Below are positions 1 through 64,000 of a stretch of DNA of 64,000 bases, in pieces (position 1 is the stretch's first letter; every line of letters begins with the position of its first letter). The stretch spans positions 273,997 to 337,996 of the forward strand of contig CAYYDR010000001.1 in NCBI GenBank assembly GCA_964470695.1. The letters are read 5' to 3'. Position numbers and translations under genes: made by a program. The notes under the pieces were generated by a model. That model was given only the letters and a program-made list of their open reading frames with translations, did not search any database and was not told where the DNA came from. The stretch comes from an uncultured Gammaproteobacteria bacterium (lineage in GTDB: Bacteria; Patescibacteriota; Patescibacteriia; Patescibacteriales; UBA12465).

Positions 1-192
1 AGCAAGGTAAAAGAGAGAACCTCTAAATTAGAAGAGCTGAGAACTAATCAAGAAAAAATTATTGCGGAGCGTACGGCGGAATTGGAGCAAAAGTTGAAAG
101 AACTAGAGAAAATGAATAGTATTATGATAAATAGGGAAATTAAAATGGTTGAATTAAAGGAAGAGATTAGAAGATTAAGTAAAGGTGAATAA
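1..192 (+). CDS. 3' end of a CDS entering from upstream of the window; C-terminal coiled-coil segment, function unknown
   Basis: Frame 1 is open from base 1 to TAA at 190-192 (...ERTAELEQKLKELEKMNSIMINREIKMVELKEEIRRLSKGE*). Heptad-like charged/hydrophobic pattern. Hairpin terminator follows at 246-270. Absent from the ORF track because there is no start codon in the window. Confidence 0.5.
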   Translation, partial: SKVKERTSKLEELRTNQEKIIAERTAELEQKLKELEKMNSIMINREIKMVELKEEIRRLSKGE

Positions 193-245
193 TATAATTT
201 TGCCTTAATTCGCTGGCGAGTCCTTTGGCTTGTTCGGCATATAAT

Positions 246-270
246 AAAAGACGCATAGTATGCGTCTTTT
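246..270. terminator. Bidirectional rho-independent terminator hairpin
   Basis: GACGCA-TAGTA-TGCGTC stem-loop (250-266) flanked by an A-run on the left and a T-run on the right. Confidence 0.7.
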
Positions 271-277
271 ATTATAT

Positions 278-440
278 GTAGTCCCTAGGGGAATTTCGCC
301 TCGCAACGCCTTAACGGCGTTGCTCGTTGTCCCTGACGGGCCCGCTAAACGCTCGCCAGCTCGCGTTTATCGTCGCTCGCTTATTCGGATTCGCTTCGCT
401 CATCCTTATAGCTCGCTCGCCGCCTGTTCGATTCCCCTAG
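278..440 (-). other. GC-rich element bounded by partial copies of the tRNA-Glu 3' region (not a complete tRNA)
   Basis: 278-294 GTAGTCCCTAGGGGAAT is identical to 492-508, the acceptor/T-stem 3' end of the adjacent tRNA-Glu. 426-440 GTTCGATTCCCCTAG is the same tRNA's T-loop/T-stem in the opposite orientation. This gives a 10-bp inverted repeat, CTAGGGGAAT (285-294) / ATTCCCCTAG (431-440), around a 136-nt core. I counted 82/136 G+C (60%) in that core. It is rich in CGCTCGC-like motifs and contains a hairpin GCAACGCC-TTAAC-GGCGTTGC (303-323). No D arm or anticodon arm is present. Confidence 0.4.
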
Positions 441-456
441 TTGCGAATTATTAATT

Positions 457-486
457 AAAAAGACCCGATATTCATCGGATCTTTTT
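457..486. terminator. Rho-independent terminator downstream of tRNA-Glu
   Basis: AGACCCGAT-ATTC-ATCGGATCT hairpin (461-482, one mismatch) flanked by A-run and T-run. Confidence 0.65.
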
Positions 487-492
487 AATTAG

Positions 493-564
493 TAGTCCCT
501 AGGGGAATCGAACCCCTGTTACCAGGATGAGAACCTGGCGTCCTAACCGTTAGACGAAGGGACC
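493..564 (-). tRNA. tRNA-Glu (anticodon CTC)
   Basis: Reverse complement reads GGTCCCT-TC-GTCT..AGGAC-G-CCAGG-TTCTCAT-CCTGG-TAAC-AGGGG-TTCGATT-CCCCT-AGGGACT-A. This is a cloverleaf with a 7-nt anticodon loop T-T-CTC-A-T. CCA is not encoded. Confidence 0.9.
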
Positions 565-583
565 ATTATTTAATAATCATTAT

Positions 584-1549
584 TTAATTTAGGATAGAGC
601 CGACGAAATCAGAATTACCATTTAAAAAAGTTTTGACATCAAGCGGCCTACCTCCTTCAGTTTGTAATTTTAATATAAGCAAAGAATCTTGTCCACACTG
701 GATAGATAACTTATTATCATGCAGGAAAGTTTGTCCTATTTTATGCTTGTTAATCGCTACAATATTATTATCAACTGTTAATATTTTTACCATTTTACCA
801 TTTAAAAGGGAATGAGCGCCTGGCCAAGGGGTATAAGCCCGGATTAGCCTTTCAATTTCTAGGGCGGATTTTGCCCAGTCAATGCGCCCGTCTTCTTTTT
901 TCAGGGTTTTTATATAACTAGCTTGAGAGTCGTCTTGCGCTACTGGTTTTATTTTTCCATTTAGAAAATCCTGTATAGTCGGTATTAGTATTTCTGCTCC
1001 TAACTGTGATAGGCGGTCATGGATTTCTGATAAAGTCTCTCGGCCGTTTAAGCTTATTTTAGATTGCCGTAAAATAGGGCCAGTGTCAAGACCGGCCTCC
1101 ATCTTCATAATAGTTACCCCGGTTTCTGTATCGCCATTTAAAATCGGTGCGTTTAAACAAGCTGCTCCCCGGTATTTTGGTAGGAGGGAAGCGTGGACAT
1201 TAAGGCAGCCATAAGTCGGTATATCTAAAATTGCTTGGGGGATTATTTTGCCGTAAGCCGTCACTACGATTAAATCTGGTTTTAATTCTTTAATAGTTTC
1301 TGTTTCGTCTTTTATTTTAAGAGGCTGAAATAATCTTATTTTATTAGCTAGCGATAAAGTTTTAATCGGGGGAGGAGTTAATAGCTGTTTACGTCCGACT
1401 GGCTTATCGGTCTGGGTGAAGACGCCAACGATATCAAAGTTAGGTTCATTTAAAAGCGCTTGTAGCCCGGGTACGGCAAAATCTGGCGTCCCCATAAAAA
1501 TTAGGCGCGTTTTATTTCCATTAGTCTTATTATTTGCTGGCTGATTCAT
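584..1549 (-). CDS. fmt: Methionyl-tRNA formyltransferase
   Basis: 321 aa. N-terminal FMGTPDFAVP and NVHASLLPKYRGAA motifs. Directly downstream of def. Confidence 0.95.
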   Translation of the reverse strand: MNQPANNKTNGNKTRLIFMGTPDFAVPGLQALLNEPNFDIVGVFTQTDKPVGRKQLLTPPPIKTLSLANKIRLFQPLKIKDETETIKELKPDLIVVTAYGKIIPQAILDIPTYGCLNVHASLLPKYRGAACLNAPILNGDTETGVTIMKMEAGLDTGPILRQSKISLNGRETLSEIHDRLSQLGAEILIPTIQDFLNGKIKPVAQDDSQASYIKTLKKEDGRIDWAKSALEIERLIRAYTPWPGAHSLLNGKMVKILTVDNNIVAINKHKIGQTFLHDNKLSIQCGQDSLLILKLQTEGGRPLDVKTFLNGNSDFVGSILN

Positions 1550-2041
1550 TTATTTAACCATTAATTTCCCGCCGGGCACTATCTTATCAATAAATAGGAT
1601 GCCGTCTAAATGATCTATTTCATGCTGAATAACTCGGGCGAGCATTTTTTCGGCGCTTATCTTTTTTTTATCGCCTTTTTTATCAAAATAAATGCAGTTT
1701 ATTTTTTTATAGCGCTCTACCGGGGCATAGATAATTTCCCCCTTTTCATTTAGAACCGATAGGCATCCTTCCTCTTCTATCTCCCGCGCCCAAGAACGCT
1801 TAGTAATTTGAGGGTTAATTAAAAAAATATTCTGGCCTTCATGATGAACGACGATGGTTCTAATATTTTTACCGATTTGCGGCGCGGCTAGGCCGGCGCC
1901 ATCCTTTTTAATCATGGTCTCCTCCATATCAGCCAGGAGAGTCTGGAAATCAGCTTTGGCTATCTCTTCAGGGTCAAGAGGCGTTGATTGTTTCCGGAGG
2001 ATGGGGTTAGGATGAGTTATTATTTTTAGTTGCTTGGGCAT
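1550..2041 (-). CDS. def: Peptide deformylase
   Basis: 163 aa with all three PDF motifs: GAGLAAPQIG, EGCLS, HEIDHLDG. Confidence 0.95.
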   Translation of the reverse strand: MPKQLKIITHPNPILRKQSTPLDPEEIAKADFQTLLADMEETMIKKDGAGLAAPQIGKNIRTIVVHHEGQNIFLINPQITKRSWAREIEEEGCLSVLNEKGEIIYAPVERYKKINCIYFDKKGDKKKISAEKMLARVIQHEIDHLDGILFIDKIVPGGKLMVK

Positions 2042-2044
2042 AAA

Positions 2045-2290
2045 TTATTTTTGGTCAATTATTTTGAAAAAATATTTCCAGCGCAGTCCGTCTTTGCATA
2101 GCTCTTTTGTATCATTGAGAGCCAGCTCTATTTGATGGGACGGTTTTTCCTTGCAAACTTTAAATACGGCGCTGCGTTTAAAGCTTGGTATGGCGAGTTC
2201 TTTAATTATTCGTAGGGCCAAATCCTGCCAAGGATAGGCCGGTGGCTTAATAGTTTTTTTAGTTTTTAAGATATCTAATAAGGAGTCCAT
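2045..2290 (-). CDS. Hypothetical protein (81 aa)
   Basis: ORF tightly packed between def and the upstream gene. No recognisable motif. Confidence 0.5.
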   Translation of the reverse strand: MDSLLDILKTKKTIKPPAYPWQDLALRIIKELAIPSFKRSAVFKVCKEKPSHQIELALNDTKELCKDGLRWKYFFKIIDQK

Positions 2291-2307
2291 ACAAATTATT
2301 ATTTCAG

Positions 2308-3138
2308 CTATATAGTCGGCTCGGCTTTTTGGCCGTCGGTCTTTAGATTAAAATCTAAACTTAGATAGCCGATGCCAAAATCAGTTTGATAGGCGAGAAT
2401 TTCTGGCTGCCAATCGCTGTTATTTAAAACTCCTAGAGCGATTACAATCGGCTTCAAACCGCATTCGCCCGCGTCTTTAATAAGCTTAGCGTCCATCTTA
2501 ATAATATTCTCACTGGCTGTCGTCGCGTCGCTTAAATATTCTATTAGTTTATTATCAAACTTAGCGCCTTTTGGAGAATATCCACCCGGCGATTTTTTCT
2601 TAAGGCGATGCGATAAATCGCCCGAGGCGATTAGGGCAATATTTTTGTCGCTTCTAATAATCACCTCTTCTAGTTTCCGTCCGAAATCAAACTGCTGTTC
2701 CAGGCTTAACTCATTAGCCGGCAAAACAATTAAAATTTTTGCGTTAGGCAAATATTTTTTTAGGAGATATAAGGGAATAGCGCTGCCATGGTCCAGGGTA
2801 TTTTCGGAAATTAGCTGTAAAGAAAATTCTGGTTTTAAAGCAGTCTTTATTTGATCGGCCAAATAAGCATCACCGCTTAAAATTGTCTTAGGTGGTATAA
2901 AGCCGAAGTCCTTGAAATCAATAGCCATTTCGGGGGCGATATTTATAGTAAAAGATTCATCTTGTGTTAGTCCGTGTGGGCTGATTATAATTATTGTATC
3001 AACCCCGCTAGACTTCAATTTTTCCCCTATTTGTTCATAAGCCGTAGTTGTCTTAGCCAAAAAATCATAATTAGCCCGGCCGATTTCCGGAACTAGCAGG
3101 GGGGAGTGGGGCAAAAGAGATATACTTATTAGCGCCAT
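2308..3138 (-). CDS. Class III extradiol dioxygenase (LigB) / MEMO1-like family protein
   Basis: 276 aa. ISPHG, LDHGS and SGDLSHRL motifs in the order typical of the LigB/Memo fold. The family call is from memory only. Confidence 0.6.
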   Translation of the reverse strand: MALISISLLPHSPLLVPEIGRANYDFLAKTTTAYEQIGEKLKSSGVDTIIIISPHGLTQDESFTINIAPEMAIDFKDFGFIPPKTILSGDAYLADQIKTALKPEFSLQLISENTLDHGSAIPLYLLKKYLPNAKILIVLPANELSLEQQFDFGRKLEEVIIRSDKNIALIASGDLSHRLKKKSPGGYSPKGAKFDNKLIEYLSDATTASENIIKMDAKLIKDAGECGLKPIVIALGVLNNSDWQPEILAYQTDFGIGYLSLDFNLKTDGQKAEPTI

Positions 3139-3239
3139 AAATTTATGATTTTGACCATTTGGTCTTAACTAAAGCCTTTTTAGTATAGTATGTTTTTTGT
3201 TGAGGGGGAAGTTGACAAAATTTGTTAATTATTATAAAC

Positions 3240-3275
3240 AAAAAGGCTTTACATTAGGGTAAAGCCTTTTATTTT
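3240..3275. terminator. Bidirectional terminator hairpin
   Basis: 10-bp stem AAAGGCTTTA / TAAAGCCTTT (3242-3269) with an A-run upstream and a T-run downstream. Lies just downstream of the 3282-4772 gene on the minus strand. Confidence 0.75.
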
Positions 3276-3281
3276 TATTTA

Positions 3282-4772
3282 TTATTGGATGGTATCGCCC
3301 ATTTCGTAATTATACAAGAATTGTGAAGAAAGCGTTAAAATATTTTTAGCATCATAGCCGAGCTTACTGAAAGCTACGTCATCTACGAATGGTCTCTTTT
3401 TGCCTCCGGATATTAGATATATGGTCGGGAAGGTGCTTGTTTTTACTAAAGAGCCTTCGTCAAGTAGGATCGGGCTGCTAGTAGCGTATTTACTGAGTTC
3501 TTTGGTCGTCTTTTTCGTGATTTTTTTGTTGGGGAATTTTATGGCTACTATAGATTTATCAACCAAGGCGCGGGAACCGTTCTCAACATAGAATATTTCA
3601 TTAGTTTTACTATCCTGGAGCAGGGCACCGGTAACATAGGTAGATGTCGCGGTAATGGTTTTGCCTATTTGATAGCTGGCTAAATCGGTGGAAGAGGCTA
3701 TCTCTAGCTCTTCGGGGTTGAAGCCGAATTTTTTAAAGACCGCTAAACTCGCGAAAGGTCTTTTTTCTTTATCTACTAAAAGATAGATATTTTTCTTGTC
3801 AGATGTCTGGACTAAAGAATAGTTGGCGAATTTGATTTCTTCTCCGATGGGGTAGTTATCTAAATCAGCAGCAGTTACTACAACAATCTGTTCGGGGCGG
3901 AAACGAGAAATAAAAGCTGACCAGTTAGCAAAAGGACGTTTTTTTCCATTTTCAATCAGCCAAACCTTGGCATCGCCGTCAGCTTTTATGATGGAACTAT
4001 TCGGGTAGAGGCGGGAAACTTTAGGGAAGTAGCGGTTCCAGAGTTTATAAACATTATAATTTCCGTTGAAGACATGAGGGGTATAGTTATATAAGGCTGC
4101 TGTAGCTTGGTTCTGAGGGGTAACCATTATAGTTTTGGTATCGGGAGTTAAATAAGGATCAACGGTGTTGCTAATGGCATAAGTTTGGCCTACCTTATAA
4201 TTATAACGATTCGGTTCGTTCATATAGGCCAGGAATTGCAAGGCGGCGCTGTTGACCTGCTTGCCAAAACCTTTGTAGTAAGGATTGCAGACCCAGCCAT
4301 CGGGGCAGCCATAGCCAGTCGCCCAGTCTAAACGGCCTTGCGATGGGGAAGAATCTTCAACTAGGCTCGCTTCTTTTTGGAGTAGAACTAGGAGAAATTT
4401 AGGATTGACGGTGGTAATATGCCGGCATTTGGCGGATTTTTCTGCTTCCGTCGGTTGATCGCTTAAAGTAACGCCGTCGCAGTCATAATTATTGTGAGTA
4501 GCGTCATAGATTATCTCCGCCGCCGATTTTAGGTTGCCATGGGTGTTAAGGGCGGTATAGTTAGCTAAAAAGCTATTTTTACTATTCAGAAAATTTTGTA
4601 TATCAGCTAAGTTCATTGATCCATAATTGAGTAATTCAGCATCTTCAATAATGCGATGCGGATTAAAGCTGGGATCAATAGTTAGTTGAGCGCGGCCGGC
4701 CTCTGGCGCCCATAAAAAAAATAAGGCCAGGATAGCGATGTTTAGATAAGGATATTTTTTTAGATTTTTCAT
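3282..4772 (-). CDS. Secreted repeat protein, function unknown
   Basis: 496 aa. N-terminal signal-like segment (LNIAILALFFLWAPEAGRA). The C-terminal half carries four related modules (VWLIENGKKRPF..., IYLLVDKEKRPF..., IFYVENGSRALV..., IYLISGGKKRPF...). Confidence 0.75.
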   Translation of the reverse strand: MKNLKKYPYLNIAILALFFLWAPEAGRAQLTIDPSFNPHRIIEDAELLNYGSMNLADIQNFLNSKNSFLANYTALNTHGNLKSAAEIIYDATHNNYDCDGVTLSDQPTEAEKSAKCRHITTVNPKFLLVLLQKEASLVEDSSPSQGRLDWATGYGCPDGWVCNPYYKGFGKQVNSAALQFLAYMNEPNRYNYKVGQTYAISNTVDPYLTPDTKTIMVTPQNQATAALYNYTPHVFNGNYNVYKLWNRYFPKVSRLYPNSSIIKADGDAKVWLIENGKKRPFANWSAFISRFRPEQIVVVTAADLDNYPIGEEIKFANYSLVQTSDKKNIYLLVDKEKRPFASLAVFKKFGFNPEELEIASSTDLASYQIGKTITATSTYVTGALLQDSKTNEIFYVENGSRALVDKSIVAIKFPNKKITKKTTKELSKYATSSPILLDEGSLVKTSTFPTIYLISGGKKRPFVDDVAFSKLGYDAKNILTLSSQFLYNYEMGDTIQ

Positions 4773-4824
4773 GCCTTTATTATAATATAATTTTACTTTT
4801 CGGACAAATAGCTGGTTAAAATAT

Positions 4825-4852
4825 AAAAAAGTCCAACTCCTTGGACTTTTTT
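4825..4852. terminator. Bidirectional terminator hairpin downstream of clpB
   Basis: AGTCCAA-CTCC-TTGGACT stem-loop (4830-4847) flanked by A6 and T6 runs. Confidence 0.75.
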
Positions 4853-4874
4853 ATATTGGGATTAGTTTCAATTC

Positions 4875-7511
4875 TTAGTTAACTTTTAGAACCACCGCTT
4901 CCTTCTCGCTTAAATCTATTTTGACTTTGTCGCCCTCTTTGATTTTACCCTCAATGATTTCCATCGCTAATTCGTCTAAAATCATAGTTTGGATTATGCG
5001 CTTTAGAGGCCGTGCTCCATAAGTGATATCGTAGCCTTTCTCCGCTAGCATCTTTTTTATTTTCGGGCTGACCTTAACGCCGATATTCTTATTGCCTAGT
5101 CTCTTTTCTACTTTTTGTAGTTCTAAATCAACGATTTTTTCTAAAGCGGCTGGCGTTAGGCTTTGAAAGAGAACGATCTCGTCAATGCGATTTAGGAATT
5201 CTAGTTTAAAGTGGTTTTTAAGTATTTTATCAATTTTTTCCTTCATTTCCTGGCCCCGGAATTTAGTTTCTTGATCATCGGTGGTAGCATCATTAAAACC
5301 GATAGAGTATTGTTTGATAACTTCATTGCCTAAGTTTGAGGTCATGATAATAATAGTATTCTTAAAATTAACTACCCGCCCTTTAGAGTCAGTGAGGCGG
5401 CCGTCATCAAGAATTTGTAAGAGCATATTGAACATGTCGGAATGGGCTTTCTCAATTTCATCAAATAGAACTACACTATAGGGATGGCGCCGCACTTTAT
5501 CAGTCAGTTGGCCGCCGTCATCATGTCCGATATAGCCAGGAGGGGAGCCAATTAGCTTAGCAACGCTGTGCTTTTCCATGAACTCGCTCATATCTAAGCG
5601 AATTAAAGCTTTTTCATCATCAAACATGAAGCGCGCTAAAGTTTTAGCTAGCTCAGTTTTGCCGACTCCAGTTGGTCCGACAAATAGAAAGGAGCCAATT
5701 GGCTTTTTTTCTTCGTTAATGCCAGCGCGACTACGCCTCAAAGCGCTAGCGATTGCTTTAATAGCTTCATTCTGGCCGACTACTTCTTGATTTAAATCAT
5801 CCTCAGCGGTACTTAATTTTTTGATTTCGTCTTGAAGCATGCGATTGACGGGAATGCCAGTCCAGCGGGCCACTACTTTAGCGACATCTTCTTCATCTAC
5901 TTCTTCTTTAAGAATACGTTGTCCCTTTTTTTGAATTTTCATTAGTTCCTCCTGGGACTTATTAACTTTATTTTCTAATTCCGGAATTAGGCCGTATTTT
6001 ATTTTAGCCACTTCGGTTAAATCAACGCCTTGGCGCTGGGCAATTTCCGCTTTTATTTTTAAATCCTCTATTTCTTTTTTAGAACTGCGGATCTGTGAGA
6101 TAATATTTTTTTCGTTATTCCAATGTAGCTCTAGCTGGTTGGCTTTTTCTTTTAATTTAGCTAATTCGGCATTTAGGCTCCGTAGCCGGGAAGATTTTTT
6201 CTCGGTGGTTAGGAGCCCGGCCTTATTCAGTTCTAACTGGTTTATTCGTCTCTTCAATTGATCTAGTTCATCAGGCATAGAATCAATCTCCATGCGCAGC
6301 GATGAAGTCGCCTCATCAATTAAATCAACTGCCTTGTCTGGCAGGCAGCGATCGCTGATATAGCGGTTAGATAATTTAGCGGCGGCGATTAAAGCATTGT
6401 CAGTAATACGAACGCCATGATGGACTTCATATTTTTCTTTTAAGCCTCGGAGCATGCTGATAGTATCGTCAACACTTGGTTCATTGACCATTATTGGCTG
6501 GAAGCGTCTTTCTAGGGCCGCGTCTTTTTCTATATATTTTTGGTACTCTTTAGTAGTGGTCGCGCCGATAGTTCGGAGTTCGCCGCGGGCTAGAGCCGGT
6601 TTTAGCATGTTAGAAGCGTCCATTGACCCTTCGCTAGCGCCCGCACCGATTAAAGTATGCAGCTCATCAATAAATAGAATGATTTGGCCGTTTTGAGCTT
6701 TGACTTCTTTTAAAACCGCCTTAAGCCGGTCTTCAAATTCGCCTCGGAATTTTGCGCCGGCTACTAAAGCGCCTAAATCTAGGGTAACAATTTCTTTATT
6801 TTTTAAATTTTCCGGAACATCACCGGCGATTATTCTTTGCGCTAAGCCTTCAACAATGGCGGTTTTGCCGGTACCAGCCTCACCGATTAAAACGGGATTA
6901 TTTTTAGTGCGGCGTAAGAGAACTTGCATGATGCGGCGTATTTCCTGATCGCGGCCGACAACGGGATCAAGTTTTTCCTGGCGGGCTAGCTCAGTCAGGT
7001 TGGTTGTATATTTTTCTAAGACCTTATATTTATTTTCCGGGAAAGGGTCATTAATCGTTTGGCTGCCGCGTAATTCTTTTAAGATATTTTTGACATTTTG
7101 ATATTCCACCTTGAAATTAAGAAGGACGTTTTGCGCCGGGGAAGGAACGCCAATTAGGGATAATAGAATATGTTCGGTAGAAATAAATTCATCGTTCATG
7201 CCGTCCGCTTCTTTCTGGGCCCTTTCTAATATAAGAGCTGTCTCGGCCGTTCCCGATACCGCTTGAACCGGTCCATTGTTAGGATTTATTTTTATCCGCG
7301 GCAGTTTTTTTATCTCTCGGATAGTATATTCTTCAATTATTTCTGGGTCAGCTTTCATTTTTTCCAAGATTGGCTTAATCAGGCTCTCATTCTGCTGTAA
7401 AAGAGCGAGTAGAATATGAAGAGCCTCAATATTAGGCTGGCCGTAAGTTGAGGCGATAATTTGCGAGTTGATTATTGCTTCCTGCGATTTATCAGTAAAT
7501 TTGTTAAACAT
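4875..7511 (-). CDS. clpB: ClpB-type AAA+ disaggregase (two NBDs, long coiled-coil M-domain)
   Basis: 878 aa. Clp-N repeats. Walker A GEAGTGKT and GPTGVGKT, Walker B ILFIDELH and VLFDEIEKA. The coiled-coil middle domain of about 130 aa aligns to E. coli ClpB ([10 protein letters not shown]...ARWTGIPV). GARPLKR near the C-terminus. Confidence 0.9.
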
Positions 7512-7540
7512 ATTATAATTATATTAAGGTCTTTATTTTA

Positions 7541-7567
7541 TTAGCACTCTTAATACTAGAGTGCTAA
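7541..7567. promoter_or_regulatory. CIRCE operator (HrcA binding site)
   Basis: TTAGCACTC-TTAATACTA-GAGTGCTAA is a perfect match to the CIRCE consensus TTAGCACTC-N9-GAGTGCTAA. It lies between the predicted clpB promoter and the clpB start. Confidence 0.9.
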
Positions 7568-7572
7568 TTCTT

Positions 7573-7601
7573 ATGATAATATAAGAAAAATTAGTTGTCA
7601 A
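7573..7601 (-). promoter_or_regulatory. Sigma70-type promoter for clpB
   Basis: On the minus strand: TTGACA (7601-7596), 17-nt spacer, TATCAT (7578-7573), immediately upstream of CIRCE. Confidence 0.6.
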
Positions 7602-7664
7602 TCAAAGTAGTAATATGTTATGATATTAACATAAAAAGAGATTTTTTTATTTGCCCTATTTTCA

Positions 7665-8033
7665 ATGTTTAACCATAATTTTTTTACTTATTCTGGTCAA
7701 ATTATCCTTCAAGTTTTAGGAGAAATTTTATATTTTCCGGTCTGGTGGTATAGCCTGGGGCTATGGCGTTTTTCTAAGGCGCTCAGTTTGTTTTGGTTAG
7801 GGAGAGAAAAATCTCTTGGTTTAAGTGTTTGGGTTAAGAATATATTCGTGCCTATGTATGGCCAGCGGGATATGGCCAGCCGCCTGATTAGTTTCTTTAT
7901 GCGGGTGGTGCAAATTATTTTCCGGGGCCTTATTTTATTATTTCTACTTCTAATTTTGCTGCTTATTTGGCTGGGCTGGCTTTTATTGCCTGTCTTTTTA
8001 TTATTAGCCATGTCTTTTCAGATTATAAGTTAA
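7665..8033 (+). CDS. Small integral membrane protein, unknown function
   Basis: 122 aa with hydrophobic segments (e.g. LILLFLLLILLLIWLGWLLLPVFLLLAM). Preceded by an extended -10, TGTTATGAT (7616-7624). The antisense ORF 7709-8011 looks like a shadow. Confidence 0.6.
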   Translation: MFNHNFFTYSGQIILQVLGEILYFPVWWYSLGLWRFSKALSLFWLGREKSLGLSVWVKNIFVPMYGQRDMASRLISFFMRVVQIIFRGLILLFLLLILLLIWLGWLLLPVFLLLAMSFQIIS

Positions 8034-8051
8034 TTTTTCGGAGCGGTTTAT

Positions 8052-10727
8052 ATGCCTAAAGAAAAAATAGTTTTTACAGATGAACAAGATAACGGTGGCC
8101 GCGGCGCCTGGTTTAAAGGACGGTTTTTGTTTTGGGGAATGTCTTTAAAGCGATCAACGATTAGTCTGGCCAGAATTAAGGAGAAAATTGATCAGATTGC
8201 TTCATTTTTTGGCTGGCTAGTTATTTTTACTGGTTGGGCTTGTTTCGGTTTCTGGCTATATCTTCACCAAGCTGATTGGTTGGCTAACCCCATGTCGCTG
8301 CTTTTCTTTTGGAAACGTTTTAATCCTTTTATATTATTTTTCCTTTTATCGCTTTGGTTTAATCTTTTCTTGATTTATCGCCATAGCGAGAATAAGGCGG
8401 CTCTTAATAAAATTAATTACCGCTTATTTAGCGATAAGGGGAAAAAGAGGGGCAGCAAGAGATATGATGTGGCTAAAGCTTATTCCCCAGAAAGCGTTAG
8501 AATGATTTCTGAGGCCTATCTTTTAGCGCGCCGTTTGCGGCAAGGCCGAGTAGAAGTTATTCATTTATTCCGCGTTCTTTTACAGAACAAAGAAATCCAA
8601 AATTTATTTATTCGTTTAAACGTTGACGCTAAGAGGCTGGTAGAAATGGTTGATAGACGTTTAGCTAAGCCGCAGGATGATGGCCAGCGCGGCGCCGTAG
8701 AATTATCACCCGCCCTTCAAGAGGCTTTGATTTTAGCCTTTACTGATGCCTGCGGAGAAGAGCAGTCTAGCGTTGATGTTTTGAATGTTATTCTTTTTTG
8801 CTACGAGCAAGAGCCGATTCTGGCGGAAATCCTCTATGAGTTAGAATTGGACCAGGATAAAATAGCTAATACAGTCGCTTGGTTTAGAGTTAACCGGCGC
8901 CTGTCAACCCGTTATCGTAATTATCGCCGTCTTGCCGTTATGAAACCGGGCAGTAATATGAATCGTTCTTATACGGCTATTGAGACGCCGACGCTTGATC
9001 ATTTTTCTAGCGACTTAACCATCCAGGCTAAATTAGGAAATTTAGAAGTTTGTGTCGGCAGGGATAAGGAAATTGCTAGTATTTTTGATTCTCTAACTGG
9101 CGGTCATAACGGCGTGCTGTTAGTCGGGCCGACCGGAGTCGGCAAGAGCACAATTATTGGCGGCATAGCTCAGCTAATGGTGGAAGAGAGGGTCCCCGCT
9201 TTTCTTAAAGATAAGCGCTTAGTAGAGTTAGATGCCGCTCGTCTTATCGCCGGAGTTGACGCTTCTCAGATTCAGGAGCGCCTTTTGCATAGCCTGAGAG
9301 AAATTAATCGCTCGGGAAATATTATTCTTTATATTGATAATTTAGAAACCTTAATTGGTATTAGGGCCGGCGGCCAGGGAGGCCTAGATTTATCTGAGGT
9401 TCTCTCTAATGCTTTAAGCAAAAAAGAAATATTTTGCTTGGCTTCCGCCACAACAGAAAATTATTCCCGCTATATTGAAAATAAGACTATCGGTGATATT
9501 ATGACGACTATCGGCGTTAAGGAGCCGGAGACTAACGAGGCTATCCAGATTTTGGAAAGCAAGGTTAGTTTTTTGGAGGCTAAATATGATATCTATATAG
9601 TTTATAGCGCGATTGAACAGGCTGTTATCATGTCTACTCGCTATCTGCATGAGAAATTTTTACCCCTCAAAGCTTTGAATTTATTAGAAAAAGCGGCAAT
9701 TATCAGTTCTAAAAAAGTTAACAATAATCCCGCCCAATGTTTTTGCGGCCGGGAAGAAGTGGCTGAGGCAATTAGTGAACTAACCGGTATTCCGGCTAGT
9801 AAAGTTACTGCCTCAGAAACGCATAAGCTTTTGAATTTAGAAACAGAAATACATCATCGCTTAGTTGATCAAGTGGAGGCTGTGAGCGCCGTGTCGGCTA
9901 GTTTGCGCCGCGCTAGAGCGGAATTGAAAGATAGTAAGCGGCCGATTGCTAGTTTTCTATTCTTAGGCCCGACTGGCGTTGGTAAGACCGAGCTGGCCAA
10001 GTCAGTTAGCCAGGTTTATTTTGGCGATGAAGACTATTTGATTAGGCTGGACATGAGCGAATATCAATCGGCTGACAGCGTCCGGAAAATGATTGGTGAT
10101 GTTGATGGCACTTTAGGGTATTTAACTGAAGCGGTCCGTAAAAAGCCTTTTGCCTTGGTTCTTTTGGATGAAATTGAGAAAGCTAACCCCGATATTCTTA
10201 ATTTATTTTTGCAACTTTTAGATGATGGCCGTTTAACTGATGGCCAGGGGCGTACTATTAGTTTCTCGGAATCCATTATTATTGCTACTTCTAATATCGG
10301 CGCCGTTTATATCCAGGACCAAATCAAGTCTGAGACGCCGCTCCATTTGATTAAGCAGGAGTTGATTGATAACCAATTAAATAAGTACATGCGGCCGGAA
10401 CTTATTAATCGTTTTGACGGCATTATTGTTTTCAAGCCCTTAAGCGAAGAAGATATTGTCTCCATTACAACTCTCATGCTTAAGAAAATTAAAAAGAATT
10501 TAGCGGAGAAGGGAATAAATCTTAAAGCCGATAAAGACGGGGTCAGTATTTTAGCTCATGCCGGTTATGACCCTAAATTTGGTGCCCGTCCCCTGCGCCG
10601 CTTACTTCAAGAAAGAGTAGAAGATGGTATTGCTAGTAAAATTTTAGCCGGCGATTTGCGCCGCCGTGATACCGTTATTATTAACCGCCGCGGGGAAGTG
10701 GAAATAGAAAAGGCCAGCGAATTATAA
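8052..10727 (+). CDS. Membrane-anchored Clp/Hsp100-family AAA+ ATPase (ClpA/ClpC-like, two NBDs)
   Basis: 891 aa. The N-terminal approximately 115 aa has hydrophobic helices (FFGWLVIFTGWACFGFWLYL, FILFFLLSLWFNLFLIY). These are followed by two Clp-N-like repeats, then NBD1 (GPTGVGKS; Walker B YIDNLE) and NBD2 (GPTGVGKT; LLDEIEKA; GARPLRR). GGAG sits 8 nt upstream of the ATG. Confidence 0.85.
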   Translation: MPKEKIVFTDEQDNGGRGAWFKGRFLFWGMSLKRSTISLARIKEKIDQIASFFGWLVIFTGWACFGFWLYLHQADWLANPMSLLFFWKRFNPFILFFLLSLWFNLFLIYRHSENKAALNKINYRLFSDKGKKRGSKRYDVAKAYSPESVRMISEAYLLARRLRQGRVEVIHLFRVLLQNKEIQNLFIRLNVDAKRLVEMVDRRLAKPQDDGQRGAVELSPALQEALILAFTDACGEEQSSVDVLNVILFCYEQEPILAEILYELELDQDKIANTVAWFRVNRRLSTRYRNYRRLAVMKPGSNMNRSYTAIETPTLDHFSSDLTIQAKLGNLEVCVGRDKEIASIFDSLTGGHNGVLLVGPTGVGKSTIIGGIAQLMVEERVPAFLKDKRLVELDAARLIAGVDASQIQERLLHSLREINRSGNIILYIDNLETLIGIRAGGQGGLDLSEVLSNALSKKEIFCLASATTENYSRYIENKTIGDIMTTIGVKEPETNEAIQILESKVSFLEAKYDIYIVYSAIEQAVIMSTRYLHEKFLPLKALNLLEKAAIISSKKVNNNPAQCFCGREEVAEAISELTGIPASKVTASETHKLLNLETEIHHRLVDQVEAVSAVSASLRRARAELKDSKRPIASFLFLGPTGVGKTELAKSVSQVYFGDEDYLIRLDMSEYQSADSVRKMIGDVDGTLGYLTEAVRKKPFALVLLDEIEKANPDILNLFLQLLDDGRLTDGQGRTISFSESIIIATSNIGAVYIQDQIKSETPLHLIKQELIDNQLNKYMRPELINRFDGIIVFKPLSEEDIVSITTLMLKKIKKNLAEKGINLKADKDGVSILAHAGYDPKFGARPLRRLLQERVEDGIASKILAGDLRRRDTVIINRRGEVEIEKASEL

Positions 10728-10730
10728 TTT

Positions 10731-11780
10731 ATGTTTTATTTGCTCGTTTGTTTAGTGGCTTTAGTAATTACCGCTCTTCTGACCGTCCTGGTTAAGCGGA
10801 TTGCTTTGTCGCAGGCGATTGTTGATGAGCCTGATATATCTAAAATTAACAGCCGTAAAATTCATGTCCAAGCTATACCTCTTTTAGGCGGTCTAGCTAT
10901 TTTTTTAGGTTATTTCGGATTATTATTTTTTTGGTCTGATCATTTTTTATCGGGCAATTTAGTTTTTAGCCATTTGGTCGGCTTTTTCTTAGGCGCTTTG
11001 ATAATTATTATTGGCGGAATTTTAGATGATAAGTATAATTTATTGCCGCGTTATCAAATAATTTTCCCCTTGCTGGCGGTGGCCTTTGTTATTTTAGGCG
11101 GAGTAGAAATAACTAAGATTAGCAATCCTCTCGGCGGGTTTTTCAATCTTCGCGACTTAGCCTTCTTTTCTCCTTTTGTTATTGCTCTCTGGCTGATGGG
11201 CATGATGTATACGACTAAATTATTAGATGGCGTAGACGGCTTAGTTTCTGGTTTGGGAGCTATCGGCGGCTTCATAATTTTTTTGTTTACTATTACTACT
11301 CGTTACTATCAGCCCGACATTGCTTTTGCTGCTATTTTATTAACCGGAGCGGCGCTTGGTTTTTTAATTTTTAATTGGCATCCAGCCAAGATTTTTTTAG
11401 GCGAAGGAGGCTCAATTTTAATTGGTTATATCTTGGGAGTTTTGGCGATTATTTCAGGCGGTAAAATAGCCATCGCCCTTTTAGTCATGGGAATACCGAT
11501 TTTAGATGTGGCCTGGACTATAATCCGCCGTTTGGCGGCCGGTCGCAATCCTTTTAAATTTTCCGATCGCCAGCATTTACATCATCGCCTTCTGTCGCTC
11601 GGCTTAGGCCAGCGGATGACGGTGGTAATTTTTTATATTTTATCTTTGGTCTTCGGTTTGAGCGGTTTATTTTTACAGAGCAAAGGAAAGCTGTGGGCGC
11701 TCATCGGCCTGGTCGTTATAATGTTTTTACTAGTAATCAGTTTTTGGATTGCCGATCGCTCTCAATCTAAAATTAATTAA
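10731..11780 (+). CDS. Polyprenyl-phosphate N-acetylhexosamine-1-phosphate transferase (MraY/WecA family, GT4)
   Basis: 349 aa polytopic membrane protein. DDKYNL, TKLLDGVDGL and FLGEGGS motifs are characteristic of the MraY/WecA family. Confidence 0.8.
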   Translation: MFYLLVCLVALVITALLTVLVKRIALSQAIVDEPDISKINSRKIHVQAIPLLGGLAIFLGYFGLLFFWSDHFLSGNLVFSHLVGFFLGALIIIIGGILDDKYNLLPRYQIIFPLLAVAFVILGGVEITKISNPLGGFFNLRDLAFFSPFVIALWLMGMMYTTKLLDGVDGLVSGLGAIGGFIIFLFTITTRYYQPDIAFAAILLTGAALGFLIFNWHPAKIFLGEGGSILIGYILGVLAIISGGKIAIALLVMGIPILDVAWTIIRRLAAGRNPFKFSDRQHLHHRLLSLGLGQRMTVVIFYILSLVFGLSGLFLQSKGKLWALIGLVVIMFLLVISFWIADRSQSKIN

Positions 11781-11786
11781 TTTATA

Positions 11787-12341
11787 ATGGAAAATATAAA
11801 GCCAAAATTATTATTGCAGATTTGTTGCGCTCCTTGCGGTACCTACATCAGTCATGAGCGCTTAGCGCCACGCTATGATTTGACTTGGTATTTTTATAAT
11901 CCCAATCTCTGTTGTCTAGAAGAATATGAAAAACGCCTGGCGATGGTTCGCCTTATGGCTGAAAAGTTTAATTTTTCTTTGATAGTTGAGCCTTATAATC
12001 ATGAGCCCTGGCGCAAAATCATCTGTGGTCGGGAGACCGATCCAGAGCGGGGAGAGCGTTGCCAAATTTGTTACCGCAATCGCTTGGTTAAAACCGCCCA
12101 GCTCGCCAAAGAGAAGGGTTTTGATTTTTTTGGCACCACTCTTTTAGTTAGCCCCTATAAAGACACGGAGGCAATTAAAAAAATTGGCCAAGAAATGGCG
12201 GGCGAATATGGCGTGGAATTTCTAGGCGAAGATTTTCAGGCCGATGATGGCTATCGCCGTTCGCAAAATTTAGCTAAAGAACTCGGTCTTTATAGGCAGA
12301 AATTTTGCGGTTGCGAATATTCTCTAAATCAGAAGTTATGA
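11787..12341 (+). CDS. queH: Epoxyqueuosine reductase QueH (DUF208)
   Basis: 184 aa. LLQICCAPC, CQICYRNR and FCGCEYS cysteine motifs typical of QueH. Confidence 0.85.
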   Translation: MENIKPKLLLQICCAPCGTYISHERLAPRYDLTWYFYNPNLCCLEEYEKRLAMVRLMAEKFNFSLIVEPYNHEPWRKIICGRETDPERGERCQICYRNRLVKTAQLAKEKGFDFFGTTLLVSPYKDTEAIKKIGQEMAGEYGVEFLGEDFQADDGYRRSQNLAKELGLYRQKFCGCEYSLNQKL

Positions 12342-13132
12342 CGAATTTAAATAAGGAAGAGGGTGGGTTATTGTTAAAAATAAAATTAGCAACCAGCTTA
12401 CTTTTAATGACTGGTTGGTTTATATTATTTCCTGTTTCGGTTTTAGCCCAGGATAATAATTTGGCCGGTGAGCCGGATTTAGTCCAGATTGAACAAACGC
12501 CTGGAGCTAGCCTGACTCAGGCGCCCGCCGACTACGACCAGGACGGGTATTCTGATGAGACAGAAATTAAGCAGGGCTATTCGCCTTTTAACGCTGAGCC
12601 GGTTAAGGCGGAAAAAAGCGATATTGATAAAGACGGCCTGTCTGATGCTTGGGAAATAAAATTTAAGACTGATGCTTTAAATTCCGATAGTGACGGCGAT
12701 GGCTTTTTAGATGGTTTGGAAGTTGATTTGGCTTATGACCCCATGTCTAGCTCTACTAAAAAATTATCCCAAAAAATAGAAATAAATTTAAAGAAGCAGC
12801 AGCTAGCCTACTTGGTTGCTGGCCAGACTTGGAAGACATTCACGGTTTCTACTGGCAAGGCCGCCATGCCGACGCCCAAGGGCAGCTATAAAATAATAAA
12901 TAAGAATAAAAAGGCCTGGTCTAAATCTTATGGCCTCTGGATGCCTTATTGGATGGGTTTGGGTAATGGGCAGTTTGGCATGCATGAACTGCCGGTCTGG
13001 CCGAGCGGCTATCGCGAAGGGGAGGATCATTTAGGCAAACCCGTTTCTCATGGCTGTATCCGCTTAGGGGTTGGTTCTGCTCAGTATATATATGATAGAG
13101 TCGTGGTTGGCACCGAAGTAACTATAAAATAA
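12338..13132 (+). CDS. L,D-transpeptidase (YkuD domain) with thrombospondin-type-3-like Asp-rich repeats
   Basis: C-terminal YkuD catalytic motif HGCIRL. The N-terminal half has DxDxDG repeats (DYDQDGYSDETE, DIDKDGLSDAWE, DSDGDGFLDGLE). I place the start at ATG 12338 (ATGA overlap with the queH stop) rather than the TTG at 12305. Confidence 0.8.
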   Translation: MTNLNKEEGGLLLKIKLATSLLLMTGWFILFPVSVLAQDNNLAGEPDLVQIEQTPGASLTQAPADYDQDGYSDETEIKQGYSPFNAEPVKAEKSDIDKDGLSDAWEIKFKTDALNSDSDGDGFLDGLEVDLAYDPMSSSTKKLSQKIEINLKKQQLAYLVAGQTWKTFTVSTGKAAMPTPKGSYKIINKNKKAWSKSYGLWMPYWMGLGNGQFGMHELPVWPSGYREGEDHLGKPVSHGCIRLGVGSAQYIYDRVVVGTEVTIK

Positions 13133-13157
13133 GTTATTATAAAATAGATGAGATTTG

Positions 13158-13166
13158 TGTTATAAT
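13158..13166 (+). promoter_or_regulatory. Extended -10 promoter element (TGTTATAAT)
   Basis: TGnTATAAT match about 36 nt upstream of the 13202 start. Confidence 0.5.
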
Positions 13167-13201
13167 TAGCTTAGCTATTAATACGCTAAATTTTTTGTTT
13201 T

Positions 13202-15628
13202 ATGTCAAAAAAAATTTTTAAACTTTCTCTCAGTTTGTTGGCTTTAGTCTTTTTATTAAGTGCTTGCACTTTGCCTTGGAAAAAGAAGGTGGCACCTGGC
13301 TCAGAAACGGTCGTACCAACGGAAGAGCAGGGCTCAACCGCTGAAGAGGTTATATTAACCAATACTAGCCGTTTGAAGAAATTTAATAATTACGAGGAAT
13401 TGGCTAAATTTTTAGCGGAAAATAGTAATCCGGAAGTCGGGTCAACCAGAGGGTTGATGATAGACAGTGTGATGACCAAAACTTTCGCACCGGTGGCTCA
13501 ATCTATGGGCCTCGTTAATTCTATGGCAGCGGAAAGTTCAGCCGGCGCGTCTGCTAATAGTAATGTGCCTAATAATTCTTTAGACTATTCCAGTACTAAT
13601 AATCAGGTGCAAGGAGTAGATGAGGCGGACATCATTAAGACGGATGGGAACTATATTTATGCTTTAGTTAAGAATGAGCTATCTATTATTAAGGCGTCTC
13701 CGGCTAGCGAAGCTAGTGTTGTTAGCAAAATAACTTTTAAATCTCGCCCGCAAGATTTATTTATTGATGGTCAGTTCTTAGCGGTTTTTGGTTCGGACTC
13801 ACAGATTTATAATCAACCAGTTTATCAATCTTTCCGCCGTCAAAACCCTTATACCTTTTTTAAGGTTTTTGATATCAGTGACCCGGTTAACCCTAAACAG
13901 GTTCGTGACTTAAATTTTGAGGGTTCATATTTTGAAGCGCGATTAATTGGCGATTATGTTTACTTTATCACTAATACTTATAATAGCTATGTAACTAATG
14001 AGCCGGTTGTCCCGCGTGTTCTTGATAATGGCCAAGCCCTGTCCTTGAAATGCGAGGCGGACACTAAGTGTTTTGCTCCTGATGTTTATTATTTTGATAT
14101 TCCTTACGATTCTTATAGTTTCACAAATATTACAGCGATTAATATTAAAAATAATACGGAGGCTATTAGCGGTCAGGCCTATCTTCTCAGCAGCGGTCAA
14201 AATCTTTATGTTTCCCAGAAAAATATTTATATTACCTATACTCAATATTTAAGTGAGTACGATTTAGAACAGGATGTTAAGAAAGAGCTCGTTAAGCCGA
14301 AATTGTCAGCCGATGATCAAGATAAAATAGTAAAAATTGAGGCGGCGCCTAATTTCCTCCTTAATAATAATGAGAAGAAGATAAAAATCGCTCAAATCAT
14401 TGATCGTTATTTAGCTTCTTTGGACGTAGCGTCCCAGACTTCTTTAAGTACAGAAATAGACGAAGCGCTAAAGCAGAAGTTAACCGAAAAGGCTAAGGAG
14501 ATGGAAAAGACGGTTATCCATAAAATAGCGATTAATGGCAATAAGATAGAATACCGCGCTATGGGCGAGGTCAGCGGCCATATTTTAAACCAGTTTTCCT
14601 TAGATGAAAATAATGATTATTTCCGCTTAGCGACAACGCGCAGTCAGCAGTGGTCTCGTCTCAGCAGTGTTTCAGCTGATTCTTATAGTAATATTTATGT
14701 GCTTGATGCTGATTTGAAGTTAGTGGGCAGTTTGGAAAATATTGCCACCACGGAGAGAATATACGCCGCCCGTTTTATTGGCGAACGTGTTTATTTAGTT
14801 ACTTTTAAGCAGACCGATCCGCTTTTCGTTATTAGTCTGGCTAATCCCGCCAAGCCGACAGTTTTGGGCGCGATTAAAATACCTGGTTTTTCTAATTATC
14901 TTCATCCGGTAGACCCCGATGGTAAGCAATTAATTGGATTAGGCAGAGATACGGAAGAGACTCCTAATGGCGGAGTTAAAGTTAATGGTTTAAAATTATC
15001 GCTCTTTGATTTTACTGATTTAAGCAAGCCGAAGGAGCTAGATAATTATTTAATTGGCGATTCCTCCAGTGATTCTATCGCACTCCAAGATCATAAAGCC
15101 TTTTTATTCTCCGCCGGGAAAAACCTTTTATCTATCCCAGCTGTGCTTAGAGAGAACAACCGCTTGTCCTTCGCTGGCGCTTTAGTCTTTAAGTTAGAGA
15201 ATAATGCTTTTAGTTTGCAGGGAAAGATTGATCATTCGGCGGGCGGGCGCTTCGGGCAGCCAGATTATTGGAACGGCTTTGATTACTATGATAATACGGT
15301 TAAGCGCAGCTTGTATATTAATGATCAATTATTTACTTTTTCTAATAAATTTTTAAAGGTTAATAACCTAAGCGATCTAAAAGAGACAAAATCTTTAGAG
15401 TTGACTAGCGGCGGAGATGATTATATTATTACGCCTGGACCAACGACTGGATTACCGGAGCCTATGCCTGGTTTAGAGACCGGTTTAAACCCCTCTGGCC
15501 CTTCGGCTGTAGTTGAGCCGCCAGTATCATCTCCAGGCGCAACCGCTCCTGCTTCAGGAGCTGGTGCTCCGGGCAGCTTGCCTCCGGCAGCAGCTGAAGC
15601 TCCTGCGTCGGTGCCACCGACTCCTTAA
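13202..15628 (+). CDS. Secreted lipoprotein, beta-propeller-domain-like, with Pro/Ala-rich C-terminal tail
   Basis: 808 aa. Lipobox LLSAC near the N-terminus. The long beta-rich body resembles the secreted beta-propeller-domain family (from memory only). The last approximately 70 aa are P/A/G-rich (PPVSSPGATAPASGAGAPGSLPPAAAEAPASVPPTP). Confidence 0.7.
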   Translation: MSKKIFKLSLSLLALVFLLSACTLPWKKKVAPGSETVVPTEEQGSTAEEVILTNTSRLKKFNNYEELAKFLAENSNPEVGSTRGLMIDSVMTKTFAPVAQSMGLVNSMAAESSAGASANSNVPNNSLDYSSTNNQVQGVDEADIIKTDGNYIYALVKNELSIIKASPASEASVVSKITFKSRPQDLFIDGQFLAVFGSDSQIYNQPVYQSFRRQNPYTFFKVFDISDPVNPKQVRDLNFEGSYFEARLIGDYVYFITNTYNSYVTNEPVVPRVLDNGQALSLKCEADTKCFAPDVYYFDIPYDSYSFTNITAINIKNNTEAISGQAYLLSSGQNLYVSQKNIYITYTQYLSEYDLEQDVKKELVKPKLSADDQDKIVKIEAAPNFLLNNNEKKIKIAQIIDRYLASLDVASQTSLSTEIDEALKQKLTEKAKEMEKTVIHKIAINGNKIEYRAMGEVSGHILNQFSLDENNDYFRLATTRSQQWSRLSSVSADSYSNIYVLDADLKLVGSLENIATTERIYAARFIGERVYLVTFKQTDPLFVISLANPAKPTVLGAIKIPGFSNYLHPVDPDGKQLIGLGRDTEETPNGGVKVNGLKLSLFDFTDLSKPKELDNYLIGDSSSDSIALQDHKAFLFSAGKNLLSIPAVLRENNRLSFAGALVFKLENNAFSLQGKIDHSAGGRFGQPDYWNGFDYYDNTVKRSLYINDQLFTFSNKFLKVNNLSDLKETKSLELTSGGDDYIITPGPTTGLPEPMPGLETGLNPSGPSAVVEPPVSSPGATAPASGAGAPGSLPPAAAEAPASVPPTP

Positions 15629-15632
15629 AATT

Positions 15633-16388
15633 ATGGTTAATAAGCGACTGATTCCAATTTTTACCCCTCTTGTTATCTGGCTTTTTGGCCAAGCTTTTTT
15701 GTTGCAGCCTAAACTATTTTTTTTGGCTTTGCCAATTGGTGCTCTATTAATTGTTTTAAGCGTTAAATACATTATGGGCCGCCATCAAGAAGATTGGCCT
15801 TTGTTTATTAGCGCCCCGCTTTTATTTTGGCTCAGTTTCTCCGGCTATATCGCTATCATTACTAGTAGTTTTCTTATCCAGTTTATTTTATTGTTAGAGC
15901 TTTGGTTTATTTTTATTTATTTGCGTGATTTGTATTATTATTCAAATCAGTCGGAAGCAGAGTGGTCCCCCCGGCTTGATAATCTTTTCATGGCCGGCGG
16001 CTTCCTTACGGTCTTCGCGGCTGGGGCTGTTTTTTTCGCTTTACCTTCCTTTTTGACTGTCCCGCTTGGCCTATCTTTTTTAGCGCTTTATTTAATTCTA
16101 GCTTTATTGCTTAGCCATATATTTGCTAATAAAAAAGATCGCTGGCGTCATTCAATATCTATTTTCGGAGTGGCTCTAGTGGCCTTAGTAGAATTAACAG
16201 GGATATTATCCTTGCTTCCTTTAAACTTTAACGTTCTAGCGCTTTTCTTAGCCTTTATTTATTATTTTTGCTTAACTCTTATCCGTTTACATTACAGCGG
16301 TAGTTTAAATAGACGGGCTTTAAAATTGCCCTTGCTGCTAAGTATCTTGGCGCTTCTAATCTTACTTTTAACGGCCCGTTGGCTATAA
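15633..16388 (+). CDS. Polytopic membrane protein, unknown function
   Basis: Start moved to ATG 15633 (MVNKRLIPIF...), just after the upstream stop. The track's 15513 start overlaps the preceding gene's Pro/Ala tail. Multiple hydrophobic helices. Confidence 0.65.
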   Translation: MVNKRLIPIFTPLVIWLFGQAFLLQPKLFFLALPIGALLIVLSVKYIMGRHQEDWPLFISAPLLFWLSFSGYIAIITSSFLIQFILLLELWFIFIYLRDLYYYSNQSEAEWSPRLDNLFMAGGFLTVFAAGAVFFALPSFLTVPLGLSFLALYLILALLLSHIFANKKDRWRHSISIFGVALVALVELTGILSLLPLNFNVLALFLAFIYYFCLTLIRLHYSGSLNRRALKLPLLLSILALLILLLTARWL

Positions 16389-16399
16389 AATAATTTATT

Positions 16400-17548
16400 A
16401 TGTCTAAAACATTAGGAATAGAAAAGAATTTTTGGGTTTTTATTTCACTGGCTATTATTTTTGGTTTAGCGTCGGGAAGTTTAGCGGCTATTTTGACTAA
16501 GCTCTATCTTTTTAATGATTTTTCTTCCTCTTTCTCTAGCGAATTAAATCTTTCCAATCTTAATGCTAGCAACCCCGGTTTAGTTATCCGCGATGCCAAG
16601 AAAGTGGTGGTTAACCAAGATGTTAAAATCGCCGAGACAGTCAGTAACATCCGTCCAGTTCTGGTCGGCCTATTTAAAGAGCTGCCCGCCTCAGCCGCCT
16701 CGGCTCTAAGTCCCGAATATTATAAGCTAGATAGCCCTTTATTTTTAGGGTTAATAATTACTTCTGATGGCTGGATAGTCGCCCTGCCGTCTAATGATAT
16801 AAAATCGGATTTTAAGATTAAGAATTATGTCGCGATTAGCAGTGATCGCCAGATATATAAAATAGATAAAGTCGCCGATTCTAAGGGCTTGCCAGGAGCG
16901 CCTCTAGTCTTTCATTTAGCCGGAGCGTCTAATTTGCCGGTTAAAAAAATAGTGCCGCGTTCCGCGCTATCGCTTGGAGAAAGCCTTTTGGCCGTTAATA
17001 GTCTTACTTCGGTTTGGCCGACTAGCTTGGTTTCTTTAGATAAGGCAACAGAGATTTTAAATAGCGATACTATTAATGCCCGGCTAAAATTATCCGGCGG
17101 CTCAGACGCCGGTCTAAAGAATTCTTTCGTGTTTGATCTAGCGGGAGATTTGGCGGCGATAGTGACTGATAAGCAAGAAATTGTTCCCGCTTTTTCCTAT
17201 AGTCCGTCCTGGTCATTATTATCCAATAAGAATAAAATCGCCTTGCCTAGCTTGGGCGTAAATTATCTGGACCTTAGCGTTGTTAAAAGTACTAGCCTAA
17301 AGTTAGATAAGGGGGCTTGGCTTTATCCGGCTGGTAATCAGCCGGCGGTTATAAAAGGCGGCGCAGCTGATTTGGCCGGTCTTAAAACTGGTGATGTTAT
17401 TACCTGGGTTAATAACCAGGAAATTGATGCCGGCAATGATCTGGCCGATGTTGTTTCTGCTTATCAGGCCGGTGATAAAATTATTTTAACTTATTCCCGC
17501 GCGGGAGTTGAAAAAGAGGTGGAGGTAAAATTAAAAGAAATAAAATAA
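16400..17548 (+). CDS. Membrane-anchored PDZ-domain protein (HtrA-like architecture, catalytic motif not recognisable)
   Basis: 382 aa. N-terminal TM helix. C-terminal PDZ-like segment (GAADLAGLKTGDVITWVNNQEI...GDKIILTYSRAGVEKEVEVKL). I could not find a GNSGG-type serine motif. Confidence 0.65.
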   Translation: MSKTLGIEKNFWVFISLAIIFGLASGSLAAILTKLYLFNDFSSSFSSELNLSNLNASNPGLVIRDAKKVVVNQDVKIAETVSNIRPVLVGLFKELPASAASALSPEYYKLDSPLFLGLIITSDGWIVALPSNDIKSDFKIKNYVAISSDRQIYKIDKVADSKGLPGAPLVFHLAGASNLPVKKIVPRSALSLGESLLAVNSLTSVWPTSLVSLDKATEILNSDTINARLKLSGGSDAGLKNSFVFDLAGDLAAIVTDKQEIVPAFSYSPSWSLLSNKNKIALPSLGVNYLDLSVVKSTSLKLDKGAWLYPAGNQPAVIKGGAADLAGLKTGDVITWVNNQEIDAGNDLADVVSAYQAGDKIILTYSRAGVEKEVEVKLKEIK

Positions 17549-17560
17549 TAAATTTATTTT

Positions 17561-18736
17561 ATGACAGTAAAGTCAATTGACAAACTAAAAAATTTGTCTG
17601 GTCAGGCAGTCTTTTTGCGGGTTGATTTTAATGTCCCCTTGCAGCGAGGCAAGATTAGGGAAGACTATAAGATTAAGGCGGGCTTGGAAACAATAGAATT
17701 TCTAGCCGCTCAAGGAGCGCGCCTAATAGTCGCTACCCATTTAGGCGAGCCAAAAGGAATTGATAAAACCTTGTCAGTTAAGCCGGTTGCTACGCGCCTC
17801 CAATTACTATTAAAGAAGCCGGTAAAATTTTTGAGTTCGGTGTCAGTGGAAAAAATCCGGGGAGCTGTTAATAGCTTAGAGCCGGGCGGGATTGTAATGC
17901 TGGAAAACTTACGTTTTAATTCCGGTGAATATAATAACGACGCCGTTTATGCTAAAAGCTTAGCTTCTCTTGCTGATATATATGTTAATGACGCCTTTGC
18001 TGTTTGCCACCGGCCCCAAGCTTCGGTAGCGGCTATAAATAAATATTTACCGTCTTACTCCGGTTTATTGCTCAGCAAGGAACTGGCCGCTTTAGATAAT
18101 ATTGTCAGACCGAAAAAACCGCTGGCAATAATAATGGGCGGAGCTAAAATTAATACCAAAGCTCCTTTAATCGCCAAATTGTATCCGGCGGCGGGCAGTA
18201 TTTTAATCGGCGGCGCCCTCGCTAATAATTTTTTTAAATTTCAAGGCTTAGAAATCGGCCGCTCTTTGTTTGATAAAGATAGTCTGGCGGTGATTAAGAA
18301 ATTTTTTACTGGCTCAAAATTGAAACCTAAGATTAAGCTGCCGCTTGATGTTGTCGTGCAAGATAAAAAAGGCAAGGTTAGAGTAGCCTTGCCACCAAGC
18401 GTTCGCAAAGATGAAATGATATTGGACATTGGTCCCAAGACTATTGCTCTTTATGCTTCAGAAATCAGAGCCGCTAAAACCTTAGCTTGGAATGGCCCGA
18501 TGGGGAAGTATGAAGAAAAAAGCTTTAAACACGGAACTCTTGCTATTGCCAGTTTAGTGGCGGCCCGTTCTTCAGGGGCGGCCTATGGCCTAGTTGGCGG
18601 TGGCGAGACGGTTGAAGCGCTTAAACTTTCAGGCATGTCCGAATATGTTGATTGGGTATCAACCGCTGGCGGCGCTATGCTGACTTATCTGGGCGGCGGC
18701 GCTATGCCAGGACTAAAAGGACTTTATCTTAAATAA
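17561..18736 (+). CDS. pgk: Phosphoglycerate kinase
   Basis: 391 aa. RVDFNVP, the ATHLGEPKG-type N-domain and the C-terminal GGGETV / STAGGA motifs. Confidence 0.95.
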   Translation: MTVKSIDKLKNLSGQAVFLRVDFNVPLQRGKIREDYKIKAGLETIEFLAAQGARLIVATHLGEPKGIDKTLSVKPVATRLQLLLKKPVKFLSSVSVEKIRGAVNSLEPGGIVMLENLRFNSGEYNNDAVYAKSLASLADIYVNDAFAVCHRPQASVAAINKYLPSYSGLLLSKELAALDNIVRPKKPLAIIMGGAKINTKAPLIAKLYPAAGSILIGGALANNFFKFQGLEIGRSLFDKDSLAVIKKFFTGSKLKPKIKLPLDVVVQDKKGKVRVALPPSVRKDEMILDIGPKTIALYASEIRAAKTLAWNGPMGKYEEKSFKHGTLAIASLVAARSSGAAYGLVGGGETVEALKLSGMSEYVDWVSTAGGAMLTYLGGGAMPGLKGLYLK

Positions 18737-18753
18737 ATTTTTATATAAATTAT

Positions 18754-20004
18754 ATGGCCAAGATAAAAAGTATCAAGGCTCGTGAAATTTTAGACTCGCG
18801 CGGCTGGCCGACTATAGAGGCTCGTGTTTTTTTAGATAATGGCTTAAGCGCCTCCGCTAGCGTGGCCAGTGGAACTTCCGTAGGACGCCATGAAGCGTAT
18901 GAACTTCGCGACGGTGATTCCCGGCGTTATAAAGGGCATGGCGTTTTAAAAGCTGTCCAAAAAATTAATGAAGTTATTGCTCCTGAGCTCATCGGCCGCG
19001 CGGTAACTGAACAAAGAAAAATTGATGAATCTCTGATAAAATTAGACGGCAGTCTAGATAAAAGAAATTTAGGAGCTAATTCTATTCTAGCGGTTTCTTT
19101 GGCGGTAGCGAGAGCGGCTGCTCTGAGTGCTAAACAAGAATTATTTATTTATCTTAAGGAGACTTTTTCTTTAGGCGAGCCGAAAATACCGGTGCCTCTT
19201 TTTAATATTTTTAACGGCGGCAAACACGCTGATACCAATCTTGATTTTCAGGAATTTTTGGTAATTCCTAAAAAGCAAAGAGCGGCGGAGATGATTCGTT
19301 TAGGGGCCGAAGTTTTTCAAGAGCTCGGCTTAGTTTTGCGAGAGTCTGGTTATGATACTGACACCGGCATTGAGGGCGGCTATGCACCTAATTTAGATTC
19401 CAGCATTGAGGCGCTAGAATTAATAATGGCCGCTTCCCTTAGAGCTGGCTATAAGCCGGGGCAGGACGTTAATCTTGGCATTGATGTCGGCTCATCGGTT
19501 TTATATGATTTAGAAAGTAAAAAATATGTTTTTCCTTTAGATAATAATTATTTCCATTCTGCTAACTTAATCGGTTTGTATAATGAATGGTTAAAAAAGT
19601 ATCCATTAATCTATTTAGAGGACGCCTTAGCAGAAGATGAGTGGGATGATTGGCGTGAATTGACCGCTGAGCTAGGCTCTAAGATGCTTATTGTCGGTGA
19701 TGATTTATTTGCTAGCAGCGCTAGTCGCCTGCGCCATGGCTTGAAAGAAAAGGCTGCTAATGCTATCATCATCAAGCCTAACCAGATCGGTACTTTAAGC
19801 GAAGCGATTGATTGCTTAAGCCTAGCTCAGAAGCATCATTATAAAGTAATAATTTCTCAGCGCAGCGGCGAGACAACTGATGATTTTATCGTTGATTTAG
19901 CAGTAGCTAGCGGTGCTGATTATCTTAAGGCGGGATCTTTATCAAGGGGCGAAAGAGTGACTAAATATAATCGTTTAATGGAAATAGATAATTTATTGAA
20001 CTAA
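18754..20004 (+). CDS. eno: Enolase
   Basis: 416 aa. AREILDSRGWPT N-terminus, IKPNQIGTLSE, SQRSGETTD motifs. Confidence 0.95.
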   Translation: MAKIKSIKAREILDSRGWPTIEARVFLDNGLSASASVASGTSVGRHEAYELRDGDSRRYKGHGVLKAVQKINEVIAPELIGRAVTEQRKIDESLIKLDGSLDKRNLGANSILAVSLAVARAAALSAKQELFIYLKETFSLGEPKIPVPLFNIFNGGKHADTNLDFQEFLVIPKKQRAAEMIRLGAEVFQELGLVLRESGYDTDTGIEGGYAPNLDSSIEALELIMAASLRAGYKPGQDVNLGIDVGSSVLYDLESKKYVFPLDNNYFHSANLIGLYNEWLKKYPLIYLEDALAEDEWDDWRELTAELGSKMLIVGDDLFASSASRLRHGLKEKAANAIIIKPNQIGTLSEAIDCLSLAQKHHYKVIISQRSGETTDDFIVDLAVASGADYLKAGSLSRGERVTKYNRLMEIDNLLN

Positions 20005-20006
20005 TT

Positions 20007-20927
20007 ATGACTGAGGAAAACGATGGCAAAGGAGAAAACAATAGTAATCATAAGCAGCGGCCGAGACCGGTCGTTTTGCTTTTGTTAGACGGTTGGGGAA
20101 TTGCTCCGGCCGGAGAGTCAAATGCCATTAGCGCGTCTAAGACGTCGGTATTTTCCTATTTAGTAAAAGAGTATCCCGTGGCTGTTTTAACTCCCGGCCA
20201 TAATAACCTTAACGCCCGTTACTTATCGCTAGGGTCAGGGCGAGACATTATTGATGAAAATATGGCTGTGACTGGAACCTTAACGGCCGCCCTATCTGCG
20301 GCTGGCTTAAAGCAGATTAAGATTTCTGAGACAGAGCGTTTTGCGGCCTTAACCCATTTTTTTAATGGCCATGCGGAGAATAAATTAATAGGAGAGGATT
20401 GGCGCATTGTTTCCTCAGAGGCCGGTGATCATACAGTTAAGCCAGCCCTGGCCATGCAAAGGACAGTTAAGGAGATAATAAAAGCCATTGAAGGGGAAGA
20501 AGCTCCGGACTTAATAATCGCGGCTATCCCTTATCTTGATTTAGTGGCGGCTAGCGGAGATTTTGTGAGCGTTAAAAAAGCGGTTTTAGCTTTAGATAAA
20601 AAATTAAAAGATATTGTCGCCTCTATTTCCGCTAAAGGAGGCATGCTTATTATTTCTTCAGCTTGCGGCAACGCCGAACGGATGCGCAACTTAGGGATTG
20701 ATATGCCGGATACGAATTTTACTGATAACCCTGTCCCTTTATTATTTATCGGGCCGGAATTAAAAGGCAAAAATATTGGCTTGGCTGATCCGCTTAATGA
20801 TGATTTAAGCTTATTAGCCCCCATTGGCAGTCTGGCTGATTTAGCACCTACTATTTTAAATATTTTAGAAGTGCCTGTACCGCGAGAAATGACTGGAACT
20901 AATTTAATTGATCTTAATAAAGAATAA
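20007..20927 (+). CDS. Truncated iPGM-like (alkaline-phosphatase superfamily) protein, predicted catalytic ligands degenerate
   Basis: 306 aa, against about 510 aa for cofactor-independent PGM. It keeps the N-terminal LLLLDGWG and the C-terminal LADLAPTILNILEVPVPREMTG. It lacks the MGNSEVGH serine motif and the whole transferase domain. It has SACGNA where iPGM has ADHGNA. Confidence 0.6.
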   Translation: MTEENDGKGENNSNHKQRPRPVVLLLLDGWGIAPAGESNAISASKTSVFSYLVKEYPVAVLTPGHNNLNARYLSLGSGRDIIDENMAVTGTLTAALSAAGLKQIKISETERFAALTHFFNGHAENKLIGEDWRIVSSEAGDHTVKPALAMQRTVKEIIKAIEGEEAPDLIIAAIPYLDLVAASGDFVSVKKAVLALDKKLKDIVASISAKGGMLIISSACGNAERMRNLGIDMPDTNFTDNPVPLLFIGPELKGKNIGLADPLNDDLSLLAPIGSLADLAPTILNILEVPVPREMTGTNLIDLNKE

Positions 20928-20975
20928 TAAAAGTAGCTTTTGTCTTTTGAATTTTGGAATAACTTTACCAGTACT

Positions 20976-21004
20976 AAAAAATCCTGCCGAGCAGGATTTT
21001 TTTT
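20976..21004. terminator. Bidirectional terminator hairpin
   Basis: AATCCTGC-CGA-GCAGGATT stem-loop flanked by A5 and T8 runs, between convergent genes. Confidence 0.8.
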
Positions 21005-21041
21005 GTTAGCTATATGGAGAGTCGCCTAGTAAGAGAATAAT

Positions 21042-21473
21042 TTAAAATAACCAATAGCCCAGCCAGCTAGTTACAGCGCCAACTAGAGCGCCGATTATAA
21101 CTTGGAGCGGAGTGTGTCCGATGTGTTCTAAAAGTTTCGGATAGCTGCGGTCCAAGAATTCATCTTCTTTCAGGTCTTTAACTAAGATATTTAGAGTCTT
21201 GCCGTGTTGGCCGAGATAATTTCGTAAACCGATAGCATCAACTATGACAATAGTGGCGAAGACAAAGGCGGTTGCGAAAATTGGGGAAGATATTCCGAGC
21301 TTTAAGCCTAGTATGGAAACTAGAGACACGACGACAGCTGTATGTCCAGATGGCATATCAGAATAAGCGAAAACATTATGCCAAGTTATTTTTTGATGAA
21401 AGGATTGTAGCAGGACTTTTGTTCCCTGGGCGAGGATGAAGGCAATAATAGGGCAGAGAAGATAAATGTACAT
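21042..21473 (-). CDS. Divergent PAP2 / DUF212 family membrane protein (acid phosphatase / vanadium haloperoxidase-related)
   Basis: 143 aa, 4 hydrophobic segments. DMPSGHTA and HTPLQV motifs resemble the DUF212 family. Confidence 0.65.
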   Translation of the reverse strand: MYIYLLCPIIAFILAQGTKVLLQSFHQKITWHNVFAYSDMPSGHTAVVVSLVSILGLKLGISSPIFATAFVFATIVIVDAIGLRNYLGQHGKTLNILVKDLKEDEFLDRSYPKLLEHIGHTPLQVIIGALVGAVTSWLGYWLF

Positions 21474-21483
21474 ATGTTTTATT

Positions 21484-23562
<2,079 letters not shown>

Positions 23563-23745
23563 TTAAAACAAAAAATTCCCATTTTTCCGGGTATTTTCGT
23601 CTGATTTTTAAGTATATTATCTAGTATTATCTTAGCAAAAAAAATAGGGCTTGGCAAATGGATAAAACCTTAATATTATTGACTTTTCTTTGATTTTATT
23701 ATAATATATTTTAATAATTTTTCTTTTATAAATAGAAGGTGTGAC

Positions 23746-24018
23746 ATGACTACAGACCAAGTAGTTTGGAGTATAATATTGTCTGTTTGTTGGGTAGTTG
23801 TCTCATTCGGTCAATATAACCAGGGAAAGAAGATAAAGACCAAAGAAACTACTAAAAATGTTTCAGTAATTTTGCCTCTAGCAGTAATATTTGCTCAGGT
23901 TATTCTTTTTATTAAGGGCGTTTATTACTCGGATTGGTCTTTGATTGCCGGAGCTATAGCTGTTAACATTGGAGCTTTATACAATCTTTTTTACCTTATC
24001 AAGTACCGTAACCGTTAG
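23746..24018 (+). CDS. Small 3-TM membrane protein, possibly SemiSWEET/PQ-loop-like
   Basis: 90 aa, three hydrophobic helices. A Q-x2-K-x-K-x-K-x5-S pattern after TM1 is reminiscent of PQ-loop proteins. AAGGTG lies 4 nt upstream of the ATG. The family call is weak. Confidence 0.45.
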   Translation: MTTDQVVWSIILSVCWVVVSFGQYNQGKKIKTKETTKNVSVILPLAVIFAQVILFIKGVYYSDWSLIAGAIAVNIGALYNLFYLIKYRNR

Positions 24019-24072
24019 GATAATTTATGAAAATAAATTTTTTCTTAACGGTTTTTTCTTTATCAGGGGATA

Positions 24073-24081
24073 TGTTATAAT
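24073..24081 (+). promoter_or_regulatory. Extended -10 promoter (TGTTATAAT) 7 nt upstream of the epimerase ATG
   Basis: TGnTATAAT at 24073-24081; ATG at 24089. This predicts a leaderless or near-leaderless transcript. Confidence 0.55.
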
Positions 24082-24088
24082 ATTTTAT

Positions 24089-25018
24089 ATGTCTAAAATC
24101 ATTGTCACCGGCGGCGCCGGTTTTATCGGCTCAACTTTGGTTGACCAGTTAATAGAACAGGGAAATGAAGTAGTCGTTATTGACGACTTATCTTCCGGTC
24201 GGCGCGACTACCTTAATCCGGCCGCCAAGTTTTACGAAGTTGATATTTGTTCTCCGGATTTAGCGAAAATTTTTGCCGCCGAGAAACCGGAGTTTGTCTA
24301 TCATTTAGCGGCTCAGATAGAAGTGCCTAAATCAATGCTTAACCCTGTACATGATAATAATGTTAATGTCTTGGGCGGGCTTAATATTTTAGTTAATTGC
24401 CGTGAATACGGCGTTAAGAAAATTATTTTTTCTTCAACCGGCGGAGCAATTTATGGCGATGCGGAAGAAATTCCGACTACGGAGTCTTATCCGCCTTACC
24501 CGGTTTCTTTTTATGGTATCCATAAATTAACCTTTGAAAAATATTTGAACTGTTATTACCAGGTTTACGGGCTTGATTATACTATTTTGCGTTTTGCTAA
24601 TGTCTATGGTCCGCGCCAGTTTAAAGGCGGAGAAGCGGGCGTAATTTCTATTTTTGTTGATAATGCTGTTAAGGGTCTGATGAGTAAGCAATATGGCGAT
24701 GGCCAGCAGACTCGCGACTTTGTTTATATTGATGATGTGGTCCGCGCTTTAATTTTTGCAAAAGATATAACTTGTCACGGGGAGCTTAATATTGGTTCTG
24801 GCGTAGAAAGTAGTTTGCTTGATATCCGTCGTGATATTGAAAAAGCACTTGGAGCAGCGATGGCGGTTACTGAAGAGCCGGCAAAACCCGGAGAACAGCG
24901 GCGCAGTTGCTTGAGTTATAAACGAGCCCAGGATGTACTTAATTGGCAGCCCGAAATTGGATTAGAGGAAGGCGTTAAGAGAACAATTAATTGGGCGAAG
25001 AAAGCTATTAATAATTAA
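24089..25018 (+). CDS. NAD-dependent nucleotide-sugar epimerase (GalE/UDP-glucose 4-epimerase family)
   Basis: Start set at MSKIIVTGGAGFIGS (Rossmann GxxGxxG at the N-terminus). YGIHK = YxxxK catalytic motif. The 40-aa N-terminal extension in the ORF track is low-complexity and covers the promoter. Confidence 0.85.
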   Translation: MSKIIVTGGAGFIGSTLVDQLIEQGNEVVVIDDLSSGRRDYLNPAAKFYEVDICSPDLAKIFAAEKPEFVYHLAAQIEVPKSMLNPVHDNNVNVLGGLNILVNCREYGVKKIIFSSTGGAIYGDAEEIPTTESYPPYPVSFYGIHKLTFEKYLNCYYQVYGLDYTILRFANVYGPRQFKGGEAGVISIFVDNAVKGLMSKQYGDGQQTRDFVYIDDVVRALIFAKDITCHGELNIGSGVESSLLDIRRDIEKALGAAMAVTEEPAKPGEQRRSCLSYKRAQDVLNWQPEIGLEEGVKRTINWAKKAINN

Positions 25019-25022
25019 TTTT

Positions 25023-25751
25023 ATGAAAAAGTTAATCATGGCTAACTGGAAGATGCAGCTTAGTTATAAAGATAGCTTGGCTTTAGCTAAAATTTTTAAA
25101 CAGAAGATTAAAAATAATAACCACGATTTAGTGATTTGCCCAGATTATCTGTCTCTGCCAGCCGTCGCCACCCTCCTAAAAGGCAGTTATTTACATTTAG
25201 GCGCCCAAGATAGCGCTGTTGCCGCTTTAGGGGCCTATACGGGCGAGGTTTCGCCGGCCAACCTTAAGTCACTGGGCGTAGAATATGTAATTATCGGCCA
25301 TAGCGAGCGTCGTGAGCATTTACATGAAAATAGCGCCATTATTAATGCTAAAATAAAGACCGCTCTTAGCCATAAATTAATCCCGGTTTTGTGTATTGGC
25401 GAAAGATTAATTGAGAAAGAAAATGGTGAAGCAAAAAAATATTTATCCGAACAGCTGAGCCAAGCTTTAAAAGGGATTAAACTGAAAAAAGCGACTGATT
25501 TAGTAATTGCCTATGAGCCGCTGTGGGCGATCGGCACCGGGCAGGCTATTATTCCTATGGAGGCCAGTATTATTAATTCCTTCATTAAGGATAAGTCCGC
25601 TAAGATGCTGGGCAAGACCGTGCGCGTTTTATACGGCGGTAGCGTCAGTGCTAGTAATGCTCCTCTATTTTTAAAGGAGAAGAATGTTGATGGATTTTTA
25701 ATTGGCGGGGCCTCTTTGAAGATTGAGGAATTTAAAAAAATATGCTCGTAA
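25023..25751 (+). CDS. tpiA: Triosephosphate isomerase
   Basis: 242 aa. ANWKM, GHSERR, AYEPLWAIGTG, GGASL motifs. Confidence 0.95.
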   Translation: MKKLIMANWKMQLSYKDSLALAKIFKQKIKNNNHDLVICPDYLSLPAVATLLKGSYLHLGAQDSAVAALGAYTGEVSPANLKSLGVEYVIIGHSERREHLHENSAIINAKIKTALSHKLIPVLCIGERLIEKENGEAKKYLSEQLSQALKGIKLKKATDLVIAYEPLWAIGTGQAIIPMEASIINSFIKDKSAKMLGKTVRVLYGGSVSASNAPLFLKEKNVDGFLIGGASLKIEEFKKICS

Positions 25752-26548
25752 CTATTTCTATTATATTAATTTGTTTAGCGACTATTATTATTTTAGCTAT
25801 CGTCGTCAAAAAATTTCCGGCCATGGCTATTTTAGATGTGGCTAATATCCCGGGCGAAAAAGAAGCTAAGTTTAAGGAGCAGATTATGAAGGCGCGCGTA
25901 GAGCGCGATTTGTCGCGTTTTACCGGAATTGTCGGCAGGATTTGGCTTTCTTTAGTTAAAGGCCTTTCCGCCTTTTTGCAGTCCAGGCAGGCTAGTCTTA
26001 AAAAGATTAAGATTAATTATAAAGTAGGTTTAAAAATGCCTTGGCTAGAGAAGCAGAAGCAGATTAGAAAACTATGGGCTGAAGCGGAGGAAGCGCTTAA
26101 GAAAGAAGATGAAGTTAAGGGGGAAGAGAAATTAGTGGAGATAATAAGTTTAGATCAGAAAAATTTAAACGCTTTTTTTAAGCTGGCTAGTTTGTATGAT
26201 AGCCAGAAGAAATGGCCGGAAGCGCGCCAGACCTATGAGTACGCTCTTAAATTAGCCCGCCAGCATAAAGATAGGGAAGAAATTAGCGGCGATATTAGCG
26301 CCCAAGAAGTTTATTTTTCTTTAGCTAAGGTTGAAAAAGAGGCGGCCGATCTGAGTGAAGCCTTGGAAAATATCCGCGAGGCGCTAGAAATTGAACCGAA
26401 CAATCCGCGTTATCTTGATTTAATTTTAGATTTAAGTATAATAAGAAAAGATAAAAATTTAGCCCAGGAGTGCTTAGCTAAATTGGCGGCCGTCAATCCC
26501 GAAAACCAAAAACTGGAAGAATGGGAAGAAAAGGTCGGTAGTTTGTAA
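25742..26548 (+). CDS. Membrane-anchored TPR-repeat protein
   Basis: 268 aa. N-terminal TM helix (ISIILICLATIIILAIVV). The C-terminal half has TPR-like repeats (FFKLASLYDSQKKWPEARQTYEYALKL; ALENIREALEIEPNNPRYLDLILDL). Confidence 0.7.
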   Translation: MLVTISIILICLATIIILAIVVKKFPAMAILDVANIPGEKEAKFKEQIMKARVERDLSRFTGIVGRIWLSLVKGLSAFLQSRQASLKKIKINYKVGLKMPWLEKQKQIRKLWAEAEEALKKEDEVKGEEKLVEIISLDQKNLNAFFKLASLYDSQKKWPEARQTYEYALKLARQHKDREEISGDISAQEVYFSLAKVEKEAADLSEALENIREALEIEPNNPRYLDLILDLSIIRKDKNLAQECLAKLAAVNPENQKLEEWEEKVGSL

Positions 26549-26565
26549 AAGTTTTTATTAGTTAG

Positions 26566-26638
26566 GCCGTTGTAGCTCAGCTGGTAGAGCATCTCCATGG
26601 TAAGGAGAAGGTCACCGGTTCAATCCCGGTCAACGGCT
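26566..26638 (+). tRNA. tRNA-Thr (anticodon GGT)
   Basis: GCCGTTG-TA-GCTC..GAGC-A-TCTCC-ATGGTAA-GGAGA-AGGTC-ACCGG-TTCAATC-CCGGT-CAACGGC-T. Full cloverleaf; CCA not encoded. Confidence 0.9.
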
Positions 26639-26737
26639 CAGTTTCAGAGAATCGCTTAATAGGCGATTTTTTGTTTATTATTAGCTTATTTATTAGATAA
26701 ATAAAGTGTTTTTATCTATTATATTATTGTATATCTA

Positions 26738-26766
26738 TTGACAAAATCTTAAAAATAGTGTATAAT
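26738..26766 (+). promoter_or_regulatory. Consensus sigma70 promoter
   Basis: TTGACA (26738-26743), 17-nt spacer, TATAAT (26761-26766). Perfect -35 and -10 hexamers. Confidence 0.75.
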
Positions 26767-26867
26767 TTTATTACTTAAATGAGAATAGGATGCCCCGGCA
26801 AAAAGGGCTCTTTTACAACAGAATTCAAAAAAATAAAAATAAAAATGCTCGAGGAGGGCAAAAAGTA

Positions 26868-27521
26868 ATGGCTAATAAAATAGTAGATTTTGCACAAAAC
26901 TTTCTTTATCATGAATTGCTTGAAGGAGCAATTAAAGAGATATTTAATCTCGGCATGGAGAAAGTGAAAGAAGGTCTAAAAGCAAAGAGTTTTGGATTTG
27001 GCATTAATGACGAGTTGTTATTTCTTTCAGCGTGCTATATAGCCAAGAAAGAATTAAACGTTACTGATGACGGAATACTTTTAGTCTGCCGCGCTATTGA
27101 TACTCTCGCGTCAGGAGACAGAAAAAGAATCATCCGGATGATCGGCGCTAATGAACAAGAGCGCACGGTTAAGGGTCCAGCTCTTGATAAAACAGGAGCG
27201 CCGGTAATTGATAAAAAAGGCAACCCGATGAACCAAGAAACAAAGATTCTTGAAAATGTCCGTGGCGCTCAGATGATCAAAATGCTGGCCGATTTGGGCG
27301 ATACTAATAAGATATTAGAAGTATTTAAGTCGGTGGGAGTTGATGGCAATTCTGATTTTGAAAAGTTTTTTCAAGAAATCAAAAGAATCGCTACTAAAAT
27401 CACTTCCAGCAACGTCGCGCAAAATCTTAAGTCTAATGCGGACCAATCGCTTACAAATTTGGAAGACGTGCTTAACACGCCTAACCCAATAGGCAGCTTA
27501 ATTAATTTTTTAACTAATTGA
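26868..27521 (+). CDS. Hypothetical soluble protein (217 aa), unknown function
   Basis: Start chosen at ATG 26868, preceded by GAGGAGGG (26851-26858). The track's ATG at 26790 is an alternative. Helical, charged, no TM segments, no motif recognised. Confidence 0.65.
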   Translation: MANKIVDFAQNFLYHELLEGAIKEIFNLGMEKVKEGLKAKSFGFGINDELLFLSACYIAKKELNVTDDGILLVCRAIDTLASGDRKRIIRMIGANEQERTVKGPALDKTGAPVIDKKGNPMNQETKILENVRGAQMIKMLADLGDTNKILEVFKSVGVDGNSDFEKFFQEIKRIATKITSSNVAQNLKSNADQSLTNLEDVLNTPNPIGSLINFLTN

Positions 27522-27543
27522 ACTGAAAGTTTAGGAGAGAAAA

Positions 27544-28785
27544 ATGTATATAATATTAATTATTGCCGTCGTAATTTTATTGGCCATAGTTAGGCCAACA
27601 CTTTTAGCAGCTATTATTAATGGCTTGCGGAATATTGTAAGTGAAATTTGGAGCTATCTTGCCCCGATAATTCCTTACTATATCTTAGGTACTTTGATAG
27701 CAATCGGCGCAATTGCTGCCTTTATTATTTTAGGGGTAGCCATTAACGTCCCAGTTGTTACAGGTATCTGCTTTTCACTATCTATTGTTTTATTTTATTT
27801 AGTTTTTTTAGTCCCCGGTTTATTCTTCCGCTTGATAAGAGTCAACCAAACAGTTTTCCCGCCAGCAATAAAAACAGCCGCCGCCTGGTTAGCCGTTCTT
27901 GGTTTCCTTGGTATGTTTTCCCCTGAGGCGCTGTCGTTTGACCTTCTTCTTGGCGTAGGGTTCTTAGCCTTTATCGCCTTAGGAATAGCCACAAAAACTG
28001 ATTTTTTGACTAAAGTAGCTTATCCGTTAGTACTGGCCATGTGTTTTATCGTGGTTTGGAAATTTGTTGCTCCTGAAAATTTTCGGGCAGCTACTCGTCA
28101 TTTCTATGCCAAGAACGCCCAAGTTAATTCTTGGAACGATAGAAAGAGCATAGAAGCCGAAGCTGACGCTTTAGTTACATATGCCCGGCCTAATCGTCAC
28201 ATCTCAGTGGTTTATATAGCTACGATGGAAAAAGATGAAGATGGTATTGAATACATCTCAGGAATGAAAGAAAAAGAAGATTTTTCTATTAACGAAAATA
28301 CTTTGATAAAAGTATATAATCACAAGGGTAATGTAATGCAGTATGAAGGACAGGGATTTGTAATGGTCCAGATTGCTAAGAAAAATGGAAGTTTTGTTAA
28401 TTCTGGGAAGTATTGGCTGGAAGCTGATTATTTAACAATTCTTTCCCCAGGCGATTTAGCCGAAGAAAGAAGAATAGCTGCCGAGCAAAAACAACGTGCA
28501 GCGACTATCGCTCAGCCCCAAGTTCAATTTCAGCCCACCGCATCCACAAAACCGACAGTTTATGAGGCTGTTGGTACTTATACTATAGCGGCAGGCAATC
28601 AGGAGTCTGGCTGGGTTACAGTTGCAAACTGCCGGCACTTTAACTTTACTCACTATAATTTTGAAATCGTCTATAAAGACGGTACCTCAAAAAAAGTTTG
28701 GGAAGAAAAAAGCCTACCTAGCATTGCTACTTTTAAAGTAATTAATCGTAGCAACGAGCCAGTTGGCTTGTTAGTAAAAGCGTAA
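27544..28785 (+). CDS. Membrane protein (about 6 TM) with beta-rich C-terminal domain, unknown function
   Basis: 413 aa. AGGAG lies 6 nt upstream of the ATG. The N-terminal 180 aa is hydrophobic and the C-terminal 230 aa is soluble. No motif recognised. Confidence 0.7.
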   Translation: MYIILIIAVVILLAIVRPTLLAAIINGLRNIVSEIWSYLAPIIPYYILGTLIAIGAIAAFIILGVAINVPVVTGICFSLSIVLFYLVFLVPGLFFRLIRVNQTVFPPAIKTAAAWLAVLGFLGMFSPEALSFDLLLGVGFLAFIALGIATKTDFLTKVAYPLVLAMCFIVVWKFVAPENFRAATRHFYAKNAQVNSWNDRKSIEAEADALVTYARPNRHISVVYIATMEKDEDGIEYISGMKEKEDFSINENTLIKVYNHKGNVMQYEGQGFVMVQIAKKNGSFVNSGKYWLEADYLTILSPGDLAEERRIAAEQKQRAATIAQPQVQFQPTASTKPTVYEAVGTYTIAAGNQESGWVTVANCRHFNFTHYNFEIVYKDGTSKKVWEEKSLPSIATFKVINRSNEPVGLLVKA

Positions 28786-28807
28786 ATAAAAAGTACATTT
28801 GATTCGG

Positions 28808-28840
28808 CGGACCAGTCTATTGATTGGTCCGTTTTTATTT
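28808..28840 (+). terminator. Rho-independent terminator
   Basis: CGGACCA-N10-TGGTCCG hairpin followed by TTTTTATTTTTTT. Confidence 0.75.
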
Positions 28841-28852
28841 TTTTAGAGTATA

Positions 28853-28861
28853 TGTTATAAT
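28853..28861 (+). promoter_or_regulatory. Extended -10 promoter (TGTTATAAT)
   Basis: TGnTATAAT match 25 nt upstream of the 28886 ATG. Confidence 0.5.
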
Positions 28862-28885
28862 ATTAGTAATAAAATTATTAAAAAT

Positions 28886-29251
28886 ATGAAGAAGTATTTA
28901 TTTGCCTTTATTCTTTCCTTATTAATATTAGCTCCAACCGTGGCCGTCTGGGCTATCCCCGATGTTCCTACCCCATGCTCCGGCAATAACTGCCTTAAAC
29001 TTACTAACCCTCTAAAAGCCAATACCCCACCCGAACTGATAGGCCAGATTATTAATGCTCTTCTAGGCGGAGTTGGTACCCTGGCTCTGGTTATGTTTAT
29101 TTATGGCGGTTTAACCTGGATGACCTCGTCTGGCAGTCAGGAGAAGGTTAAGAAAGGGAAAGACATCGTTGTTTGGGCGGCTATTGGCCTGGTCGTTGTC
29201 TTCTCCGCTTATGCCTTAACCAGATTTGTTCTGGCCACTCTTGTCTCATAA
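28886..29251 (+). CDS. Small secreted/membrane protein with TrbC/VirB2-type (T4SS-pilin-like) architecture
   Basis: 121 aa. Signal peptide (...APTVAVWA), a Cys pair (PCSGNNC), then two C-terminal hydrophobic helices separated by a short basic loop (GTLALVMFIYGGLTWMTSSGSQEKVKKGKDIVVWAAIGLVVVFSAYAL). The pattern matches conjugative-pilin-like small proteins common in CPR genomes (from memory only). Confidence 0.55.
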   Translation: MKKYLFAFILSLLILAPTVAVWAIPDVPTPCSGNNCLKLTNPLKANTPPELIGQIINALLGGVGTLALVMFIYGGLTWMTSSGSQEKVKKGKDIVVWAAIGLVVVFSAYALTRFVLATLVS

Positions 29252-29266
29252 TAATCACATCTACTC

Positions 29267-29319
29267 AATATCGCTCCTTTATCGTCAACGAAAGTTTGAC
29301 AAGGAGCGATATTTTTTTT
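29267..29319 (+). terminator. Long hairpin terminator
   Basis: 13-bp stem AATATCGCTCCTT / AAGGAGCGATATT with an inner GTCAA/TTGAC stem, followed by a T8 run. Confidence 0.75.
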
Positions 29320-29371
29320 ATCATAAAGAAGCTTCCTATGAGCAGTGCGCTGGTGGCTCAGGAATATATTA

Positions 29372-29455
29372 GGGTCGATACCAAAGCGGTCAACTGGGGC
29401 AGACTGTAAATCTGCTGGCCTTGCGCCTTCGTTGGTTCGAATCCAACTCGGCCCA
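29372..29455 (+). tRNA. tRNA-Tyr (anticodon GTA), long variable arm
   Basis: GGGTCGA acceptor pairs with TCGGCCC. Anticodon arm GCAGA-CTGTAAA-TCTGC. Long variable arm; T arm GTTGG-TTCGAAT-CCAAC; discriminator A. CCA not encoded. Confidence 0.9.
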
Positions 29456-29566
29456 CTAATATGCCTTTAATAAATCCCGACAAAATTGGTTTAGGACTAG
29501 CTAAGATATTTGCGATTGAGCTTATTGTCCTTATCATATTGTTTATCGCCCTCAAGGCTTTCTAAT

Positions 29567-30493
29567 ATGCCCGAGCTCCCTGAGGTAGAAACTATTCGTC
29601 GCGATTTGGCGGCCATTCTTATTGGCTGTAAAGTAAGCGCGATAAATATCTTATCAGCGAAAACCGCTCAGCCCGATGCGGCTTTTTTTATAAAGAACCT
29701 GGCTGGCCGGCAAATTAGCGGTGTAGACCGACGCGGCAAGCTTTTGATTTTCCGGCTGGTGCCTGTTAATTTAAAACCGGATTATTTGTTGGTTCATCTA
29801 AAGATGACCGGCCAACTTATTTATCTTAATAAAAAAGCAAGAATTGCGGGCGGACATAGCCTGGGAGCTAAATCTAAAAATGGCCTGGCTAAAGATAAAG
29901 CCCAGGATTCTTTTACCGTCTCAGTCGGAGGCGATTTACCAAATAAACATACGCGCGCGATTATTAGCTTTACGGGCGGCGGATGTTTATTCTTTAATGA
30001 CTTAAGGAAATTTGGTTATTTAAAATTAGTTAATCGCCGAGATTTAGAGAATATTTTAACTAATAACTACGGGCCGGAACCGCTCACTAAAACTTTTACA
30101 GCCGATTTTTTGCAGTCCGTCCTTAAAGGGAAGAAAATTAAAATTAAAGCCGCTCTGCTTGATCAGAAACTTATTGCCGGGCTAGGTAATATATATGTTG
30201 ATGAATCGCTTTATGCCGCCCGAATAAAACCCGAGCGCCTAGCCGGCTCATTAAAATCGGTGGAAATAAAGAAACTTTGGGGCGAAATTAATAAAATAAT
30301 TAAGAAAGCGATTGAATATCGGGGAACTACTTTTAGCGATTATCTTGATTCGCGAGGCAAAAAAGGTAATTTTTCCCGCTGGCTCAAAGTATATGGGAGG
30401 AAGGGAGAGGATTGCCCAAATTGCCATAAGCCGCTCTTAAAAGTTAAAGTAGCGGGGCGCGGCACTCATTATTGTCAGTATTGCCAAAAATAA
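29567..30493 (+). CDS. mutM: Formamidopyrimidine-DNA glycosylase
   Basis: Start at MPELPEVE (the catalytic N-terminal Pro after Met). C-terminal zinc finger CPNC...CQYC. The track's TTG-type extension from 29510 is rejected. Confidence 0.9.
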   Translation: MPELPEVETIRRDLAAILIGCKVSAINILSAKTAQPDAAFFIKNLAGRQISGVDRRGKLLIFRLVPVNLKPDYLLVHLKMTGQLIYLNKKARIAGGHSLGAKSKNGLAKDKAQDSFTVSVGGDLPNKHTRAIISFTGGGCLFFNDLRKFGYLKLVNRRDLENILTNNYGPEPLTKTFTADFLQSVLKGKKIKIKAALLDQKLIAGLGNIYVDESLYAARIKPERLAGSLKSVEIKKLWGEINKIIKKAIEYRGTTFSDYLDSRGKKGNFSRWLKVYGRKGEDCPNCHKPLLKVKVAGRGTHYCQYCQK

Positions 30494-30578
30494 GCTAAAC
30501 AAGCCGAAAAATTTGACTTTTCTCCGGTTTTTTTATATTGTTAAAATGTAATAATTGAATAATAATTAATTAACCAAT

Positions 30579-30734
30579 ATGTCCCAAGACAACATGATCA
30601 AGATGGAATGCACGGTCTGCAAGACTACGACTCACCATTCCCATAAGAACAAGAAAATCATCAAAGAACGTTTAGAGCTGTCTAAGTATTGCAATCGTTG
30701 CAAGAAAAATACTCCTCATAAAGAGACTAAGTAA
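30579..30734 (+). CDS. rpmG: 50S ribosomal protein L33
   Basis: 51-aa ORF below the track cutoff: MSQDNMIKMECTVCKTTTHHSHKNKKIIKERLELSKYCNRCKKNTPHKETK. It shows the L33 pattern C-x2-C ... KNK ... LEL-KYC-x2-C-x3-T-x-HKE-K. A hairpin follows. Confidence 0.9.
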   Translation: MSQDNMIKMECTVCKTTTHHSHKNKKIIKERLELSKYCNRCKKNTPHKETK

Positions 30735-30738
30735 TTAT

Positions 30739-30762
30739 CTGCCCGCTTAATCGGGCGGTTTA
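30739..30762 (+). terminator. Terminator hairpin after rpmG
   Basis: CTGCCCG-CTTAAT-CGGGCGG stem-loop followed by TTT. Confidence 0.6.
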
Positions 30763-30768
30763 AATTAT

Positions 30769-31854
30769 ATGCCTAAAAATTTAGCTAAGCCGTTTCTACT
30801 TATTTTAGTAGCCTTAGTCCTGTTCGGCTGTTATCTGGTGTTTAGGCCCTTTCTAACGGAAATATTCGTCGCGGCAGTTATGGCGTCAGTATTTTACGTC
30901 CCCTACGTTCGTTTTTCAAAATTTTTGAGAGGACGTAATAAACTAGCAGCCCTACTGATGTGCCTGCTTCTTTTGATTATTATTATTCTGCCAACGGTTA
31001 AATTAATAAGTTACGCCGGCGAGGCTTCGGTTAACACCTATAATACGACCGTTGAATTTTTCAACAATCATACGGTCAGCGATTTATTTCAGTCCGAGTT
31101 TTTTCAACGGGGTACGCTTCGTTATTTAAATTTGGGTGGTTATATTAATAACGACACTTTTAGGGACACTCTTTTAAATGTTTTAAAACAGTCTAGTAAT
31201 TGGCTATTATCTGGCGCTACCTTCGCCCTTAAAGAAACAACAGATTTTGTATTATCTTTAGTATTGATAGTCCTTACCATGTATTTCTTCTTTGTTGACG
31301 GCCAGAAAATGCTTAAGAGACTGATGCGTTTAATACCTCTTTCTGACAAATATAATGAGGAAATCTTTCAAAAATTCCGCATTGTAAGCCAGACTACCTT
31401 TGTTTCTACTTTTGTGGCGGCGGTCGCCCAGGGTATTATTGGTGCTATTGGTTTTGCTATCATTGGTTTTCCGCCTTTCTTGGCCGGCGTCATGGTTGCT
31501 CTTTTATCTTTACTTCCATATATTGGTTCGGCCATGTTTTATGTGCCAGTCGGCCTTTATTATTTATTAATTGGCGATATTTGGCAGGGAATATTTATCT
31601 TGCTTTGGGGAACGTTAATAATCGGCACGATTGATAATGTTATTCGCGCCTATATGATTAAAGATGAGGCGGAAATAAATCCGATTTTTGTCTTGTTCTC
31701 AATTTTAGGCGGCATTATTTTATTCGGTTTTTGGGGTGTTATCCTCGGTCCGCTTGTTGTCGCTTTAGCGGTTACGGTCTTTCATATTTATGAATTAGAG
31801 TTTTGCGGCCTGCTAGAGAATGGGCCTTGCGAGGAAGTTAAAAAGAGTCAGTAA
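30769..31854 (+). CDS. AI-2E family transporter (PerM/UPF0118)
   Basis: 361 aa polytopic membrane protein with the topology and size typical of the AI-2E/UPF0118 family. The family call is from overall pattern. Confidence 0.7.
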   Translation: MPKNLAKPFLLILVALVLFGCYLVFRPFLTEIFVAAVMASVFYVPYVRFSKFLRGRNKLAALLMCLLLLIIIILPTVKLISYAGEASVNTYNTTVEFFNNHTVSDLFQSEFFQRGTLRYLNLGGYINNDTFRDTLLNVLKQSSNWLLSGATFALKETTDFVLSLVLIVLTMYFFFVDGQKMLKRLMRLIPLSDKYNEEIFQKFRIVSQTTFVSTFVAAVAQGIIGAIGFAIIGFPPFLAGVMVALLSLLPYIGSAMFYVPVGLYYLLIGDIWQGIFILLWGTLIIGTIDNVIRAYMIKDEAEINPIFVLFSILGGIILFGFWGVILGPLVVALAVTVFHIYELEFCGLLENGPCEEVKKSQ

Positions 31855-31889
31855 ATAATTAAATTCGGCTTAGCCGGTTTATAAAAAAT

Positions 31890-32417
31890 ATGGGACCTAA
31901 GACCAAAAAAAATTTAGAGGAAGCCTTCGCCGGAGAATCCATGGCGCGTAATAAATATGATTATTTCGCCTCTGTTTTCCGTAAGGCCGGTTATGAACAG
32001 ATTGCCAACCTTTTTACCGAAACCGCTTTAAACGAAAAAGAGCATGCCAAGGTTTGGGCTAAGCAGCTAGGTTTAATCAGCGCTGATTTGGCAGCTGATT
32101 TGAAAGCGGCGATTGATGGTGAAAATTATGAAAACACCACTATGTATCCGCGCATGGAGGCCGAAGCTCTAGAAGAGGGGCATCCGGAAATTGCTAAATT
32201 GTTTAAAGAGGTTGGGGAAGTAGAAAAATCCCATGAGGAGAGATATAAAAAATTGCTAGCTAATTTAGAAAAGGGCGAAGTCTTTAAGCGTCCGGAAATT
32301 AAAAAATGGAAATGTTTAAATTGTGGATATATTCACGAAGGCACGGAGCCGCCTAAGGTTTGTCCGGCCTGCAGCCATGCCCAGGGCTACTTTGAGATTT
32401 GGGTTGAGACTTATTAA
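31890..32417 (+). CDS. rbr: Rubrerythrin
   Basis: 175 aa. Ferritin-like diiron half ([13 protein letters not shown] ... EKEHAKVW ... E..H) plus a C-terminal rubredoxin-like CLNCGY...CPACS. Confidence 0.9.
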
Positions 32418-32446
32418 TTTTAGAGCTTTGTCTCTATACTAATTTT

Positions 32447-32587
32447 ATGAGTAACCGAGTTAATAAGGTTTATTTTTGCGCGGTTTGCGGTAATGAAGTG
32501 GAGTTTAAGAAGGATGGCGGCGGGAAACTTATCTGTTGCGGCCAAGAAATGAAGATTAAGAAAGAAGGATTTGACGGAGAAGAATAA
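32447..32587 (+). CDS. Desulforedoxin-type small iron protein (Dx / Dfx N-terminal domain-like)
   Basis: 46-aa ORF below the track cutoff: MSNRVNKVYFCAVCGNEVEFKKDGGGKLICCGQEMKIKKEGFDGEE. The C-x2-C-G ... GGG-x-L-x-CCG-x2-M pattern matches desulforedoxin. It sits 30 nt downstream of rbr. Confidence 0.75.
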   Translation: MSNRVNKVYFCAVCGNEVEFKKDGGGKLICCGQEMKIKKEGFDGEE

Positions 32588-32633
32588 GTCGCCTAGAATA
32601 ATAAATATATTTTTAGCCCCCAAAGGGCTTTAA

Positions 32634-32704
32634 GCGGGATTCGTATAGTGGTAGTACAGGAGTCTCCAAAACTTCTAGCGGGGGTTCGATTCCCTCATCC
32701 CGTG
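32634..32704 (+). tRNA. tRNA-Trp (anticodon CCA)
   Basis: GCGGGAT-TC-GTAT-AGTGGTA-GTAC-A-GGAGT-CTCCAAA-ACTTC-TAGC-GGGGG-TTCGATT-CCCTC-ATCCCGT-G. Cloverleaf with G1-U72; CCA not encoded. Confidence 0.85.
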
Positions 32705-32706
32705 CT

Positions 32707-32739
32707 AAAAAAAATACAGAGCTAGGTCTCTGTATTTTT
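32707..32739 (+). terminator. Terminator hairpin after tRNA-Trp
   Basis: ATACAGAG-CTAGGT-CTCTGTAT stem-loop flanked by A8 and T5 runs. Confidence 0.75.
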
Positions 32740-32747
32740 GTTAAATA

Positions 32748-32781
32748 TTGACAAATTTCCTTAATAATGATAAATTTATCA
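32748..32781 (+). promoter_or_regulatory. Promoter (TTGACA-N17-TAAATT with TG extension) overlapped by a perfect 14-bp palindrome
   Basis: TTGACA at 32748-32753; TGATAAATT at 32768-32776. The palindrome TGATAAATTTATCA at 32768-32781 covers the -10. Confidence 0.55.
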
Positions 32782-32851
32782 GTTATTAGTACATTAAAAA
32801 TAACAGCTAAAAAACAAAAAAACAGATTATCAAACAACCGAGGAGCACCAA

Positions 32852-35701
32852 ATGGACATCTTAGTTATTAGTCTTTACGTTATTGCTTTAGTCCCTTTAT
32901 TAATTAACGCCTTTCGGGCTTTTAAAGGGCAGATTAAATGTGATGACGACCTTTATCCCACCTCCAGACAATGGATAAAGAGCCTGCTTATTTCTCTCGT
33001 TTTACTCTCCGCATTAGGAGCCTTCCATATCTCTTTATGGGTACATACCGAAGCCTTATGGTTTGAAGAACTTAGGTTTTCGGACGTTTTCTGGACGGTA
33101 TTGTCCGCCAAATGGGTTATATATCCGGTTTCTATATTAATCATAGCCGTTATATTATGGCTCATGACGGCTGGCATTCCCCAAATGGCTCCGCCGCTTC
33201 CGGCGGAATATGAAGGAGAATGGATAAAACGAACCAAGATATTAAAGTTCATGCGCTGGCTAGCTATAGTTATAGTTTCGCCTCTTATCGCTTTGTACCC
33301 TTTATCTAGCTGGAAAGAAATACTGATGTATTTTAATCAGGAAGCATCTTCGGTGTCAGACCCTATCTTTCAAAAAGATCTGAGCTTCTATATGTTTTCC
33401 TATCCTTTCTTTTCAGATGTTATTACTCTACTTTTCATCTGCTTCACGGTCGGGGTCATTATGGCCGCTATCATGTATTTTTTCTTTTATGTACGGACTT
33501 TAGCCGGAAGCATATGGCGTTACGATGGAAGTAACATAGATCATAAAGGCAAAAAATACCGGAGGGCTGATTACTATGTTAGGAATATGATAAAAGGCGC
33601 CATGCTTAGATCTTTAGGTCTCCTGTTCCTTGCTTTCTTGTATTTCTGGTTATCTATTTATGGCGTTATGTACGCTAACCGCGGCGCCGTAGTCGGGGCT
33701 GGTTATACTGATGTAAATGCTCAGGTTCCGGCTTATGTCGCTTTTATGGTTTTTACCGTGGCTACTATAATTGCCATGGCTATAGCCGCATTCCAGTATC
33801 GCCGTAAGCTCGGCATTTGGATCGGGGTCATATGGGTATTCTTTTATTTTTTATTAGTATTATTAATTCCCGTATTGACGCAGGCCATAACCGTGAAGCC
33901 CTCGGAACTAGATAAGGAAAAAAGATTCCTAGAATACAATATCAAATATACTCGGCAGGGTTTCGGGATTGATAAGGTAGAGGAAAAGAATTTTCCATCA
34001 TCAGACCAACTGTCTTTAACTGATCTGCGCCATAATCAAACCACTCTAGATAACGTCAGATTATGGGATTGGCGGGCTCTAGAGCCGTCTTATGCGCAGC
34101 AGCAGGAGATAAGGCTGTACTACTCTTTCAGCGATATTGATATTGACCGCTATGTTATAAACGGGCAATACCGCCAGGTTATGCTTTCGGCCAGAGAAAT
34201 GAATATTGATGAATTAGTTGAACAATCGCGGACCTGGGTTAACGAGAAATTAAAATATACCCATGGTTATGGATTATGCTTAAACCAGGTGACGGAGTTT
34301 GAAACAAATGGCGATCCTAAATTGATAGTAAAAGATTTTCCGCCTGTCAGTTCGGCTCCGGAAATAAAAATTACTCGTCCGGAAGTATATTATGGCGAGA
34401 TGACGAAAAGCCATGTTTACGTAAAAACGGGGACGCCGGAGTTTGATTATCCCAGGGGAGATGATAACGTTGAATGCATTTATTCTGGCACCGGCGGCAT
34501 TCCGATTGGTTCTGGATTACGTAAATTAGCGTTTGCGCTCCGTTTTGATGGGTTTAAAACTTTGCTGTCTGAATATCTTAAACCGGCTAGCCGGATAATG
34601 TATCGCCGAGAGATATTTGAAAGGCTTAATAGCATAGCGCCTTTCTTATCTTATAGCAGCGATGCCTATATTACTATTTCCGGTGGCCGTCTTTATTGGA
34701 TTTGCGATGCCTATACTACATCAAGCTATTATCCATATTCGGAGAAGCATCATGGCGTTAATTATATTCGTAACTCCGTCAAGGCGGTAGTAGACGCTTA
34801 TAATGGAAACGTCAGCTTCTATATTTTTGATGATAAGGATGTTGTGCTTAAGACTTGGCGGAATGTTTTTCCGACCTTGTTCAAACCACGCTCGGCTATG
34901 CCTTCAGAATTATTAGCGCATATACGCTATCCAGAATATTTCTTATCACTTCAATCCGAAGTCTATGGCACTTACCATATGTCTGACCCACAGGTTTTCT
35001 ATAATAGAGAAGACGCCTGGACTAAGGCTAATGAAGTCTATAGTGATGGACCACAGCCGATATCGCCTAGTTACGTGATAATAAAGCTGCCGGGATCTAA
35101 AAAAGAAGAATATGTATTAATGTTGCCGTTTACTCCTAAAAGTAAGCGCAACCTGATTGGCTGGGTAGCGGGACGTTGTGATGGCGAAGAATATGGCAAA
35201 CTTCTGGTTTATAAAATGCCTAAGGATAATTTTGTCCTCGGCCCCGAATTGTTTGAGACTAAAATAGACCAGAACGGGGAAATGTCTAGCCAGCTTTCGC
35301 TTTGGAAGCAGAAAGGCTCAGACGTCATAAGAGGAAATACCCTAGTCATTCCTATTAACGATGCTCTTTTATATGTTGAGCCGATTTATTTGAAGGCAAC
35401 CTCTTCACCTATGCCACAATTACAGAAGGTGGTTATCGGCTTTGGTAATAATATCGTCTGGGCCGATGATTTTAAATCAGCCTTAGAGATGTTATTCAAC
35501 GGCAGCCGAGCACTTAGCTCCGCTCAACCAGAATCAGGAGGCAACGCTAAAAGTCCCGCACCTATTAGTGATAAACAGGCTTACAAGAATGCCCAGCAGC
35601 AGTATAATCAGTATCAAAAGCTGATGGGTGAAGGAAAATATCAGCAGGCCGGCAAGGCCCTAGAAGAACTGGGCCGGACGCTTAATAGCCTTAATAAGTA
35701 G
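32852..35701 (+). CDS. UPF0182 family membrane protein
   Basis: 949 aa. N-terminal polytopic region (about 7 TM), then a large soluble domain with motifs I associate with UPF0182 (GYTDVNA, LWDWR, YSFSDIDIDRY, YTHGYG). GAGGAG lies 6 nt upstream of the ATG. Confidence 0.75.
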   Translation: MDILVISLYVIALVPLLINAFRAFKGQIKCDDDLYPTSRQWIKSLLISLVLLSALGAFHISLWVHTEALWFEELRFSDVFWTVLSAKWVIYPVSILIIAVILWLMTAGIPQMAPPLPAEYEGEWIKRTKILKFMRWLAIVIVSPLIALYPLSSWKEILMYFNQEASSVSDPIFQKDLSFYMFSYPFFSDVITLLFICFTVGVIMAAIMYFFFYVRTLAGSIWRYDGSNIDHKGKKYRRADYYVRNMIKGAMLRSLGLLFLAFLYFWLSIYGVMYANRGAVVGAGYTDVNAQVPAYVAFMVFTVATIIAMAIAAFQYRRKLGIWIGVIWVFFYFLLVLLIPVLTQAITVKPSELDKEKRFLEYNIKYTRQGFGIDKVEEKNFPSSDQLSLTDLRHNQTTLDNVRLWDWRALEPSYAQQQEIRLYYSFSDIDIDRYVINGQYRQVMLSAREMNIDELVEQSRTWVNEKLKYTHGYGLCLNQVTEFETNGDPKLIVKDFPPVSSAPEIKITRPEVYYGEMTKSHVYVKTGTPEFDYPRGDDNVECIYSGTGGIPIGSGLRKLAFALRFDGFKTLLSEYLKPASRIMYRREIFERLNSIAPFLSYSSDAYITISGGRLYWICDAYTTSSYYPYSEKHHGVNYIRNSVKAVVDAYNGNVSFYIFDDKDVVLKTWRNVFPTLFKPRSAMPSELLAHIRYPEYFLSLQSEVYGTYHMSDPQVFYNREDAWTKANEVYSDGPQPISPSYVIIKLPGSKKEEYVLMLPFTPKSKRNLIGWVAGRCDGEEYGKLLVYKMPKDNFVLGPELFETKIDQNGEMSSQLSLWKQKGSDVIRGNTLVIPINDALLYVEPIYLKATSSPMPQLQKVVIGFGNNIVWADDFKSALEMLFNGSRALSSAQPESGGNAKSPAPISDKQAYKNAQQQYNQYQKLMGEGKYQQAGKALEELGRTLNSLNK

Positions 35702-35733
35702 AATATAGTCAGTTAGCGTTTATGCTAGCGGCG

Positions 35734-35762
35734 AAACCCGGGAGTTTATTCCGGGTTTTTTA
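35734..35762 (+). terminator. Rho-independent terminator
   Basis: AAACCCGG-N9-CCGGGTTT hairpin followed by a T-run. Confidence 0.8.
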
Positions 35763-35874
35763 ATTTACCCTCTTGACTTTATTAATGGTTTATAATGTAA
35801 TTAAACTATTAAAACTCTCATTACTTTTAATTCCGAGAGGTTATGGCAATTGTACCTTAACTAAGGAGGGGCTC

Positions 35875-36312
35875 ATGTCTGACCAAGATTTTCTTAACCC
35901 GCTTCAGAAAATAATTAAGGATGTGGCTGGGGAAGGTTATTATGAGAAAGATATTTTCTTTGACTATGAAGACGAAGCGCCGCCTGAAGATTTTGTTTTC
36001 TCTATAACCCAGCTGCGCCTGCGCGCTAAAACTGCTGAATCTCGTGGTCATTATCTACTTCGCCTGTTTATCAACGGCAAGGAATTTACGCAAAGAGGGC
36101 CGTCTGTCCTTAAATCTAGTTTTGATGACGCGGTAATAGTTGCTAGTCGGGTTGAAGATGCCTCAGAAGAAGTTTCTGACCATCCAGAGTTTTTACTGAC
36201 TTATCAGAAGGCTTCTCCCGGCAAAGTTCTTCGTTATTTGAATAAGCGTTACCCCGCTAAGAAGGAGCGTTGGGTTATTGAATTATCTAGAATGAGCCGC
36301 CAATCACGTTGA
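35875..36312 (+). CDS. Hypothetical soluble protein (145 aa)
   Basis: Start at ATG 35875, preceded by AAGGAGGGG. The track's upstream extension from 35773 is low-complexity. No motif recognised. Confidence 0.6.
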   Translation: MSDQDFLNPLQKIIKDVAGEGYYEKDIFFDYEDEAPPEDFVFSITQLRLRAKTAESRGHYLLRLFINGKEFTQRGPSVLKSSFDDAVIVASRVEDASEEVSDHPEFLLTYQKASPGKVLRYLNKRYPAKKERWVIELSRMSRQSR

Positions 36313-36326
36313 TGCGGCTCTTTTTT
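36294..36326 (+). terminator. Terminator hairpin overlapping the stop codon
   Basis: GAGCCGC-N13-GCGGCTC stem followed by T6. Confidence 0.6.
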
Positions 36327-36328
36327 AT

Positions 36329-36337
36329 TGCTATAAT
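36329..36337 (+). promoter_or_regulatory. Extended -10 promoter (TGCTATAAT)
   Basis: TGnTATAAT directly after the terminator. AAGGAG (36351-36356) and ATG 36360 follow. Confidence 0.55.
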
Positions 36338-36359
36338 AGGCTTAATAAATAAGGAGATC

Positions 36360-37004
36360 ATGATGTTCTGGATTTATGCTTTAAGTTCTTTGAAAATCGT
36401 TTGGACTGTTTGGCTTATTATTTTATGCCTTAATTTTTCAGTCGGAGACCGGGAGGCCGTTATCGTGCTAATAATTTTGATAGTATTTTCTGACATTATT
36501 GACGGTAGAATTGCCTCTTGGTTTAAAAGCAATAATGCTCGGCGCCGTTTATTTGATAATTTCACCGATGTTATTGTTACTCATGCCGCCTATATTGCTA
36601 TTCTTTACGCGCTGAACTGGCCCGGCTGGTGGTATATTCCGCTTTTTATAAGAGATGGCCTATTAGTACTTATGGGCGTAAAAGCCTCTAAGTATAAAAT
36701 AGTGGTTTTTCCTGCCATTATCCATAAGTTATCAAGATTGGCCCTCCCTATCAGTGCCGTATTTATGGTTAGTAATTATTATGGTGAAATAGCCTTAATT
36801 GTCGCTTTGTCATTATTCTTTTTCGCCCTAGTTGATTATTATGGTTATTTTATTATCATGCTCCATAAAGCTGGTCGTGGTGATTTATCTACTAATGATA
36901 AAGGCATGGATTTAAATGAAGCCCATCTTAACTCCTCATTAACAGGGATTAGATCCTTTGCGTCGGCACCGAAATTATTACCGCCCTTTAAACAGTCTAA
37001 GTAG
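36360..37004 (+). CDS. Membrane protein with partial CDP-alcohol phosphatidyltransferase-like motif
   Basis: 214 aa from ATG 36360. DIIDGRIA...(N16)...D..TD resembles the D-x2-DG-x2-AR...D-x3-D signature but is incomplete. 5-6 hydrophobic helices. Confidence 0.45.
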   Translation: MMFWIYALSSLKIVWTVWLIILCLNFSVGDREAVIVLIILIVFSDIIDGRIASWFKSNNARRRLFDNFTDVIVTHAAYIAILYALNWPGWWYIPLFIRDGLLVLMGVKASKYKIVVFPAIIHKLSRLALPISAVFMVSNYYGEIALIVALSLFFFALVDYYGYFIIMLHKAGRGDLSTNDKGMDLNEAHLNSSLTGIRSFASAPKLLPPFKQSK

Positions 37005-37006
37005 TC

Positions 37007-37038
37007 AACCGCAATTTATTTAAAAATTGCGGTTTTTT
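37007..37038 (+). terminator. Rho-independent terminator
   Basis: 11-bp stem AACCGCAATTT / AAATTGCGGTT followed by a T-run. Confidence 0.8.
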
Positions 37039-37144
37039 ATTTTATGTAATTTACTCTGGAGATGCTATAATATTAGACATATGCTGGCCATAAAAAAGAA
37101 ATCATAGAGAAGGGTATTCAGTTAATTAGCCTAGAATAATATTT

Positions 37145-37663
37145 ATGAGTAATAAGGTTATCTGTCACAATAGGAAAGGAGAGGAATTTTCGGTTGATAT
37201 TAATAAGTTTTGTTTTCGCCCCTCTGTTTACGGGTTATTGATTAAGGACGGTCGGGTTTTATTATCGCGGCAATGGGATGGCTATGATTTCCCGGGTGGG
37301 GGCATTGATTTGGGCGAGACATTAGAAGGGGCGGTGGTGCGAGAATTTTGGGAGGAAACCGGCTTGAGAGTAAAGCCCATCAGGGTTTTGCATGCAGAAA
37401 CTTCTTTTTATAAGCCGCATCATAGTAATAAGAATGGCCAGGAAACCTATTGGAACTGCCAACTAATTTATTTTGCCGTAGAACTCATAGGCGGAGAATT
37501 ATCAATTGCTAATATTGATGAATTTGAGAAAGAATATTTAGATTTGCCGGAATGGCTGGATATTAATAATCTTGCGGATAAAAAATTTAAAAATAGCCTA
37601 GGGCAGAGAAGCGTTGATTTAATTTTGAAGACAGCTCTTGGCCAATCATATTATGCGGGTTAA
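37145..37663 (+). CDS. Nudix hydrolase
   Basis: 172 aa. Nudix box GGGIDLGETLEGAVVREFWEETGL (G-x5-E-x7-REUxEExGU). Confidence 0.85.
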   Translation: MSNKVICHNRKGEEFSVDINKFCFRPSVYGLLIKDGRVLLSRQWDGYDFPGGGIDLGETLEGAVVREFWEETGLRVKPIRVLHAETSFYKPHHSNKNGQETYWNCQLIYFAVELIGGELSIANIDEFEKEYLDLPEWLDINNLADKKFKNSLGQRSVDLILKTALGQSYYAG

Positions 37664-38327
37664 GTTGCTAGTTGGCTTGACTGGCCATAATGCTCAAGAG
37701 TGTCTGGCTAAAATTGCTGATTTAAAAAATCATAGGATAAAAGAGGCAGCGCTTTTTTTAGAGCAAATTGATAGATCGGGCCGCCGGCAAGTTTACAAAG
37801 CTCTAGAGGCAAGCGGTTTAAAAAAGATTCCTTTAGTTCATTTGCGCCATGATATGTCTCGGGCCGAATTGGTTCTTTTGGCTGAAAAATATCAGACCAA
37901 ATATTTTACTATTCATGAAGATCATTTTGGGATTATAAAACGCTGGCGCGGCTTTTATCAAAATTTATATTTAGAAATGTCTACCGATGACCATGTCGCC
38001 CTGAATGTAAAAGTGGAAAAAATTGGCGGTTTTTGCGTTGATTTAGCTCATTATAAGAAACAGTCCATGATGGATAACCGAGACTTCGCCTATGTTTATA
38101 ACCGTCAGGGTAAGCGCCGCCTGTTTGCCTGTAATCATCTAAACGGCTATGATTATCAAGAGAATAATGATATGCACCGGATCTTTTCCCGTCATAATTT
38201 TCGTTACCTGAAAACTTTGCCGCGCTTCGTGTTCGGCCGTGTTATGGCCCTAGAGACCTATAATACTCTGGCCGAGCAATTAAGCTATAAACAATATTTA
38301 GAAGTTATGTTAAAAGAACTTTATTAG
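37653..38327 (+). CDS. Hypothetical protein (224 aa), His/Asp-rich strand-end motifs, unknown function
   Basis: ATG 37653 overlaps the Nudix stop by 11 nt (TTG 37638 is an alternative). Alternating strand/helix pattern with HLRHD, TIHEDH, VDLAH, CNHLNGY. This suggests a metal-dependent barrel-type enzyme, but I cannot name a family. Confidence 0.55.
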   Translation: MRVKLLVGLTGHNAQECLAKIADLKNHRIKEAALFLEQIDRSGRRQVYKALEASGLKKIPLVHLRHDMSRAELVLLAEKYQTKYFTIHEDHFGIIKRWRGFYQNLYLEMSTDDHVALNVKVEKIGGFCVDLAHYKKQSMMDNRDFAYVYNRQGKRRLFACNHLNGYDYQENNDMHRIFSRHNFRYLKTLPRFVFGRVMALETYNTLAEQLSYKQYLEVMLKELY

Positions 38328-38344
38328 TCGCTTTGCTATAATCT

Positions 38345-39634
38345 ATGTCCTATTCAAATAACCGATTAAATTTAAAGCCCGGCCAGATTGCCGGGTCACT
38401 AGCAATAATGCTGGCCGCTCTTTTTTGGAGTATTGACGGCTTGTTTATTCGGCCGCAATTCTATGTCCTGCCGGCCCAGCTAGTTGTTTTATTGGAGCAT
38501 GCTTTAGGTTTTATAGTTTTAAGCCCGTTTATTTTTGTTTATTGGCCGAAGATTAAATCGCTGAGTTTAAAAAGCTGGCTAGCTTTGGGATGGGTTAGTT
38601 TATTCGGCGGCATGATAGGAACAATATTCATTACTAAAGCTTTTTTCTCGGCCATGGACGGGGAAGTTAGTTTCGCCACAGTTGTTATTTTGCAAAAGCT
38701 GCAGCCGATTTTTGCTTTGCTATTGGCCCGAGTATTATTAAAAGAAAAACTAGACAAGAAATTCTATGTTTGGGCGGCAGTTGCCATTATCGCCAGTTAT
38801 TTTATCGCCTTCGCTAAGACCGGCCTGGATATCTCTAGCATTAATTGGTTATATAGCGGGGCGATATTCGCTTTTATTGCCGCCTTTGCTTTTGGTTCTT
38901 CCACTGTTTTTGGCAAGCGCGCGGCCAATCATCTTGATTATAAGGCGGTTGCCGCTTTGCGCTTCGGCTTAACTTCGCTTTTGGTCCTGATTCTAGTATT
39001 AATAGATGGCTCATTAGGCAGTATTAGCGCAGTAAGTTTAAGGCAATGGGAGCTTTTAGGGTTAATTGTTTTAACGAGCGGCGCCGGAGCCATGTTTGTT
39101 TATTATTTTGGCTTGCGTCGCGTACCGGCTTCGGCCGCGACTGTCCTAGAATTATTTTGGCCCTTTTCGGCTCTAGTGCTTGATTATATTTTTAACCGTA
39201 ATTATCTTAATTGGCAGCAAATGATTGCGTTAGTTATTTTATTGCTCGCTTTTTACAGAATTTCTATCTTAGGTAGTTTGAAAAAAATAAATTTTTCCGG
39301 GCGAGTTATCCGCGGCCAGGGGCGAGGCAAGGGGCTCGGCTATCCGACCGCTAATTTAGATAAGGTTGATTTAGATATCCCGCACGGCATTTACGCCGTT
39401 AGAGCCAGGTTAGATAATAAGGCTTATCTCGGTTTAATGCATTTTGGCTTTAAAGATGTTTTTCGGGAAGATGTTTCTTTGGAAGTTTTACTCAAAGATT
39501 TTTCCGGCGATATTTACGGCGAAAAATTAGAAGTTGAGGTTCTAGAAAAAATTAGGGAAGTGAAGAAATTTTCTAGCCCTTATCTTTTAGCGGAGGAAAT
39601 TAAGAAAGACCTGGAAATACTTAAGAAGTTCTAG
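38345..39634 (+). CDS. Fusion protein: EamA/DMT-superfamily permease (N-terminal approximately 310 aa) + riboflavin kinase domain (C-terminal approximately 115 aa)
   Basis: 429 aa. The N-terminal part has 10 hydrophobic helices in two EamA-like halves. The C-terminal GRVIRGQGRGKGLGYPTANL...GIYAV...GLMHFG...LEV.LLDFSGDIYGEKLEVEVLEKIREVKKFSS matches the RibF riboflavin-kinase domain pattern. Confidence 0.8.
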   Translation: MSYSNNRLNLKPGQIAGSLAIMLAALFWSIDGLFIRPQFYVLPAQLVVLLEHALGFIVLSPFIFVYWPKIKSLSLKSWLALGWVSLFGGMIGTIFITKAFFSAMDGEVSFATVVILQKLQPIFALLLARVLLKEKLDKKFYVWAAVAIIASYFIAFAKTGLDISSINWLYSGAIFAFIAAFAFGSSTVFGKRAANHLDYKAVAALRFGLTSLLVLILVLIDGSLGSISAVSLRQWELLGLIVLTSGAGAMFVYYFGLRRVPASAATVLELFWPFSALVLDYIFNRNYLNWQQMIALVILLLAFYRISILGSLKKINFSGRVIRGQGRGKGLGYPTANLDKVDLDIPHGIYAVRARLDNKAYLGLMHFGFKDVFREDVSLEVLLKDFSGDIYGEKLEVEVLEKIREVKKFSSPYLLAEEIKKDLEILKKF

Positions 39635-39657
39635 AAAGCACTAAAAATCATAAATTT

Positions 39658-39682
39658 AAAACGAGGCTAAGCCTCGTTTTTT
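39658..39682. terminator. Bidirectional terminator hairpin
   Basis: ACGAGGC-TAA-GCCTCGT stem-loop flanked by an A-run and T6. Confidence 0.75.
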
Positions 39683-39699
39683 AGTTGATTTGAAATAAT

Positions 39700-39728
39700 T
39701 TGACAGGTTTTCTCCACAGGAGTAATAT
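39700..39728 (+). promoter_or_regulatory. Sigma70 promoter of the copper operon
   Basis: TTGACA (39700-39705), 17-nt spacer, TAATAT (39723-39728). Confidence 0.65.
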
Positions 39729-39740
39729 ATAGGTAACCCC

Positions 39741-39757
39741 CACCCCAGGTATTGGTA
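39741..39757 (+). promoter_or_regulatory. Candidate CsoR-type operator (CACCCCAGGTATTGGTA)
   Basis: G/C-tract pseudo-palindrome CACC-CCA-GGTA immediately downstream of the predicted TSS. The 9-nt core ACCCCAGGT recurs at 53553-53561 in the csoR promoter. Confidence 0.45.
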
Positions 39758-39758
39758 A

Positions 39759-40241
39759 ATGGGAATTGTTAAAATCATGTCTAAATATCTTATTAAAATT
39801 GTGGCGAGTCCGCTTATTGCTTTAATTTTTTTACTGGGCAGTAATTTTTGTTGGCAGAATATATTAAATCCGGTTGTTACGCAGGGGGAACCTTTGACCC
39901 AGACCAAAGCTTCGGCTGTGGTTAGTTATAATAATTATAATAGCCTGGCTGTTGAAATAGATTATTGTAACGAAGGGCGGGGTGATACTTCTAGTACTGA
40001 TTTTTTTCTATTATCTTTGGCCGCTTCTCATCATAATACTATTTTACCCTGTTGTTTAAATGAGGGGCAGCCTAATGCTGTTGCCTTCACACAATCTTTA
40101 GAAATAAATAAGTCGGCTCCAGCCATACTTTTTTTTAGTCAGCAATTATTAAAAATTGTTCCCGCAATATCTTCTTATCATATTCCTATTATAGCGCCGC
40201 CGAAGTTACTAGCGGTTCAGACTACTATTCTTCGTCTATAG
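39759..40241 (+). CDS. Secreted Cys/His-containing hypothetical protein, first gene of the copper operon
   Basis: 160 aa (alternative start ATG 39777, MSKYLIKIV...). Signal-like hydrophobic N-terminus. Contains SHHNTILPCC and other Cys residues. The overlapping minus-strand ORF 39656-39907 is rejected. Confidence 0.55.
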   Translation: MGIVKIMSKYLIKIVASPLIALIFLLGSNFCWQNILNPVVTQGEPLTQTKASAVVSYNNYNSLAVEIDYCNEGRGDTSSTDFFLLSLAASHHNTILPCCLNEGQPNAVAFTQSLEINKSAPAILFFSQQLLKIVPAISSYHIPIIAPPKLLAVQTTILRL

Positions 40242-40305
40242 ATAGAATTATTAGTTGGCAAATGTTTGTTAAGAGTTTTTGCTCAAATTAATAATAATTC
40301 TATTT

Positions 40306-42183
40306 ATGTCTCATAATAAATATCTAAAACTACCTATTAAGGGCATGCACTGCGCTTCTTGTGAATTGCTTGTAGAAGAAAAGCTTAAGGAGGTTCCGCA
40401 TGTTCAATCGGTAGAAGTAAATCATAAGACTGGTGAGGCTATCATATATCATGACTATGCTGTGCCCTCTATGGCTCATCTTGATAAAGCAATTAAGGAC
40501 TCCGGCTATTCAATCGGCGAGTCAGATAAGTTGCCTCTTTTAACGCGCGACAGAAAAGAATACGCCAGCCTGGGGGTCGCCTTTCTATTTTTAATGGCCG
40601 CTTATTTGGTTTTCAAGGGACTGGGTTTAACCGATATTAGTATTGCTACCGATCTCAGCAGCCCAAGCTGGGGTTTAATTATAATAATTGGGTTGGTTGC
40701 GGGGTTCTCTACTTGTATGGCTCTGGTGGGCGGGTTATCCTTGGGACTCTCTACTAAATTTGCCGAGAGCCACCCTACCGCGACGCCGACGGAAAAATTT
40801 AGACCTCATATTTATTTCGTAATTGGCCGCATCTTATCTTATGCTACTTTAGGCGGAGTTTTAGGCGCTTTAGGCACGATATTTCAACTCTCTTCTGCCG
40901 CCAACGCTGCCTTAACTATACTAATAGGAATTGTTATGCTTATTATGGGTTTGCAGCTCATTAATATTTTTCCTCGTTTGAATAAATTTAAATTGGCTAT
41001 ACCTAAAGGAATTGCTAAAGCCCTAGGAATTAGCCAGAAAAATAAGGAGTATAGTCCGGAGCGGGCTATGCTCATGGGGGCTTTAACTTTTTTCTTGCCT
41101 TGCGGATTTACACAGGCCATGCAACTTTACGCGATTAGTAGCGGCAATTTCGCGTTTGGCATGATGGTAATGGGCCTGTTTGCCCTAGGAACCGCTCCTG
41201 GTTTATTAAGTGTCGGCGGCGTTACTTCTTTAGTCCGTGGTCAATTTAAGGAGCGATTTTTTAAAGTCGCCGGCCTAGCGGTTATATTTTTTGCTTTGTT
41301 TAATTTAAATAATGGCTACACTTTAGCCAGTTTAAGTGTGGTGGGGTTGACTGGTAGTAATTTTGGTTCTGAAAAAGTTATTAATGATCCAAACGTAATT
41401 ATGGAGAATGGGATACAGATAGTACGCATGATAGAGAGTAACCGAGGCTATACGCCTAATAAATTTTCAATTAAAAAAGATGTTCCGGTTAAATGGATAA
41501 TTGATGCTCAGGCGCCATATTCTTGTGCTAGTTCCATTGTTGTTCCTGGCTTGAATATTCAGAAGAGTTTAGAGGCAGGAGAAAATATAATTGAATTTAT
41601 TCCTAAGGAAGTGGGGAAATTAGCATTCTCTTGTTCTATGGGTATGTATACAGGAGTCTTTAATGTTTATGATGAAAATGATTCAGTGGGTAATGGCTCA
41701 GTAACGTCAGATAGTAATGACGCTAGCCCAATCGTTAAAAGTCCTAAAGGAACTTGTGGTTCTGGGGGCGGCGGAGGAGGCGGTTGTGGCGGAGGGGGAA
41801 GTGCTGGTGGTGGTTGCGGCGGAGGAGGAGGCGGAGGTTGTGGTGGTTGCGGAGGGGGCGCTAAAATTAAAACAAACACAGTTGATACGCCCGCTGATAA
41901 TCAAGGTGGCGTTCAGGTTATTAAAACCAGTTATACCCAGTCCGCCGATATTCAGCCTAATAGTTTTACGGTTAAAGCCGGTAAGCCAGTTCGCTTTGAA
42001 ATAGAAGCCAAGGAAGATGGTGCTGGCTGTATGGGCGCGATTGAGGTTCAGACTTTATCGGAAGGGCCGCAAGATTTAGTGGCCGGCAAAACCATTGTTA
42101 TGGAATTTATACCTACGACGCCCGGTAGTTATCTAATTACATGTGCCATGGGCATGCCGCGGGGGACTATAAAAGTGCAATAA
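40306..42183 (+). CDS. HMA domain + CcdA/DsbD_2-like transmembrane domain + two cupredoxin-like domains separated by a Gly/Cys tract; possible membrane copper-tolerance protein
   Basis: Start at ATG 40306 (MSHNKYLKLPIKGMHCASCE = HMA MxCxxC). TM core with GFSTCMALVGG and FFLPCGFTQAMQ. First C-terminal domain carries YSCAS...FSCSMGMY. Then GTCGSGGGGGGGCGGGGSAGGGCGGGGGGGCGGCGGG. The second domain carries GCMG...ITCAMGM. Confidence 0.75.
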   Translation: MSHNKYLKLPIKGMHCASCELLVEEKLKEVPHVQSVEVNHKTGEAIIYHDYAVPSMAHLDKAIKDSGYSIGESDKLPLLTRDRKEYASLGVAFLFLMAAYLVFKGLGLTDISIATDLSSPSWGLIIIIGLVAGFSTCMALVGGLSLGLSTKFAESHPTATPTEKFRPHIYFVIGRILSYATLGGVLGALGTIFQLSSAANAALTILIGIVMLIMGLQLINIFPRLNKFKLAIPKGIAKALGISQKNKEYSPERAMLMGALTFFLPCGFTQAMQLYAISSGNFAFGMMVMGLFALGTAPGLLSVGGVTSLVRGQFKERFFKVAGLAVIFFALFNLNNGYTLASLSVVGLTGSNFGSEKVINDPNVIMENGIQIVRMIESNRGYTPNKFSIKKDVPVKWIIDAQAPYSCASSIVVPGLNIQKSLEAGENIIEFIPKEVGKLAFSCSMGMYTGVFNVYDENDSVGNGSVTSDSNDASPIVKSPKGTCGSGGGGGGGCGGGGSAGGGCGGGGGGGCGGCGGGAKIKTNTVDTPADNQGGVQVIKTSYTQSADIQPNSFTVKAGKPVRFEIEAKEDGAGCMGAIEVQTLSEGPQDLVAGKTIVMEFIPTTPGSYLITCAMGMPRGTIKVQ

Positions 42184-42201
42184 TAATTAATTAAGAATTA
42201 C

Positions 42202-42408
42202 ATGAATAATATTAATTTTAAGTTAGCTGGCTTAACTTGTGAAGCTTGTCTTAAATTAGTCTCGCGGAAGTTAAAAAAAATTCCCGGCGTGACAAGCGTG
42301 AAAGTTGATTTAGCGTCTGGTGAAACCCAAGTTACTAGTTCGGGCAAAATCGATTTAGAGATTTTGCGAAAAAGCTTAGAGAATACGCATTATTCAATAG
42401 TTAAATAA
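42202..42408 (+). CDS. copZ: Copper chaperone (single HMA domain)
   Basis: 68 aa. LTCEAC metal-binding motif in a ferredoxin-like HMA fold pattern. Lies between the membrane protein and copA. Confidence 0.8.
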
Positions 42409-42412
42409 TTAT

Positions 42413-45400
42413 ATGAGCCAAAAAATAAAATTGAAAATAGAGGGCATGCATTGCTCATCTTGCGAAACAATTATTAAGGAGGAGGTGTCTGAGTTACCGG
42501 GAGTTAGCGACATTTCCGTTAGTTCTAAAACTGGCACAGCGGAATTGGTTTTAGACGAGTCAAAAAACAATACGGAGGATATTCTTAAGGCAGTTAAAGA
42601 AGCTGGTTATGAGGCGATTGTTCAGTCGGACGTATCTTTAGAGGGCAAAAAAAATATGGAGATTAGACAGCCAGAAATTATTATCTCCGGCAGTCAAGCT
42701 CGGGGCAGCGAACCTTTGAAAATTCAATTGGAAATTAAAGTTTCAGTTGATAGTGGTCACAACAGCGCACAGGCCGTAAAGGACAATAAACTAATGACGG
42801 TTATTGAAGGTGATAGTTTTATTCAAAACACTAGTCAGGCGGCCGACACAAATTTGAGTCAGAATAATAATTTAAGTCAAAATTCCAACCAACGAACTAA
42901 TTTGTCCCTTTTTGGCATGCACTGCTCATCGTGCGCTAATATTATTGAGCGGTCTCTTAAGAAAGTCCCAGGCGTCAAACTGGCTAATGTTAATTTTGCT
43001 GCTGAAAAAGCGTCGGTTATATATGATGAATCTCAAGTTAAGACTCAAAGTTTAATTGAAGCTATTTCTAAAGCTGGCTATAAAGCGGAAGTGGTGGATC
43101 CCAAGGATACCGACTATGATAGAAAGAAGCGGGAAAAAGAAACTAAATCGTACTTTGGAAAGTTTTGGTTTAGTTTTGTTCTTAGTTTACCAATGCTTTA
43201 TTTCATGCTTCTAGATTTTTTTGCTATTCCAGGCAAAGCTTTAGTTCTGCCATTTGTCGGTGTTATTTCACTGGTTCTAACTGCGCCGATTCAGTTCTTT
43301 ATTGGAGCGGGGTTTTATAAGGGTTTTTGGTCATCACTAAAAATGAAAACCTTTAATATGGATAGCCTGATCGCGATTGGCACTTCAACTGCTTTCATTT
43401 ATAGTTTAGTTAATTTTATAAATTACTTTATAAAAACTAAATCAGTTATTGGCTTAAGTGGTAAAATTCCGGAATTATATTTTGAAACAGCTGCTTTCTT
43501 AATTACTTTTGTAATTTTAGGAAAATGGCTGGAGATTCGCACTAAAGGGAAGACGGGTGACGCTATTAAAAAGTTAATGGGACTACAGGCAAAAACCGCT
43601 CGCATTATCAGAAACGGCTCAGTTATTGATATCCCGGTTGATGAAGTGGTCCGTGGCGACGTTGTTATTGTCCGCCCCGGAGAGAAAATTCCGGTTGATG
43701 GAAAAATAACGAAAGGGTCGTCAGCGATTGATGAATCAATGATTACCGGCGAGAGCTTGCCGGTTGAAAAAAAAGTTGGCGATTTAGTAATTGGCAGTAC
43801 CGTTAACAAAACCGGTAGTTTTGAGTTTGAGGCAACCAGGGTAGGTAATGAAACAGCTTTAGCGCAAATTATCCGTTTAGTAGAAGATGCGCAAGGGTCA
43901 AAGGCGCCGATTCAGGGGTTTGCGGATAAGATTTCGGCGGTCTTTGTGCCGACCGTTATTGGCATTGCCATTATTACTTTCTTGATTTGGTATTTTTTAC
44001 TAGGAGCAACATTATCTTTCGCTTTAATGGCTTTCACGGCCGTCATTGTTATCGCTTGTCCCTGCGCTTTAGGGCTAGCTACGCCAACGGCACTTATGGT
44101 TGGCACTGGCAAAGGGGCGGAATATGGAATTTTAGTAAAAGGGGGCGAGCCGCTGGAAGCAGCTTGCCATATTAATGCGGTTGTTTTTGATAAGACCGGC
44201 ACCCTTACTAAAGGTAAGCCGGAAGTAACTGATATTATTCCTTTTGCGAGTTTAGATGAAGATGAGATATTAGAGATATCCGCTAGTTTAGAAAAATTAT
44301 CCGAGCATCCGTTAGCAGAAGCGATTTATACTTACGCCAATGAAGAGTCTATTAGTCTAAAGGAAGCGAAAAATTTTTCCGCCATCCCCGGTCATGGCGT
44401 TAAAGGAATAATAAATGATATAGAATATTATTTTGGTAATCGCCGTTTAATGGCCGAAGTACTTAATCATTCAATTGATAAAATTAATCGCAAGTTGGCT
44501 AAATTAGAAGAACAGGGGAAGACAACAATGATTTTGGCGACTAAAGATGAAATATTGGGTGCTATTGCGGTAGCGGACACAGTTAAGCCAACTTCGTCGG
44601 ATGCGGTCGCTAAATTAAAGAAGCTAGGCGTCGCAGTTTATATGATAACCGGTGATAATGAACGAACGGCCCGCGCTATTGCGGTTCAGGTGGGAATTGA
44701 AAATGTTTTAGCGGAAGTTTTGCCGGAGGATAAGGCTAACGAAGTGAAAAAGTTGCAGCAGAATAATTATAAGGTAGCGATGGTTGGCGATGGTATTAAT
44801 GACGCCCCGGCTTTAGCGCAAGCTGATTTAGGTATTGCCATGGGTTCTGGTACTGACGTGGCCATGGAAACCGGCGGCATCGTTATTATGAAAAATGATT
44901 TGAGCGATGTGGTAACTGCCCTGCAATTATCACGTGAGACTATGAGCAAGATAAAACAGAATATGTTTTTTGCTTTATTCTATAATGTCATTGGCATTCC
45001 GATTGCCGCCCGTATTTTTACTAAATATGGTTTAGTGCTAAAGCCGGAATTGGCCGGATTAGCGATGGCCTTTAGTTCAATTTCGGTCGTTGGCAATTCT
45101 TTGCTCTTACGCTACTTTAAGCCGAATAAGAGAAATTATTTATCATTAATTGCTCCGGTCATTATGGTTTTAGTTTTCACTTTTGGTTTCTTTGAGTTTG
45201 CTAAATTAAGTTCGGGCATGGAAAACCAGGACATGAATGTGGTTGTCTCTGTGGAAAGTGCCTCAACTATTAACACCTTTATAGCCAACGGCGAAACTAA
45301 GATTAATTTTGGCGATGGAGATCCTAAATTATTTTTAGGCGCCGACAGCTTGCCGGGCTTACTAAAAATTAGTGAGGGAGTTTTGACCCTTGGTAATGAT

Positions 45401-45910
45401 GAGATGATAATCGGTTATGATGAGGCAATGATGATGAAAAAGGAAAATTTGATTAAGGGACCGGGCGATAGTTTAACTAACTTCTTTGGTCTACCGAGTG
45501 TAAAAATAGTTGGCATTTTAGAGCCAACTGGGACTTTGGTTGATAATTATCACTTTGTTAATAAGAATACTCTTGTTAAGATGACTAGCGCTGCCCTAGT
45601 TAGATATGTAGCTGAGAAAGAAATTATTAAGAGTTTCTACTTTGACACAGCCACTAATACCCCCGATAAATTAAAGAACGATATTAAAGACTTTGATCAA
45701 ATTAATTTAGGTGATAAGAAATACCTGCCGATTTATATTGGTTTTAGTGAAGCTAAAATGATGATAGAGGCCAAGTTAATTAGTAAAGTTGGTGATACTA
45801 TTGATAATTTTTTTGGTAATAATGTAATGATAGCGGGAATTTTACCTGAAACAAAAACAACCTTAGATATGATGCATTATGTAGGGCCAGATTTTGTTGT
45901 AAAAAACTAG
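42413..45910 (+). CDS. copA: Copper-translocating P1B-type ATPase with two N-terminal HMA domains and a approximately 260-aa C-terminal extension
   Basis: 1165 aa. GMHCSSC twice, [35 protein letters not shown]. After the usual last TM (...LLRYFKP) comes one extra TM ([21 protein letters not shown]) and a approximately 235-aa domain with an internal duplication. Confidence 0.9.
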
Positions 45911-45943
45911 TATTTAGTTTTGTTGGTTATTAGAGATGGTTGA

Positions 45944-45982
45944 AAACAAAAACAGCGACCGTTTAGGCCGTTGTTTTTGTTT
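45944..45982. terminator. Bidirectional terminator between copA and greA
   Basis: 11-bp outer stem AAACAAAAACA / TGTTTTTGTTT with a GC-rich inner stem. Confidence 0.75.
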
Positions 45983-45995
45983 AAGAAATTATTTG

Positions 45996-46496
45996 TTAGC
46001 TAATCTTAATTATTTTATAAATTTTAGTCCGGTCGGCCAGATTTATTTTTACTTCATCGCCGACCCGCTTATTGATAAGAGCGGCGCCGAGCGGGGAGTT
46101 ATGGGAGATAACGCCCAGACTAGGATTAGTCTCAGCGCCGCCCAAGATGCGATAGTCCTTTATTTTGCCTTCAGTTTCTAAAGTAACGAGATGCCCTAGC
46201 TGGACTCTATCGCTATTAGCGTCGGGCCGAATAATATCCGCATGCTTTAATAGATATTCAATATCTAAAATGCGCTGGTTAATGCCGCGTAGGCGCCCCT
46301 TAGCTAGTTGGTAGCCGGCGTTTTCCGAAAAGTCGCCCATGAGAGCAAGGCGTTTTACTTCGGCGGCTTCGCGAGGCCGTTTTACATTTTTTAGTTTATT
46401 AAGCTTGGCCACTAGTTCGGCATATTTTTCTTCAGTCAGGTTGGTATCTGGTTTAAGATGGGTATATGGGCCGGCTTTACGAATTGGTACCTGCAT
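45996..46496 (-). CDS. greA: Transcription elongation factor GreA
   Basis: 166 aa. N-terminal coiled-coil (LTEEKYAELVAKLNKLK...) with acidic tip residues (GDFSENAGY), and a C-terminal FKBP-like domain (ISHNSPLGAALINKRVGDEV). Confidence 0.9.
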   Translation of the reverse strand: MQVPIRKAGPYTHLKPDTNLTEEKYAELVAKLNKLKNVKRPREAAEVKRLALMGDFSENAGYQLAKGRLRGINQRILDIEYLLKHADIIRPDANSDRVQLGHLVTLETEGKIKDYRILGGAETNPSLGVISHNSPLGAALINKRVGDEVKINLADRTKIYKIIKIS

Positions 46497-46528
46497 AAAT
46501 ATTTAGTTACTCTTATCAGGGTAATTTA

Positions 46529-46537
46529 TGTTATAAT
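46529..46537 (+). promoter_or_regulatory. Extended -10 promoter (TGTTATAAT) 6 nt upstream of the ATG
   Basis: TGnTATAAT at 46529-46537; ATG at 46544. This predicts a leaderless transcript. Confidence 0.55.
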
Positions 46538-46543
46538 ACTATC

Positions 46544-47770
46544 ATGAAATATGATTTAGCGGTAATCGGCGGCGGTCCGGCCGGCTTAATGGCGGCGCTT
46601 AAAGCTAGCGAGTTAGGCTATAAAGTCGTCCTGCTTGAGAAGAATCAGCGTTTGGGGATTAAGCTGCTCATGACAGGCGGCGGGCGTTGTAATATTACTA
46701 ATAATATTCCGGATTATAGATTGTTAGCTTCAAGCTTTGGCCCATCGGGACGTTTTTTATTATCAGCTTTTAGTCGCTTCGGCGCGCCTGAAACTATTGA
46801 ATTTTTTGAAAGTCGCGGGCTAAAGACCAAAATAGAAAAAGTTAATCAGGTTTTCCCGGCGAGCGATAGAGCGGCTGACGTTTTAGAAATTTTAATTAAG
46901 GGGATTGAAGATTCGGGCGGCCTTATTATGAATAATAGCCCAGTCCAAAAAATTATTTTAGAGAAAAAAACCATTTCTAAGCTTATTATGATGAGCGGCC
47001 AAGAAATATCGGCGGCTAATTATTTAATTGCGACCGGCGGCTTATCATACCCTTCAACCGGCTCTACGGGCGATGGCTATAAATGGTTGCGAGAATTGGG
47101 GCACACTATTAAGTCCTTGCGTCCGGCCCTAACGCCGATTTTAGTGAAAGAAAGATTTGTTAAAGATTTAGAAGGCTTAAGTTTGGAAAATGTTTCTCTG
47201 CGGCTATACTATAAAAATAAAAAGATTGCTCAAGAGGTCGGCCCCATGATTTTTACTTCAGTCGGTTTAAGCGGTCCGGCGGTTTTAAATATTAGCCGCC
47301 AAATTGATCTCAGCGCCGGGCGTGATTATCATTTAGAGATTGACTTGCAGCCGCAGTCCTCTGAAGATAATTTAGTTAAAAATTTAGAAAAAATTTTAGC
47401 CGGAAATAATCGGTTGCTGAAGAATATTTTAGAAGGCCTAGTTTCGCCGCGTTTAGCTGAAATAATAATTACTTTGTCTGGACTGGATTCTAATCTGATC
47501 GGGAATTCTTTTAACCGTTTAGAGCGAGAGAGTCTGGTTAAAATTATAAAATCTTGGCGTTTTCATGTTAATTCGGTTGAAGATTATAGTCGGGCCATGG
47601 TTACGGCCGGTGGCGTTGATTTAAAAGAAATAAATTCCAGCACCATGCGCTCTAAAATAATTTCTAATTTATTTATCGCTGGCGAAATATTAGATTTAAC
47701 TGGACCAACCGGCGGTTATAATTTGCAATTATGTTGGAGTACCGGCCATCTCGCCGGATTTATGCTATAA
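46544..47770 (+). CDS. HI0933-like / aminoacetone-oxidase-family FAD-dependent flavoprotein
   Basis: 408 aa. DLAVIGGGPAGLMAA dinucleotide-binding motif and GGGRCNITN, characteristic of the HI0933 family. Confidence 0.85.
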   Translation: MKYDLAVIGGGPAGLMAALKASELGYKVVLLEKNQRLGIKLLMTGGGRCNITNNIPDYRLLASSFGPSGRFLLSAFSRFGAPETIEFFESRGLKTKIEKVNQVFPASDRAADVLEILIKGIEDSGGLIMNNSPVQKIILEKKTISKLIMMSGQEISAANYLIATGGLSYPSTGSTGDGYKWLRELGHTIKSLRPALTPILVKERFVKDLEGLSLENVSLRLYYKNKKIAQEVGPMIFTSVGLSGPAVLNISRQIDLSAGRDYHLEIDLQPQSSEDNLVKNLEKILAGNNRLLKNILEGLVSPRLAEIIITLSGLDSNLIGNSFNRLERESLVKIIKSWRFHVNSVEDYSRAMVTAGGVDLKEINSSTMRSKIISNLFIAGEILDLTGPTGGYNLQLCWSTGHLAGFML

Positions 47771-47790
47771 TGTAGATATAATTATCAAAT

Positions 47791-49458
47791 ATGGAATACA
47801 ATCTTTTTTTGCAAATAAGCGCTCTTTTAGCAGTCACGGTTGGAGTGGCTTTTATTATCCGTTTGCTTAAACAGCCCCTGCTAGTGGCTTATATGCTAGC
47901 GGGTATAATTTGCGGACCACTTTTCTTTAATTTTCTTCATGGCGGAGAAAACATGTATGAAGCCTTTGCTAATTTCGGAGTCGTCTTTTTACTGTTTATT
48001 GTCGGCTTAGAGCTTAATTTTTCTTATTTAAAAAAGATAGGCCGAACGGCCGTAGGAGCTGGCATCGCTCAGTTTATTTTAAATTTTGCCGTTATCTTTC
48101 CGCTCGCACTGGTTTTAGGTTTGAGCCAGTCCGGAGCGGCTCTTCTGGCCCTGGTGTCTTGTTTCTCAAGTACTATTGTCGTATTAAAGATTCTTAATGA
48201 TAAGCAGGACGAAGAATCGGTTTACGGGCGCTATACTATTGGGTTGCTTTTGGTGCAAGATATTATTTCTATTACCATTTTGATTATTTTAAGTCTGACA
48301 ACTGGAGGAGGACTCGTTAGAGGAGGTTTAGAAGAAATTGTGAAAGTTGTGTTAGTTATTCTTTTAGTGGCTATCAGCGCTAAGTTTATTTTGCCACGCT
48401 TATTAAAAGTTATTGCGACGTCAGGAGAATTTTTGTTTATTTTTACCGTGACTTGGTGTTTTTCGGTAGCTTCTTTGATGATGTGGAGTGGATTCTCTTT
48501 AGAAATTGGGGCTATTATTGCCGGATTAAGTTTGGGTTCTTCGCGCTATCATTTAGAAATCGCTAGCCGCATTAAGCCTTTGCGGGATTTTTTTCTAGTC
48601 ATCTTCTTTATTATTTTAGGCAGTCAGGCGGATTTTCGTGATTGGCGAGAGGTTGTGATGCCGGCTATTTGGCTGTCAATTTTTATATTGCTTGTTAAAC
48701 CATTTATCCTTTATCGTATTTGGCGGTTTTTTAATTTTACTAGGCGCAACAGTTTTTTATCAGCGATTTCTTCGGCTCAATTGAGTGAATTTGGCTTTAT
48801 AATTTTGTTTGCTGCGGCTGGAGCCGGCTATTTGTCTGGCCGGGAGCTAGGAATATTTACTATCGCGGCTATTTTAACGATTTTTGTTTCGTCTTACGCG
48901 ATGGTTTATGGTTATAAAATTTATGAAAGATTAACGCCCGTTTTTAATTTTTTTGGCCGGGATAATAATTTGCAGCCGGAAGATGTTCGGGAGAAGTTTG
49001 ACGCGATGATTTTTGGCTATCATAGAACTGGCTGGAAAATCGGGGAGGCGCTCGCTAAGCATAAAGTTAAATTTGCGGTGGTTGATTTTAACGCCGAGAA
49101 TATTTCTAAGTTAGAGAAAAAGGGGTTGCGTGTTTTTTTTGGCGACGCCTCCGATATTGAATTTTTGCATGCCCTACCTTTTGATAAGGTTAAGATTGTT
49201 GTTTGTACTGTCCCTTCGCCTGAAGATCAGTCTATTCTTTTTGAATACATCCGCTCTAAAAATAAGAAGGCTATTATCATCGCCTGCTTGTATCAGAAGA
49301 AATATCTTAAGCAACTTTACGCGGCGGGGGCCGATTATGTCCTTTTGCCGCATTTACTAGGCGGTTCTTGGCTGGCCGGCTTAATTACCAAGCATTCTTT
49401 AATCAGGCGTGACGCTTGGGCTAAATTGCGCCAGCAGCAGGCTCATGATTTAGAATAA
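47791..49458 (+). CDS. Cation:proton antiporter (CPA2/Kef-type) with C-terminal TrkA-N (RCK) domain
   Basis: 555 aa. About 12 TM helices, then a Rossmann-like MIFGYHRTGWKIGEAL...VVDFN domain. TATAAT (47777-47782) lies 8 nt upstream of the ATG. Confidence 0.85.
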   Translation: MEYNLFLQISALLAVTVGVAFIIRLLKQPLLVAYMLAGIICGPLFFNFLHGGENMYEAFANFGVVFLLFIVGLELNFSYLKKIGRTAVGAGIAQFILNFAVIFPLALVLGLSQSGAALLALVSCFSSTIVVLKILNDKQDEESVYGRYTIGLLLVQDIISITILIILSLTTGGGLVRGGLEEIVKVVLVILLVAISAKFILPRLLKVIATSGEFLFIFTVTWCFSVASLMMWSGFSLEIGAIIAGLSLGSSRYHLEIASRIKPLRDFFLVIFFIILGSQADFRDWREVVMPAIWLSIFILLVKPFILYRIWRFFNFTRRNSFLSAISSAQLSEFGFIILFAAAGAGYLSGRELGIFTIAAILTIFVSSYAMVYGYKIYERLTPVFNFFGRDNNLQPEDVREKFDAMIFGYHRTGWKIGEALAKHKVKFAVVDFNAENISKLEKKGLRVFFGDASDIEFLHALPFDKVKIVVCTVPSPEDQSILFEYIRSKNKKAIIIACLYQKKYLKQLYAAGADYVLLPHLLGGSWLAGLITKHSLIRRDAWAKLRQQQAHDLE

Positions 49459-49511
49459 AACCTGGTCCTTGTATTTATTATCTTTTCAACTCTTACTAAG
49501 CCCTGGGCCTA

Positions 49512-49545
49512 GTTAGAAGTAAATTGGCTAGCCGGGCGTATTATC
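49512..49545 (+). promoter_or_regulatory. Candidate ECF-sigma-type promoter (GAAG-N17-CGTA) upstream of the sigma gene
   Basis: GTTAGAAGTAAATTGGCTAGCCGGGCGTATTATC. GAAG lies 21 nt upstream of CGTA, and CCGG(G)CGTAyTATC is shared with 51093-51128. Confidence 0.4.
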
Positions 49546-49564
49546 TAGAAGTTACTATAGTCTT

Positions 49565-50158
49565 ATGGCCAATCAGGCGGATTTTTCGCAATCTAAAGAT
49601 GAAGAGCTAGTTAAACTAACCCTGGCCGACCGGGATAATTTTTTGTATCTTGTTAATCGTTATAAAAATCGCTTACTTAGTTATATTAAACGCCTGACTA
49701 ATGTTAATGACGATGACGCCGAAGATATACTTCAAGATGTTTTCATTAAAGTTTATTTAAACTTGAATGATTTTAATGAAAGTTTAAAATTTTCTTCCTG
49801 GATATATCGTATTACCCATAATCAAGTAATTAGCAATCATCGCAAATTAAAAGCCCGTCCCGAGGGCTATATGGCCAGTATTGATGATAATCTGGCCCAG
49901 AGTCTTTTAGCCGATACGGATATTGCTGCCGGAGCTGACCTGGGTCTTTTGCGTAAAAATATTTCTAAAATTTTAGATAGCCTTGATTATAAATATCGCG
50001 AGGTTTTAGTTCTAAAATTTTTAGAAGAGAAAAATTATCAAGAGATATCTGATATTATTAAGAAGCCTCCCGGCACAGTTGCTTCTACTATTAATAAGGC
50101 CAAAGAAGAATTCCGGAAAGAGATGATTAAACAAAAAATTATCCTATCAGTCGGCTAA
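49565..50158 (+). CDS. ECF-subfamily RNA polymerase sigma factor
   Basis: 197 aa. Region 2 (EDILQDVFIKVY...FSSWIYRITHNQ) and a region 4 HTH (YREVLVLKFLEEKNYQEISDIIKKPPGTVASTINKA). Confidence 0.85.
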   Translation: MANQADFSQSKDEELVKLTLADRDNFLYLVNRYKNRLLSYIKRLTNVNDDDAEDILQDVFIKVYLNLNDFNESLKFSSWIYRITHNQVISNHRKLKARPEGYMASIDDNLAQSLLADTDIAAGADLGLLRKNISKILDSLDYKYREVLVLKFLEEKNYQEISDIIKKPPGTVASTINKAKEEFRKEMIKQKIILSVG

Positions 50159-50197
50159 AAGCCAAAAAACAAGAATCTGAATATAGACATAAATAAT

Positions 50198-51031
50198 ATG
50201 GACATAAATAATTTTGACCAGAAATTGGTCAACAAAATCAAAGAAGAGCACATAACGCCCCGTCCGCGCTGGCATTTTTTATTAAAAGATTATGTGGTTA
50301 AATTAACGGGGATATTAGCACTCTTGGTTGGTGCCGCCGCCGTCTCAGTCATGATTTATCTTCTGAAATATAATGATTGGGAAATACGTGAAGAAACTCA
50401 TAAAAATATTTGGGAATTCTTTTTACTGACCCTGCCTTATTTCTGGCTGATTTTATTGGCTTTTTTCATATTTCTTTTATATTATAATTTGCAGCATACT
50501 AAACGCGGTTATCGCTATCCAGTCTGGTTTATTGCTAGCGCCGCTTTTTTGGCCAGTATAATTTTAGGTTCAATTTTTTACTTAGCTGGCTTAGGTGAAA
50601 AGATTGATCTCGTTTTAGGAGAAAAAGCGCCGCTTTATGAAAAAGTTATCAATCGTCATTTTGATTTTTGGTTTAATCCGTCTGAAGGTCGTTTAATTGG
50701 CGTAGTCTTGTTGAAGAGTAATGAACAAAGTTTTGTTTTACTTGATCCGAGCGGAACAGAATGGCAGGTTACGGCTAAAGAAGGTGATTTTCCGGTAGAG
50801 CTACTTCGCGTTCAACAGCCGGTTAATTTAACCGGAGAGATAACTAGTGATAATAAATTTACTGCCGAAAATATTCATCCCGTTAAGCCGGGCCGTGGTT
50901 TTTGGTCGCGTCCGCGGCCAGGGCATCCGAGAGCCTGTCAGTCAGGGTCCTGCCCGATGCGTCCGAATTTGCCAGGCGGCAATTTAAAGTCGCCATCCGG
51001 AGGTAATTTAATGCCAACCCCGCAATATTAA
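50198..51031 (+). CDS. Membrane protein downstream of ECF sigma (putative anti-sigma/sensor by position only)
   Basis: 277 aa, 4 hydrophobic helices. The C-terminal tail is rich in Pro/Gly/Cys/His/Met (GHPRACQSGSCPMRPNLPGG). No zf-HC2 motif is seen. Confidence 0.55.
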   Translation: MDINNFDQKLVNKIKEEHITPRPRWHFLLKDYVVKLTGILALLVGAAAVSVMIYLLKYNDWEIREETHKNIWEFFLLTLPYFWLILLAFFIFLLYYNLQHTKRGYRYPVWFIASAAFLASIILGSIFYLAGLGEKIDLVLGEKAPLYEKVINRHFDFWFNPSEGRLIGVVLLKSNEQSFVLLDPSGTEWQVTAKEGDFPVELLRVQQPVNLTGEITSDNKFTAENIHPVKPGRGFWSRPRPGHPRACQSGSCPMRPNLPGGNLKSPSGGNLMPTPQY

Positions 51032-51061
51032 AAAAATCGCCCGCGAGATCGGGCGATTTTT
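51031..51061 (+). terminator. Rho-independent terminator
   Basis: AATCGCCC-N8-GGGCGATT hairpin flanked by A6 and T5 runs. Confidence 0.8.
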
Positions 51062-51092
51062 AAATAGCACGTGGTAGTTTTTAAAACAAGGC

Positions 51093-51128
51093 GTTAGTGA
51101 AGAAAAAATATTTAACCGGCGTACTATC
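51093..51128 (+). promoter_or_regulatory. Candidate ECF-sigma-type promoter (second copy)
   Basis: GTTAGTGAAGAAAAAATATTTAACCGGCGTACTATC. Same GAAG-to-CGTA spacing (21 nt) and the same CCGGCGTAyTATC block as 49512-49545. Confidence 0.4.
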
Positions 51129-51193
51129 AAAGGTAGGGAGGTGAGATCTCAACTTAAATTAAAAAATAAATTAATAAATTAAATTATAAATAT

Positions 51194-51682
51194 ATGAAAA
51201 AGAACAAACTCATGAAAGGGCTGGTTGCTTTATCGGTTTTAGGGCTAATATCAGCCGGCGCTTTAGCAGCTAGCACAACTTTAGCCGCCTCTAATCAGTC
51301 AACCTCTAAAATTAATAGACCCGAATGGGCTAAGGGGCAGGGCATGAAGCGGGGAAATGCTCTAACTGAAGCGCAGAAACAGGAACTAGAAACTAAGCAG
51401 GCGGCGGTTAAGACGGCGTTAGAAGCGGGTAATTATGATAATTGGGTTACAGCTGTTAAGGCGGTCAATGCTAATGCCCCTATCTTAGCTAAGATAAATT
51501 CTACTAATTTTAACCGTTATGTAGAGGCTTATAAACTGAGAGTTCAAGCCGATGCTGTTATGAAGGAACTGGGATTAAATCAGGGTAAAGACTCATTCGG
51601 TTTTGGTAATCCGGGGGCTGGGCTAGGTCTCGGCAATATGATGGGCAAGGGCTGCGGGCTTGGATTAAAAACTCAAAATTAA
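51194..51682 (+). CDS. Secreted hypothetical protein with Gly-rich C-terminus
   Basis: 162 aa. Signal peptide (LVALSVLGLISAGALAAS), a helical middle and a GFGNPGAGLGLGNMMGKGCGLG tail. Confidence 0.65.
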   Translation: MKKNKLMKGLVALSVLGLISAGALAASTTLAASNQSTSKINRPEWAKGQGMKRGNALTEAQKQELETKQAAVKTALEAGNYDNWVTAVKAVNANAPILAKINSTNFNRYVEAYKLRVQADAVMKELGLNQGKDSFGFGNPGAGLGLGNMMGKGCGLGLKTQN

Positions 51683-51736
51683 TTTAGTTAAGAGGCTATT
51701 TAATTAGGCTAGGAAGATAAATAAAATAAAGTCAGA

Positions 51737-51769
51737 GCAAAAAACAGCCTTATATTGGCTGTTTTTTGC
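51737..51769. terminator. Bidirectional terminator between convergent genes
   Basis: 13-bp stem GCAAAAAACAGCC / GGCTGTTTTTTGC with a 7-nt loop. Confidence 0.8.
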
Positions 51770-51803
51770 TAATTAATATGAAGAGCTATATTTACTATTT
51801 GTA

Positions 51804-53192
51804 TTATTTTTCTTCTATTACCTTAATATTGCCAGTATACATGCCCATAGAGCAAGAGAAGGGAATATCACCTATTGTGCTAGGAGTAAATTCAATAATA
51901 TTTTCCCCCTTCTTCATAAACTTTTGGATTTTTAGAGAAGGAACAATAAGGGCGCTAGCGCAAGAATAGGGGGCTTGTGCATCAATAACCCAGCGAACCG
52001 GCCGCCCTTTAATAACTGTGAATTGATTTGGGGAATAACCGCGATTTGTTTCAATCATATTGATTATTTGGACCCTATTATTTTCTAAATCAGAATTATT
52101 TTTATTTGTCTGTTCATCCAAACTAGAATTATTTTCGGTAACCAATATTCCGCCCGTTGTTAGACTTATTAATTTAAAACCGTTCTGTAAATTAAATATA
52201 GCGAAAAGGATAACAATCCCGCCGGCTAGCTTAAAGAACCAGCGAGATTTTTTCTGGCTGACCAGAGAAACTATGCCGCCTATTCCTAATAAGCCAGGCA
52301 GAGTACCGATCGCGAAAAGAGCCATAGTCAGGCCGCCGTTTATAAAGCTGCCGCTATTTAAAGCATATATTTGCATGGCTTGAGTAAAGCCGCAGGGCAG
52401 GAAAAAAGTTAGAGCTCCGAGAATAATCGGGTTATTAGCTTTTATTTTTCCGCCTAATTTTTTTGGCAGAGAAAAATCTAATTTATTCAGAGCTGAAGAG
52501 ACATCTAAAAGTTTTAGTCCTAATATTAAGACAACTAATCCGACCACGACAGTCAGGATGCCATTAAAGAAAGATGATAGCTTAAAAGTCTGTCCGGCTA
52601 GACCTAAGACGCCGCCTAAGACGAAAAAACCTAAGACACGGCCCAGATTAAATAAAAGGTGGGGCTGAAATTTTTGAAAACGACTGGCTTCGGGATGATC
52701 TTTGGCGTAGCTCGCTGATAAGCTAAAGACTAGGCCTCCGACTAAGGCCAGGCAGGTTGAGAAGCCGGCTACTAGTCCGACTAAGGCCGCTAGTGATAAT
52801 GAGAACTCTCCTTTTAGCAATCCGCTAGCGTCGCCTAAAGGCAATTTTCCTATTAACCAGTAAGCTAAAATCAGGGAGAGAATGATGAGCGGCCAGTTAG
52901 CTTTTTTATTTTGAGATGGTAAATCACAATCAGGGGTGCCATTTAATTTTACCCCTTCTTCGTTTTCAGAATTCTTTATTTCGCCTTTAAATTTATAGCC
53001 GCCGTCTTCTATGGCTTGCTTAATTATTGCTAAATTTGGTTTGTCGCCTCGGTAAGATATTTCCGCTACTCCGTCGCGATGGTTAACGTTGACTGAAGTG
53101 ATATTAGGTAACTCGCCTAAATTTTGTTCATTTAATATTTCGCAAGCCTTGCAATGTAGGCCGCCGATGCGGACACTAATTTTTTTTGTCAT
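51804..53192 (-). CDS. HMA domain + CcdA/DsbD_2-like transmembrane domain + one cupredoxin-like domain (paralogue of 40306-42183)
   Basis: 462 aa from ATG 53192 (MTKKISVRIGGLHCKACE); the track start at 53204 is an alternative. Same GFSTCLALVGG, FFLPCGFTQAMQ and YSCAS...FSCSMGMY motifs as the paralogue. Confidence 0.75.
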   Translation of the reverse strand: MTKKISVRIGGLHCKACEILNEQNLGELPNITSVNVNHRDGVAEISYRGDKPNLAIIKQAIEDGGYKFKGEIKNSENEEGVKLNGTPDCDLPSQNKKANWPLIILSLILAYWLIGKLPLGDASGLLKGEFSLSLAALVGLVAGFSTCLALVGGLVFSLSASYAKDHPEASRFQKFQPHLLFNLGRVLGFFVLGGVLGLAGQTFKLSSFFNGILTVVVGLVVLILGLKLLDVSSALNKLDFSLPKKLGGKIKANNPIILGALTFFLPCGFTQAMQIYALNSGSFINGGLTMALFAIGTLPGLLGIGGIVSLVSQKKSRWFFKLAGGIVILFAIFNLQNGFKLISLTTGGILVTENNSSLDEQTNKNNSDLENNRVQIINMIETNRGYSPNQFTVIKGRPVRWVIDAQAPYSCASALIVPSLKIQKFMKKGENIIEFTPSTIGDIPFSCSMGMYTGNIKVIEEK

Positions 53193-53254
53193 ATATAAAA
53201 GCAACTTACCGGATTAGCATTAATCTAGTTTTGCCGCTGATAATTTTTGTAATT

Positions 53255-53527
53255 TTATTTAGAGGCTAACTTATTTACTTTTAATATTTCATCAACCATG
53301 CGCGCCTTGAGTTTTTCGTTCTTGGAGGCCATAGCATTTTTAAAACAGCTATTAAGATGACCAGCTAAGAGCATTTGGTGGGCTGATTTAAGGAGACCGA
53401 TAACAGCAAGGTTCTGCTGCATAATATCAATGCAGTATTCACCTTCTTCGGTCATTTGGATTATTTTTTCGGTTAAACTCTTGGCCTTTTTAAGATTAGT
53501 CAGGATGTCTTGTTTGTCTCTAGTCAT
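53255..53527 (-). CDS. csoR: CsoR/RcnR-family metal-sensing transcriptional repressor
   Basis: 90 aa. Helical DUF156-type pattern with candidate ligand residues C (EGEYCIDIMQQ), H (SAHQML) and C (HLNSCF) in the x-C-H-C arrangement. Confidence 0.8.
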   Translation of the reverse strand: MTRDKQDILTNLKKAKSLTEKIIQMTEEGEYCIDIMQQNLAVIGLLKSAHQMLLAGHLNSCFKNAMASKNEKLKARMVDEILKVNKLASK

Positions 53528-53550
53528 ATTTTTTAAAAATTATTATACCT

Positions 53551-53569
53551 ATACCCCAGGTGTTAGTAT
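53551..53569. promoter_or_regulatory. Candidate CsoR operator in the csoR promoter (ATACCCCAGGTGTTAGTAT)
   Basis: TACC-CCA-GGTG pseudo-palindrome inside ATAC...GTAT arms. On the minus strand it lies just upstream of TATAAT (53547-53542). It shares ACCCCAGGT with 39743-39751. Confidence 0.45.
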
Positions 53570-53714
53570 TAAGAATTATAGCAAGACTAACTGGCCGAGT
53601 CAATTAGCCGATTACCTTGCCTTTTTTCGGCTAATTTGCGATACTTCTATTAAGATGGTCGCCAGTTTAGGAATTTAAATAGCCACCATATATAATATAT
53701 TTTGTTAAATTCAT

Positions 53715-54464
53715 ATGTCTCTTTATCTTTATATTTTCGGTAGTGTTTTTTTAGTTTCCATCCTATCTCTTTTAGGAGTTCTTTTTTTGTCTTTTTCTAA
53801 AGAATGGCTCCAAAAAATTATTTTTTTATTAGTCAGTGTTTCGGCCGGAGCTTTGATTGGCGACGCCTTTCTTCATTTATTGCCGGAAATGGCGCGCGAT
53901 AGTCAGGATGGAATAGGCGCTTGGCTTTGGGTGATAGGGGGCTTGATGGTATTTTTTGTCTTAGAAAAAATTATCCATTGGCGCCATTGCCATATTACGA
54001 CTGGCCCCGATCATCCCCATCCTCTAGGCATTATGAATTTAGTTGGCGATGCCTTGCATAATTTTTTTGATGGCGTGATTATCGCTGGTTCCTTTGTGGT
54101 CAGTATTCCTCTAGGCATTTCCACTTTGGTGGCCGTAGTGGCTCATGAGATTCCGCATGAAATTGGTAATTTCGGGATTTTAGTTTATGCGGGCTATTCC
54201 AGAGGTAGGGCCATACTTTTAAATTTTCTTTCCGCCTTAGTGGCGATGCTCGGCGCTTTGGCAGCGGTTGTTTTTGCGGCTAGCCTAACTAATTTTACAA
54301 ATTTTATTATTCCGTTTACCGCCGGCGGCTTTATTTATATCGCGACGGCCGATCTAATTCCCGAGATGAAGAAAGAGACCGGAGCGGGCAAATCAATTTT
54401 GCAGCTACTCTGTATATTAATTGGTATCGCCATTATGCTCGCCTTAAGATATATTTTTGAATAG
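53715..54464 (+). CDS. zupT: ZIP-family divalent metal transporter (ZupT-like)
   Basis: 249 aa. HEIPHEIGNF signature in TM5 region and a His-rich loop (HWRHCHITTGPDHPHP). Confidence 0.85.
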   Translation: MSLYLYIFGSVFLVSILSLLGVLFLSFSKEWLQKIIFLLVSVSAGALIGDAFLHLLPEMARDSQDGIGAWLWVIGGLMVFFVLEKIIHWRHCHITTGPDHPHPLGIMNLVGDALHNFFDGVIIAGSFVVSIPLGISTLVAVVAHEIPHEIGNFGILVYAGYSRGRAILLNFLSALVAMLGALAAVVFAASLTNFTNFIIPFTAGGFIYIATADLIPEMKKETGAGKSILQLLCILIGIAIMLALRYIFE

Positions 54465-54490
54465 GGAAGACATTTATTAGTTTTACTTAT

Positions 54491-54518
54491 AAAAAAGAGT
54501 CAAGAATGGCTCTTTTTT
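54491..54518 (+). terminator. Rho-independent terminator
   Basis: AGAGTC-AAGAAT-GGCTCT hairpin flanked by A6 and T6 runs. Confidence 0.7.
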
Positions 54519-54534
54519 CTTTAATTTTAGCTGG

Positions 54535-54573
54535 TTGACAATAATATAGTTAATTGATAAACTATATTATTGT
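54535..54573 (+). promoter_or_regulatory. TTGACA -35 box overlapped by a 14-bp perfect inverted repeat (candidate MarR operator)
   Basis: ACAATAATATAGTT (54538-54551), N8, AACTATATTATTGT (54560-54573). TTGACA at 54535-54540. Lies 30 nt upstream of the MarR-family gene. Confidence 0.6.
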
Positions 54574-54602
54574 TTTATCATCGCCTTTAATTTTAAGAAA
54601 TT

Positions 54603-55103
54603 ATGGCCCTTAAAGAAAAAAAATTTAATTATCAGGAGTTAAGCGTGCCGAGTTTAATCGGTTTAACTTCTTTGCGCCTAGAAGCGATTGCTGATCGTCT
54701 TATTTTTAAGCCGCTTAAATTAACCTCGGCTAGCTTCCGTATCTTGGCTGTAATCGGCGAGCTTGGGGAAATCGCGCCTAAAGAAATTTTAAGTTATTTG
54801 GGCGGCACTAAATCTAACCTTACCCAGCGTCTTAATTATTTAAGCCGCCTGTCTCTAGTAAAAATAAAAAAATCAGACTCTGGCGACCGGCGTCAGATTA
54901 AAATATCTTTGACCAAGCAAGGGCAGGCTAGTTTATCTAAAATAAAGGCCAGCATTGACCATAATCAGCTGCATTTGGAAAAATTTTTTACCGCTCTTGA
55001 GCTGAAAAGTTTTTTATCATTCATTATTAAATTAAATAAGAAATTGGACGCCTGTGGCGGACATAGTATGGAAATTTGTAAAAATAAATCATGCCAAATA
55101 TGA
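54603..55103 (+). CDS. MarR-family transcriptional regulator
   Basis: 166 aa. Winged-helix region (LTSASFRILAVIGELGEIAPKEILSYLGGTKSNLTQRLNYLSRLSLVKIKKSDSGDRRQIKISLT). Cys/His-containing C-terminal tail (ACGGHSMEICKNKSC). Confidence 0.75.
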   Translation: MALKEKKFNYQELSVPSLIGLTSLRLEAIADRLIFKPLKLTSASFRILAVIGELGEIAPKEILSYLGGTKSNLTQRLNYLSRLSLVKIKKSDSGDRRQIKISLTKQGQASLSKIKASIDHNQLHLEKFFTALELKSFLSFIIKLNKKLDACGGHSMEICKNKSCQI

Positions 55104-57007
55104 AAATGCCAAAATTATCTCTCGGTTTATTATTAATTTTGTTAACGTTAACTTTAAGCGCTTGCGGTTCGCCAACCGCGGAAGTCGCTGTTCCGCCTCA
55201 ACCCCTGGCGGTTAAAGGACAAACAGCTGGCGCTAGTTTTAGCGTTAAGCAAAATTTGTCATATCCCGGTTTAGTGGTTGCTGATAGCGAAGCGACTGTT
55301 AGCGCTAAGTCCAGCGGCAATTTAACGGCGGCTAATTTTAAAGTTGGCGATAAGGTGTCTTTAGGCCAGGAAATTGCCAAGATTGATGATGTTAATTCCG
55401 CCTCTTTTAATTCGGCTAATTTTAACACCAATCAAATTAAGCAGGCTAAAATAATCGTATCGCAAGCAGAGGCGGCCTATAATTTAGCTCGGACAAATTA
55501 TAATAATATCTTGATTTCGGCGGTTAAAGATTTGCGGAGCGCGGAGATTTCCCGCGACCAAGCGGCTAAGGGGCAAAGTAATTTAGATATTACGACTGCC
55601 GAAAGCCTGAAGAGCGCGGAGTTAGCTTACGAAACCGCGCAGATTGCGACCGAACAAGCTAAGACGACTTTAGCTAATCGGGAAAAATTAGCGGTCCAAA
55701 GTTCTCAAGATGCTTCTACTAACGCCGACTTAGCAGCTAGCTCGGTAGTTAGCGCGGCTGGCTCGGTTATTACTAATATTAATAATTTAGCCGCTTTTGA
55801 TGATAATAATATTGTTTCTATCAGTTACCGTTCTAATTTAGGGGCTTTAGACAGCAAATCTTATGATATAGCCGAAGAGGCTTATAAAAAAGCCAAAAAT
55901 ATTTATGTAGATTATGGCGCTAAAAAATTAACAGCTGTCAGCGAGAAGGTGGAAGGAGCAATTATAGTAGCTAACGCTGCTAAAGCCGCCGCCGATGCTA
56001 CTAAAGATTTATTAGATAAAACAATTTCTTCCAGTGCTTTGCCGCAGAGTTCTGTTTCCGGTCCGTCTCTATCAGGGCTGCAGGCTGCGGTGGCTGGTTA
56101 TCAGGCGCAAATGAATGCCGCGGTTAGTCAAATTAATGGCGCTAAGCAAGGACTGGGAAATATTGATTTGAATAATTCTACCCTGCTTGATAGTTTGCGC
56201 CAGGCTTATAAAATTGCGCAGCAGCAAGAGGCCAGTGCTAAACAGAATTTAGCTAATTTAAAATCCGGCAATACTAGCCAGCAGAATCAGGCTGGGTTTG
56301 TATCTAATTTAGCCCAGAATCAATATGATAATGCTAAAGTTAAAATTGAATCACAGGTTAACGCGGCTAGGACGCAGATGGAAACAGCCAATCTCCAGTA
56401 TAGTAATGCCATTGTAGCTTTGCAGAGTTTATATGACGCTCATTCTGTAATTTCTCCGATTGACGGCACGATTACTAAAGTTTTTATTACTGACGGCCAA
56501 TCTGTTGCCCCCGGCCAGCCGATTGTGACTATTTCCCAAATTCAAAATATCAAAGTCCAGTTTTATGTTGAGGCTGATAATCTGGCCGATATTAAGCCGG
56601 GCCTACCAGTTAAAGTTGTAAACAGTGATAATATCAGTTATACGGGCGTTGTTTCCGCTATTTCGCCGCAAGCCGATCCAATGACTAGGCGTTTTTTAGC
56701 GGAGGTGAAATTAGAAAATCCCGAGGGCCTGCTTTTGGGTACGGTGGCGACTGTTAATTTAGAGATAACCAAGGGGACGGCTTCGGCGGGCGTAATAATT
56801 CTGCCCCTGTCGGCCGTGACTGTCGGCCAGAATGGCAATTATATTTTTATTGCTGAAAATAATCAGGCTAAAAAAGTAGAGGTTACTATTAAAGAGGTGA
56901 TGGGCGAATTAGCTCAGATTAAGGCTGATTTGCCGGCTAGTGCTTTTATTATTACGGAAGGAAATCGCTTATTGCAAGAAGGCCAGGCTGTTTCTATTAC
57001 CCAATAA
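55091..57007 (+). CDS. Efflux RND periplasmic adaptor (MFP/HlyD family) lipoprotein with very long coiled-coil hairpin
   Basis: 638 aa. Lipobox LTLSAC. Split lipoyl-like halves (FKVGDKVSLGQEIAKID ... ISPIDGTITKVFITDGQSVAPGQPIVTI) are separated by about 330 aa of A/Q/N/S-rich helical sequence. C-terminal beta-barrel/MPD-like region. Confidence 0.8.
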   Translation: MPNMKMPKLSLGLLLILLTLTLSACGSPTAEVAVPPQPLAVKGQTAGASFSVKQNLSYPGLVVADSEATVSAKSSGNLTAANFKVGDKVSLGQEIAKIDDVNSASFNSANFNTNQIKQAKIIVSQAEAAYNLARTNYNNILISAVKDLRSAEISRDQAAKGQSNLDITTAESLKSAELAYETAQIATEQAKTTLANREKLAVQSSQDASTNADLAASSVVSAAGSVITNINNLAAFDDNNIVSISYRSNLGALDSKSYDIAEEAYKKAKNIYVDYGAKKLTAVSEKVEGAIIVANAAKAAADATKDLLDKTISSSALPQSSVSGPSLSGLQAAVAGYQAQMNAAVSQINGAKQGLGNIDLNNSTLLDSLRQAYKIAQQQEASAKQNLANLKSGNTSQQNQAGFVSNLAQNQYDNAKVKIESQVNAARTQMETANLQYSNAIVALQSLYDAHSVISPIDGTITKVFITDGQSVAPGQPIVTISQIQNIKVQFYVEADNLADIKPGLPVKVVNSDNISYTGVVSAISPQADPMTRRFLAEVKLENPEGLLLGTVATVNLEITKGTASAGVIILPLSAVTVGQNGNYIFIAENNQAKKVEVTIKEVMGELAQIKADLPASAFIITEGNRLLQEGQAVSITQ

Positions 57008-57011
57008 GCAT

Positions 57012-60000
57012 ATGAATATCCATATTAATCATAATCAGCCTGAGCCTAAAATTTCTATGCCGGTTGAGACAATGGCCGAAAAATTTTCCCCAGCCGGCTC
57101 TACGCCGCCTGCGCCAAACGCTAATTCCTCGGCTAATAAAACCTCTGATCATTTGTATTTGGAGCGTTTAGAATTTAGGCCAGAGCTTCGTAAAAGTTTT
57201 ATTAATTTTTTTATTGTTAATTTCCGGGTAGTAATACTTTTGATTTTAATTTTGACCGGGGCAGGGATATATTCTTTTTCGGTTTTACCGCGCGAATCTA
57301 ATCCGGAGGTAAAAATTCCTATTGCCGTTGTTATGACGGTTTATCCGGGCGCTTCTCCGGCGGACATTGAGGAATTAGTTACTAAAAAATTAGAGACGGG
57401 AATTTCCGGCGTTAAAAATATTGATAAGATAACCTCTAATTCATCTAATTCCGTCTCGGCTATTACGGTTGAGTTTGACTCTAAGGCCAACCTAGATGAT
57501 TCCATCCGCAGCCTGCGCGACGCGGTTAATAACGCTAAAGTCAATTTGCCGAGCGCGGTTAACGAGCCGCTCGTTAAAGAAATATCGCTAGATGATTCGC
57601 CTATTTTAACTATGGCTTTGTCCGGCCCATATGATGGGTTTGTTTTGCGTCAGGCCGGCGATCAAATTAAAGATGAATTAGAAAAAATTCCGGGTGTCCG
57701 CGAAGTAAAAATTTCCGGCGGCAACGAAAGGGAATTCACGATCAATTATGATCCGCAGAAATTATCTTTTTATAATTTATCGCCCGCCCAGGCTAACCAG
57801 AAGATCGCGAGCGTTAATTTAGCGATTCCGGCTGGGACTTTTGAAGGACGGGAGTACTCTTATCCGGTGCGGGCGGACGGCCGTTTTTTTACGACTCAGG
57901 TTTTAGCTAACACGCCGATTATTCATACCGATAGCGGAGCAATTATTTACTTAAAAGATATTGCCGAAGTTAAAGACGCGGCGATTAAGAAGACGGTTTA
58001 TTCTCGCCTGTCTTCGGGCGGACAGGCCGCCGCCGATGACGTCACGTTGCAGATTATTAAGAAAACGGGAGGTAACATTATTAATACCGTTGATGAAGTC
58101 AAGAAGAAGACGGAAATAGAATTAGGTAAATTGCCCGCTGGTTTGCATTATGATACGACGGTGGATATGTCGCAGCAGATTGTTAAGGATTTTAATCAAT
58201 TAACCCATGATTTTACCTTAACTATTATTTTAGTTTTTACTATTTTATTTTTAATAGTCGGGTTAAAGGAGGCGCTAGTCGCTGGCTTAGCCGTCCCCTT
58301 AGTTTTTTTCGCAACTTTTGCGGTCATGCTTTGGACGGGAATCAGCCTTAATTTTCTGTCGCTCTTTTCTTTAATTCTCGCCTTGGGCTTGTTAGTTGAT
58401 GATGCCATTGTCGTCGTTTCGGCGACCAAACAATATTTAAGAACGGGGAAATTTACGCCGGAAGAAGCCGTCCTTTTAGTTCTTAATGATTTTAAGGTCG
58501 TTTTACTTACTACCACTTTAACTACGGTCTGGGCTTTCTTACCGCTCTTAATGTCAACGGGCATTATTGGTGAATTTATTAAATCTATTCCGATTACGGT
58601 TTCCGTTACTTTAATTTCTTCTTTGATTATTGCTTTAATTATTAATCATCCCTTGGCGGCTGTTTTAGAAAGAATTAGAATGACGCGTAATTTTTTCTTT
58701 AGCTTGTCCGGTCTAATTTTAGCTCTAGCTATCATTCTAAGTGTCTTCGGCGGAATAGTAGGAATTATGTTTGGTTTAGCTTTACTCGGCGTAGTCGTCG
58801 TCCTTATTAACTGGTATAGGCAGGGCGGCCGGCGTAAATTAGAAGCTAATGCTGTGCTTATGGATAGGGAATGGGCGGATGATAATTTAATTAAACATAA
58901 ATTAAGAGAGCAGGGCCGACATGATCATGAAGATTTTTACCATCGTTTATTGCATGGCATTGTTCGTTTTGATGTTTTTTTACCGATTTATGAAAAATAT
59001 TTGCGAATTTTGCTCGCTACTAAAAAATCACGGCGTTTAACTTTGGCGATAGTGGCTGGATTGTTTTTAGTCGCGATGGCTTTACCGATTTCCGGGATAG
59101 TCCAGAGCCAATTTTTTCCTCCCTCAGATTCCACTATGGTTAATATAACCTTAGAGGGTCCGGCCGGCTTGAAATTAGATGAAACCGATAAGATTGTGCG
59201 CCGGGTTGAAGAAAAACTTTATAAATATCCGGAAATAGTTAATTTTACTACCATTGTTGGTAATGGCGGCTCCGCTTCCTCGTTTTCTAGCGGCTCTAAT
59301 TCTTCTAATTTAGCCTCGTTCACTCTAAAATTAAAGGAGTCGGCTGATAGGGAGCTAAGATCTTATGAGTTAGCTGATAAAATTAACGCTGATTTGGCCG
59401 AGATAAAAGAGGCGACGGTTAAAGCCGAGGCGCCTAAGGGCGGTCCGCCTTCTGGCGCGGATTTCCAGGCGCAGATTAGCGGTGAAGACCTTCAGACGCT
59501 TGATAAAATTGCGCGGGAGTTAGAAGTGACTTTAAAGAGTTTGCCGGAAGTTAGTAAAACCGATATTTCTCTTAAAGACTCGCCGGCTGATTATACCTTT
59601 ACGCTTGATCCGGCTCGTTTAGAGCTTTATGATTTAAACGCGGCCTATGTCGGCTCAACCTTGCGCTTAGCCATCTCAGGCACAGAAGTCACTAAAGTAG
59701 TTATTAATGGTAAAGAGGTGAAGGTGCTAGCTAAATTCGCGCCTGATAAAATACCCAGCTTAGAGGCGATTCAAAATTTACAGATACTTAATACCAAAAA
59801 TCAGCCTATCTTTTTGAAAGATGTGGCTAAGATAGAGTTGAAGCCGTCAGTTGCGACTATTACTCGCATTGACCAGCGCCGGACTGTTCTTTTAACGGCG
59901 TCTCTTAAGGGCGGATCTAACGCCTCTCTAGTGGTAGCCGAGTTCCAGAAAAAGACCAAGAGCTATAATTTTCCATCCGGTTACGAGATTGGCTACGGCG

Positions 60001-60518
60001 GCGAAAATGAGCAGAATGCTGAATCAGTTAAATCAATACTCCGAGCGATGATTGTGGCTTTTTTCTTGATTATTTCTACTCTTATTATTCAATTTAATTC
60101 TTTCCGCCAAGCGTCTATCGTTTTGGTAACTATCCCGCTGGCACTTATCGGCGTTTTCTTCGGACTCGCGATGGTACGTCTGCCTTTATCATTCCCAGGT
60201 CTTATCGGTATTCTTGCCTTGTGCGGCATCGTTGTTAAGAACGCGATTATTCTAATGGATAAAATAAATCTTAATTTAAAAAGCGGCATTCCTTTTAAAG
60301 AGTCAATTATTGATGCTGGCAAGTCGCGTTTAGAAGCCATATTTATCACTTCCATTTGTACCATTCTCGGCATTATCCCGATTACGATGTCTAATGAAAC
60401 TTGGCGGGCACTAGGCGGCTCAATTATTTTCGGCCTGATGCTTTCCTCATTCTTAACCTTATTTATTGTGCCGACCATGTTTATGTCTTTCATTAAGGAT
60501 AAAAAGAGGTATAATTAA
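57012..60518 (+). CDS. RND-superfamily efflux permease (AcrB/CzcA-like)
   Basis: 1168 aa from ATG 57012, 4 nt after the adaptor stop. Two-fold repeat of TM bundles and large loops. LLVDDAIVV motif in TM4. N-terminal approximately 75-aa extension and a charged approximately 80-aa insert mid-protein. Confidence 0.85.
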   Translation: MNIHINHNQPEPKISMPVETMAEKFSPAGSTPPAPNANSSANKTSDHLYLERLEFRPELRKSFINFFIVNFRVVILLILILTGAGIYSFSVLPRESNPEVKIPIAVVMTVYPGASPADIEELVTKKLETGISGVKNIDKITSNSSNSVSAITVEFDSKANLDDSIRSLRDAVNNAKVNLPSAVNEPLVKEISLDDSPILTMALSGPYDGFVLRQAGDQIKDELEKIPGVREVKISGGNEREFTINYDPQKLSFYNLSPAQANQKIASVNLAIPAGTFEGREYSYPVRADGRFFTTQVLANTPIIHTDSGAIIYLKDIAEVKDAAIKKTVYSRLSSGGQAAADDVTLQIIKKTGGNIINTVDEVKKKTEIELGKLPAGLHYDTTVDMSQQIVKDFNQLTHDFTLTIILVFTILFLIVGLKEALVAGLAVPLVFFATFAVMLWTGISLNFLSLFSLILALGLLVDDAIVVVSATKQYLRTGKFTPEEAVLLVLNDFKVVLLTTTLTTVWAFLPLLMSTGIIGEFIKSIPITVSVTLISSLIIALIINHPLAAVLERIRMTRNFFFSLSGLILALAIILSVFGGIVGIMFGLALLGVVVVLINWYRQGGRRKLEANAVLMDREWADDNLIKHKLREQGRHDHEDFYHRLLHGIVRFDVFLPIYEKYLRILLATKKSRRLTLAIVAGLFLVAMALPISGIVQSQFFPPSDSTMVNITLEGPAGLKLDETDKIVRRVEEKLYKYPEIVNFTTIVGNGGSASSFSSGSNSSNLASFTLKLKESADRELRSYELADKINADLAEIKEATVKAEAPKGGPPSGADFQAQISGEDLQTLDKIARELEVTLKSLPEVSKTDISLKDSPADYTFTLDPARLELYDLNAAYVGSTLRLAISGTEVTKVVINGKEVKVLAKFAPDKIPSLEAIQNLQILNTKNQPIFLKDVAKIELKPSVATITRIDQRRTVLLTASLKGGSNASLVVAEFQKKTKSYNFPSGYEIGYGGENEQNAESVKSILRAMIVAFFLIISTLIIQFNSFRQASIVLVTIPLALIGVFFGLAMVRLPLSFPGLIGILALCGIVVKNAIILMDKINLNLKSGIPFKESIIDAGKSRLEAIFITSICTILGIIPITMSNETWRALGGSIIFGLMLSSFLTLFIVPTMFMSFIKDKKRYN

Positions 60519-60559
60519 TTATAGACGGGTTATCCGTCTCTAATATTTAAATAATCTTT

Positions 60560-61246
60560 ATGTCCAATCCCATTAAACCTAGTTTTAAAACAGAGTGGCT
60601 GTCCGTTGCTCTTATTATTCTAAGCGTTGCAGTCGGAATTTATTTTTATCAGCATTTCCCGGCTAAGGTGCCGAGCCACTGGAATATCCGCGGTGAAGTA
60701 GATGGTTATAGTTCGGCGGCTCTTGGCGCCTTTCTACTGCCTGGCATAATAATCGCGATGTACCTAATGTTCATTATCATGCCTTATTTTGATCCGAAGA
60801 GAGAGCAGTATGCTAGTTTCGCGCCGACTTACCATCGTTTTAAAGATCTAATGGTCGCTTTCTTATATATTTTATTTTTGATGACGGGCTTAAACGGCCT
60901 CGGTTATAAGGTTGATATCGGCTTTTGGGTGCCGCTTTTAATTGGTGGCTTATTTGTTATCATTGGCGTGATGATGGAGAAAGTTAAGATGAATTGGTTT
61001 ATGGGCATTAGAACCCCCTGGACTATGTCTTCAGAAGCGGTTTGGGATAAGACCCATAAGCTAAGCGGCAAAATTTTAATGGCGGCCGGCTTATTAATCG
61101 CCGCGACAGTTTTAGTGCCGCCGACTGGTAAAGTTATTTTATTTATTTTAGCGATTGCTTTAGTAATAATTACTCTGCCTCTTTATTCATATGTTTTATT
61201 TCGGAAAGAGGAGAGGAATAGGAAATTTTCTTCGGCCCAGAAATAA
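60560..61246 (+). CDS. SdpI/YfhL-like membrane protein (DUF1648 + SdpI domains)
   Basis: 228 aa. N-terminal FPAKVPSHWNIRGEVDGY (DUF1648-type) and the later NWFMGIRTPWT motif typical of the SdpI family. Confidence 0.7.
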   Translation: MSNPIKPSFKTEWLSVALIILSVAVGIYFYQHFPAKVPSHWNIRGEVDGYSSAALGAFLLPGIIIAMYLMFIIMPYFDPKREQYASFAPTYHRFKDLMVAFLYILFLMTGLNGLGYKVDIGFWVPLLIGGLFVIIGVMMEKVKMNWFMGIRTPWTMSSEAVWDKTHKLSGKILMAAGLLIAATVLVPPTGKVILFILAIALVIITLPLYSYVLFRKEERNRKFSSAQK

Positions 61247-61296
61247 GTCGGCCCGGCATCTTGCTAAATAAAAACTTAAAATTAACAATTGTTAAA

Positions 61297-61330
61297 TAAA
61301 AAACGGAGTCTTAATCGGCTCCGTTTTTTT
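61297..61330. terminator. Bidirectional terminator between convergent genes
   Basis: ACGGAGTC-TTAATC-GGCTCCGT hairpin flanked by A-run and T8. Confidence 0.8.
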
Positions 61331-61615
61331 TCAGTTGAGATTATAATCTCTAACCGAAATTGTCAGCCCGGGTATTGGGCTAATATTTTTATCTATTTCT
61401 TCTAGTAAATTTTTGTGAGCCATTAATACCTCAAGTTCGCTTATCTCCAGAACTTGGGCTGCTTGTTTATGATCTAATTCTTCATAAATAAGTACGGTTA
61501 GTATAGTCTGTCTAGGCGGTGCCATTTTTTTAATAATGTTTTTTATGGTTTCTGCCCAAGCCGGATCTTTGAAGATTGGCTTTTTATAATTTTTACCTAG
61601 ATTTTCATTTTTCAA
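61331..61615 (-). CDS. Small protein with sigma-70 region-4-like HTH
   Basis: 94 aa, TTG start with GAGGG upstream. RQTILTVLIYEELDHKQAAQVLEISELEVLMAHKNL resembles a sigma region 4 / LuxR-type HTH. Confidence 0.55.
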   Translation of the reverse strand: MKNENLGKNYKKPIFKDPAWAETIKNIIKKMAPPRQTILTVLIYEELDHKQAAQVLEISELEVLMAHKNLLEEIDKNISPIPGLTISVRDYNLN

Positions 61616-61727
61616 AAGAACCCTCAGCTATTTATTATTGATAATATCGGGTCTAATTATAAAATATTATTAATTTGCTGTCAAGAATTCCCCTGCGGTC
61701 GGAAAAGAGCTAGAATGGTAGATAGAT

Positions 61728-62945
61728 ATGCTTAAAGATTTACCATTACCAACTTATTTCCGCCCTAAAAAATTAGACGAGTTTGTTGGCCAAGTCAAAA
61801 TTATCGGCGCCTCTAGCTGGCTTTATCAGGCGATTAAGAATGACAAGGTTCCGTCTTTAATTTTCTGGGGACCGCCAGGGAGCGGTAAAACGACTCTGGC
61901 TTTTATAATTGCCAAAGAAACTAAGGCGGAATTTAAGGAATTAAGCGCGACGTCCAGTGGCGTAAAAGATTTAAAACTAATTGTTGATAGGGCTAAAGAA
62001 AGTAAGCGCTTGGGCGTTAAGACTATTTTATTTATTGATGAAATTCATCGCTGGAATAAGGCGCAGCAGGACGCCCTTTTGCCGCAGGTAGAAAACGGCA
62101 CGATTATTTTAATCGGCGCGACTACGGAAAATCCTAGTTTTGCGGTTAATGGCGCCTTGCTTTCTCGCTCCAAGGTTATTGTCTTAGAAGCTTTGACATC
62201 GGAAGATTTGGAACTTATTATTTCTCGCGCCGCTAAAGAATTAAAAATTAAATTAAGCGCTGAAGTTAAAGGCTTAATTGTTAAGTTTTCTAATGGCGAT
62301 GCCCGCAAGGCGCTTAATATTTTAGAAAGCGCGGTTGAGGTCGGCATTAAGATTACTCCCCAGTTAATAAAAGATATTATTAATAAGCCGAACTTGCTTT
62401 ATGATAAGAATGGGGAAGAGCATTATAATTTAATTTCCGCTTTACATAAATCAATGCGCGGCGGGAGTGCCGACGCGGCCATTTATTATTTAGTCCGGAT
62501 GATAGAGGCGGGCGAGGACCCTCTTTATGTGGCGCGGCGCTTGATCCGTTTTGCTTCCGAAGATATCGGTTTAGCCAATAATAGCGCGCTCATGCTGGCT
62601 ACTGCCACTTATGAGGCTTGCCAGAAGACGGGCTTGCCAGAATGCGGCGTTAACTTAGCTCACTGCGCCGCTTATTTAGCTAAGTCGCCTAAGAGCATCG
62701 CCGTCTATTCAGCCTATCAAAAAGTTCAGGCCGAAATCGCTAATTCCGGTAATCTGCCTGTCCCGCTTCATTTACGAAACGCGCCGACCAAACTAATGAA
62801 AGAATTAGATTACGGCAAAAACTATAAATATACGCCGCTAGAAGATGATTCTAGCCAGGAGTATTTACCAGATAAGATAAAGGGGAAGAAATTTATGCCT
62901 AGTTCAACTAAACTTTCTCCCCCCGGAAGTAGCCGCCCAGCTTAG
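61728..62945 (+). CDS. rarA: Replication-associated recombination protein A (RarA/MgsA AAA+ ATPase)
   Basis: 405 aa. GPPGSGKTTLA Walker A, FIDEIHRWNK Walker B, GATTENPSF, and the C-terminal MgsA helical domain (HYNLISALHKSMRGGSADAAIYYL). Confidence 0.9.
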   Translation: MLKDLPLPTYFRPKKLDEFVGQVKIIGASSWLYQAIKNDKVPSLIFWGPPGSGKTTLAFIIAKETKAEFKELSATSSGVKDLKLIVDRAKESKRLGVKTILFIDEIHRWNKAQQDALLPQVENGTIILIGATTENPSFAVNGALLSRSKVIVLEALTSEDLELIISRAAKELKIKLSAEVKGLIVKFSNGDARKALNILESAVEVGIKITPQLIKDIINKPNLLYDKNGEEHYNLISALHKSMRGGSADAAIYYLVRMIEAGEDPLYVARRLIRFASEDIGLANNSALMLATATYEACQKTGLPECGVNLAHCAAYLAKSPKSIAVYSAYQKVQAEIANSGNLPVPLHLRNAPTKLMKELDYGKNYKYTPLEDDSSQEYLPDKIKGKKFMPSSTKLSPPGSSRPA

Positions 62946-63612
62946 TTAAAGACATTTTATAGCCGCGACCGGTAAAAGTATGAATTAGGTCGCGGTTTTT
63001 GTTTATGTTAAGCTTGCGCCGCAAACTTGCTAGATGAGTTTCCACCGAATTAGAAAAAGGGTCGCAGTTATAGTCCCAGACATGATCCAGAATTTCATTG
63101 CGGGAAACGATTTGGCCGCGACGTTTCATTAAATATTCCAGCAAGGCGAACTCACGCCTGGTTAAATATATTTCTTGCCCGCCGCGCCGGACGATTTTAC
63201 TGCGCGTATTTAAAGTCAGATTATCTAACTTAAATAAATCACCCTCTATTTTACTAGGCCGCTTGAGCAGGGCGCGAACGCGCAGCATCAGCTCTTCAAA
63301 TACGAAGGGCTTAGTTAAATAATCATCGGCGCCGAGTGAAAACATCTCTTCTTTGCTAGCCATCTCCGAATTAACCGTAATCATAATTACTGGCGTATGT
63401 TTTTTATCCTGCCTAATTTCTTTTAGGACATCGGCGCCGTTCATTTTTGGCAAGTTATAATCAAGGATGATTAAGTCATAATGACCGGTCCGTCCTAAGA
63501 AAGCGCCGCGTTCGCCGTCAACCGCACTTTCGGCCGAGTAGTTCTGCGACTCTAAAGATTTTTTTAACAGATGAGCTAAGCCTGGGTCGTCTTCAATGAT
63601 AAGAATTTTCAT
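62908..63612 (-). CDS. OmpR/PhoB-family response regulator
   Basis: 234 aa. Receiver domain (MKILIIEDD...DLIILDYNLP...KPF) plus a winged-helix output domain (LTRREFALLEYLM...VETHLASLRRKL...TGRGYKM). No kinase gene is adjacent in the window. Confidence 0.9.
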   Translation of the reverse strand: MKILIIEDDPGLAHLLKKSLESQNYSAESAVDGERGAFLGRTGHYDLIILDYNLPKMNGADVLKEIRQDKKHTPVIMITVNSEMASKEEMFSLGADDYLTKPFVFEELMLRVRALLKRPSKIEGDLFKLDNLTLNTRSKIVRRGGQEIYLTRREFALLEYLMKRRGQIVSRNEILDHVWDYNCDPFSNSVETHLASLRRKLNINKNRDLIHTFTGRGYKMSLTKLGGYFRGEKV

Positions 63613-63835
63613 AATTTTTATGAGTTAATTTATTAAATGCTCTTATGAGCTTATCTATATTATAGAAAACCCGACCTGAAATATTTTTAAATTTTTTTTA
63701 AAGAAAAAGTAAAGGCTTGGCCAGATTTAGATCGGCCTATATAACTAGAGTTAGCTTATGGAAGCAGAAGGATAAAATGGTTTTTATTTAAATAATTTAT
63801 CTAATATTAAATATAAATTTATTGATTAGTGGGGG

Positions 63836-63865
63836 TTGACAAAATTTGAAATTATATGATATATT
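63836..63865 (+). promoter_or_regulatory. Sigma70 promoter with extended -10
   Basis: TTGACA (63836-63841), 18-nt spacer including TG, TATATT (63860-63865). Confidence 0.55.
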
Positions 63866-63908
63866 CTCCTCATAGTTCCAACATTTTTTAACTGTTATTG
63901 GAGTAGTG

Positions 63909-64000
63909 ATGCAAACACCAGGAAACATAGCCGAAGTTTCTTCAGCCGAAGAAAAACAACAGGTAACTATACCAACAATTTTTCTCAGCAAAGAGGAGGT
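63909..64000 (+). CDS. 5' end of a CDS running off the window (MQTPGNIAEVSSAEEKQQVTIPTIFLSKEE...)
   Basis: ATG at 63909 preceded by GGAG with 5-nt spacing and a promoter about 45 nt upstream. Open to the window end. Function unknown. Confidence 0.45.
   Translation, partial: MQTPGNIAEVSSAEEKQQVTIPTIFLSKEE

Follow-up and report, generated by a model that had tools for sequence, protein, structure and literature searches.

A permease–riboflavin kinase fusion of Patescibacteria as a candidate riboflavin import-and-trap protein

Locus and domain architecture

The window, i.e., the whole 64-kb stretch of DNA that was analyzed, carries on its forward strand a complete gene in which a permease and a kinase share one reading frame, followed by a terminator-like hairpin and, further downstream, by a gene for a FAD flavoprotein. 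The features considered were:

38345..39634, + strand: complete permease-kinase ORF, ATG start, 429 aa, stop codon included (ORF list, Pfam)
38345..39271, + strand: EamA/DMT permease module, residues 1-309, 10 TM helices, predicted N-in/C-in (Pfam PF00892, AF2)
39272..39286, + strand: short linker, residues 310-314, from TM10 to the kinase barrel (AF2 helix/strand boundaries)
39284..39628, + strand: riboflavin kinase (RFK) module PF01687, residues 314-428 (Pfam, RFK alignment, Foldseek)
39344..39355, + strand: PTAN motif (P334-T335-A336-N337) of the RFK active site, codons ccg acc gct aat
39482..39484, + strand: codon of E380, counterpart of the catalytic-base Glu in RFK modules (alignment to CaFADS)
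39658..39683, + strand: intrinsic-terminator-like hairpin, 10-bp stem, 3-nt loop and U-run, ~25 nt after the stop codon
46544..47770, + strand: HI0933-like FAD flavoprotein gene (PF03486, 273 bits)

An earlier note on this DNA had described a single 429-aa ORF joining a two-repeat EamA permease to an RFK domain, and both its coordinates and its domains turned out to be exact when compared with the ORF list and Pfam, while the four motifs it had named (GRVIRGQGRGKGLGYPTANL, GIYAV, MHFG, and LEVLLKDFSGDIYGEKLEVEVLEKIREVKKF) are all present in the translation. EamA (PF00892) was matched by two stretches with 104.9 bits (E 5e-30, cut-off 28.2) and Flavokinase (PF01687) by residues 314-428, covering profile positions 4-122 of 124, with 102.2 bits (E 3e-29, cut-off 19.6), so that both domains lie above their Pfam cut-offs and the C-terminal one is indeed recognized as a flavokinase. 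In the AF2 model of the 429-aa protein (pLDDT 85.1, pTM 0.83), TM10 ends at about residue 309 and the first strand of the beta-barrel starts at 315, leaving a linker of ~5 residues. The database search returned one protein (P0001) that is 100% identical to the one encoded in the window.

Riboflavin kinase module

The RFK module could be aligned to the RibF of T. maritima (1MRZ, E 3.5e-16), to CaFADS and to human RFK, and Foldseek placed the AF2 model close to human RFK (1Q9S, TMt 0.71, rmsd 1.9 Å) and to the RFK module of CaFADS (5A8A, TMt 0.67). The NCBIfam RibF models aligned only via their C-terminal ~115 positions, which correspond to the kinase half, reaching 77 bits vs. a cut-off of 241, and the protein therefore contains no FMN adenylyltransferase (FMNAT) half. 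Accordingly, no FMNAT module (PF06574) was found in front of the RFK domain, the N-terminal 310 residues being EamA.

The window protein has the Gly-rich loop, PTAN, GxY, the catalytic Glu and the conserved Arg; the role of the PTAN motif in RFK enzymes is well established. Among 74 fusions, G324, G328, G332, T335, G348, Y350, E380 and R404 are present in every sequence and N337 in 71. E380, which is also invariant in all 16 divergent fusions, aligns to the Glu of 'SVE' in the CaFADS RFK module 5A88, presumably E268 of CaFADS. Judged by these residues, the kinase appears to be catalytically competent and to be a putative ATP-dependent enzyme converting riboflavin to FMN.

Permease module and topology

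The permease belongs to the 10-TMS DMT/EamA type, its ten TM helices forming two five-helix EamA repeats (AF2 residues 12-39, 44-65, 75-104, 110-131, 138-156, 171-196, 199-221, 232-257, 262-284, and 290-309). Since 15 Lys and Arg residues are located on even-numbered loops and termini vs. only 3 on odd-numbered loops, an N-in/C-in topology is predicted, which would place the kinase in the cytoplasm. Foldseek matched the permease to YddG (5I20, TMt 0.78) and LicB (7PAF, TMt 0.79), and none of the substrate-specific EamA models in NCBIfam matched the permease. YddG is an exporter, and as DMT proteins include such exporters, the direction of transport is not readable from the fold. S29, R36, T97, Q117, K118, Q120, E134, K191, R206, Y254, S263, E269 and D280 are present in 74/74 fusions; many of the invariant polar residues of the permease are intramembrane. 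Mean identity among the fusions amounts to 64.5% for the permease half vs. 53% for the kinase half, i.e., the permease half appears to be under stronger constraint.

Recurrence of the fusion

The best 120 database relatives, drawn from mutually independent assemblies (NCBI, JGI, ENA and Logan), all have both domains (~377-451 aa), and the fusion architecture is still present at ~34% identity. Within GTDB, a relative is encoded in 251 species representatives. Of 80 GTDB species-representative loci, 72 have a match that spans the query, and in 71 of these, one of them on the closed 977-kb chromosome CP066698.1, the fusion forms one uninterrupted ORF (413-463 aa); these ORFs are 43-81% identical to the window protein and nearly all belong to Patescibacteria, while the remaining loci of the set were cut by contig ends, fragmentary or permease-only. 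The length of the junction region is kept within ±2 residues in 72/74 fusions. A frameshift or assembly join at about 39270-39290 can thus be discarded, as the fusion recurs intact in these 71 loci with its linker length conserved. The idea that sequencing error, frameshift or chimeric assembly turned two adjacent genes, one for a permease and one for a short monofunctional RFK, into one could draw on the separate permeases (L070, L078) and the separate RFK (L093) of related genomes, but it is practically untenable given the intact ORFs at 43-81% identity from many independent projects and a closed chromosome, the constant linker, and the clean stops of the standalone forms, behind which no remnant is left.

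In the family tree, permeases without a kinase are scattered among the fusions, and hence the permease does not need the kinase in order to function. Three loci with archaeal record titles (L027, L030, L073) nevertheless encode the bacterial-type fusion; their taxonomy is uncertain because they have neighbors in common with the CPR-like locus L029. No account of a permease-RFK fusion was found in literature searches, and the earlier note did not know of one either.

Gene neighborhood and regulation

The hairpin behind the fusion gene has a folding energy of −16.6 kcal/mol (z −4.72), none of 200 shuffled sequences folded as well, and it was not listed by the consensus scan. The gap upstream of genes of the fusion family has a median of 53 nt. 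FMN riboswitches are the classic marker of bacterial riboflavin transporters; none was found in the window at the gathering threshold, in 13 loci scanned with Rfam or in the loci of standalone permeases, none appeared at E ≤ 0.1 in the four loci with long upstream gaps, and a regular expression for the core motif had 0 matches in 889 kb.

Within the 64-kb window, neither RibL nor any other flavin gene lies beside the fusion, and no ribA/B/D/E/H or FMNAT genes were found. The NUDIX gene and the 229-aa ORF located upstream were rejected as partners, as they are not conserved beside the fusion and had no flavin-specific match in Pfam or PDB. Eight related loci, one of them in the closed genome L007, have an HI0933-like flavoprotein gene directly behind the fusion, which is a weak association. 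In the window a copper-resistance cassette separates the two genes.

Association with RibL-like genes

In 8 GTDB loci, from one CPR clade, the fusion is preceded at a distance of 0-86 nt by a gene with a PF01467 domain, named 'FAD synthase' at NCBI and 'FAD synthetase' at JGI. This gene encodes a protein of ~130-150 aa (PF01467 at 54 bits) with an HxGH motif and a conserved GTFDxLHPGH, whose best PDB match is the archaeal 143-aa 3GLV (E 3.9e-25), which we take to be a RibL orthologue. By these similarities the neighboring gene is a putative archaeal-type RibL-like FAD synthase. When the search was reversed, with RibL-like genes as the starting point, the permease gene followed downstream in 7 of the 54 informative metagenome loci. 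In L093 the same slot is taken by RibL together with an RFK of 125 aa encoded on its own, the two genes overlapping by 11 nt at the RFK start, and RibL-like genes hence adjoin RFK genes in two configurations. The adjacency in the GTDB set stems from one conserved synteny block and may go back to a single ancestral event.

Two further candidates were discarded, namely the PF01467 neighbor in L167, which had been considered as a second RibL and showed the NMN-adenylyltransferase-like signature GRFQPFHxGH after retranslation with code 25, and the upstream gene in L169/L170, which is a BipA C-terminus. No flavin genes were found beside the bacterial standalone relatives L082, L083 and L176.

Archaeal relatives

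In all four DPANN loci examined (L166, L173, L174, L175), a standalone permease with 36-39% identity to the window permease directly follows an RbkR-type gene, i.e., an HTH domain combined with a PF01982 CTP-dependent riboflavin kinase, with the two genes overlapping or separated by at most 6 nt. The four RbkR genes share only 34-66% mutual identity. RbkR was described as a combined kinase and regulator, and transporter genes linked to it in Archaea were read as uptake systems in B2 auxotrophs (PMC5397151).

In one archaeal protein (P0142) the permease is itself fused to a PF01982 kinase at residue 315, the same junction as in the window fusion. The two permeases are 39% identical in a gapless alignment (E 1e-69), while the kinase of P0142 matches the archaeal RFK structures 3CTA/5TRD and MJ0056 and has no significant similarity to the window kinase (E 0.07). 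In P0142 this permease subfamily was thus joined independently to a riboflavin kinase that is not homologous to the bacterial one.

Proposed function and alternatives

The fusion probably consists of a DMT/EamA-fold permease for riboflavin uptake and a tethered ATP-dependent riboflavin kinase. Riboflavin would enter via the 10-TM permease, and the kinase attached to it would phosphorylate the incoming vitamin to FMN on the cytoplasmic side of the membrane; being charged, FMN would be unable to exit through the permease, and an inward gradient would thereby be kept (metabolic trapping). A separate enzyme, in these lineages an archaeal-type RibL-like FAD synthase, would then convert FMN to FAD. 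That riboflavin is the cargo and moves inward is inferred, as are the way in which transport is energized (facilitated diffusion or H+ coupling) and any direct hand-over of substrate between the domains. The import-and-trap function proposed in the earlier note gains support from the comparative data, i.e., the adjacency of RibL and the standalone RFK in the same slot, the rbkR-permease pairs in 4/4 DPANN loci and the P0142 fusion to a non-homologous kinase. A permease subfamily linked to two non-homologous riboflavin kinases as well as to RibL points to riboflavin as the cargo, a pattern that would otherwise be hard to explain. Counted against uptake were the lack of an FMN riboswitch in the scanned loci, the uninformative contexts of the standalone permeases and the absence of RibL from the window. 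On balance, we regard these proteins as a putative new family of riboflavin uptake permeases with a built-in trapping kinase.

Such a function bears on a puzzle raised for Parcubacteria, whose genomes were reported to retain FAD-dependent enzymes in the absence of riboflavin synthesis, ribK/L/F and known transporters (PMC4508563). Parcubacteria-type genomes without riboflavin synthesis were also reported elsewhere (PMC5220378). Riboflavin synthesis does occur in some CPR lineages (PMC9166423). For the FAD enzymes kept without synthesis, kinase, FAD synthase or transporter, the fusion is a candidate answer.

It is conceivable, and in our opinion rather doubtful, that the coupling goes further and the fusion acts as a vectorial phosphorylation machine, i.e., an ATP-driven (in archaea CTP-driven) group translocator for a vitamin, gated by catalysis and with direct hand-over from the inward-facing cavity to the tethered active site. 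It would then have evolved twice, with two unrelated kinase folds on one permease scaffold, in CPR bacteria and DPANN archaea as the two great groups of ultra-small symbionts, and would provide the flavin cofactor metabolism of both with the entry point that is missing.

An improbable alternative to riboflavin uptake is that the permease carries another metabolite and the RFK domain serves mainly as a gate that senses flavin through FMN status, or is a membrane-anchored kinase that has nothing to do with the cargo. RFK domains were recruited for regulation elsewhere, as in RbkR (PMC5397151), and the lack of a matching substrate-specific NCBIfam model, the missing riboswitch and the family permeases that stand alone with no adjacent flavin gene would all suit a different cargo. 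However, catalytic residues that are invariant in 74/74 fusions fit an enzyme better than a sensor, and the same permease subfamily is tied to two unrelated riboflavin kinases and to RibL.

Even less probable is a flavin exporter, in which FMN would be made at the membrane and secreted through the DMT channel, for instance as an extracellular electron shuttle or public good. This is compatible with the exporter function of YddG, the closest solved bacterial DMT structure, as sequence gives no direction. Against it, the carriers are genome-reduced Patescibacteria and DPANN, with riboflavin synthesis reported missing in Parcubacteria-type genomes (PMC4508563, PMC5220378), internal use is suggested by the links with RibL, which turns FMN into FAD, and with a cytoplasmic FAD flavoprotein, and the archaeal transporters linked to RbkR were interpreted as serving uptake in B2 auxotrophs (PMC5397151).

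If riboflavin import and trapping is the function, a new riboflavin-transporter family would exist inside DMT/EamA, and the convergent acquisition of two non-homologous riboflavin kinases by one permease scaffold would clearly illustrate selection for transporter-enzyme coupling. The public names 'EamA family transporter' and 'DMT-like permease' hide the family, and automated metabolic reconstructions consequently miss both the uptake and the kinase step. In practical terms, riboflavin rather than FMN or FAD would be the predicted culture supplement for carriers, and the fusion could offer a compact single-gene module of uptake and activation for engineering the uptake of flavin or roseoflavin.

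Comparison with known systems

The window kinase resembles RibF and other RFK enzymes (1MRZ; CaFADS 2X0K/5A88; eukaryotic 1NB0/1Q9S) in its PF01687 domain, beta-barrel and PTAN/GxY/Glu/Arg residues. Unlike RibF, it has no N-terminal FMNAT and extends the cytoplasmic C-terminus of a 10-TM permease, and the FMNAT step, which bifunctional RibF performs itself, is apparently contributed in the window fusion family by a separate archaeal-type RibL-like enzyme.

A functional precedent is formed by Pnu-type facilitators and cytoplasmic trapping kinases, namely PnuX/RibM with RibF and PnuC with NadR. The logic would be common to both, as a passive or weakly coupled entry of the vitamin is made effectively unidirectional by internal phosphorylation. 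Pnu proteins differ in fold and are separate polypeptides from their kinases, whereas the window fusion is covalent with a short linker of fixed length. With PTS the likeness is conceptual only, in that uptake would be coupled to phosphorylation of the cargo: EamA and Flavokinase were the only domains detected in the fusion protein, no PTS domains were found in its neighboring genes, and in place of EI/HPr/EII and a PEP phosphorelay the window fusion has another fold and a soluble-type ATP kinase domain, whose action is not known to be required for translocation.

RibN of Proteobacteria is said to have been presented by Garcia-Angulo et al. in 2013 as a DMT-type permease and riboflavin importer. 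It resembles the window family as a secondary-carrier-type permease, probably of the same superfamily, the two being compared by description only. RibN was reported only from alpha- and gamma-Proteobacteria, with an FMN riboswitch in alpha-Proteobacteria and no kinase domain (PMC4418817), whereas the window family occurs in Patescibacteria and DPANN, with no riboswitch found in the scanned loci and with kinases that are fused or operonic. The earlier note had also counted ImpX among the DMT/EamA importers, which is not supported, as ImpX is described as a distant homologue of RFT2/SLC52 with a conserved FMN riboswitch and no DMT placement (PMC4418817); the window protein differs from it in being EamA/DMT by Pfam and by fold, and in having no detected FMN riboswitch. 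For RibM, RibN and RibZ, the standard assay of riboflavin transport is complementation of an auxotroph or uptake of the labeled vitamin (PMC4418817).

The archaeal permease relatives lie in rbkR-transporter units like those of the RbkR regulon (RibU of the ECF type, RibT of the MFS type), the logic on which the prediction of RibT was based (PMC5397151). They differ from the regulon transporters in belonging to the DMT/EamA superfamily, and in P0142 the kinase is fused instead of adjacent; DPANN genomes were outside the scope of that regulon study (PMC5397151). Regarding solved structures, the 10-TM DMT fold is common to the window permease, YddG (5I20), the choline importer LicB (7PAF) and the triose-phosphate translocator (5Y78), with TMt values of 0.65-0.79, although these proteins are only 16-19% identical to it, transport other substrates and carry no fused enzyme.

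Architecture and fold of the permease-kinase protein

The fusion is encoded by one ORF, located exactly where the earlier note had placed it, and the motifs quoted there occur in its translation:

38345-39634, + strand: permease-kinase ORF, ATG start, 429 aa (ORF listing)

A Pfam search of the protein returned two EamA stretches (104.9 bits) followed by one Flavokinase domain at full length (residues 314-428, profile positions 4-122 of 124, 102.2 bits), which bears out the proposed architecture of two EamA repeats and a riboflavin kinase (RFK). The NCBIfam RibF models matched through the C-terminal kinase half only, with scores far under the cut-off, and hence no FMN adenylyltransferase (FMNAT) module was recognised in the protein. 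In an AlphaFold2 model (40 homologues, pLDDT 85.1, pTM 0.83), the last of ten transmembrane (TM) helices ends near residue 309, and the barrel of the kinase begins at 315. Foldseek searches with this model placed the membrane half among DMT structures (YddG 5I20, TMt 0.78; LicB 7PAF, TMt 0.79) and the C-terminal half among riboflavin kinases (human RFK 1Q9S, TMt 0.71, rmsd 1.9 Å). Directly past the stop codon comes a strong hairpin (dG -16.6, z -4.7) with a U-run behind it.

Recurrence and taxonomic distribution

Both domains were present in all of the 120 best relatives from a large protein collection (lengths about 377-451 aa), which derive from independent assemblies (NCBI, JGI, ENA, Logan), and a scan of species-representative genomes found an encoded relative in 251 species. 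From these genomes 80 loci were fetched, 72 with a match spanning the query, and the fusion was a single intact ORF (413-463 aa, 43-81% identity) in 71 of the 72, including a closed 977-kb Falkowbacteria chromosome. An exhaustive representative search still recovered fusions down to about 34% identity. Record titles assign nearly all carriers to Patescibacteria (Falkowbacteria, Parcubacteria, Magasanikbacteria, Nomurabacteria, Moraniibacteria, and Roizmanbacteria). With intact ORFs recurring in independent assemblies, a frameshift or assembly join at the junction is excluded, and the chance that the fusion is an artefact is negligible.

Many contigs with a Patescibacteria-type protein and CPR-like neighbours are titled "uncultured Gammaproteobacteria bacterium" (TPA assemblies), a title that seems to be either a placeholder or a taxonomic error. 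In four loci (L027, L029, L030, and L073) the fusion sits amid tandem arrays of 4-8 paralogous proteins of ~420-500 aa (cluster 8); three of these loci are titled archaeal, yet their fusion is of the bacterial type.

Predicted kinase competence and topology, and constraint on the permease

Over its whole length, the kinase domain can be aligned to the RFK modules of T. maritima RibF, C. ammoniagenes FADS (CaFADS), and human RFK. The glycines of the Gly-rich loop, T335 (PTAN), G348 and Y350 (GxY), E380 (which aligns with the Glu of "SVE" in CaFADS), and R404 were found in all 74 full-length fusions and N337 in 71; the 16 most divergent fusions keep the same kinase residues. Loops on the side bearing both termini hold 15 Lys and Arg residues vs. 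3 on the opposite side, so by the positive-inside rule the kinase is predicted to be cytoplasmic, on the ATP side. The junction length varies by no more than ± 2 residues in 72 of the 74 fusions. Mean identity is higher in the permease half than in the kinase half (64.5% vs. 53%), and the former retains many invariant polar intramembrane residues; on both grounds it is predicted to be a working transporter rather than a mere membrane anchor.

Two loci (L050:7242-8519 and L058:7268-8569) carry in tandem a second permease-kinase paralogue, about 50% identical to the first, in which PTAN is replaced by FNTADL and the Gly-rich loop is altered (GGNSG). The kinase of this paralogue may be weakened, or may differ in its specificity for nucleotide or flavin.

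Bacterial neighbourhoods and the link to FAD synthesis

Neither rib genes nor RibL were detected within the 64-kb window, and no FMN riboswitch was found in the window or the related loci searched. Just upstream of the fusion lie a NUDIX hydrolase gene and a further ORF:

37638-38327, + strand: 229-aa ORF, overlapping the end of the NUDIX gene and ending 18 nt 5' of the fusion

Neighbour clustering identified neither as a conserved partner, and the 229-aa ORF matched nothing in Pfam or among PDB sequences and stood beside the fusion in no other locus examined. The same clustering revealed a PF01467 nucleotidyltransferase gene (127-155 aa) on the same strand, 0-86 nt upstream of the fusion, in 8 loci. 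Its product has the HxGH signature, an archaeal 143-aa protein as best solved relative (3GLV, E 3.9e-25), and the names "FAD synthase" (NCBI) and "FAD synthetase" (JGI); it is thus a putative RibL-type FMN adenylyltransferase, an archaeal enzyme described previously (PMC11423594, PMC5397151). In 8 loci the gene immediately 3' of the fusion encodes an HI0933-like FAD flavoprotein; in the window the two genes are set apart by a copper-resistance cassette.

As all 8 RibL-fusion loci share one synteny block, a reverse test was run from 80 RibL-like loci in metagenome contigs (54 informative). A permease gene followed the RibL-like gene in 7 metagenome loci, and the kinase half lay inside the contig in 5 of them. 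Besides RibL with the permease-RFK fusion, the syntenic slot takes three other states:

L093:4001-4760: RibL, then a standalone 125-aa RFK (PF01687, 90.6 bits) with an 11-nt start overlap
L090:1235-1834: RibL and a degenerate kinase remnant only
L078:5962-6879 and L070:924-1859: permease alone, ending cleanly at a stop codon past TM10

The modules therefore come and go independently of one another. The permease genes downstream of RibL, together with L093 and L090, place the kinase half, as judged from gene order, most plausibly in the riboflavin to FMN to FAD pathway, whether or not the permease is present.

Archaeal permeases and a second riboflavin kinase

Standalone permeases of ~300 aa share a signature with the fusions (LLQKLQP, GSSTVFGK, LRF, ELxWP, and the TM10 Gln) and are intermixed with them in a neighbour-joining tree. 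In a Micrarchaeota locus (L166), the permease gene is preceded by, and shares 14 nt with, a gene of RbkR architecture: an N-terminal HTH and a full-length PF01982 domain (CTP-dependent riboflavin kinase, 139 bits). RbkR-permease pairs, overlapping or 5 nt apart, recur in Aenigmarchaeota (L173), Woesearchaeota (L174), and Aenigmatarchaeota (L175), and thus in 4 of 4 DPANN loci examined; their RbkR genes are mutually only 34-66% identical and the flanking genes differ.

An archaeal database protein (P0142, 428 aa) is itself a fusion of EamA (114 bits) and, from residue 315, PF01982 (101.7 bits), with the same junction as the window protein. Two contigs, each from a different sample, encode it, and one of these contigs also holds an archaeal RNase P subunit gene. 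Its permease aligns with that of the window protein without gaps (39% identity, E 1e-69), whereas its kinase has no significant similarity to the window kinase (E 0.07) and matches solved archaeal riboflavin kinases (3CTA/5TRD and MJ0056). Given P0142, the RbkR-permease pairs, and the bacterial fusions, riboflavin kinases of two non-orthologous types are attached to one permease subfamily across two domains of life, by fusion or by gene overlap. The substrate is the sole thing common to both kinases, making this archaeal linkage the strongest evidence on the permease cargo.

The code-25 genomes met in this analysis have a standalone permease only. In two of these permeases (L167:6001-6912 and L168:5981-6916), whose genomes assign UGA to an amino acid, the motifs LFGGxLGT and YYxGL typical of the family reappear once UGA is translated as glycine (code 25); the database copies have W at these positions.

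Probable import and trapping, and alternative readings

The observed architecture, conservation, topology, and genomic linkage are probably explained by import and trapping, as the earlier note had proposed: the linkage to riboflavin kinases and RibL favours this reading, while riboflavin as the substrate, the inward direction, the mode of energy coupling, and any direct channelling are what we infer. Riboflavin would enter via the DMT permease and be converted to FMN by the tethered cytoplasmic kinase; as charged FMN could not leave through the permease, the gradient would be maintained and uptake would continue, with a separate RibL-like enzyme turning FMN into FAD. That the permease carries another cargo and the kinase acts as a sensor is unlikely given the invariant catalytic residues and the convergent linkage to two riboflavin kinases. 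A flavin exporter is very unlikely, since the carriers have reduced genomes and the fusion is linked to FAD synthesis.

Comparison with known systems

The likeness to PTS systems drawn in the earlier note holds as an analogy and no further. Pnu facilitators are paired with kinases, and the fusion is proposed to work in an analogous way. A similar analogy is proposed with RbkR-regulated archaeal uptake genes, for which the regulon study predicted ECF- and MFS-type transporters alone and did not cover DPANN genomes (PMC5397151). The window kinase is a bona fide PF01687 member, but the protein is not RibF, as it lacks the FMNAT module. Its permease is a bona fide 10-TMS member of the EamA/DMT family, assignable neither to RibN, which is set apart by its described distribution (Proteobacteria only, with riboswitches in alpha-Proteobacteria; PMC4418817), nor to ImpX, which the earlier note had counted among the DMT/EamA proteins and which the same study relates to RFT2/SLC52 instead.

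In agreement with the earlier note, no description of permease-RFK or permease-PF01982 fusions, or of a DMT-type riboflavin transporter in CPR/DPANN, was found in the full-text literature searched (most subscription journals being outside its scope), a negative that by itself does not establish novelty. Database labels such as "EamA family transporter" or "DMT-like permease" give no hint of the kinase. Parcubacteria were reported to keep the FAD-dependent MurB and TrxB while lacking riboflavin synthesis, ribK/L/F, transporters, and riboswitches (Nelson and Stegen, PMC4508563); for carrier lineages, the fusion and RibL offer a concrete answer to this flavin gap. Flavin capability differs across the radiation, e.g., Gracilibacteria make riboflavin (PMC9166423).

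Other features of the window and related loci

Metal-homeostasis genes are abundant in the window (40279-45910 and 51804-60518) and resemble a copper-resistance cassette that has been inserted or is mobile:

between the permease-kinase and flavoprotein genes: HMA-DsbD_2-cupredoxin fusion protein that includes a long low-complexity Gly/Cys tract
between the same genes: CopA-like P-type ATPase with two HMA domains
51804-53204, - strand: second HMA-DsbD-cupredoxin paralogue

Further along are a ZIP transporter, a MarR regulator, and a HlyD/AcrB-like efflux pair with an HMA match. Away from the fusion, the window also encodes:

4875-7511, - strand: ClpB-like AAA+ gene, first of a divergent pair
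8052-10727, + strand: ClpB-like AAA+ gene, second of the pair, without a Clp_N domain and with a divergent first ATPase module
28886-29251: T4SS pilin-like protein

In one CPR clade (L033-L048 and L078), the fusion is followed by a conserved block that resembles a type IV secretion or conjugation-like apparatus: a ~500-aa protein, then PrgI-like, TraC-like, and other genes.

What the first reader, a model, noticed from the sequence alone, without database searches (positions are those of the whole stretch)
45121..45907. CopA carries an extra TM helix and a approximately 235-aa C-terminal tandem-repeat domain
Canonical P1B ATPases end shortly after the last TM (here ...SLLLRYFKP). This protein continues with a hydrophobic helix ([21 protein letters not shown]), which would place the remainder outside the cell. 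That remainder contains two related units of about 60 aa: [51 protein letters not shown] and [50 protein letters not shown]. The pattern (...A..l....GD.i..f.g....v.GIl...) is reminiscent of the periplasmic core domains of MacB/FtsX-type ABC permeases. An extracytoplasmic domain fused to a copper pump could hand off Cu(I) or dock a partner such as the cupredoxin protein.
Basis: partly seen in the sequence, partly recalled or inferred. Interest (0 to 1): 0.55.

Follow-up and report, generated by a model that had tools for sequence, protein, structure and literature searches.

The report
Copper pump with fused outside domain
A copper-exporting pump (CopA) in a candidate-phyla-radiation bacterium carries a ninth membrane helix and a 235-residue domain outside the cell, from an unnamed family that is either fused to or encoded next to copper pumps and so is probably a dedicated outer accessory of the pump.

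Summary
ORF 42413-45910 encodes a complete Cu(I) P1B-1 ATPase (aa 1-~905). It continues in frame through a basic loop, a ninth TM helix (aa 910-930) and a 235-aa ectodomain.

The fusion is not a frameshift. About 32 of 41 related loci in species-representative genomes have the same single 1000-1230-aa ORF with a conserved junction.

The repeat is real and longer than reported: two ~100-aa units (profile-profile E=5e-31).

The MacB/FtsX hunch holds at fold level and weakly at profile level. It fails formal membership: there is no FtsX domain and no Pfam-threshold hit.

The domain belongs to a small unnamed family: 202 cluster representatives among 1.84 billion proteins, with no Pfam or NCBIfam model. 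In all six archaeal-source loci examined (two of the six proteins named by source: Woesearchaeota, Altiarchaeota), plus one standalone locus found in the genome scan, it is a separate N-anchored membrane protein whose gene abuts or overlaps copA. Cupredoxin-domain genes accompany it nearly everywhere.

Each unit keeps a near-invariant Glu/Met/Thr/Asp/His set, and loss of Met and loss of His are coupled.

Best reading: a tethered accessory ectodomain, analogous to a P-type ATPase beta subunit, at the pump's exit side, probably handling exported Cu(I). The function is inferred, not shown.

The parts
42413..45910 (+). Whole gene: CopA with fused ectodomain, 1165 aa plus stop codon
   Evidence: Single ORF. 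Pfam finds HMA x2, E1-E2_ATPase and Hydrolase; NCBIfam TIGR01511 scores 630 bits against a cutoff of 397.
42413..45121 (+). Canonical Cu(I) P1B-1 ATPase core (aa 1-903): two CxxC HMA domains, TGE445, CPC549, DKTGT593, GDGIND792, YNxxxxP857, MxxSS885
   Evidence: Motifs located. Solved CopA structures align only up to aa 905 or earlier.
45110..45139 (+). Basic cytoplasmic loop [10 protein letters not shown] (aa 900-909) between M6 and the extra helix
   Evidence: Read directly from the sequence. The junction motif N[SA]LLL[KR]xF[KR]Pxx[KR]N is conserved in 30 fused ORFs.
45140..45202 (+). Ninth transmembrane helix [21 protein letters not shown] (aa 910-930)
   Evidence: Kyte-Doolittle peak of 2.27. 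AlphaFold models a long helix. The sequence is strongly conserved across the fusions (AP..M...F.F.F.[EQ]FA). It aligns with the N-terminal anchor of the standalone homologues.
45203..45289 (+). Flexible Met-containing linker ([12 protein letters not shown]...) followed by a short helix (aa 931-959)
   Evidence: pLDDT below 50 for ECD residues 1-11, then a helix at residues 18-30.
45290..45583 (+). Ectodomain unit 1 (aa 960-1057), alpha/beta. Conserved residues: E1004 (45422-45424), M1008 (45434-45436), T1039, D1044 (45542-45544), H1047 (45551-45553)
   Evidence: AlphaFold pLDDT above 90. Conservation of 94-99% across 188 distinct ectodomains. Unit 1 against unit 2 by hhalign gives E=5e-31.
45584..45907 (+). 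Ectodomain unit 2 (aa 1058-1165). Conserved residues: E1113 (45749-45751), M1117 (45761-45763), T1147, D1152 (45866-45868), H1155 (45875-45877)
   Evidence: hhalign against the MacB ectodomain gives P=5e-5. The sub-threshold Pfam MacB_PCD hits in relatives map to this unit.
42202..42408 (+). CopZ-type HMA copper chaperone gene immediately upstream
   Evidence: Pfam HMA, 45.8 bits. Found as a separate gene directly upstream of the fused copA in about 13 of the related loci; other CopZ matches there fall on CopA's own HMA domains.
40279..42183 (+). HMA - DsbD_2 membrane domain - two cupredoxin domains (634 aa). Candidate extracytoplasmic partner
   Evidence: Pfam. Syntenic with the fused copA in nearly all bacterial loci, and cupredoxin-domain genes are present in all archaeal-source loci examined.
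39759..40241 (+). Conserved 160-aa membrane or secreted ORF at the head of the cluster, no known family
   Evidence: No Pfam hit. tblastn finds homologues at the same position in 8 related loci.

Best explanation
The tail is a built-in extracytoplasmic accessory module of a Cu(I)-exporting P1B-1 ATPase.

Shown:
- After the last canonical helix (M6), a basic cytoplasmic loop and a conserved ninth TM helix carry the chain back across the membrane.
- There it forms a compact domain of two tandem ~100-aa alpha/beta units. Their fold, and faintly their sequence, are related to the C-terminal half of MacB-type (type VII ABC) periplasmic domains.
- In the archaeal-source loci examined the same domain is a separate N-anchored, type-II-like membrane protein. 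Its gene abuts or overlaps copA.

Inferred:
- The bacterial form arose by fusing copA to this adjacent partner gene. The partner's anchor helix became TM9.
- TM9 packs against the pump, and the ectodomain sits over the pump's outer face. This is the position a beta subunit occupies on other P-type ATPases.
- Each unit offers a Met-His centred site (E1004/M1008/D1044/H1047 and E1113/M1117/D1152/H1155) that transiently accepts Cu(I) leaving the exit pathway.
- The copper is then kept from re-entering, and is released or passed on to the cupredoxin domains of the co-encoded HMA-DsbD_2-cupredoxin protein.
For: - Fusion is conserved: about 32 of 41 loci from species-representative genomes have a single 1000-1230-aa ORF with DKTGT, CPC, GDGxND and the tail. 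The junction and TM9 are highly conserved.
- Gene adjacency in the standalone form: in 6 of 6 archaeal-source loci looked up, plus standalone locus L045, the gene lies beside copA; in five of the six it abuts or overlaps copA (overlaps of 4, 1 and 16 nt in L050, L053, L055), in L004 a small HMA gene intervenes and in L045 it lies about 0.6 kb downstream.
- Restricted architecture: an exhaustive profile search finds only 202 cluster representatives. Of the ten longer hits scanned, seven show only CopA domains and three have no Pfam hit; of the latter, two read as CopA C-terminal fragments and one as a standalone protein with a low-complexity tail.
- Location outside the cell: positive-inside loop, TM9, and independent N-terminal anchors in the standalone forms.
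- Confident fold: pLDDT 91-93, pTM 0.79-0.87. The top Foldseek hits are all MacB, LolC/E, YbbP or HrtB ectodomains. Sub-threshold Pfam and hhalign results agree.
- Candidate ligands: Glu, Met, Thr, Asp and His are 92-100% conserved in both units across 188 ectodomains.
- Coupled pair: 8 of 9 units lacking Met also lack His (Fisher p=2e-10). In the hhalign alignment to MacB these positions pair with hydrophobic residues (L, V), so they are a family-specific substitution.
- Copper context: the cluster also holds CopZ and cupredoxin genes, with CsoR or MarR-type regulators in relatives.
- Precedents: CopA hands Cu(I) to the docked periplasmic chaperone CusF, whose site is His plus two Met (PMC7558416). 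In S. aureus, the surface-anchored tandem-domain CopL, with His/Met clusters, is co-encoded with a copper ATPase (PMC5947656).
Against: - No copper-binding or transport data exist for any family member.
- Model coordinates could not be inspected, so the proximity of Met, His, Glu and Asp in space is inferred only from secondary-structure position and covariation.
- Rare natural substitutions are hydrophobic (Met to Leu/Ile/Val; His to Tyr/Ile/Val/Ala). That also fits a buried packing pair rather than a metal site.
- The Fisher test is not corrected for phylogeny.
- There are no conserved Cys residues and no classical Met-rich motif.
- Contact between the ectodomain or TM9 and the pump was not modelled.
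- Single-unit variants exist (L044, L047, P0219), so two sites are not essential.
Confidence: 0.45

Rival explanations
1. Purely structural or regulatory subunit. The TM9-ectodomain module stabilises, folds or tunes the E1/E2 equilibrium of the pump, as beta or CDC50 subunits do for P2C and P4 ATPases. It never binds copper, and the conserved Met-His-Glu-Asp set is a buried structural cluster.
For: - Obligate pairing with copA, either as a fusion or as an overlapping gene.
- A strongly conserved TM helix suggests specific helix packing.
- Natural replacements of Met and His are hydrophobic and co-occur, as expected for a packing pair.
- The equivalent MacB positions are hydrophobic core residues.
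Against: Core positions rarely stay 95-97% Met or His across sequences only 26-75% identical. The great majority of CopA pumps work without such a subunit (established knowledge; solved structures). The constant association with extracytoplasmic cupredoxin genes points to metal handling outside the cell.
Confidence: 0.25
2. Docking platform. Like the ectodomains of FtsX, LolC or YbbP, which recruit EnvC, LolA or TesA, the domain binds a partner protein and positions it at the pump. The partner is most likely the cupredoxin domains of the neighbouring HMA-DsbD_2-cupredoxin protein. The domain itself does not bind metal.
For: MacB-type fold relationship. Type VII ABC ectodomains commonly act as partner-binding modules (PMC5985334, PMC12646458). 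There is near-universal synteny with cupredoxin-domain genes.
Against: No interaction evidence exists. In some archaeal loci the cupredoxin gene is several kb away or on a separate small protein (L053). The conserved polar and thioether residues are left unexplained.
Confidence: 0.17
3. Extracellular copper sensor. The ectodomain binds external Cu and gates or activates the pump through TM9.
For: Conserved His, Asp, Glu and Met residues could bind Cu(II) or Cu(I). The direct covalent link to M6 through TM9 could transmit a signal.
Against: P1B pumps are driven by cytoplasmic substrate delivered by CopZ and the HMA domains. The cluster already contains cytoplasmic regulators (CsoR or MarR-type). 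No precedent is known.
Confidence: 0.08
4. Artefact. The tail is a separate gene joined to copA by a sequencing or assembly frameshift in this window.
For: One relative (L006, GW2011_GWC2_38_7) has copA broken into pieces of 501, 251 and 229 aa, with the tail in another frame. Many database entries start inside or just after TM9.
Against: The same continuous ORF occurs in about 32 independent genomes at 40-77% tail identity, with a conserved junction. Further full-length fusions appear in the exhaustive search (P0154, P0159, P0169, P0175, P0176, P0184, P0186). The short entries come from contigs of 1-2 kb or from internal Met starts.
Confidence: 0.01

Closest known systems
Periplasmic domains of type VII ABC transporters (MacB, LolC/LolE, YbbP, HrtB, FtsX; Pfam MacB_PCD PF12704)
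   Same: This is the only fold family recovered by Foldseek. Both units share the motif '..vviG..eA..m....GD.i..ffg..v.vvGil..t....D...fv' with the C-terminal half of MacB_PCD. Both are extracytoplasmic and attached to an ATP-driven membrane machine.
   Different: There is no FtsX four-helix permease domain and no ABC ATPase. The domain hangs from one TM helix instead of being inserted between TM1 and TM2. It is built as a tandem duplication of one ~100-aa unit rather than a Porter-plus-Sabre arrangement. No member reaches the Pfam threshold. Foldseek TM-scores are only 0.25-0.33.
CusF-type periplasmic Cu(I) chaperone docking on CopA (E. coli)
   Same: It is an extracytoplasmic acceptor positioned at the exit of a Cu(I) P1B ATPase, with His and Met as metal ligands (PMC7558416).
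   Different: CusF is a soluble OB-fold protein of a diderm periplasm. It is not fused, not membrane-anchored and has an unrelated fold. Copper binding by the present domain is unproven.
CopL (tandem DUF1541 surface lipoprotein encoded with the P1B-3 ATPase CopX/CopB in Staphylococcus aureus)
   Same: In a single-membrane organism, a surface-anchored protein made of two tandem domains with conserved His/Met clusters is co-encoded with a copper ATPase (PMC5947656).
   Different: There is no DUF1541 signal in the tail or in its relatives. CopL has a lipid anchor rather than a TM helix and is never fused to the pump. The fold is different.
Single-pass ectodomain subunits of other P-type ATPases (Na,K/H,K-ATPase beta; CDC50 of P4 flippases)
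   Same: The standalone form has the same topology (N-in, one TM, large ectodomain) and the same obligate pairing with one P-type pump. This comparison rests on established knowledge of those families.
   Different: There is no sequence or fold relationship (no Pfam hit). To my knowledge no such subunit has been described for P1B ATPases. Here it is covalently fused in bacteria.
Canonical CopA / P1B-1 ATPases (A. fulgidus, L. pneumophila, E. coli)
   Same: The core aa 1-905 is an ordinary member with all signature motifs.
   Different: Canonical members end within about 6 residues of M6, in the cytoplasm. This one has 260 further residues, a ninth TM helix and an external C-terminus.

Membership tests
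P1B-1 Cu(I)/Ag(I) P-type ATPase (CopA) | Family HMM above curated cutoff | tested here: met
   TIGR01511 scores 630 bits (cutoff 397) and TIGR01525 scores 666 bits (cutoff 346).
P1B-1 Cu(I)/Ag(I) P-type ATPase (CopA) | Catalytic and metal-site motifs: DKTGT, TGE, GDGxND, CPC in M4, YN(x4)P in M5, MxxSS in M6, N-terminal CxxC HMA domains | tested here: met
   All are present at aa 593, 445, 792, 549, 857, 885 and 14/171.
P1B-1 Cu(I)/Ag(I) P-type ATPase (CopA) | Eight TM helices with a short cytoplasmic C-terminus | tested here: not met
   A ninth helix and a 235-aa external tail follow M6. This is an architectural variant, not an exclusion from the family.
MacB_PCD / type VII ABC ectodomain (PF12704) | Pfam hit at or above the gathering score (27 bits) | tested here: not met
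   The window tail gives no hit at E<=10. The best relative scores 20 bits, and 7 of 38 members give sub-threshold hits.
MacB_PCD / type VII ABC ectodomain (PF12704) | Structural similarity to solved MacB, LolC/E or FtsX-family ectodomains | tested here: met
   The top 14-18 Foldseek PDB hits are all from this family, with probability 0.8-1.0 and E 3e-3 to 0.1. TM-scores are only 0.25-0.33, covering about one unit.
MacB_PCD / type VII ABC ectodomain (PF12704) | Profile-profile homology | tested here: inconclusive
   hhalign against the MacB ectodomain: unit 2 P=5e-5 (probability 67%), unit 1 P=0.004, whole ectodomain P=0.016. Reversed-template controls give P=0.14-0.36.
MacB/FtsX-type permease | Ectodomain inserted between TM1 and TM2 of a four-helix FtsX domain (PF02687) that works with an ABC ATPase | tested here: not met
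   There is no FtsX hit. The domain has a single anchor helix and is fused to a P-type ATPase.
CopL / DUF1541 | DUF1541 Pfam domain | tested here: not met
   DUF1541 does not appear among the hits for the tail or for the 38 relatives at E<=10.
CusF-like Cu(I) chaperone | OB-fold with a His-Met-Met(-Trp) site | tested here: not met
   The fold is alpha/beta and MacB-like, and no CusF structure appears among the Foldseek hits. Metal binding itself cannot be tested with these tools.
P-type ATPase beta/CDC50-type subunit | Sequence family membership (Na_K-ATPase beta, CDC50 Pfam families) | tested here: not met
   No Pfam hit. The analogy is in topology and genetic pairing only.
New family (CopA-associated tandem ectodomain) | Two-unit (rarely one-unit) ectodomain after one TM helix; E-A-x-x-M ... 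T-x-T-x-x-D-x-x-H signature in each unit; fused to or adjacent to copA | tested here: met
   plus the context.

The most novel reading that the evidence does not exclude
This would be the first dedicated extracytoplasmic subunit or ectodomain of a P1B-type metal pump. A MacB-type 'mechanotransmission' unit has been recruited by a P-type rather than an ABC motor. E1/E2 movements of M6 are passed through TM9 to a two-site Met-His Cu(I) relay, which actively strips copper from the exit and loads the co-encoded cupredoxin domains. That would form a complete outward copper-trafficking chain in single-membrane CPR bacteria and in the archaea that carry the standalone form.
Probability: 0.2. Interest if true: 0.8.

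Novelty: new variant of a known kind. Interest (0 to 1): 0.6.

Why it matters
P1B copper pumps are regarded as self-sufficient eight-helix enzymes. How Cu(I) leaves their exit site is known only for diderm bacteria, where the acceptor is CusF.

Here a conserved ectodomain family with no database annotation is genetically locked to CopA in two domains of life, fused in CPR bacteria and gene-adjacent in archaeal-source contigs. It offers a concrete, testable candidate for the missing acceptor or cap on the outer side of the pump.

It also shows a MacB-type ectodomain unit outside the ABC transporter world. And it defines a small protein family (about 200 clusters) that currently carries only 'hypothetical protein' labels.

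Tried and rejected
Searches that gave nothing:
- Pfam and NCBIfam scans of the tail found nothing usable.
- A profile search of PDB sequences gave only a spurious hit at E=0.11.
- The search for related loci with the diverse alignment A2 failed for lack of a conserved stretch. It worked with the closer alignment A3.
- Four literature searches found no description of a CopA with a ninth helix or an external C-terminal domain.

Explanations rejected:
- Frameshift or assembly artefact: the ORF and its junction are conserved in about 32 genomes.
- A common ATPase C-terminal domain: solved structures and family models stop at aa ~905.
- Membership in DUF1541/CopL, CusF, or the beta/CDC50 families: no hits.
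- Low-probability Foldseek hits to the p97/Cdc48 N domain (probability <=0.14, rmsd 16-18 A) were treated as noise.

Limits:
- A full-length pump-plus-tail model was not attempted, because no contact information would have been returned.
Full report
**What is at the site**

ORF 42413..45910 (+) is one uninterrupted reading frame of 1165 codons. Residues 1-~905 are an ordinary Cu(I) P1B-1 ATPase:
- Pfam finds two HMA domains, E1-E2_ATPase and the HAD hydrolase domain.
- NCBIfam TIGR01511 (copper-translocating P-type ATPase) scores 630 bits against a cutoff of 397, and the CopA equivalog model aligns to aa 1-905.
- The signature motifs are all present: CxxC at 14 and 171, TGE445, CPC549, DKTGT593, GDGIND792, YNxxxxP857 and MxxSS885.
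- Every solved P1B ATPase aligns only up to aa 892-906, and those chains end within a few residues of that point.

**The extra helix and topology**

After M6 comes a loop with four positive charges ([10 protein letters not shown], aa 900-909). It is followed by the most hydrophobic segment of the C-terminal third, [21 protein letters not shown] (aa 910-930). AlphaFold models this segment as a long continuous helix, and an acidic, Met-containing linker follows it. By the positive-inside rule the remaining 235 residues lie outside the cell.

There is independent support from relatives. Standalone relatives of the tail, including those from archaeal MAGs, begin with their own basic stretch and hydrophobic anchor (for example MTDVTEYFKKRKIALILTILVMLLGSALY...). 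In the alignments that anchor falls in the same columns as TM9.

**The repeat**

I built family profiles for the two halves of the ectodomain from 188 distinct sequences. These align over 95 columns with probability 99.9% and E=4.9e-31. The duplicated unit is therefore about 100 aa (aa 960-1057 and 1058-1165). Each unit is a set of beta strands followed by a strand-helix-strand-strand-short helix-strand element.

**Not an artefact**

A search of 5.8 billion proteins with the tail returned 49 relatives, and 69 with a profile. Many are N-truncated pieces of CopA that run straight into the tail on short contigs. A scan of one genome per species gave 41 loci.
- About 32 contain a single ORF of 1000-1230 aa carrying DKTGT, CPC, GDGxND and the tail.
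- The junction N[SA]LLL[KR]xF[KR]Pxx[KR]N and the TM9 sequence are highly conserved.
- The exhaustive profile search adds more full-length fusions: P0154, P0159, P0169, P0175, P0176, P0184 and P0186.
- One old assembly (L006) has copA broken into three pieces with the tail in another frame. Given everything else, that is most simply an error or decay in that record.

**The family and its genetic company**

HMMER read 1.84 billion cluster representatives with the family profile and found only 202 with E<=1e-3, of which 120 have E<=1e-30. The hits take only three forms: CopA fusions, fragments, or standalone proteins of about 245-280 aa. No member has a Pfam or NCBIfam assignment. The source names that exist are 'hypothetical protein' or 'soluble P-type ATPase/HAD hydrolase'.

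I looked up six standalone genes on metagenome contigs and archaeal MAGs (the two carrying a source name are Woesearchaeota and Altiarchaeota). All six lie directly beside copA:
- Downstream of copA in L001, L050, L052 and L055.
- Upstream of copA in L004 and L053.
- With overlaps of 4, 1 and 16 nt in L050, L053 and L055, which suggests translational coupling.

L045 shows a similar arrangement, with the gene about 0.6 kb downstream of copA.

In the bacterial loci the order [160-aa ORF] - HMA/DsbD_2/cupredoxin - [CopZ] - copA::tail is nearly universal. The archaeal-source clusters also hold HMA chaperones, HMA-membrane proteins, Cupredoxin_1 proteins, DsbA-like and FtrD-like proteins, and MarR/DUF7343-type regulators.

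The simplest history is fusion of copA with an adjacent downstream partner gene. The partner's signal-anchor would then have become TM9. This step is an inference.

Variants exist with only one unit (L044, L047 and P0219). One protein has a further C-terminal domain rich in HxHP motifs (P0198).

**Fold**

Two AlphaFold models were made.
- The tail including TM9 (29-sequence alignment): pLDDT 91.1, pTM 0.79.
- The ectodomain alone (38-sequence alignment): pLDDT 93.1, pTM 0.87.

Foldseek against the PDB gave the same answer both times. The top 14-18 hits are all periplasmic domains of type VII ABC transporters: YbbP, MacB from three species, LolE, LolC, HrtB and the P. gingivalis permease domain 3is6. 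E-values run from 3e-3 to about 0.1 and probabilities from 0.8 to 1.0. The best superpositions cover about 100-115 residues at 4.6-4.9 A. TM-scores are only 0.25-0.33. After these come only low-probability p97 N-domain matches.

Sequence evidence agrees but is weak.
- MacB_PCD is the commonest sub-threshold Pfam hit: 7 of 38 members, 12.8-20 bits against a cutoff of 27. The hit always pairs unit 2 with profile positions ~102-177 of 207.
- hhalign against a 116-sequence MacB ectodomain alignment gives P=5e-5 for unit 2, P=0.004 for unit 1 and P=0.016 for the whole domain. Both units map to the same C-terminal half of the MacB ectodomain.
- Reversed-template controls give P=0.14-0.36.

The protein is still not a MacB/FtsX family member. 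It has no FtsX domain, hangs from a single helix, reaches no family threshold, and has a different domain construction. MacB ectodomains are a Porter subdomain split around a Sabre subdomain (PMC5985334).

**Conserved residues**

Across 188 distinct ectodomains the conservation per unit is as follows.

| Position | Unit 1 | Unit 2 |
|---|---|---|
| Glu | E1004, 94% | E1113, 94% |
| Met | M1008, 97% | M1117, 96% |
| Thr | T1039, 97% | T1147, 94% |
| Asp | D1044, 99% | D1152, 100% |
| His | H1047, 95% | H1155, 92% |

Several glycines are also conserved. Glu and Met are one helical turn apart (EAxxM). Asp and His lie in the short helix and strand that follow the GIL strand.

In the hhalign alignment to MacB, the Met and His positions pair with hydrophobic residues (L and V). 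The Met-His pair is therefore a family-specific replacement.

Loss of the two residues is coupled. Of 9 units lacking Met, 8 also lack His, whereas 13 of 362 units with Met lack His (Fisher p=2e-10, not corrected for phylogeny). This fits a joint Met-His site, as in Cu(I) proteins such as CusF (PMC7558416) or the His/Met clusters proposed for CopL (PMC5947656). It equally fits a packing pair, because the replacements are hydrophobic.

**How it most likely works**

Shown:
- It is a conserved, extracytoplasmic, membrane-tethered two-unit domain.
- It occurs only with copA, in a cluster that also holds CopZ and cupredoxin genes, with CsoR or MarR-type regulators in relatives.

Inferred:
- TM9 packs on the pump.
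- The ectodomain caps the outer face.
- The Met-His sites transiently take Cu(I) leaving the exit pathway, and release it or pass it to the cupredoxin domains encoded two genes upstream.

Precedent exists for CopA delivering Cu(I) to a docked extracytoplasmic acceptor rather than to solvent (PMC7558416), and for a surface-anchored tandem-domain protein co-encoded with a copper ATPase in a single-membrane bacterium (PMC5947656).

The rivals are a purely structural beta-subunit-like role, a metal-free docking platform for the cupredoxin protein, and an external copper sensor. None is excluded by the data here.

**Novelty and verdict**

I found no description of this architecture or this domain family in Pfam, NCBIfam, the PDB or the searchable literature. 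The pump itself is ordinary. The fused or adjacent ectodomain is a new variant of a known kind of system.

The record titles that name a taxon are mostly Patescibacteria/CPR (Parcubacteria, Paceibacteria, Falkowbacteria, Magasanikbacteria, Moraniibacteria, Doudnabacteria, Peribacteria, Saccharibacteria, SR1) and Altiarchaeota or Woesearchaeota; about a third of the genome-scan titles instead carry Proteobacteria-type labels. Those labels (Gammaproteobacteria, Bdellovibrionales, Acidobacteriota, Lysobacterales) on third-party or bulk-binned assemblies could not be verified. The phyletic restriction is therefore stated with reserve.

Interest is moderate to fairly high. The finding is a concrete, testable candidate for an outer accessory or acceptor of a P1B pump, and an example of a MacB-type unit outside ABC transporters. 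Its function remains inferred.

Noticed in passing
window 51804-53527 (-), 53715-54464 (+): There is a second, shorter HMA-DsbD_2-cupredoxin paralogue (466 aa, 45% identical to the one beside copA). A CsoR-type metal-sensing repressor gene (53255-53527) lies directly upstream of it, and the pair is divergent from a ZIP-family metal transporter gene. The likely copper regulator of the window therefore sits about 7 kb from copA, next to the paralogue.
   Followed up: partly
window 41749-41862 (+), inside gene 40279-42183: A 38-residue Gly/Cys-rich low-complexity linker (GTCGSGGGGGGGCGGGGSAGGGCGGGGGGGCGGCGGGA) lies between the two cupredoxin domains of the HMA-DsbD_2-cupredoxin protein. It could be a thiolate-rich metal-binding or flexible tether. 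The overlapping antisense and out-of-frame ORFs listed there are by-products of the G-rich repeat.
   Followed up: no
window 39759-40241 (+): A 160-aa ORF with an N-terminal hydrophobic segment and several Cys residues has no Pfam family. It is conserved at the same position (head of the cluster) in 8 related loci: L010, L011, L017, L020, L024, L031, L042 and partly L017. In other relatives an FtrD-like protein (PF10080) of similar size sits in the cluster.
   Followed up: partly
L044 3013-6351; L047 3136-6324; protein P0219: Natural single-unit variants exist: a full CopA plus TM9 plus only one ~100-aa unit (the unit-2 type), and a standalone one-unit protein. The unit therefore behaves as an independent module.
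   Followed up: partly
protein P0198 (638 aa, N-truncated): This protein has a CopA C-terminus, TM9 and a two-unit ectodomain, plus a further ~260-aa C-terminal domain containing HEHP and HTHP motifs and no Pfam hit. It may be an additional metal-binding module. His of unit 2 is replaced by Ala here.
   Followed up: no
L017 and L023 (both from assembly CAZEEW01): One metagenome-assembled genome carries two paralogous copA::ectodomain loci on different contigs.
   Followed up: no
L006 5192-8690 (GW2011_GWC2_38_7): copA is split into called genes of 501, 251 and 229 aa, with a ~600-nt uncalled gap and a frame change inside TM9. This is probably an assembly error or a pseudogene, and it explains why the database holds a 229-aa 'standalone' bacterial entry (P0008).
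   Followed up: partly
L045 5659-6609 (record titled Acidobacteriota MAG); P0057 (titled Lysobacterales); many TPA_asm loci titled Gammaproteobacteria or Bdellovibrionales: The taxon labels are at odds with the otherwise CPR-like or archaeal-type sequence and synteny. L045 has the archaeal-type standalone arrangement. Possible causes are mis-binning, placeholder taxonomy or horizontal transfer; this was not resolved.
   Followed up: no
L001, L052, L055 and other archaeal-source loci: The archaeal-source copper clusters repeatedly combine HMA chaperone, HMA-DsbD-type membrane protein, DsbA-like thioredoxin, FtrD-like protein, Cupredoxin_1 protein and a DUF7343/MarR-type regulator with copA and the ectodomain gene. 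This suggests a larger conserved extracytoplasmic copper-handling module.
   Followed up: partly
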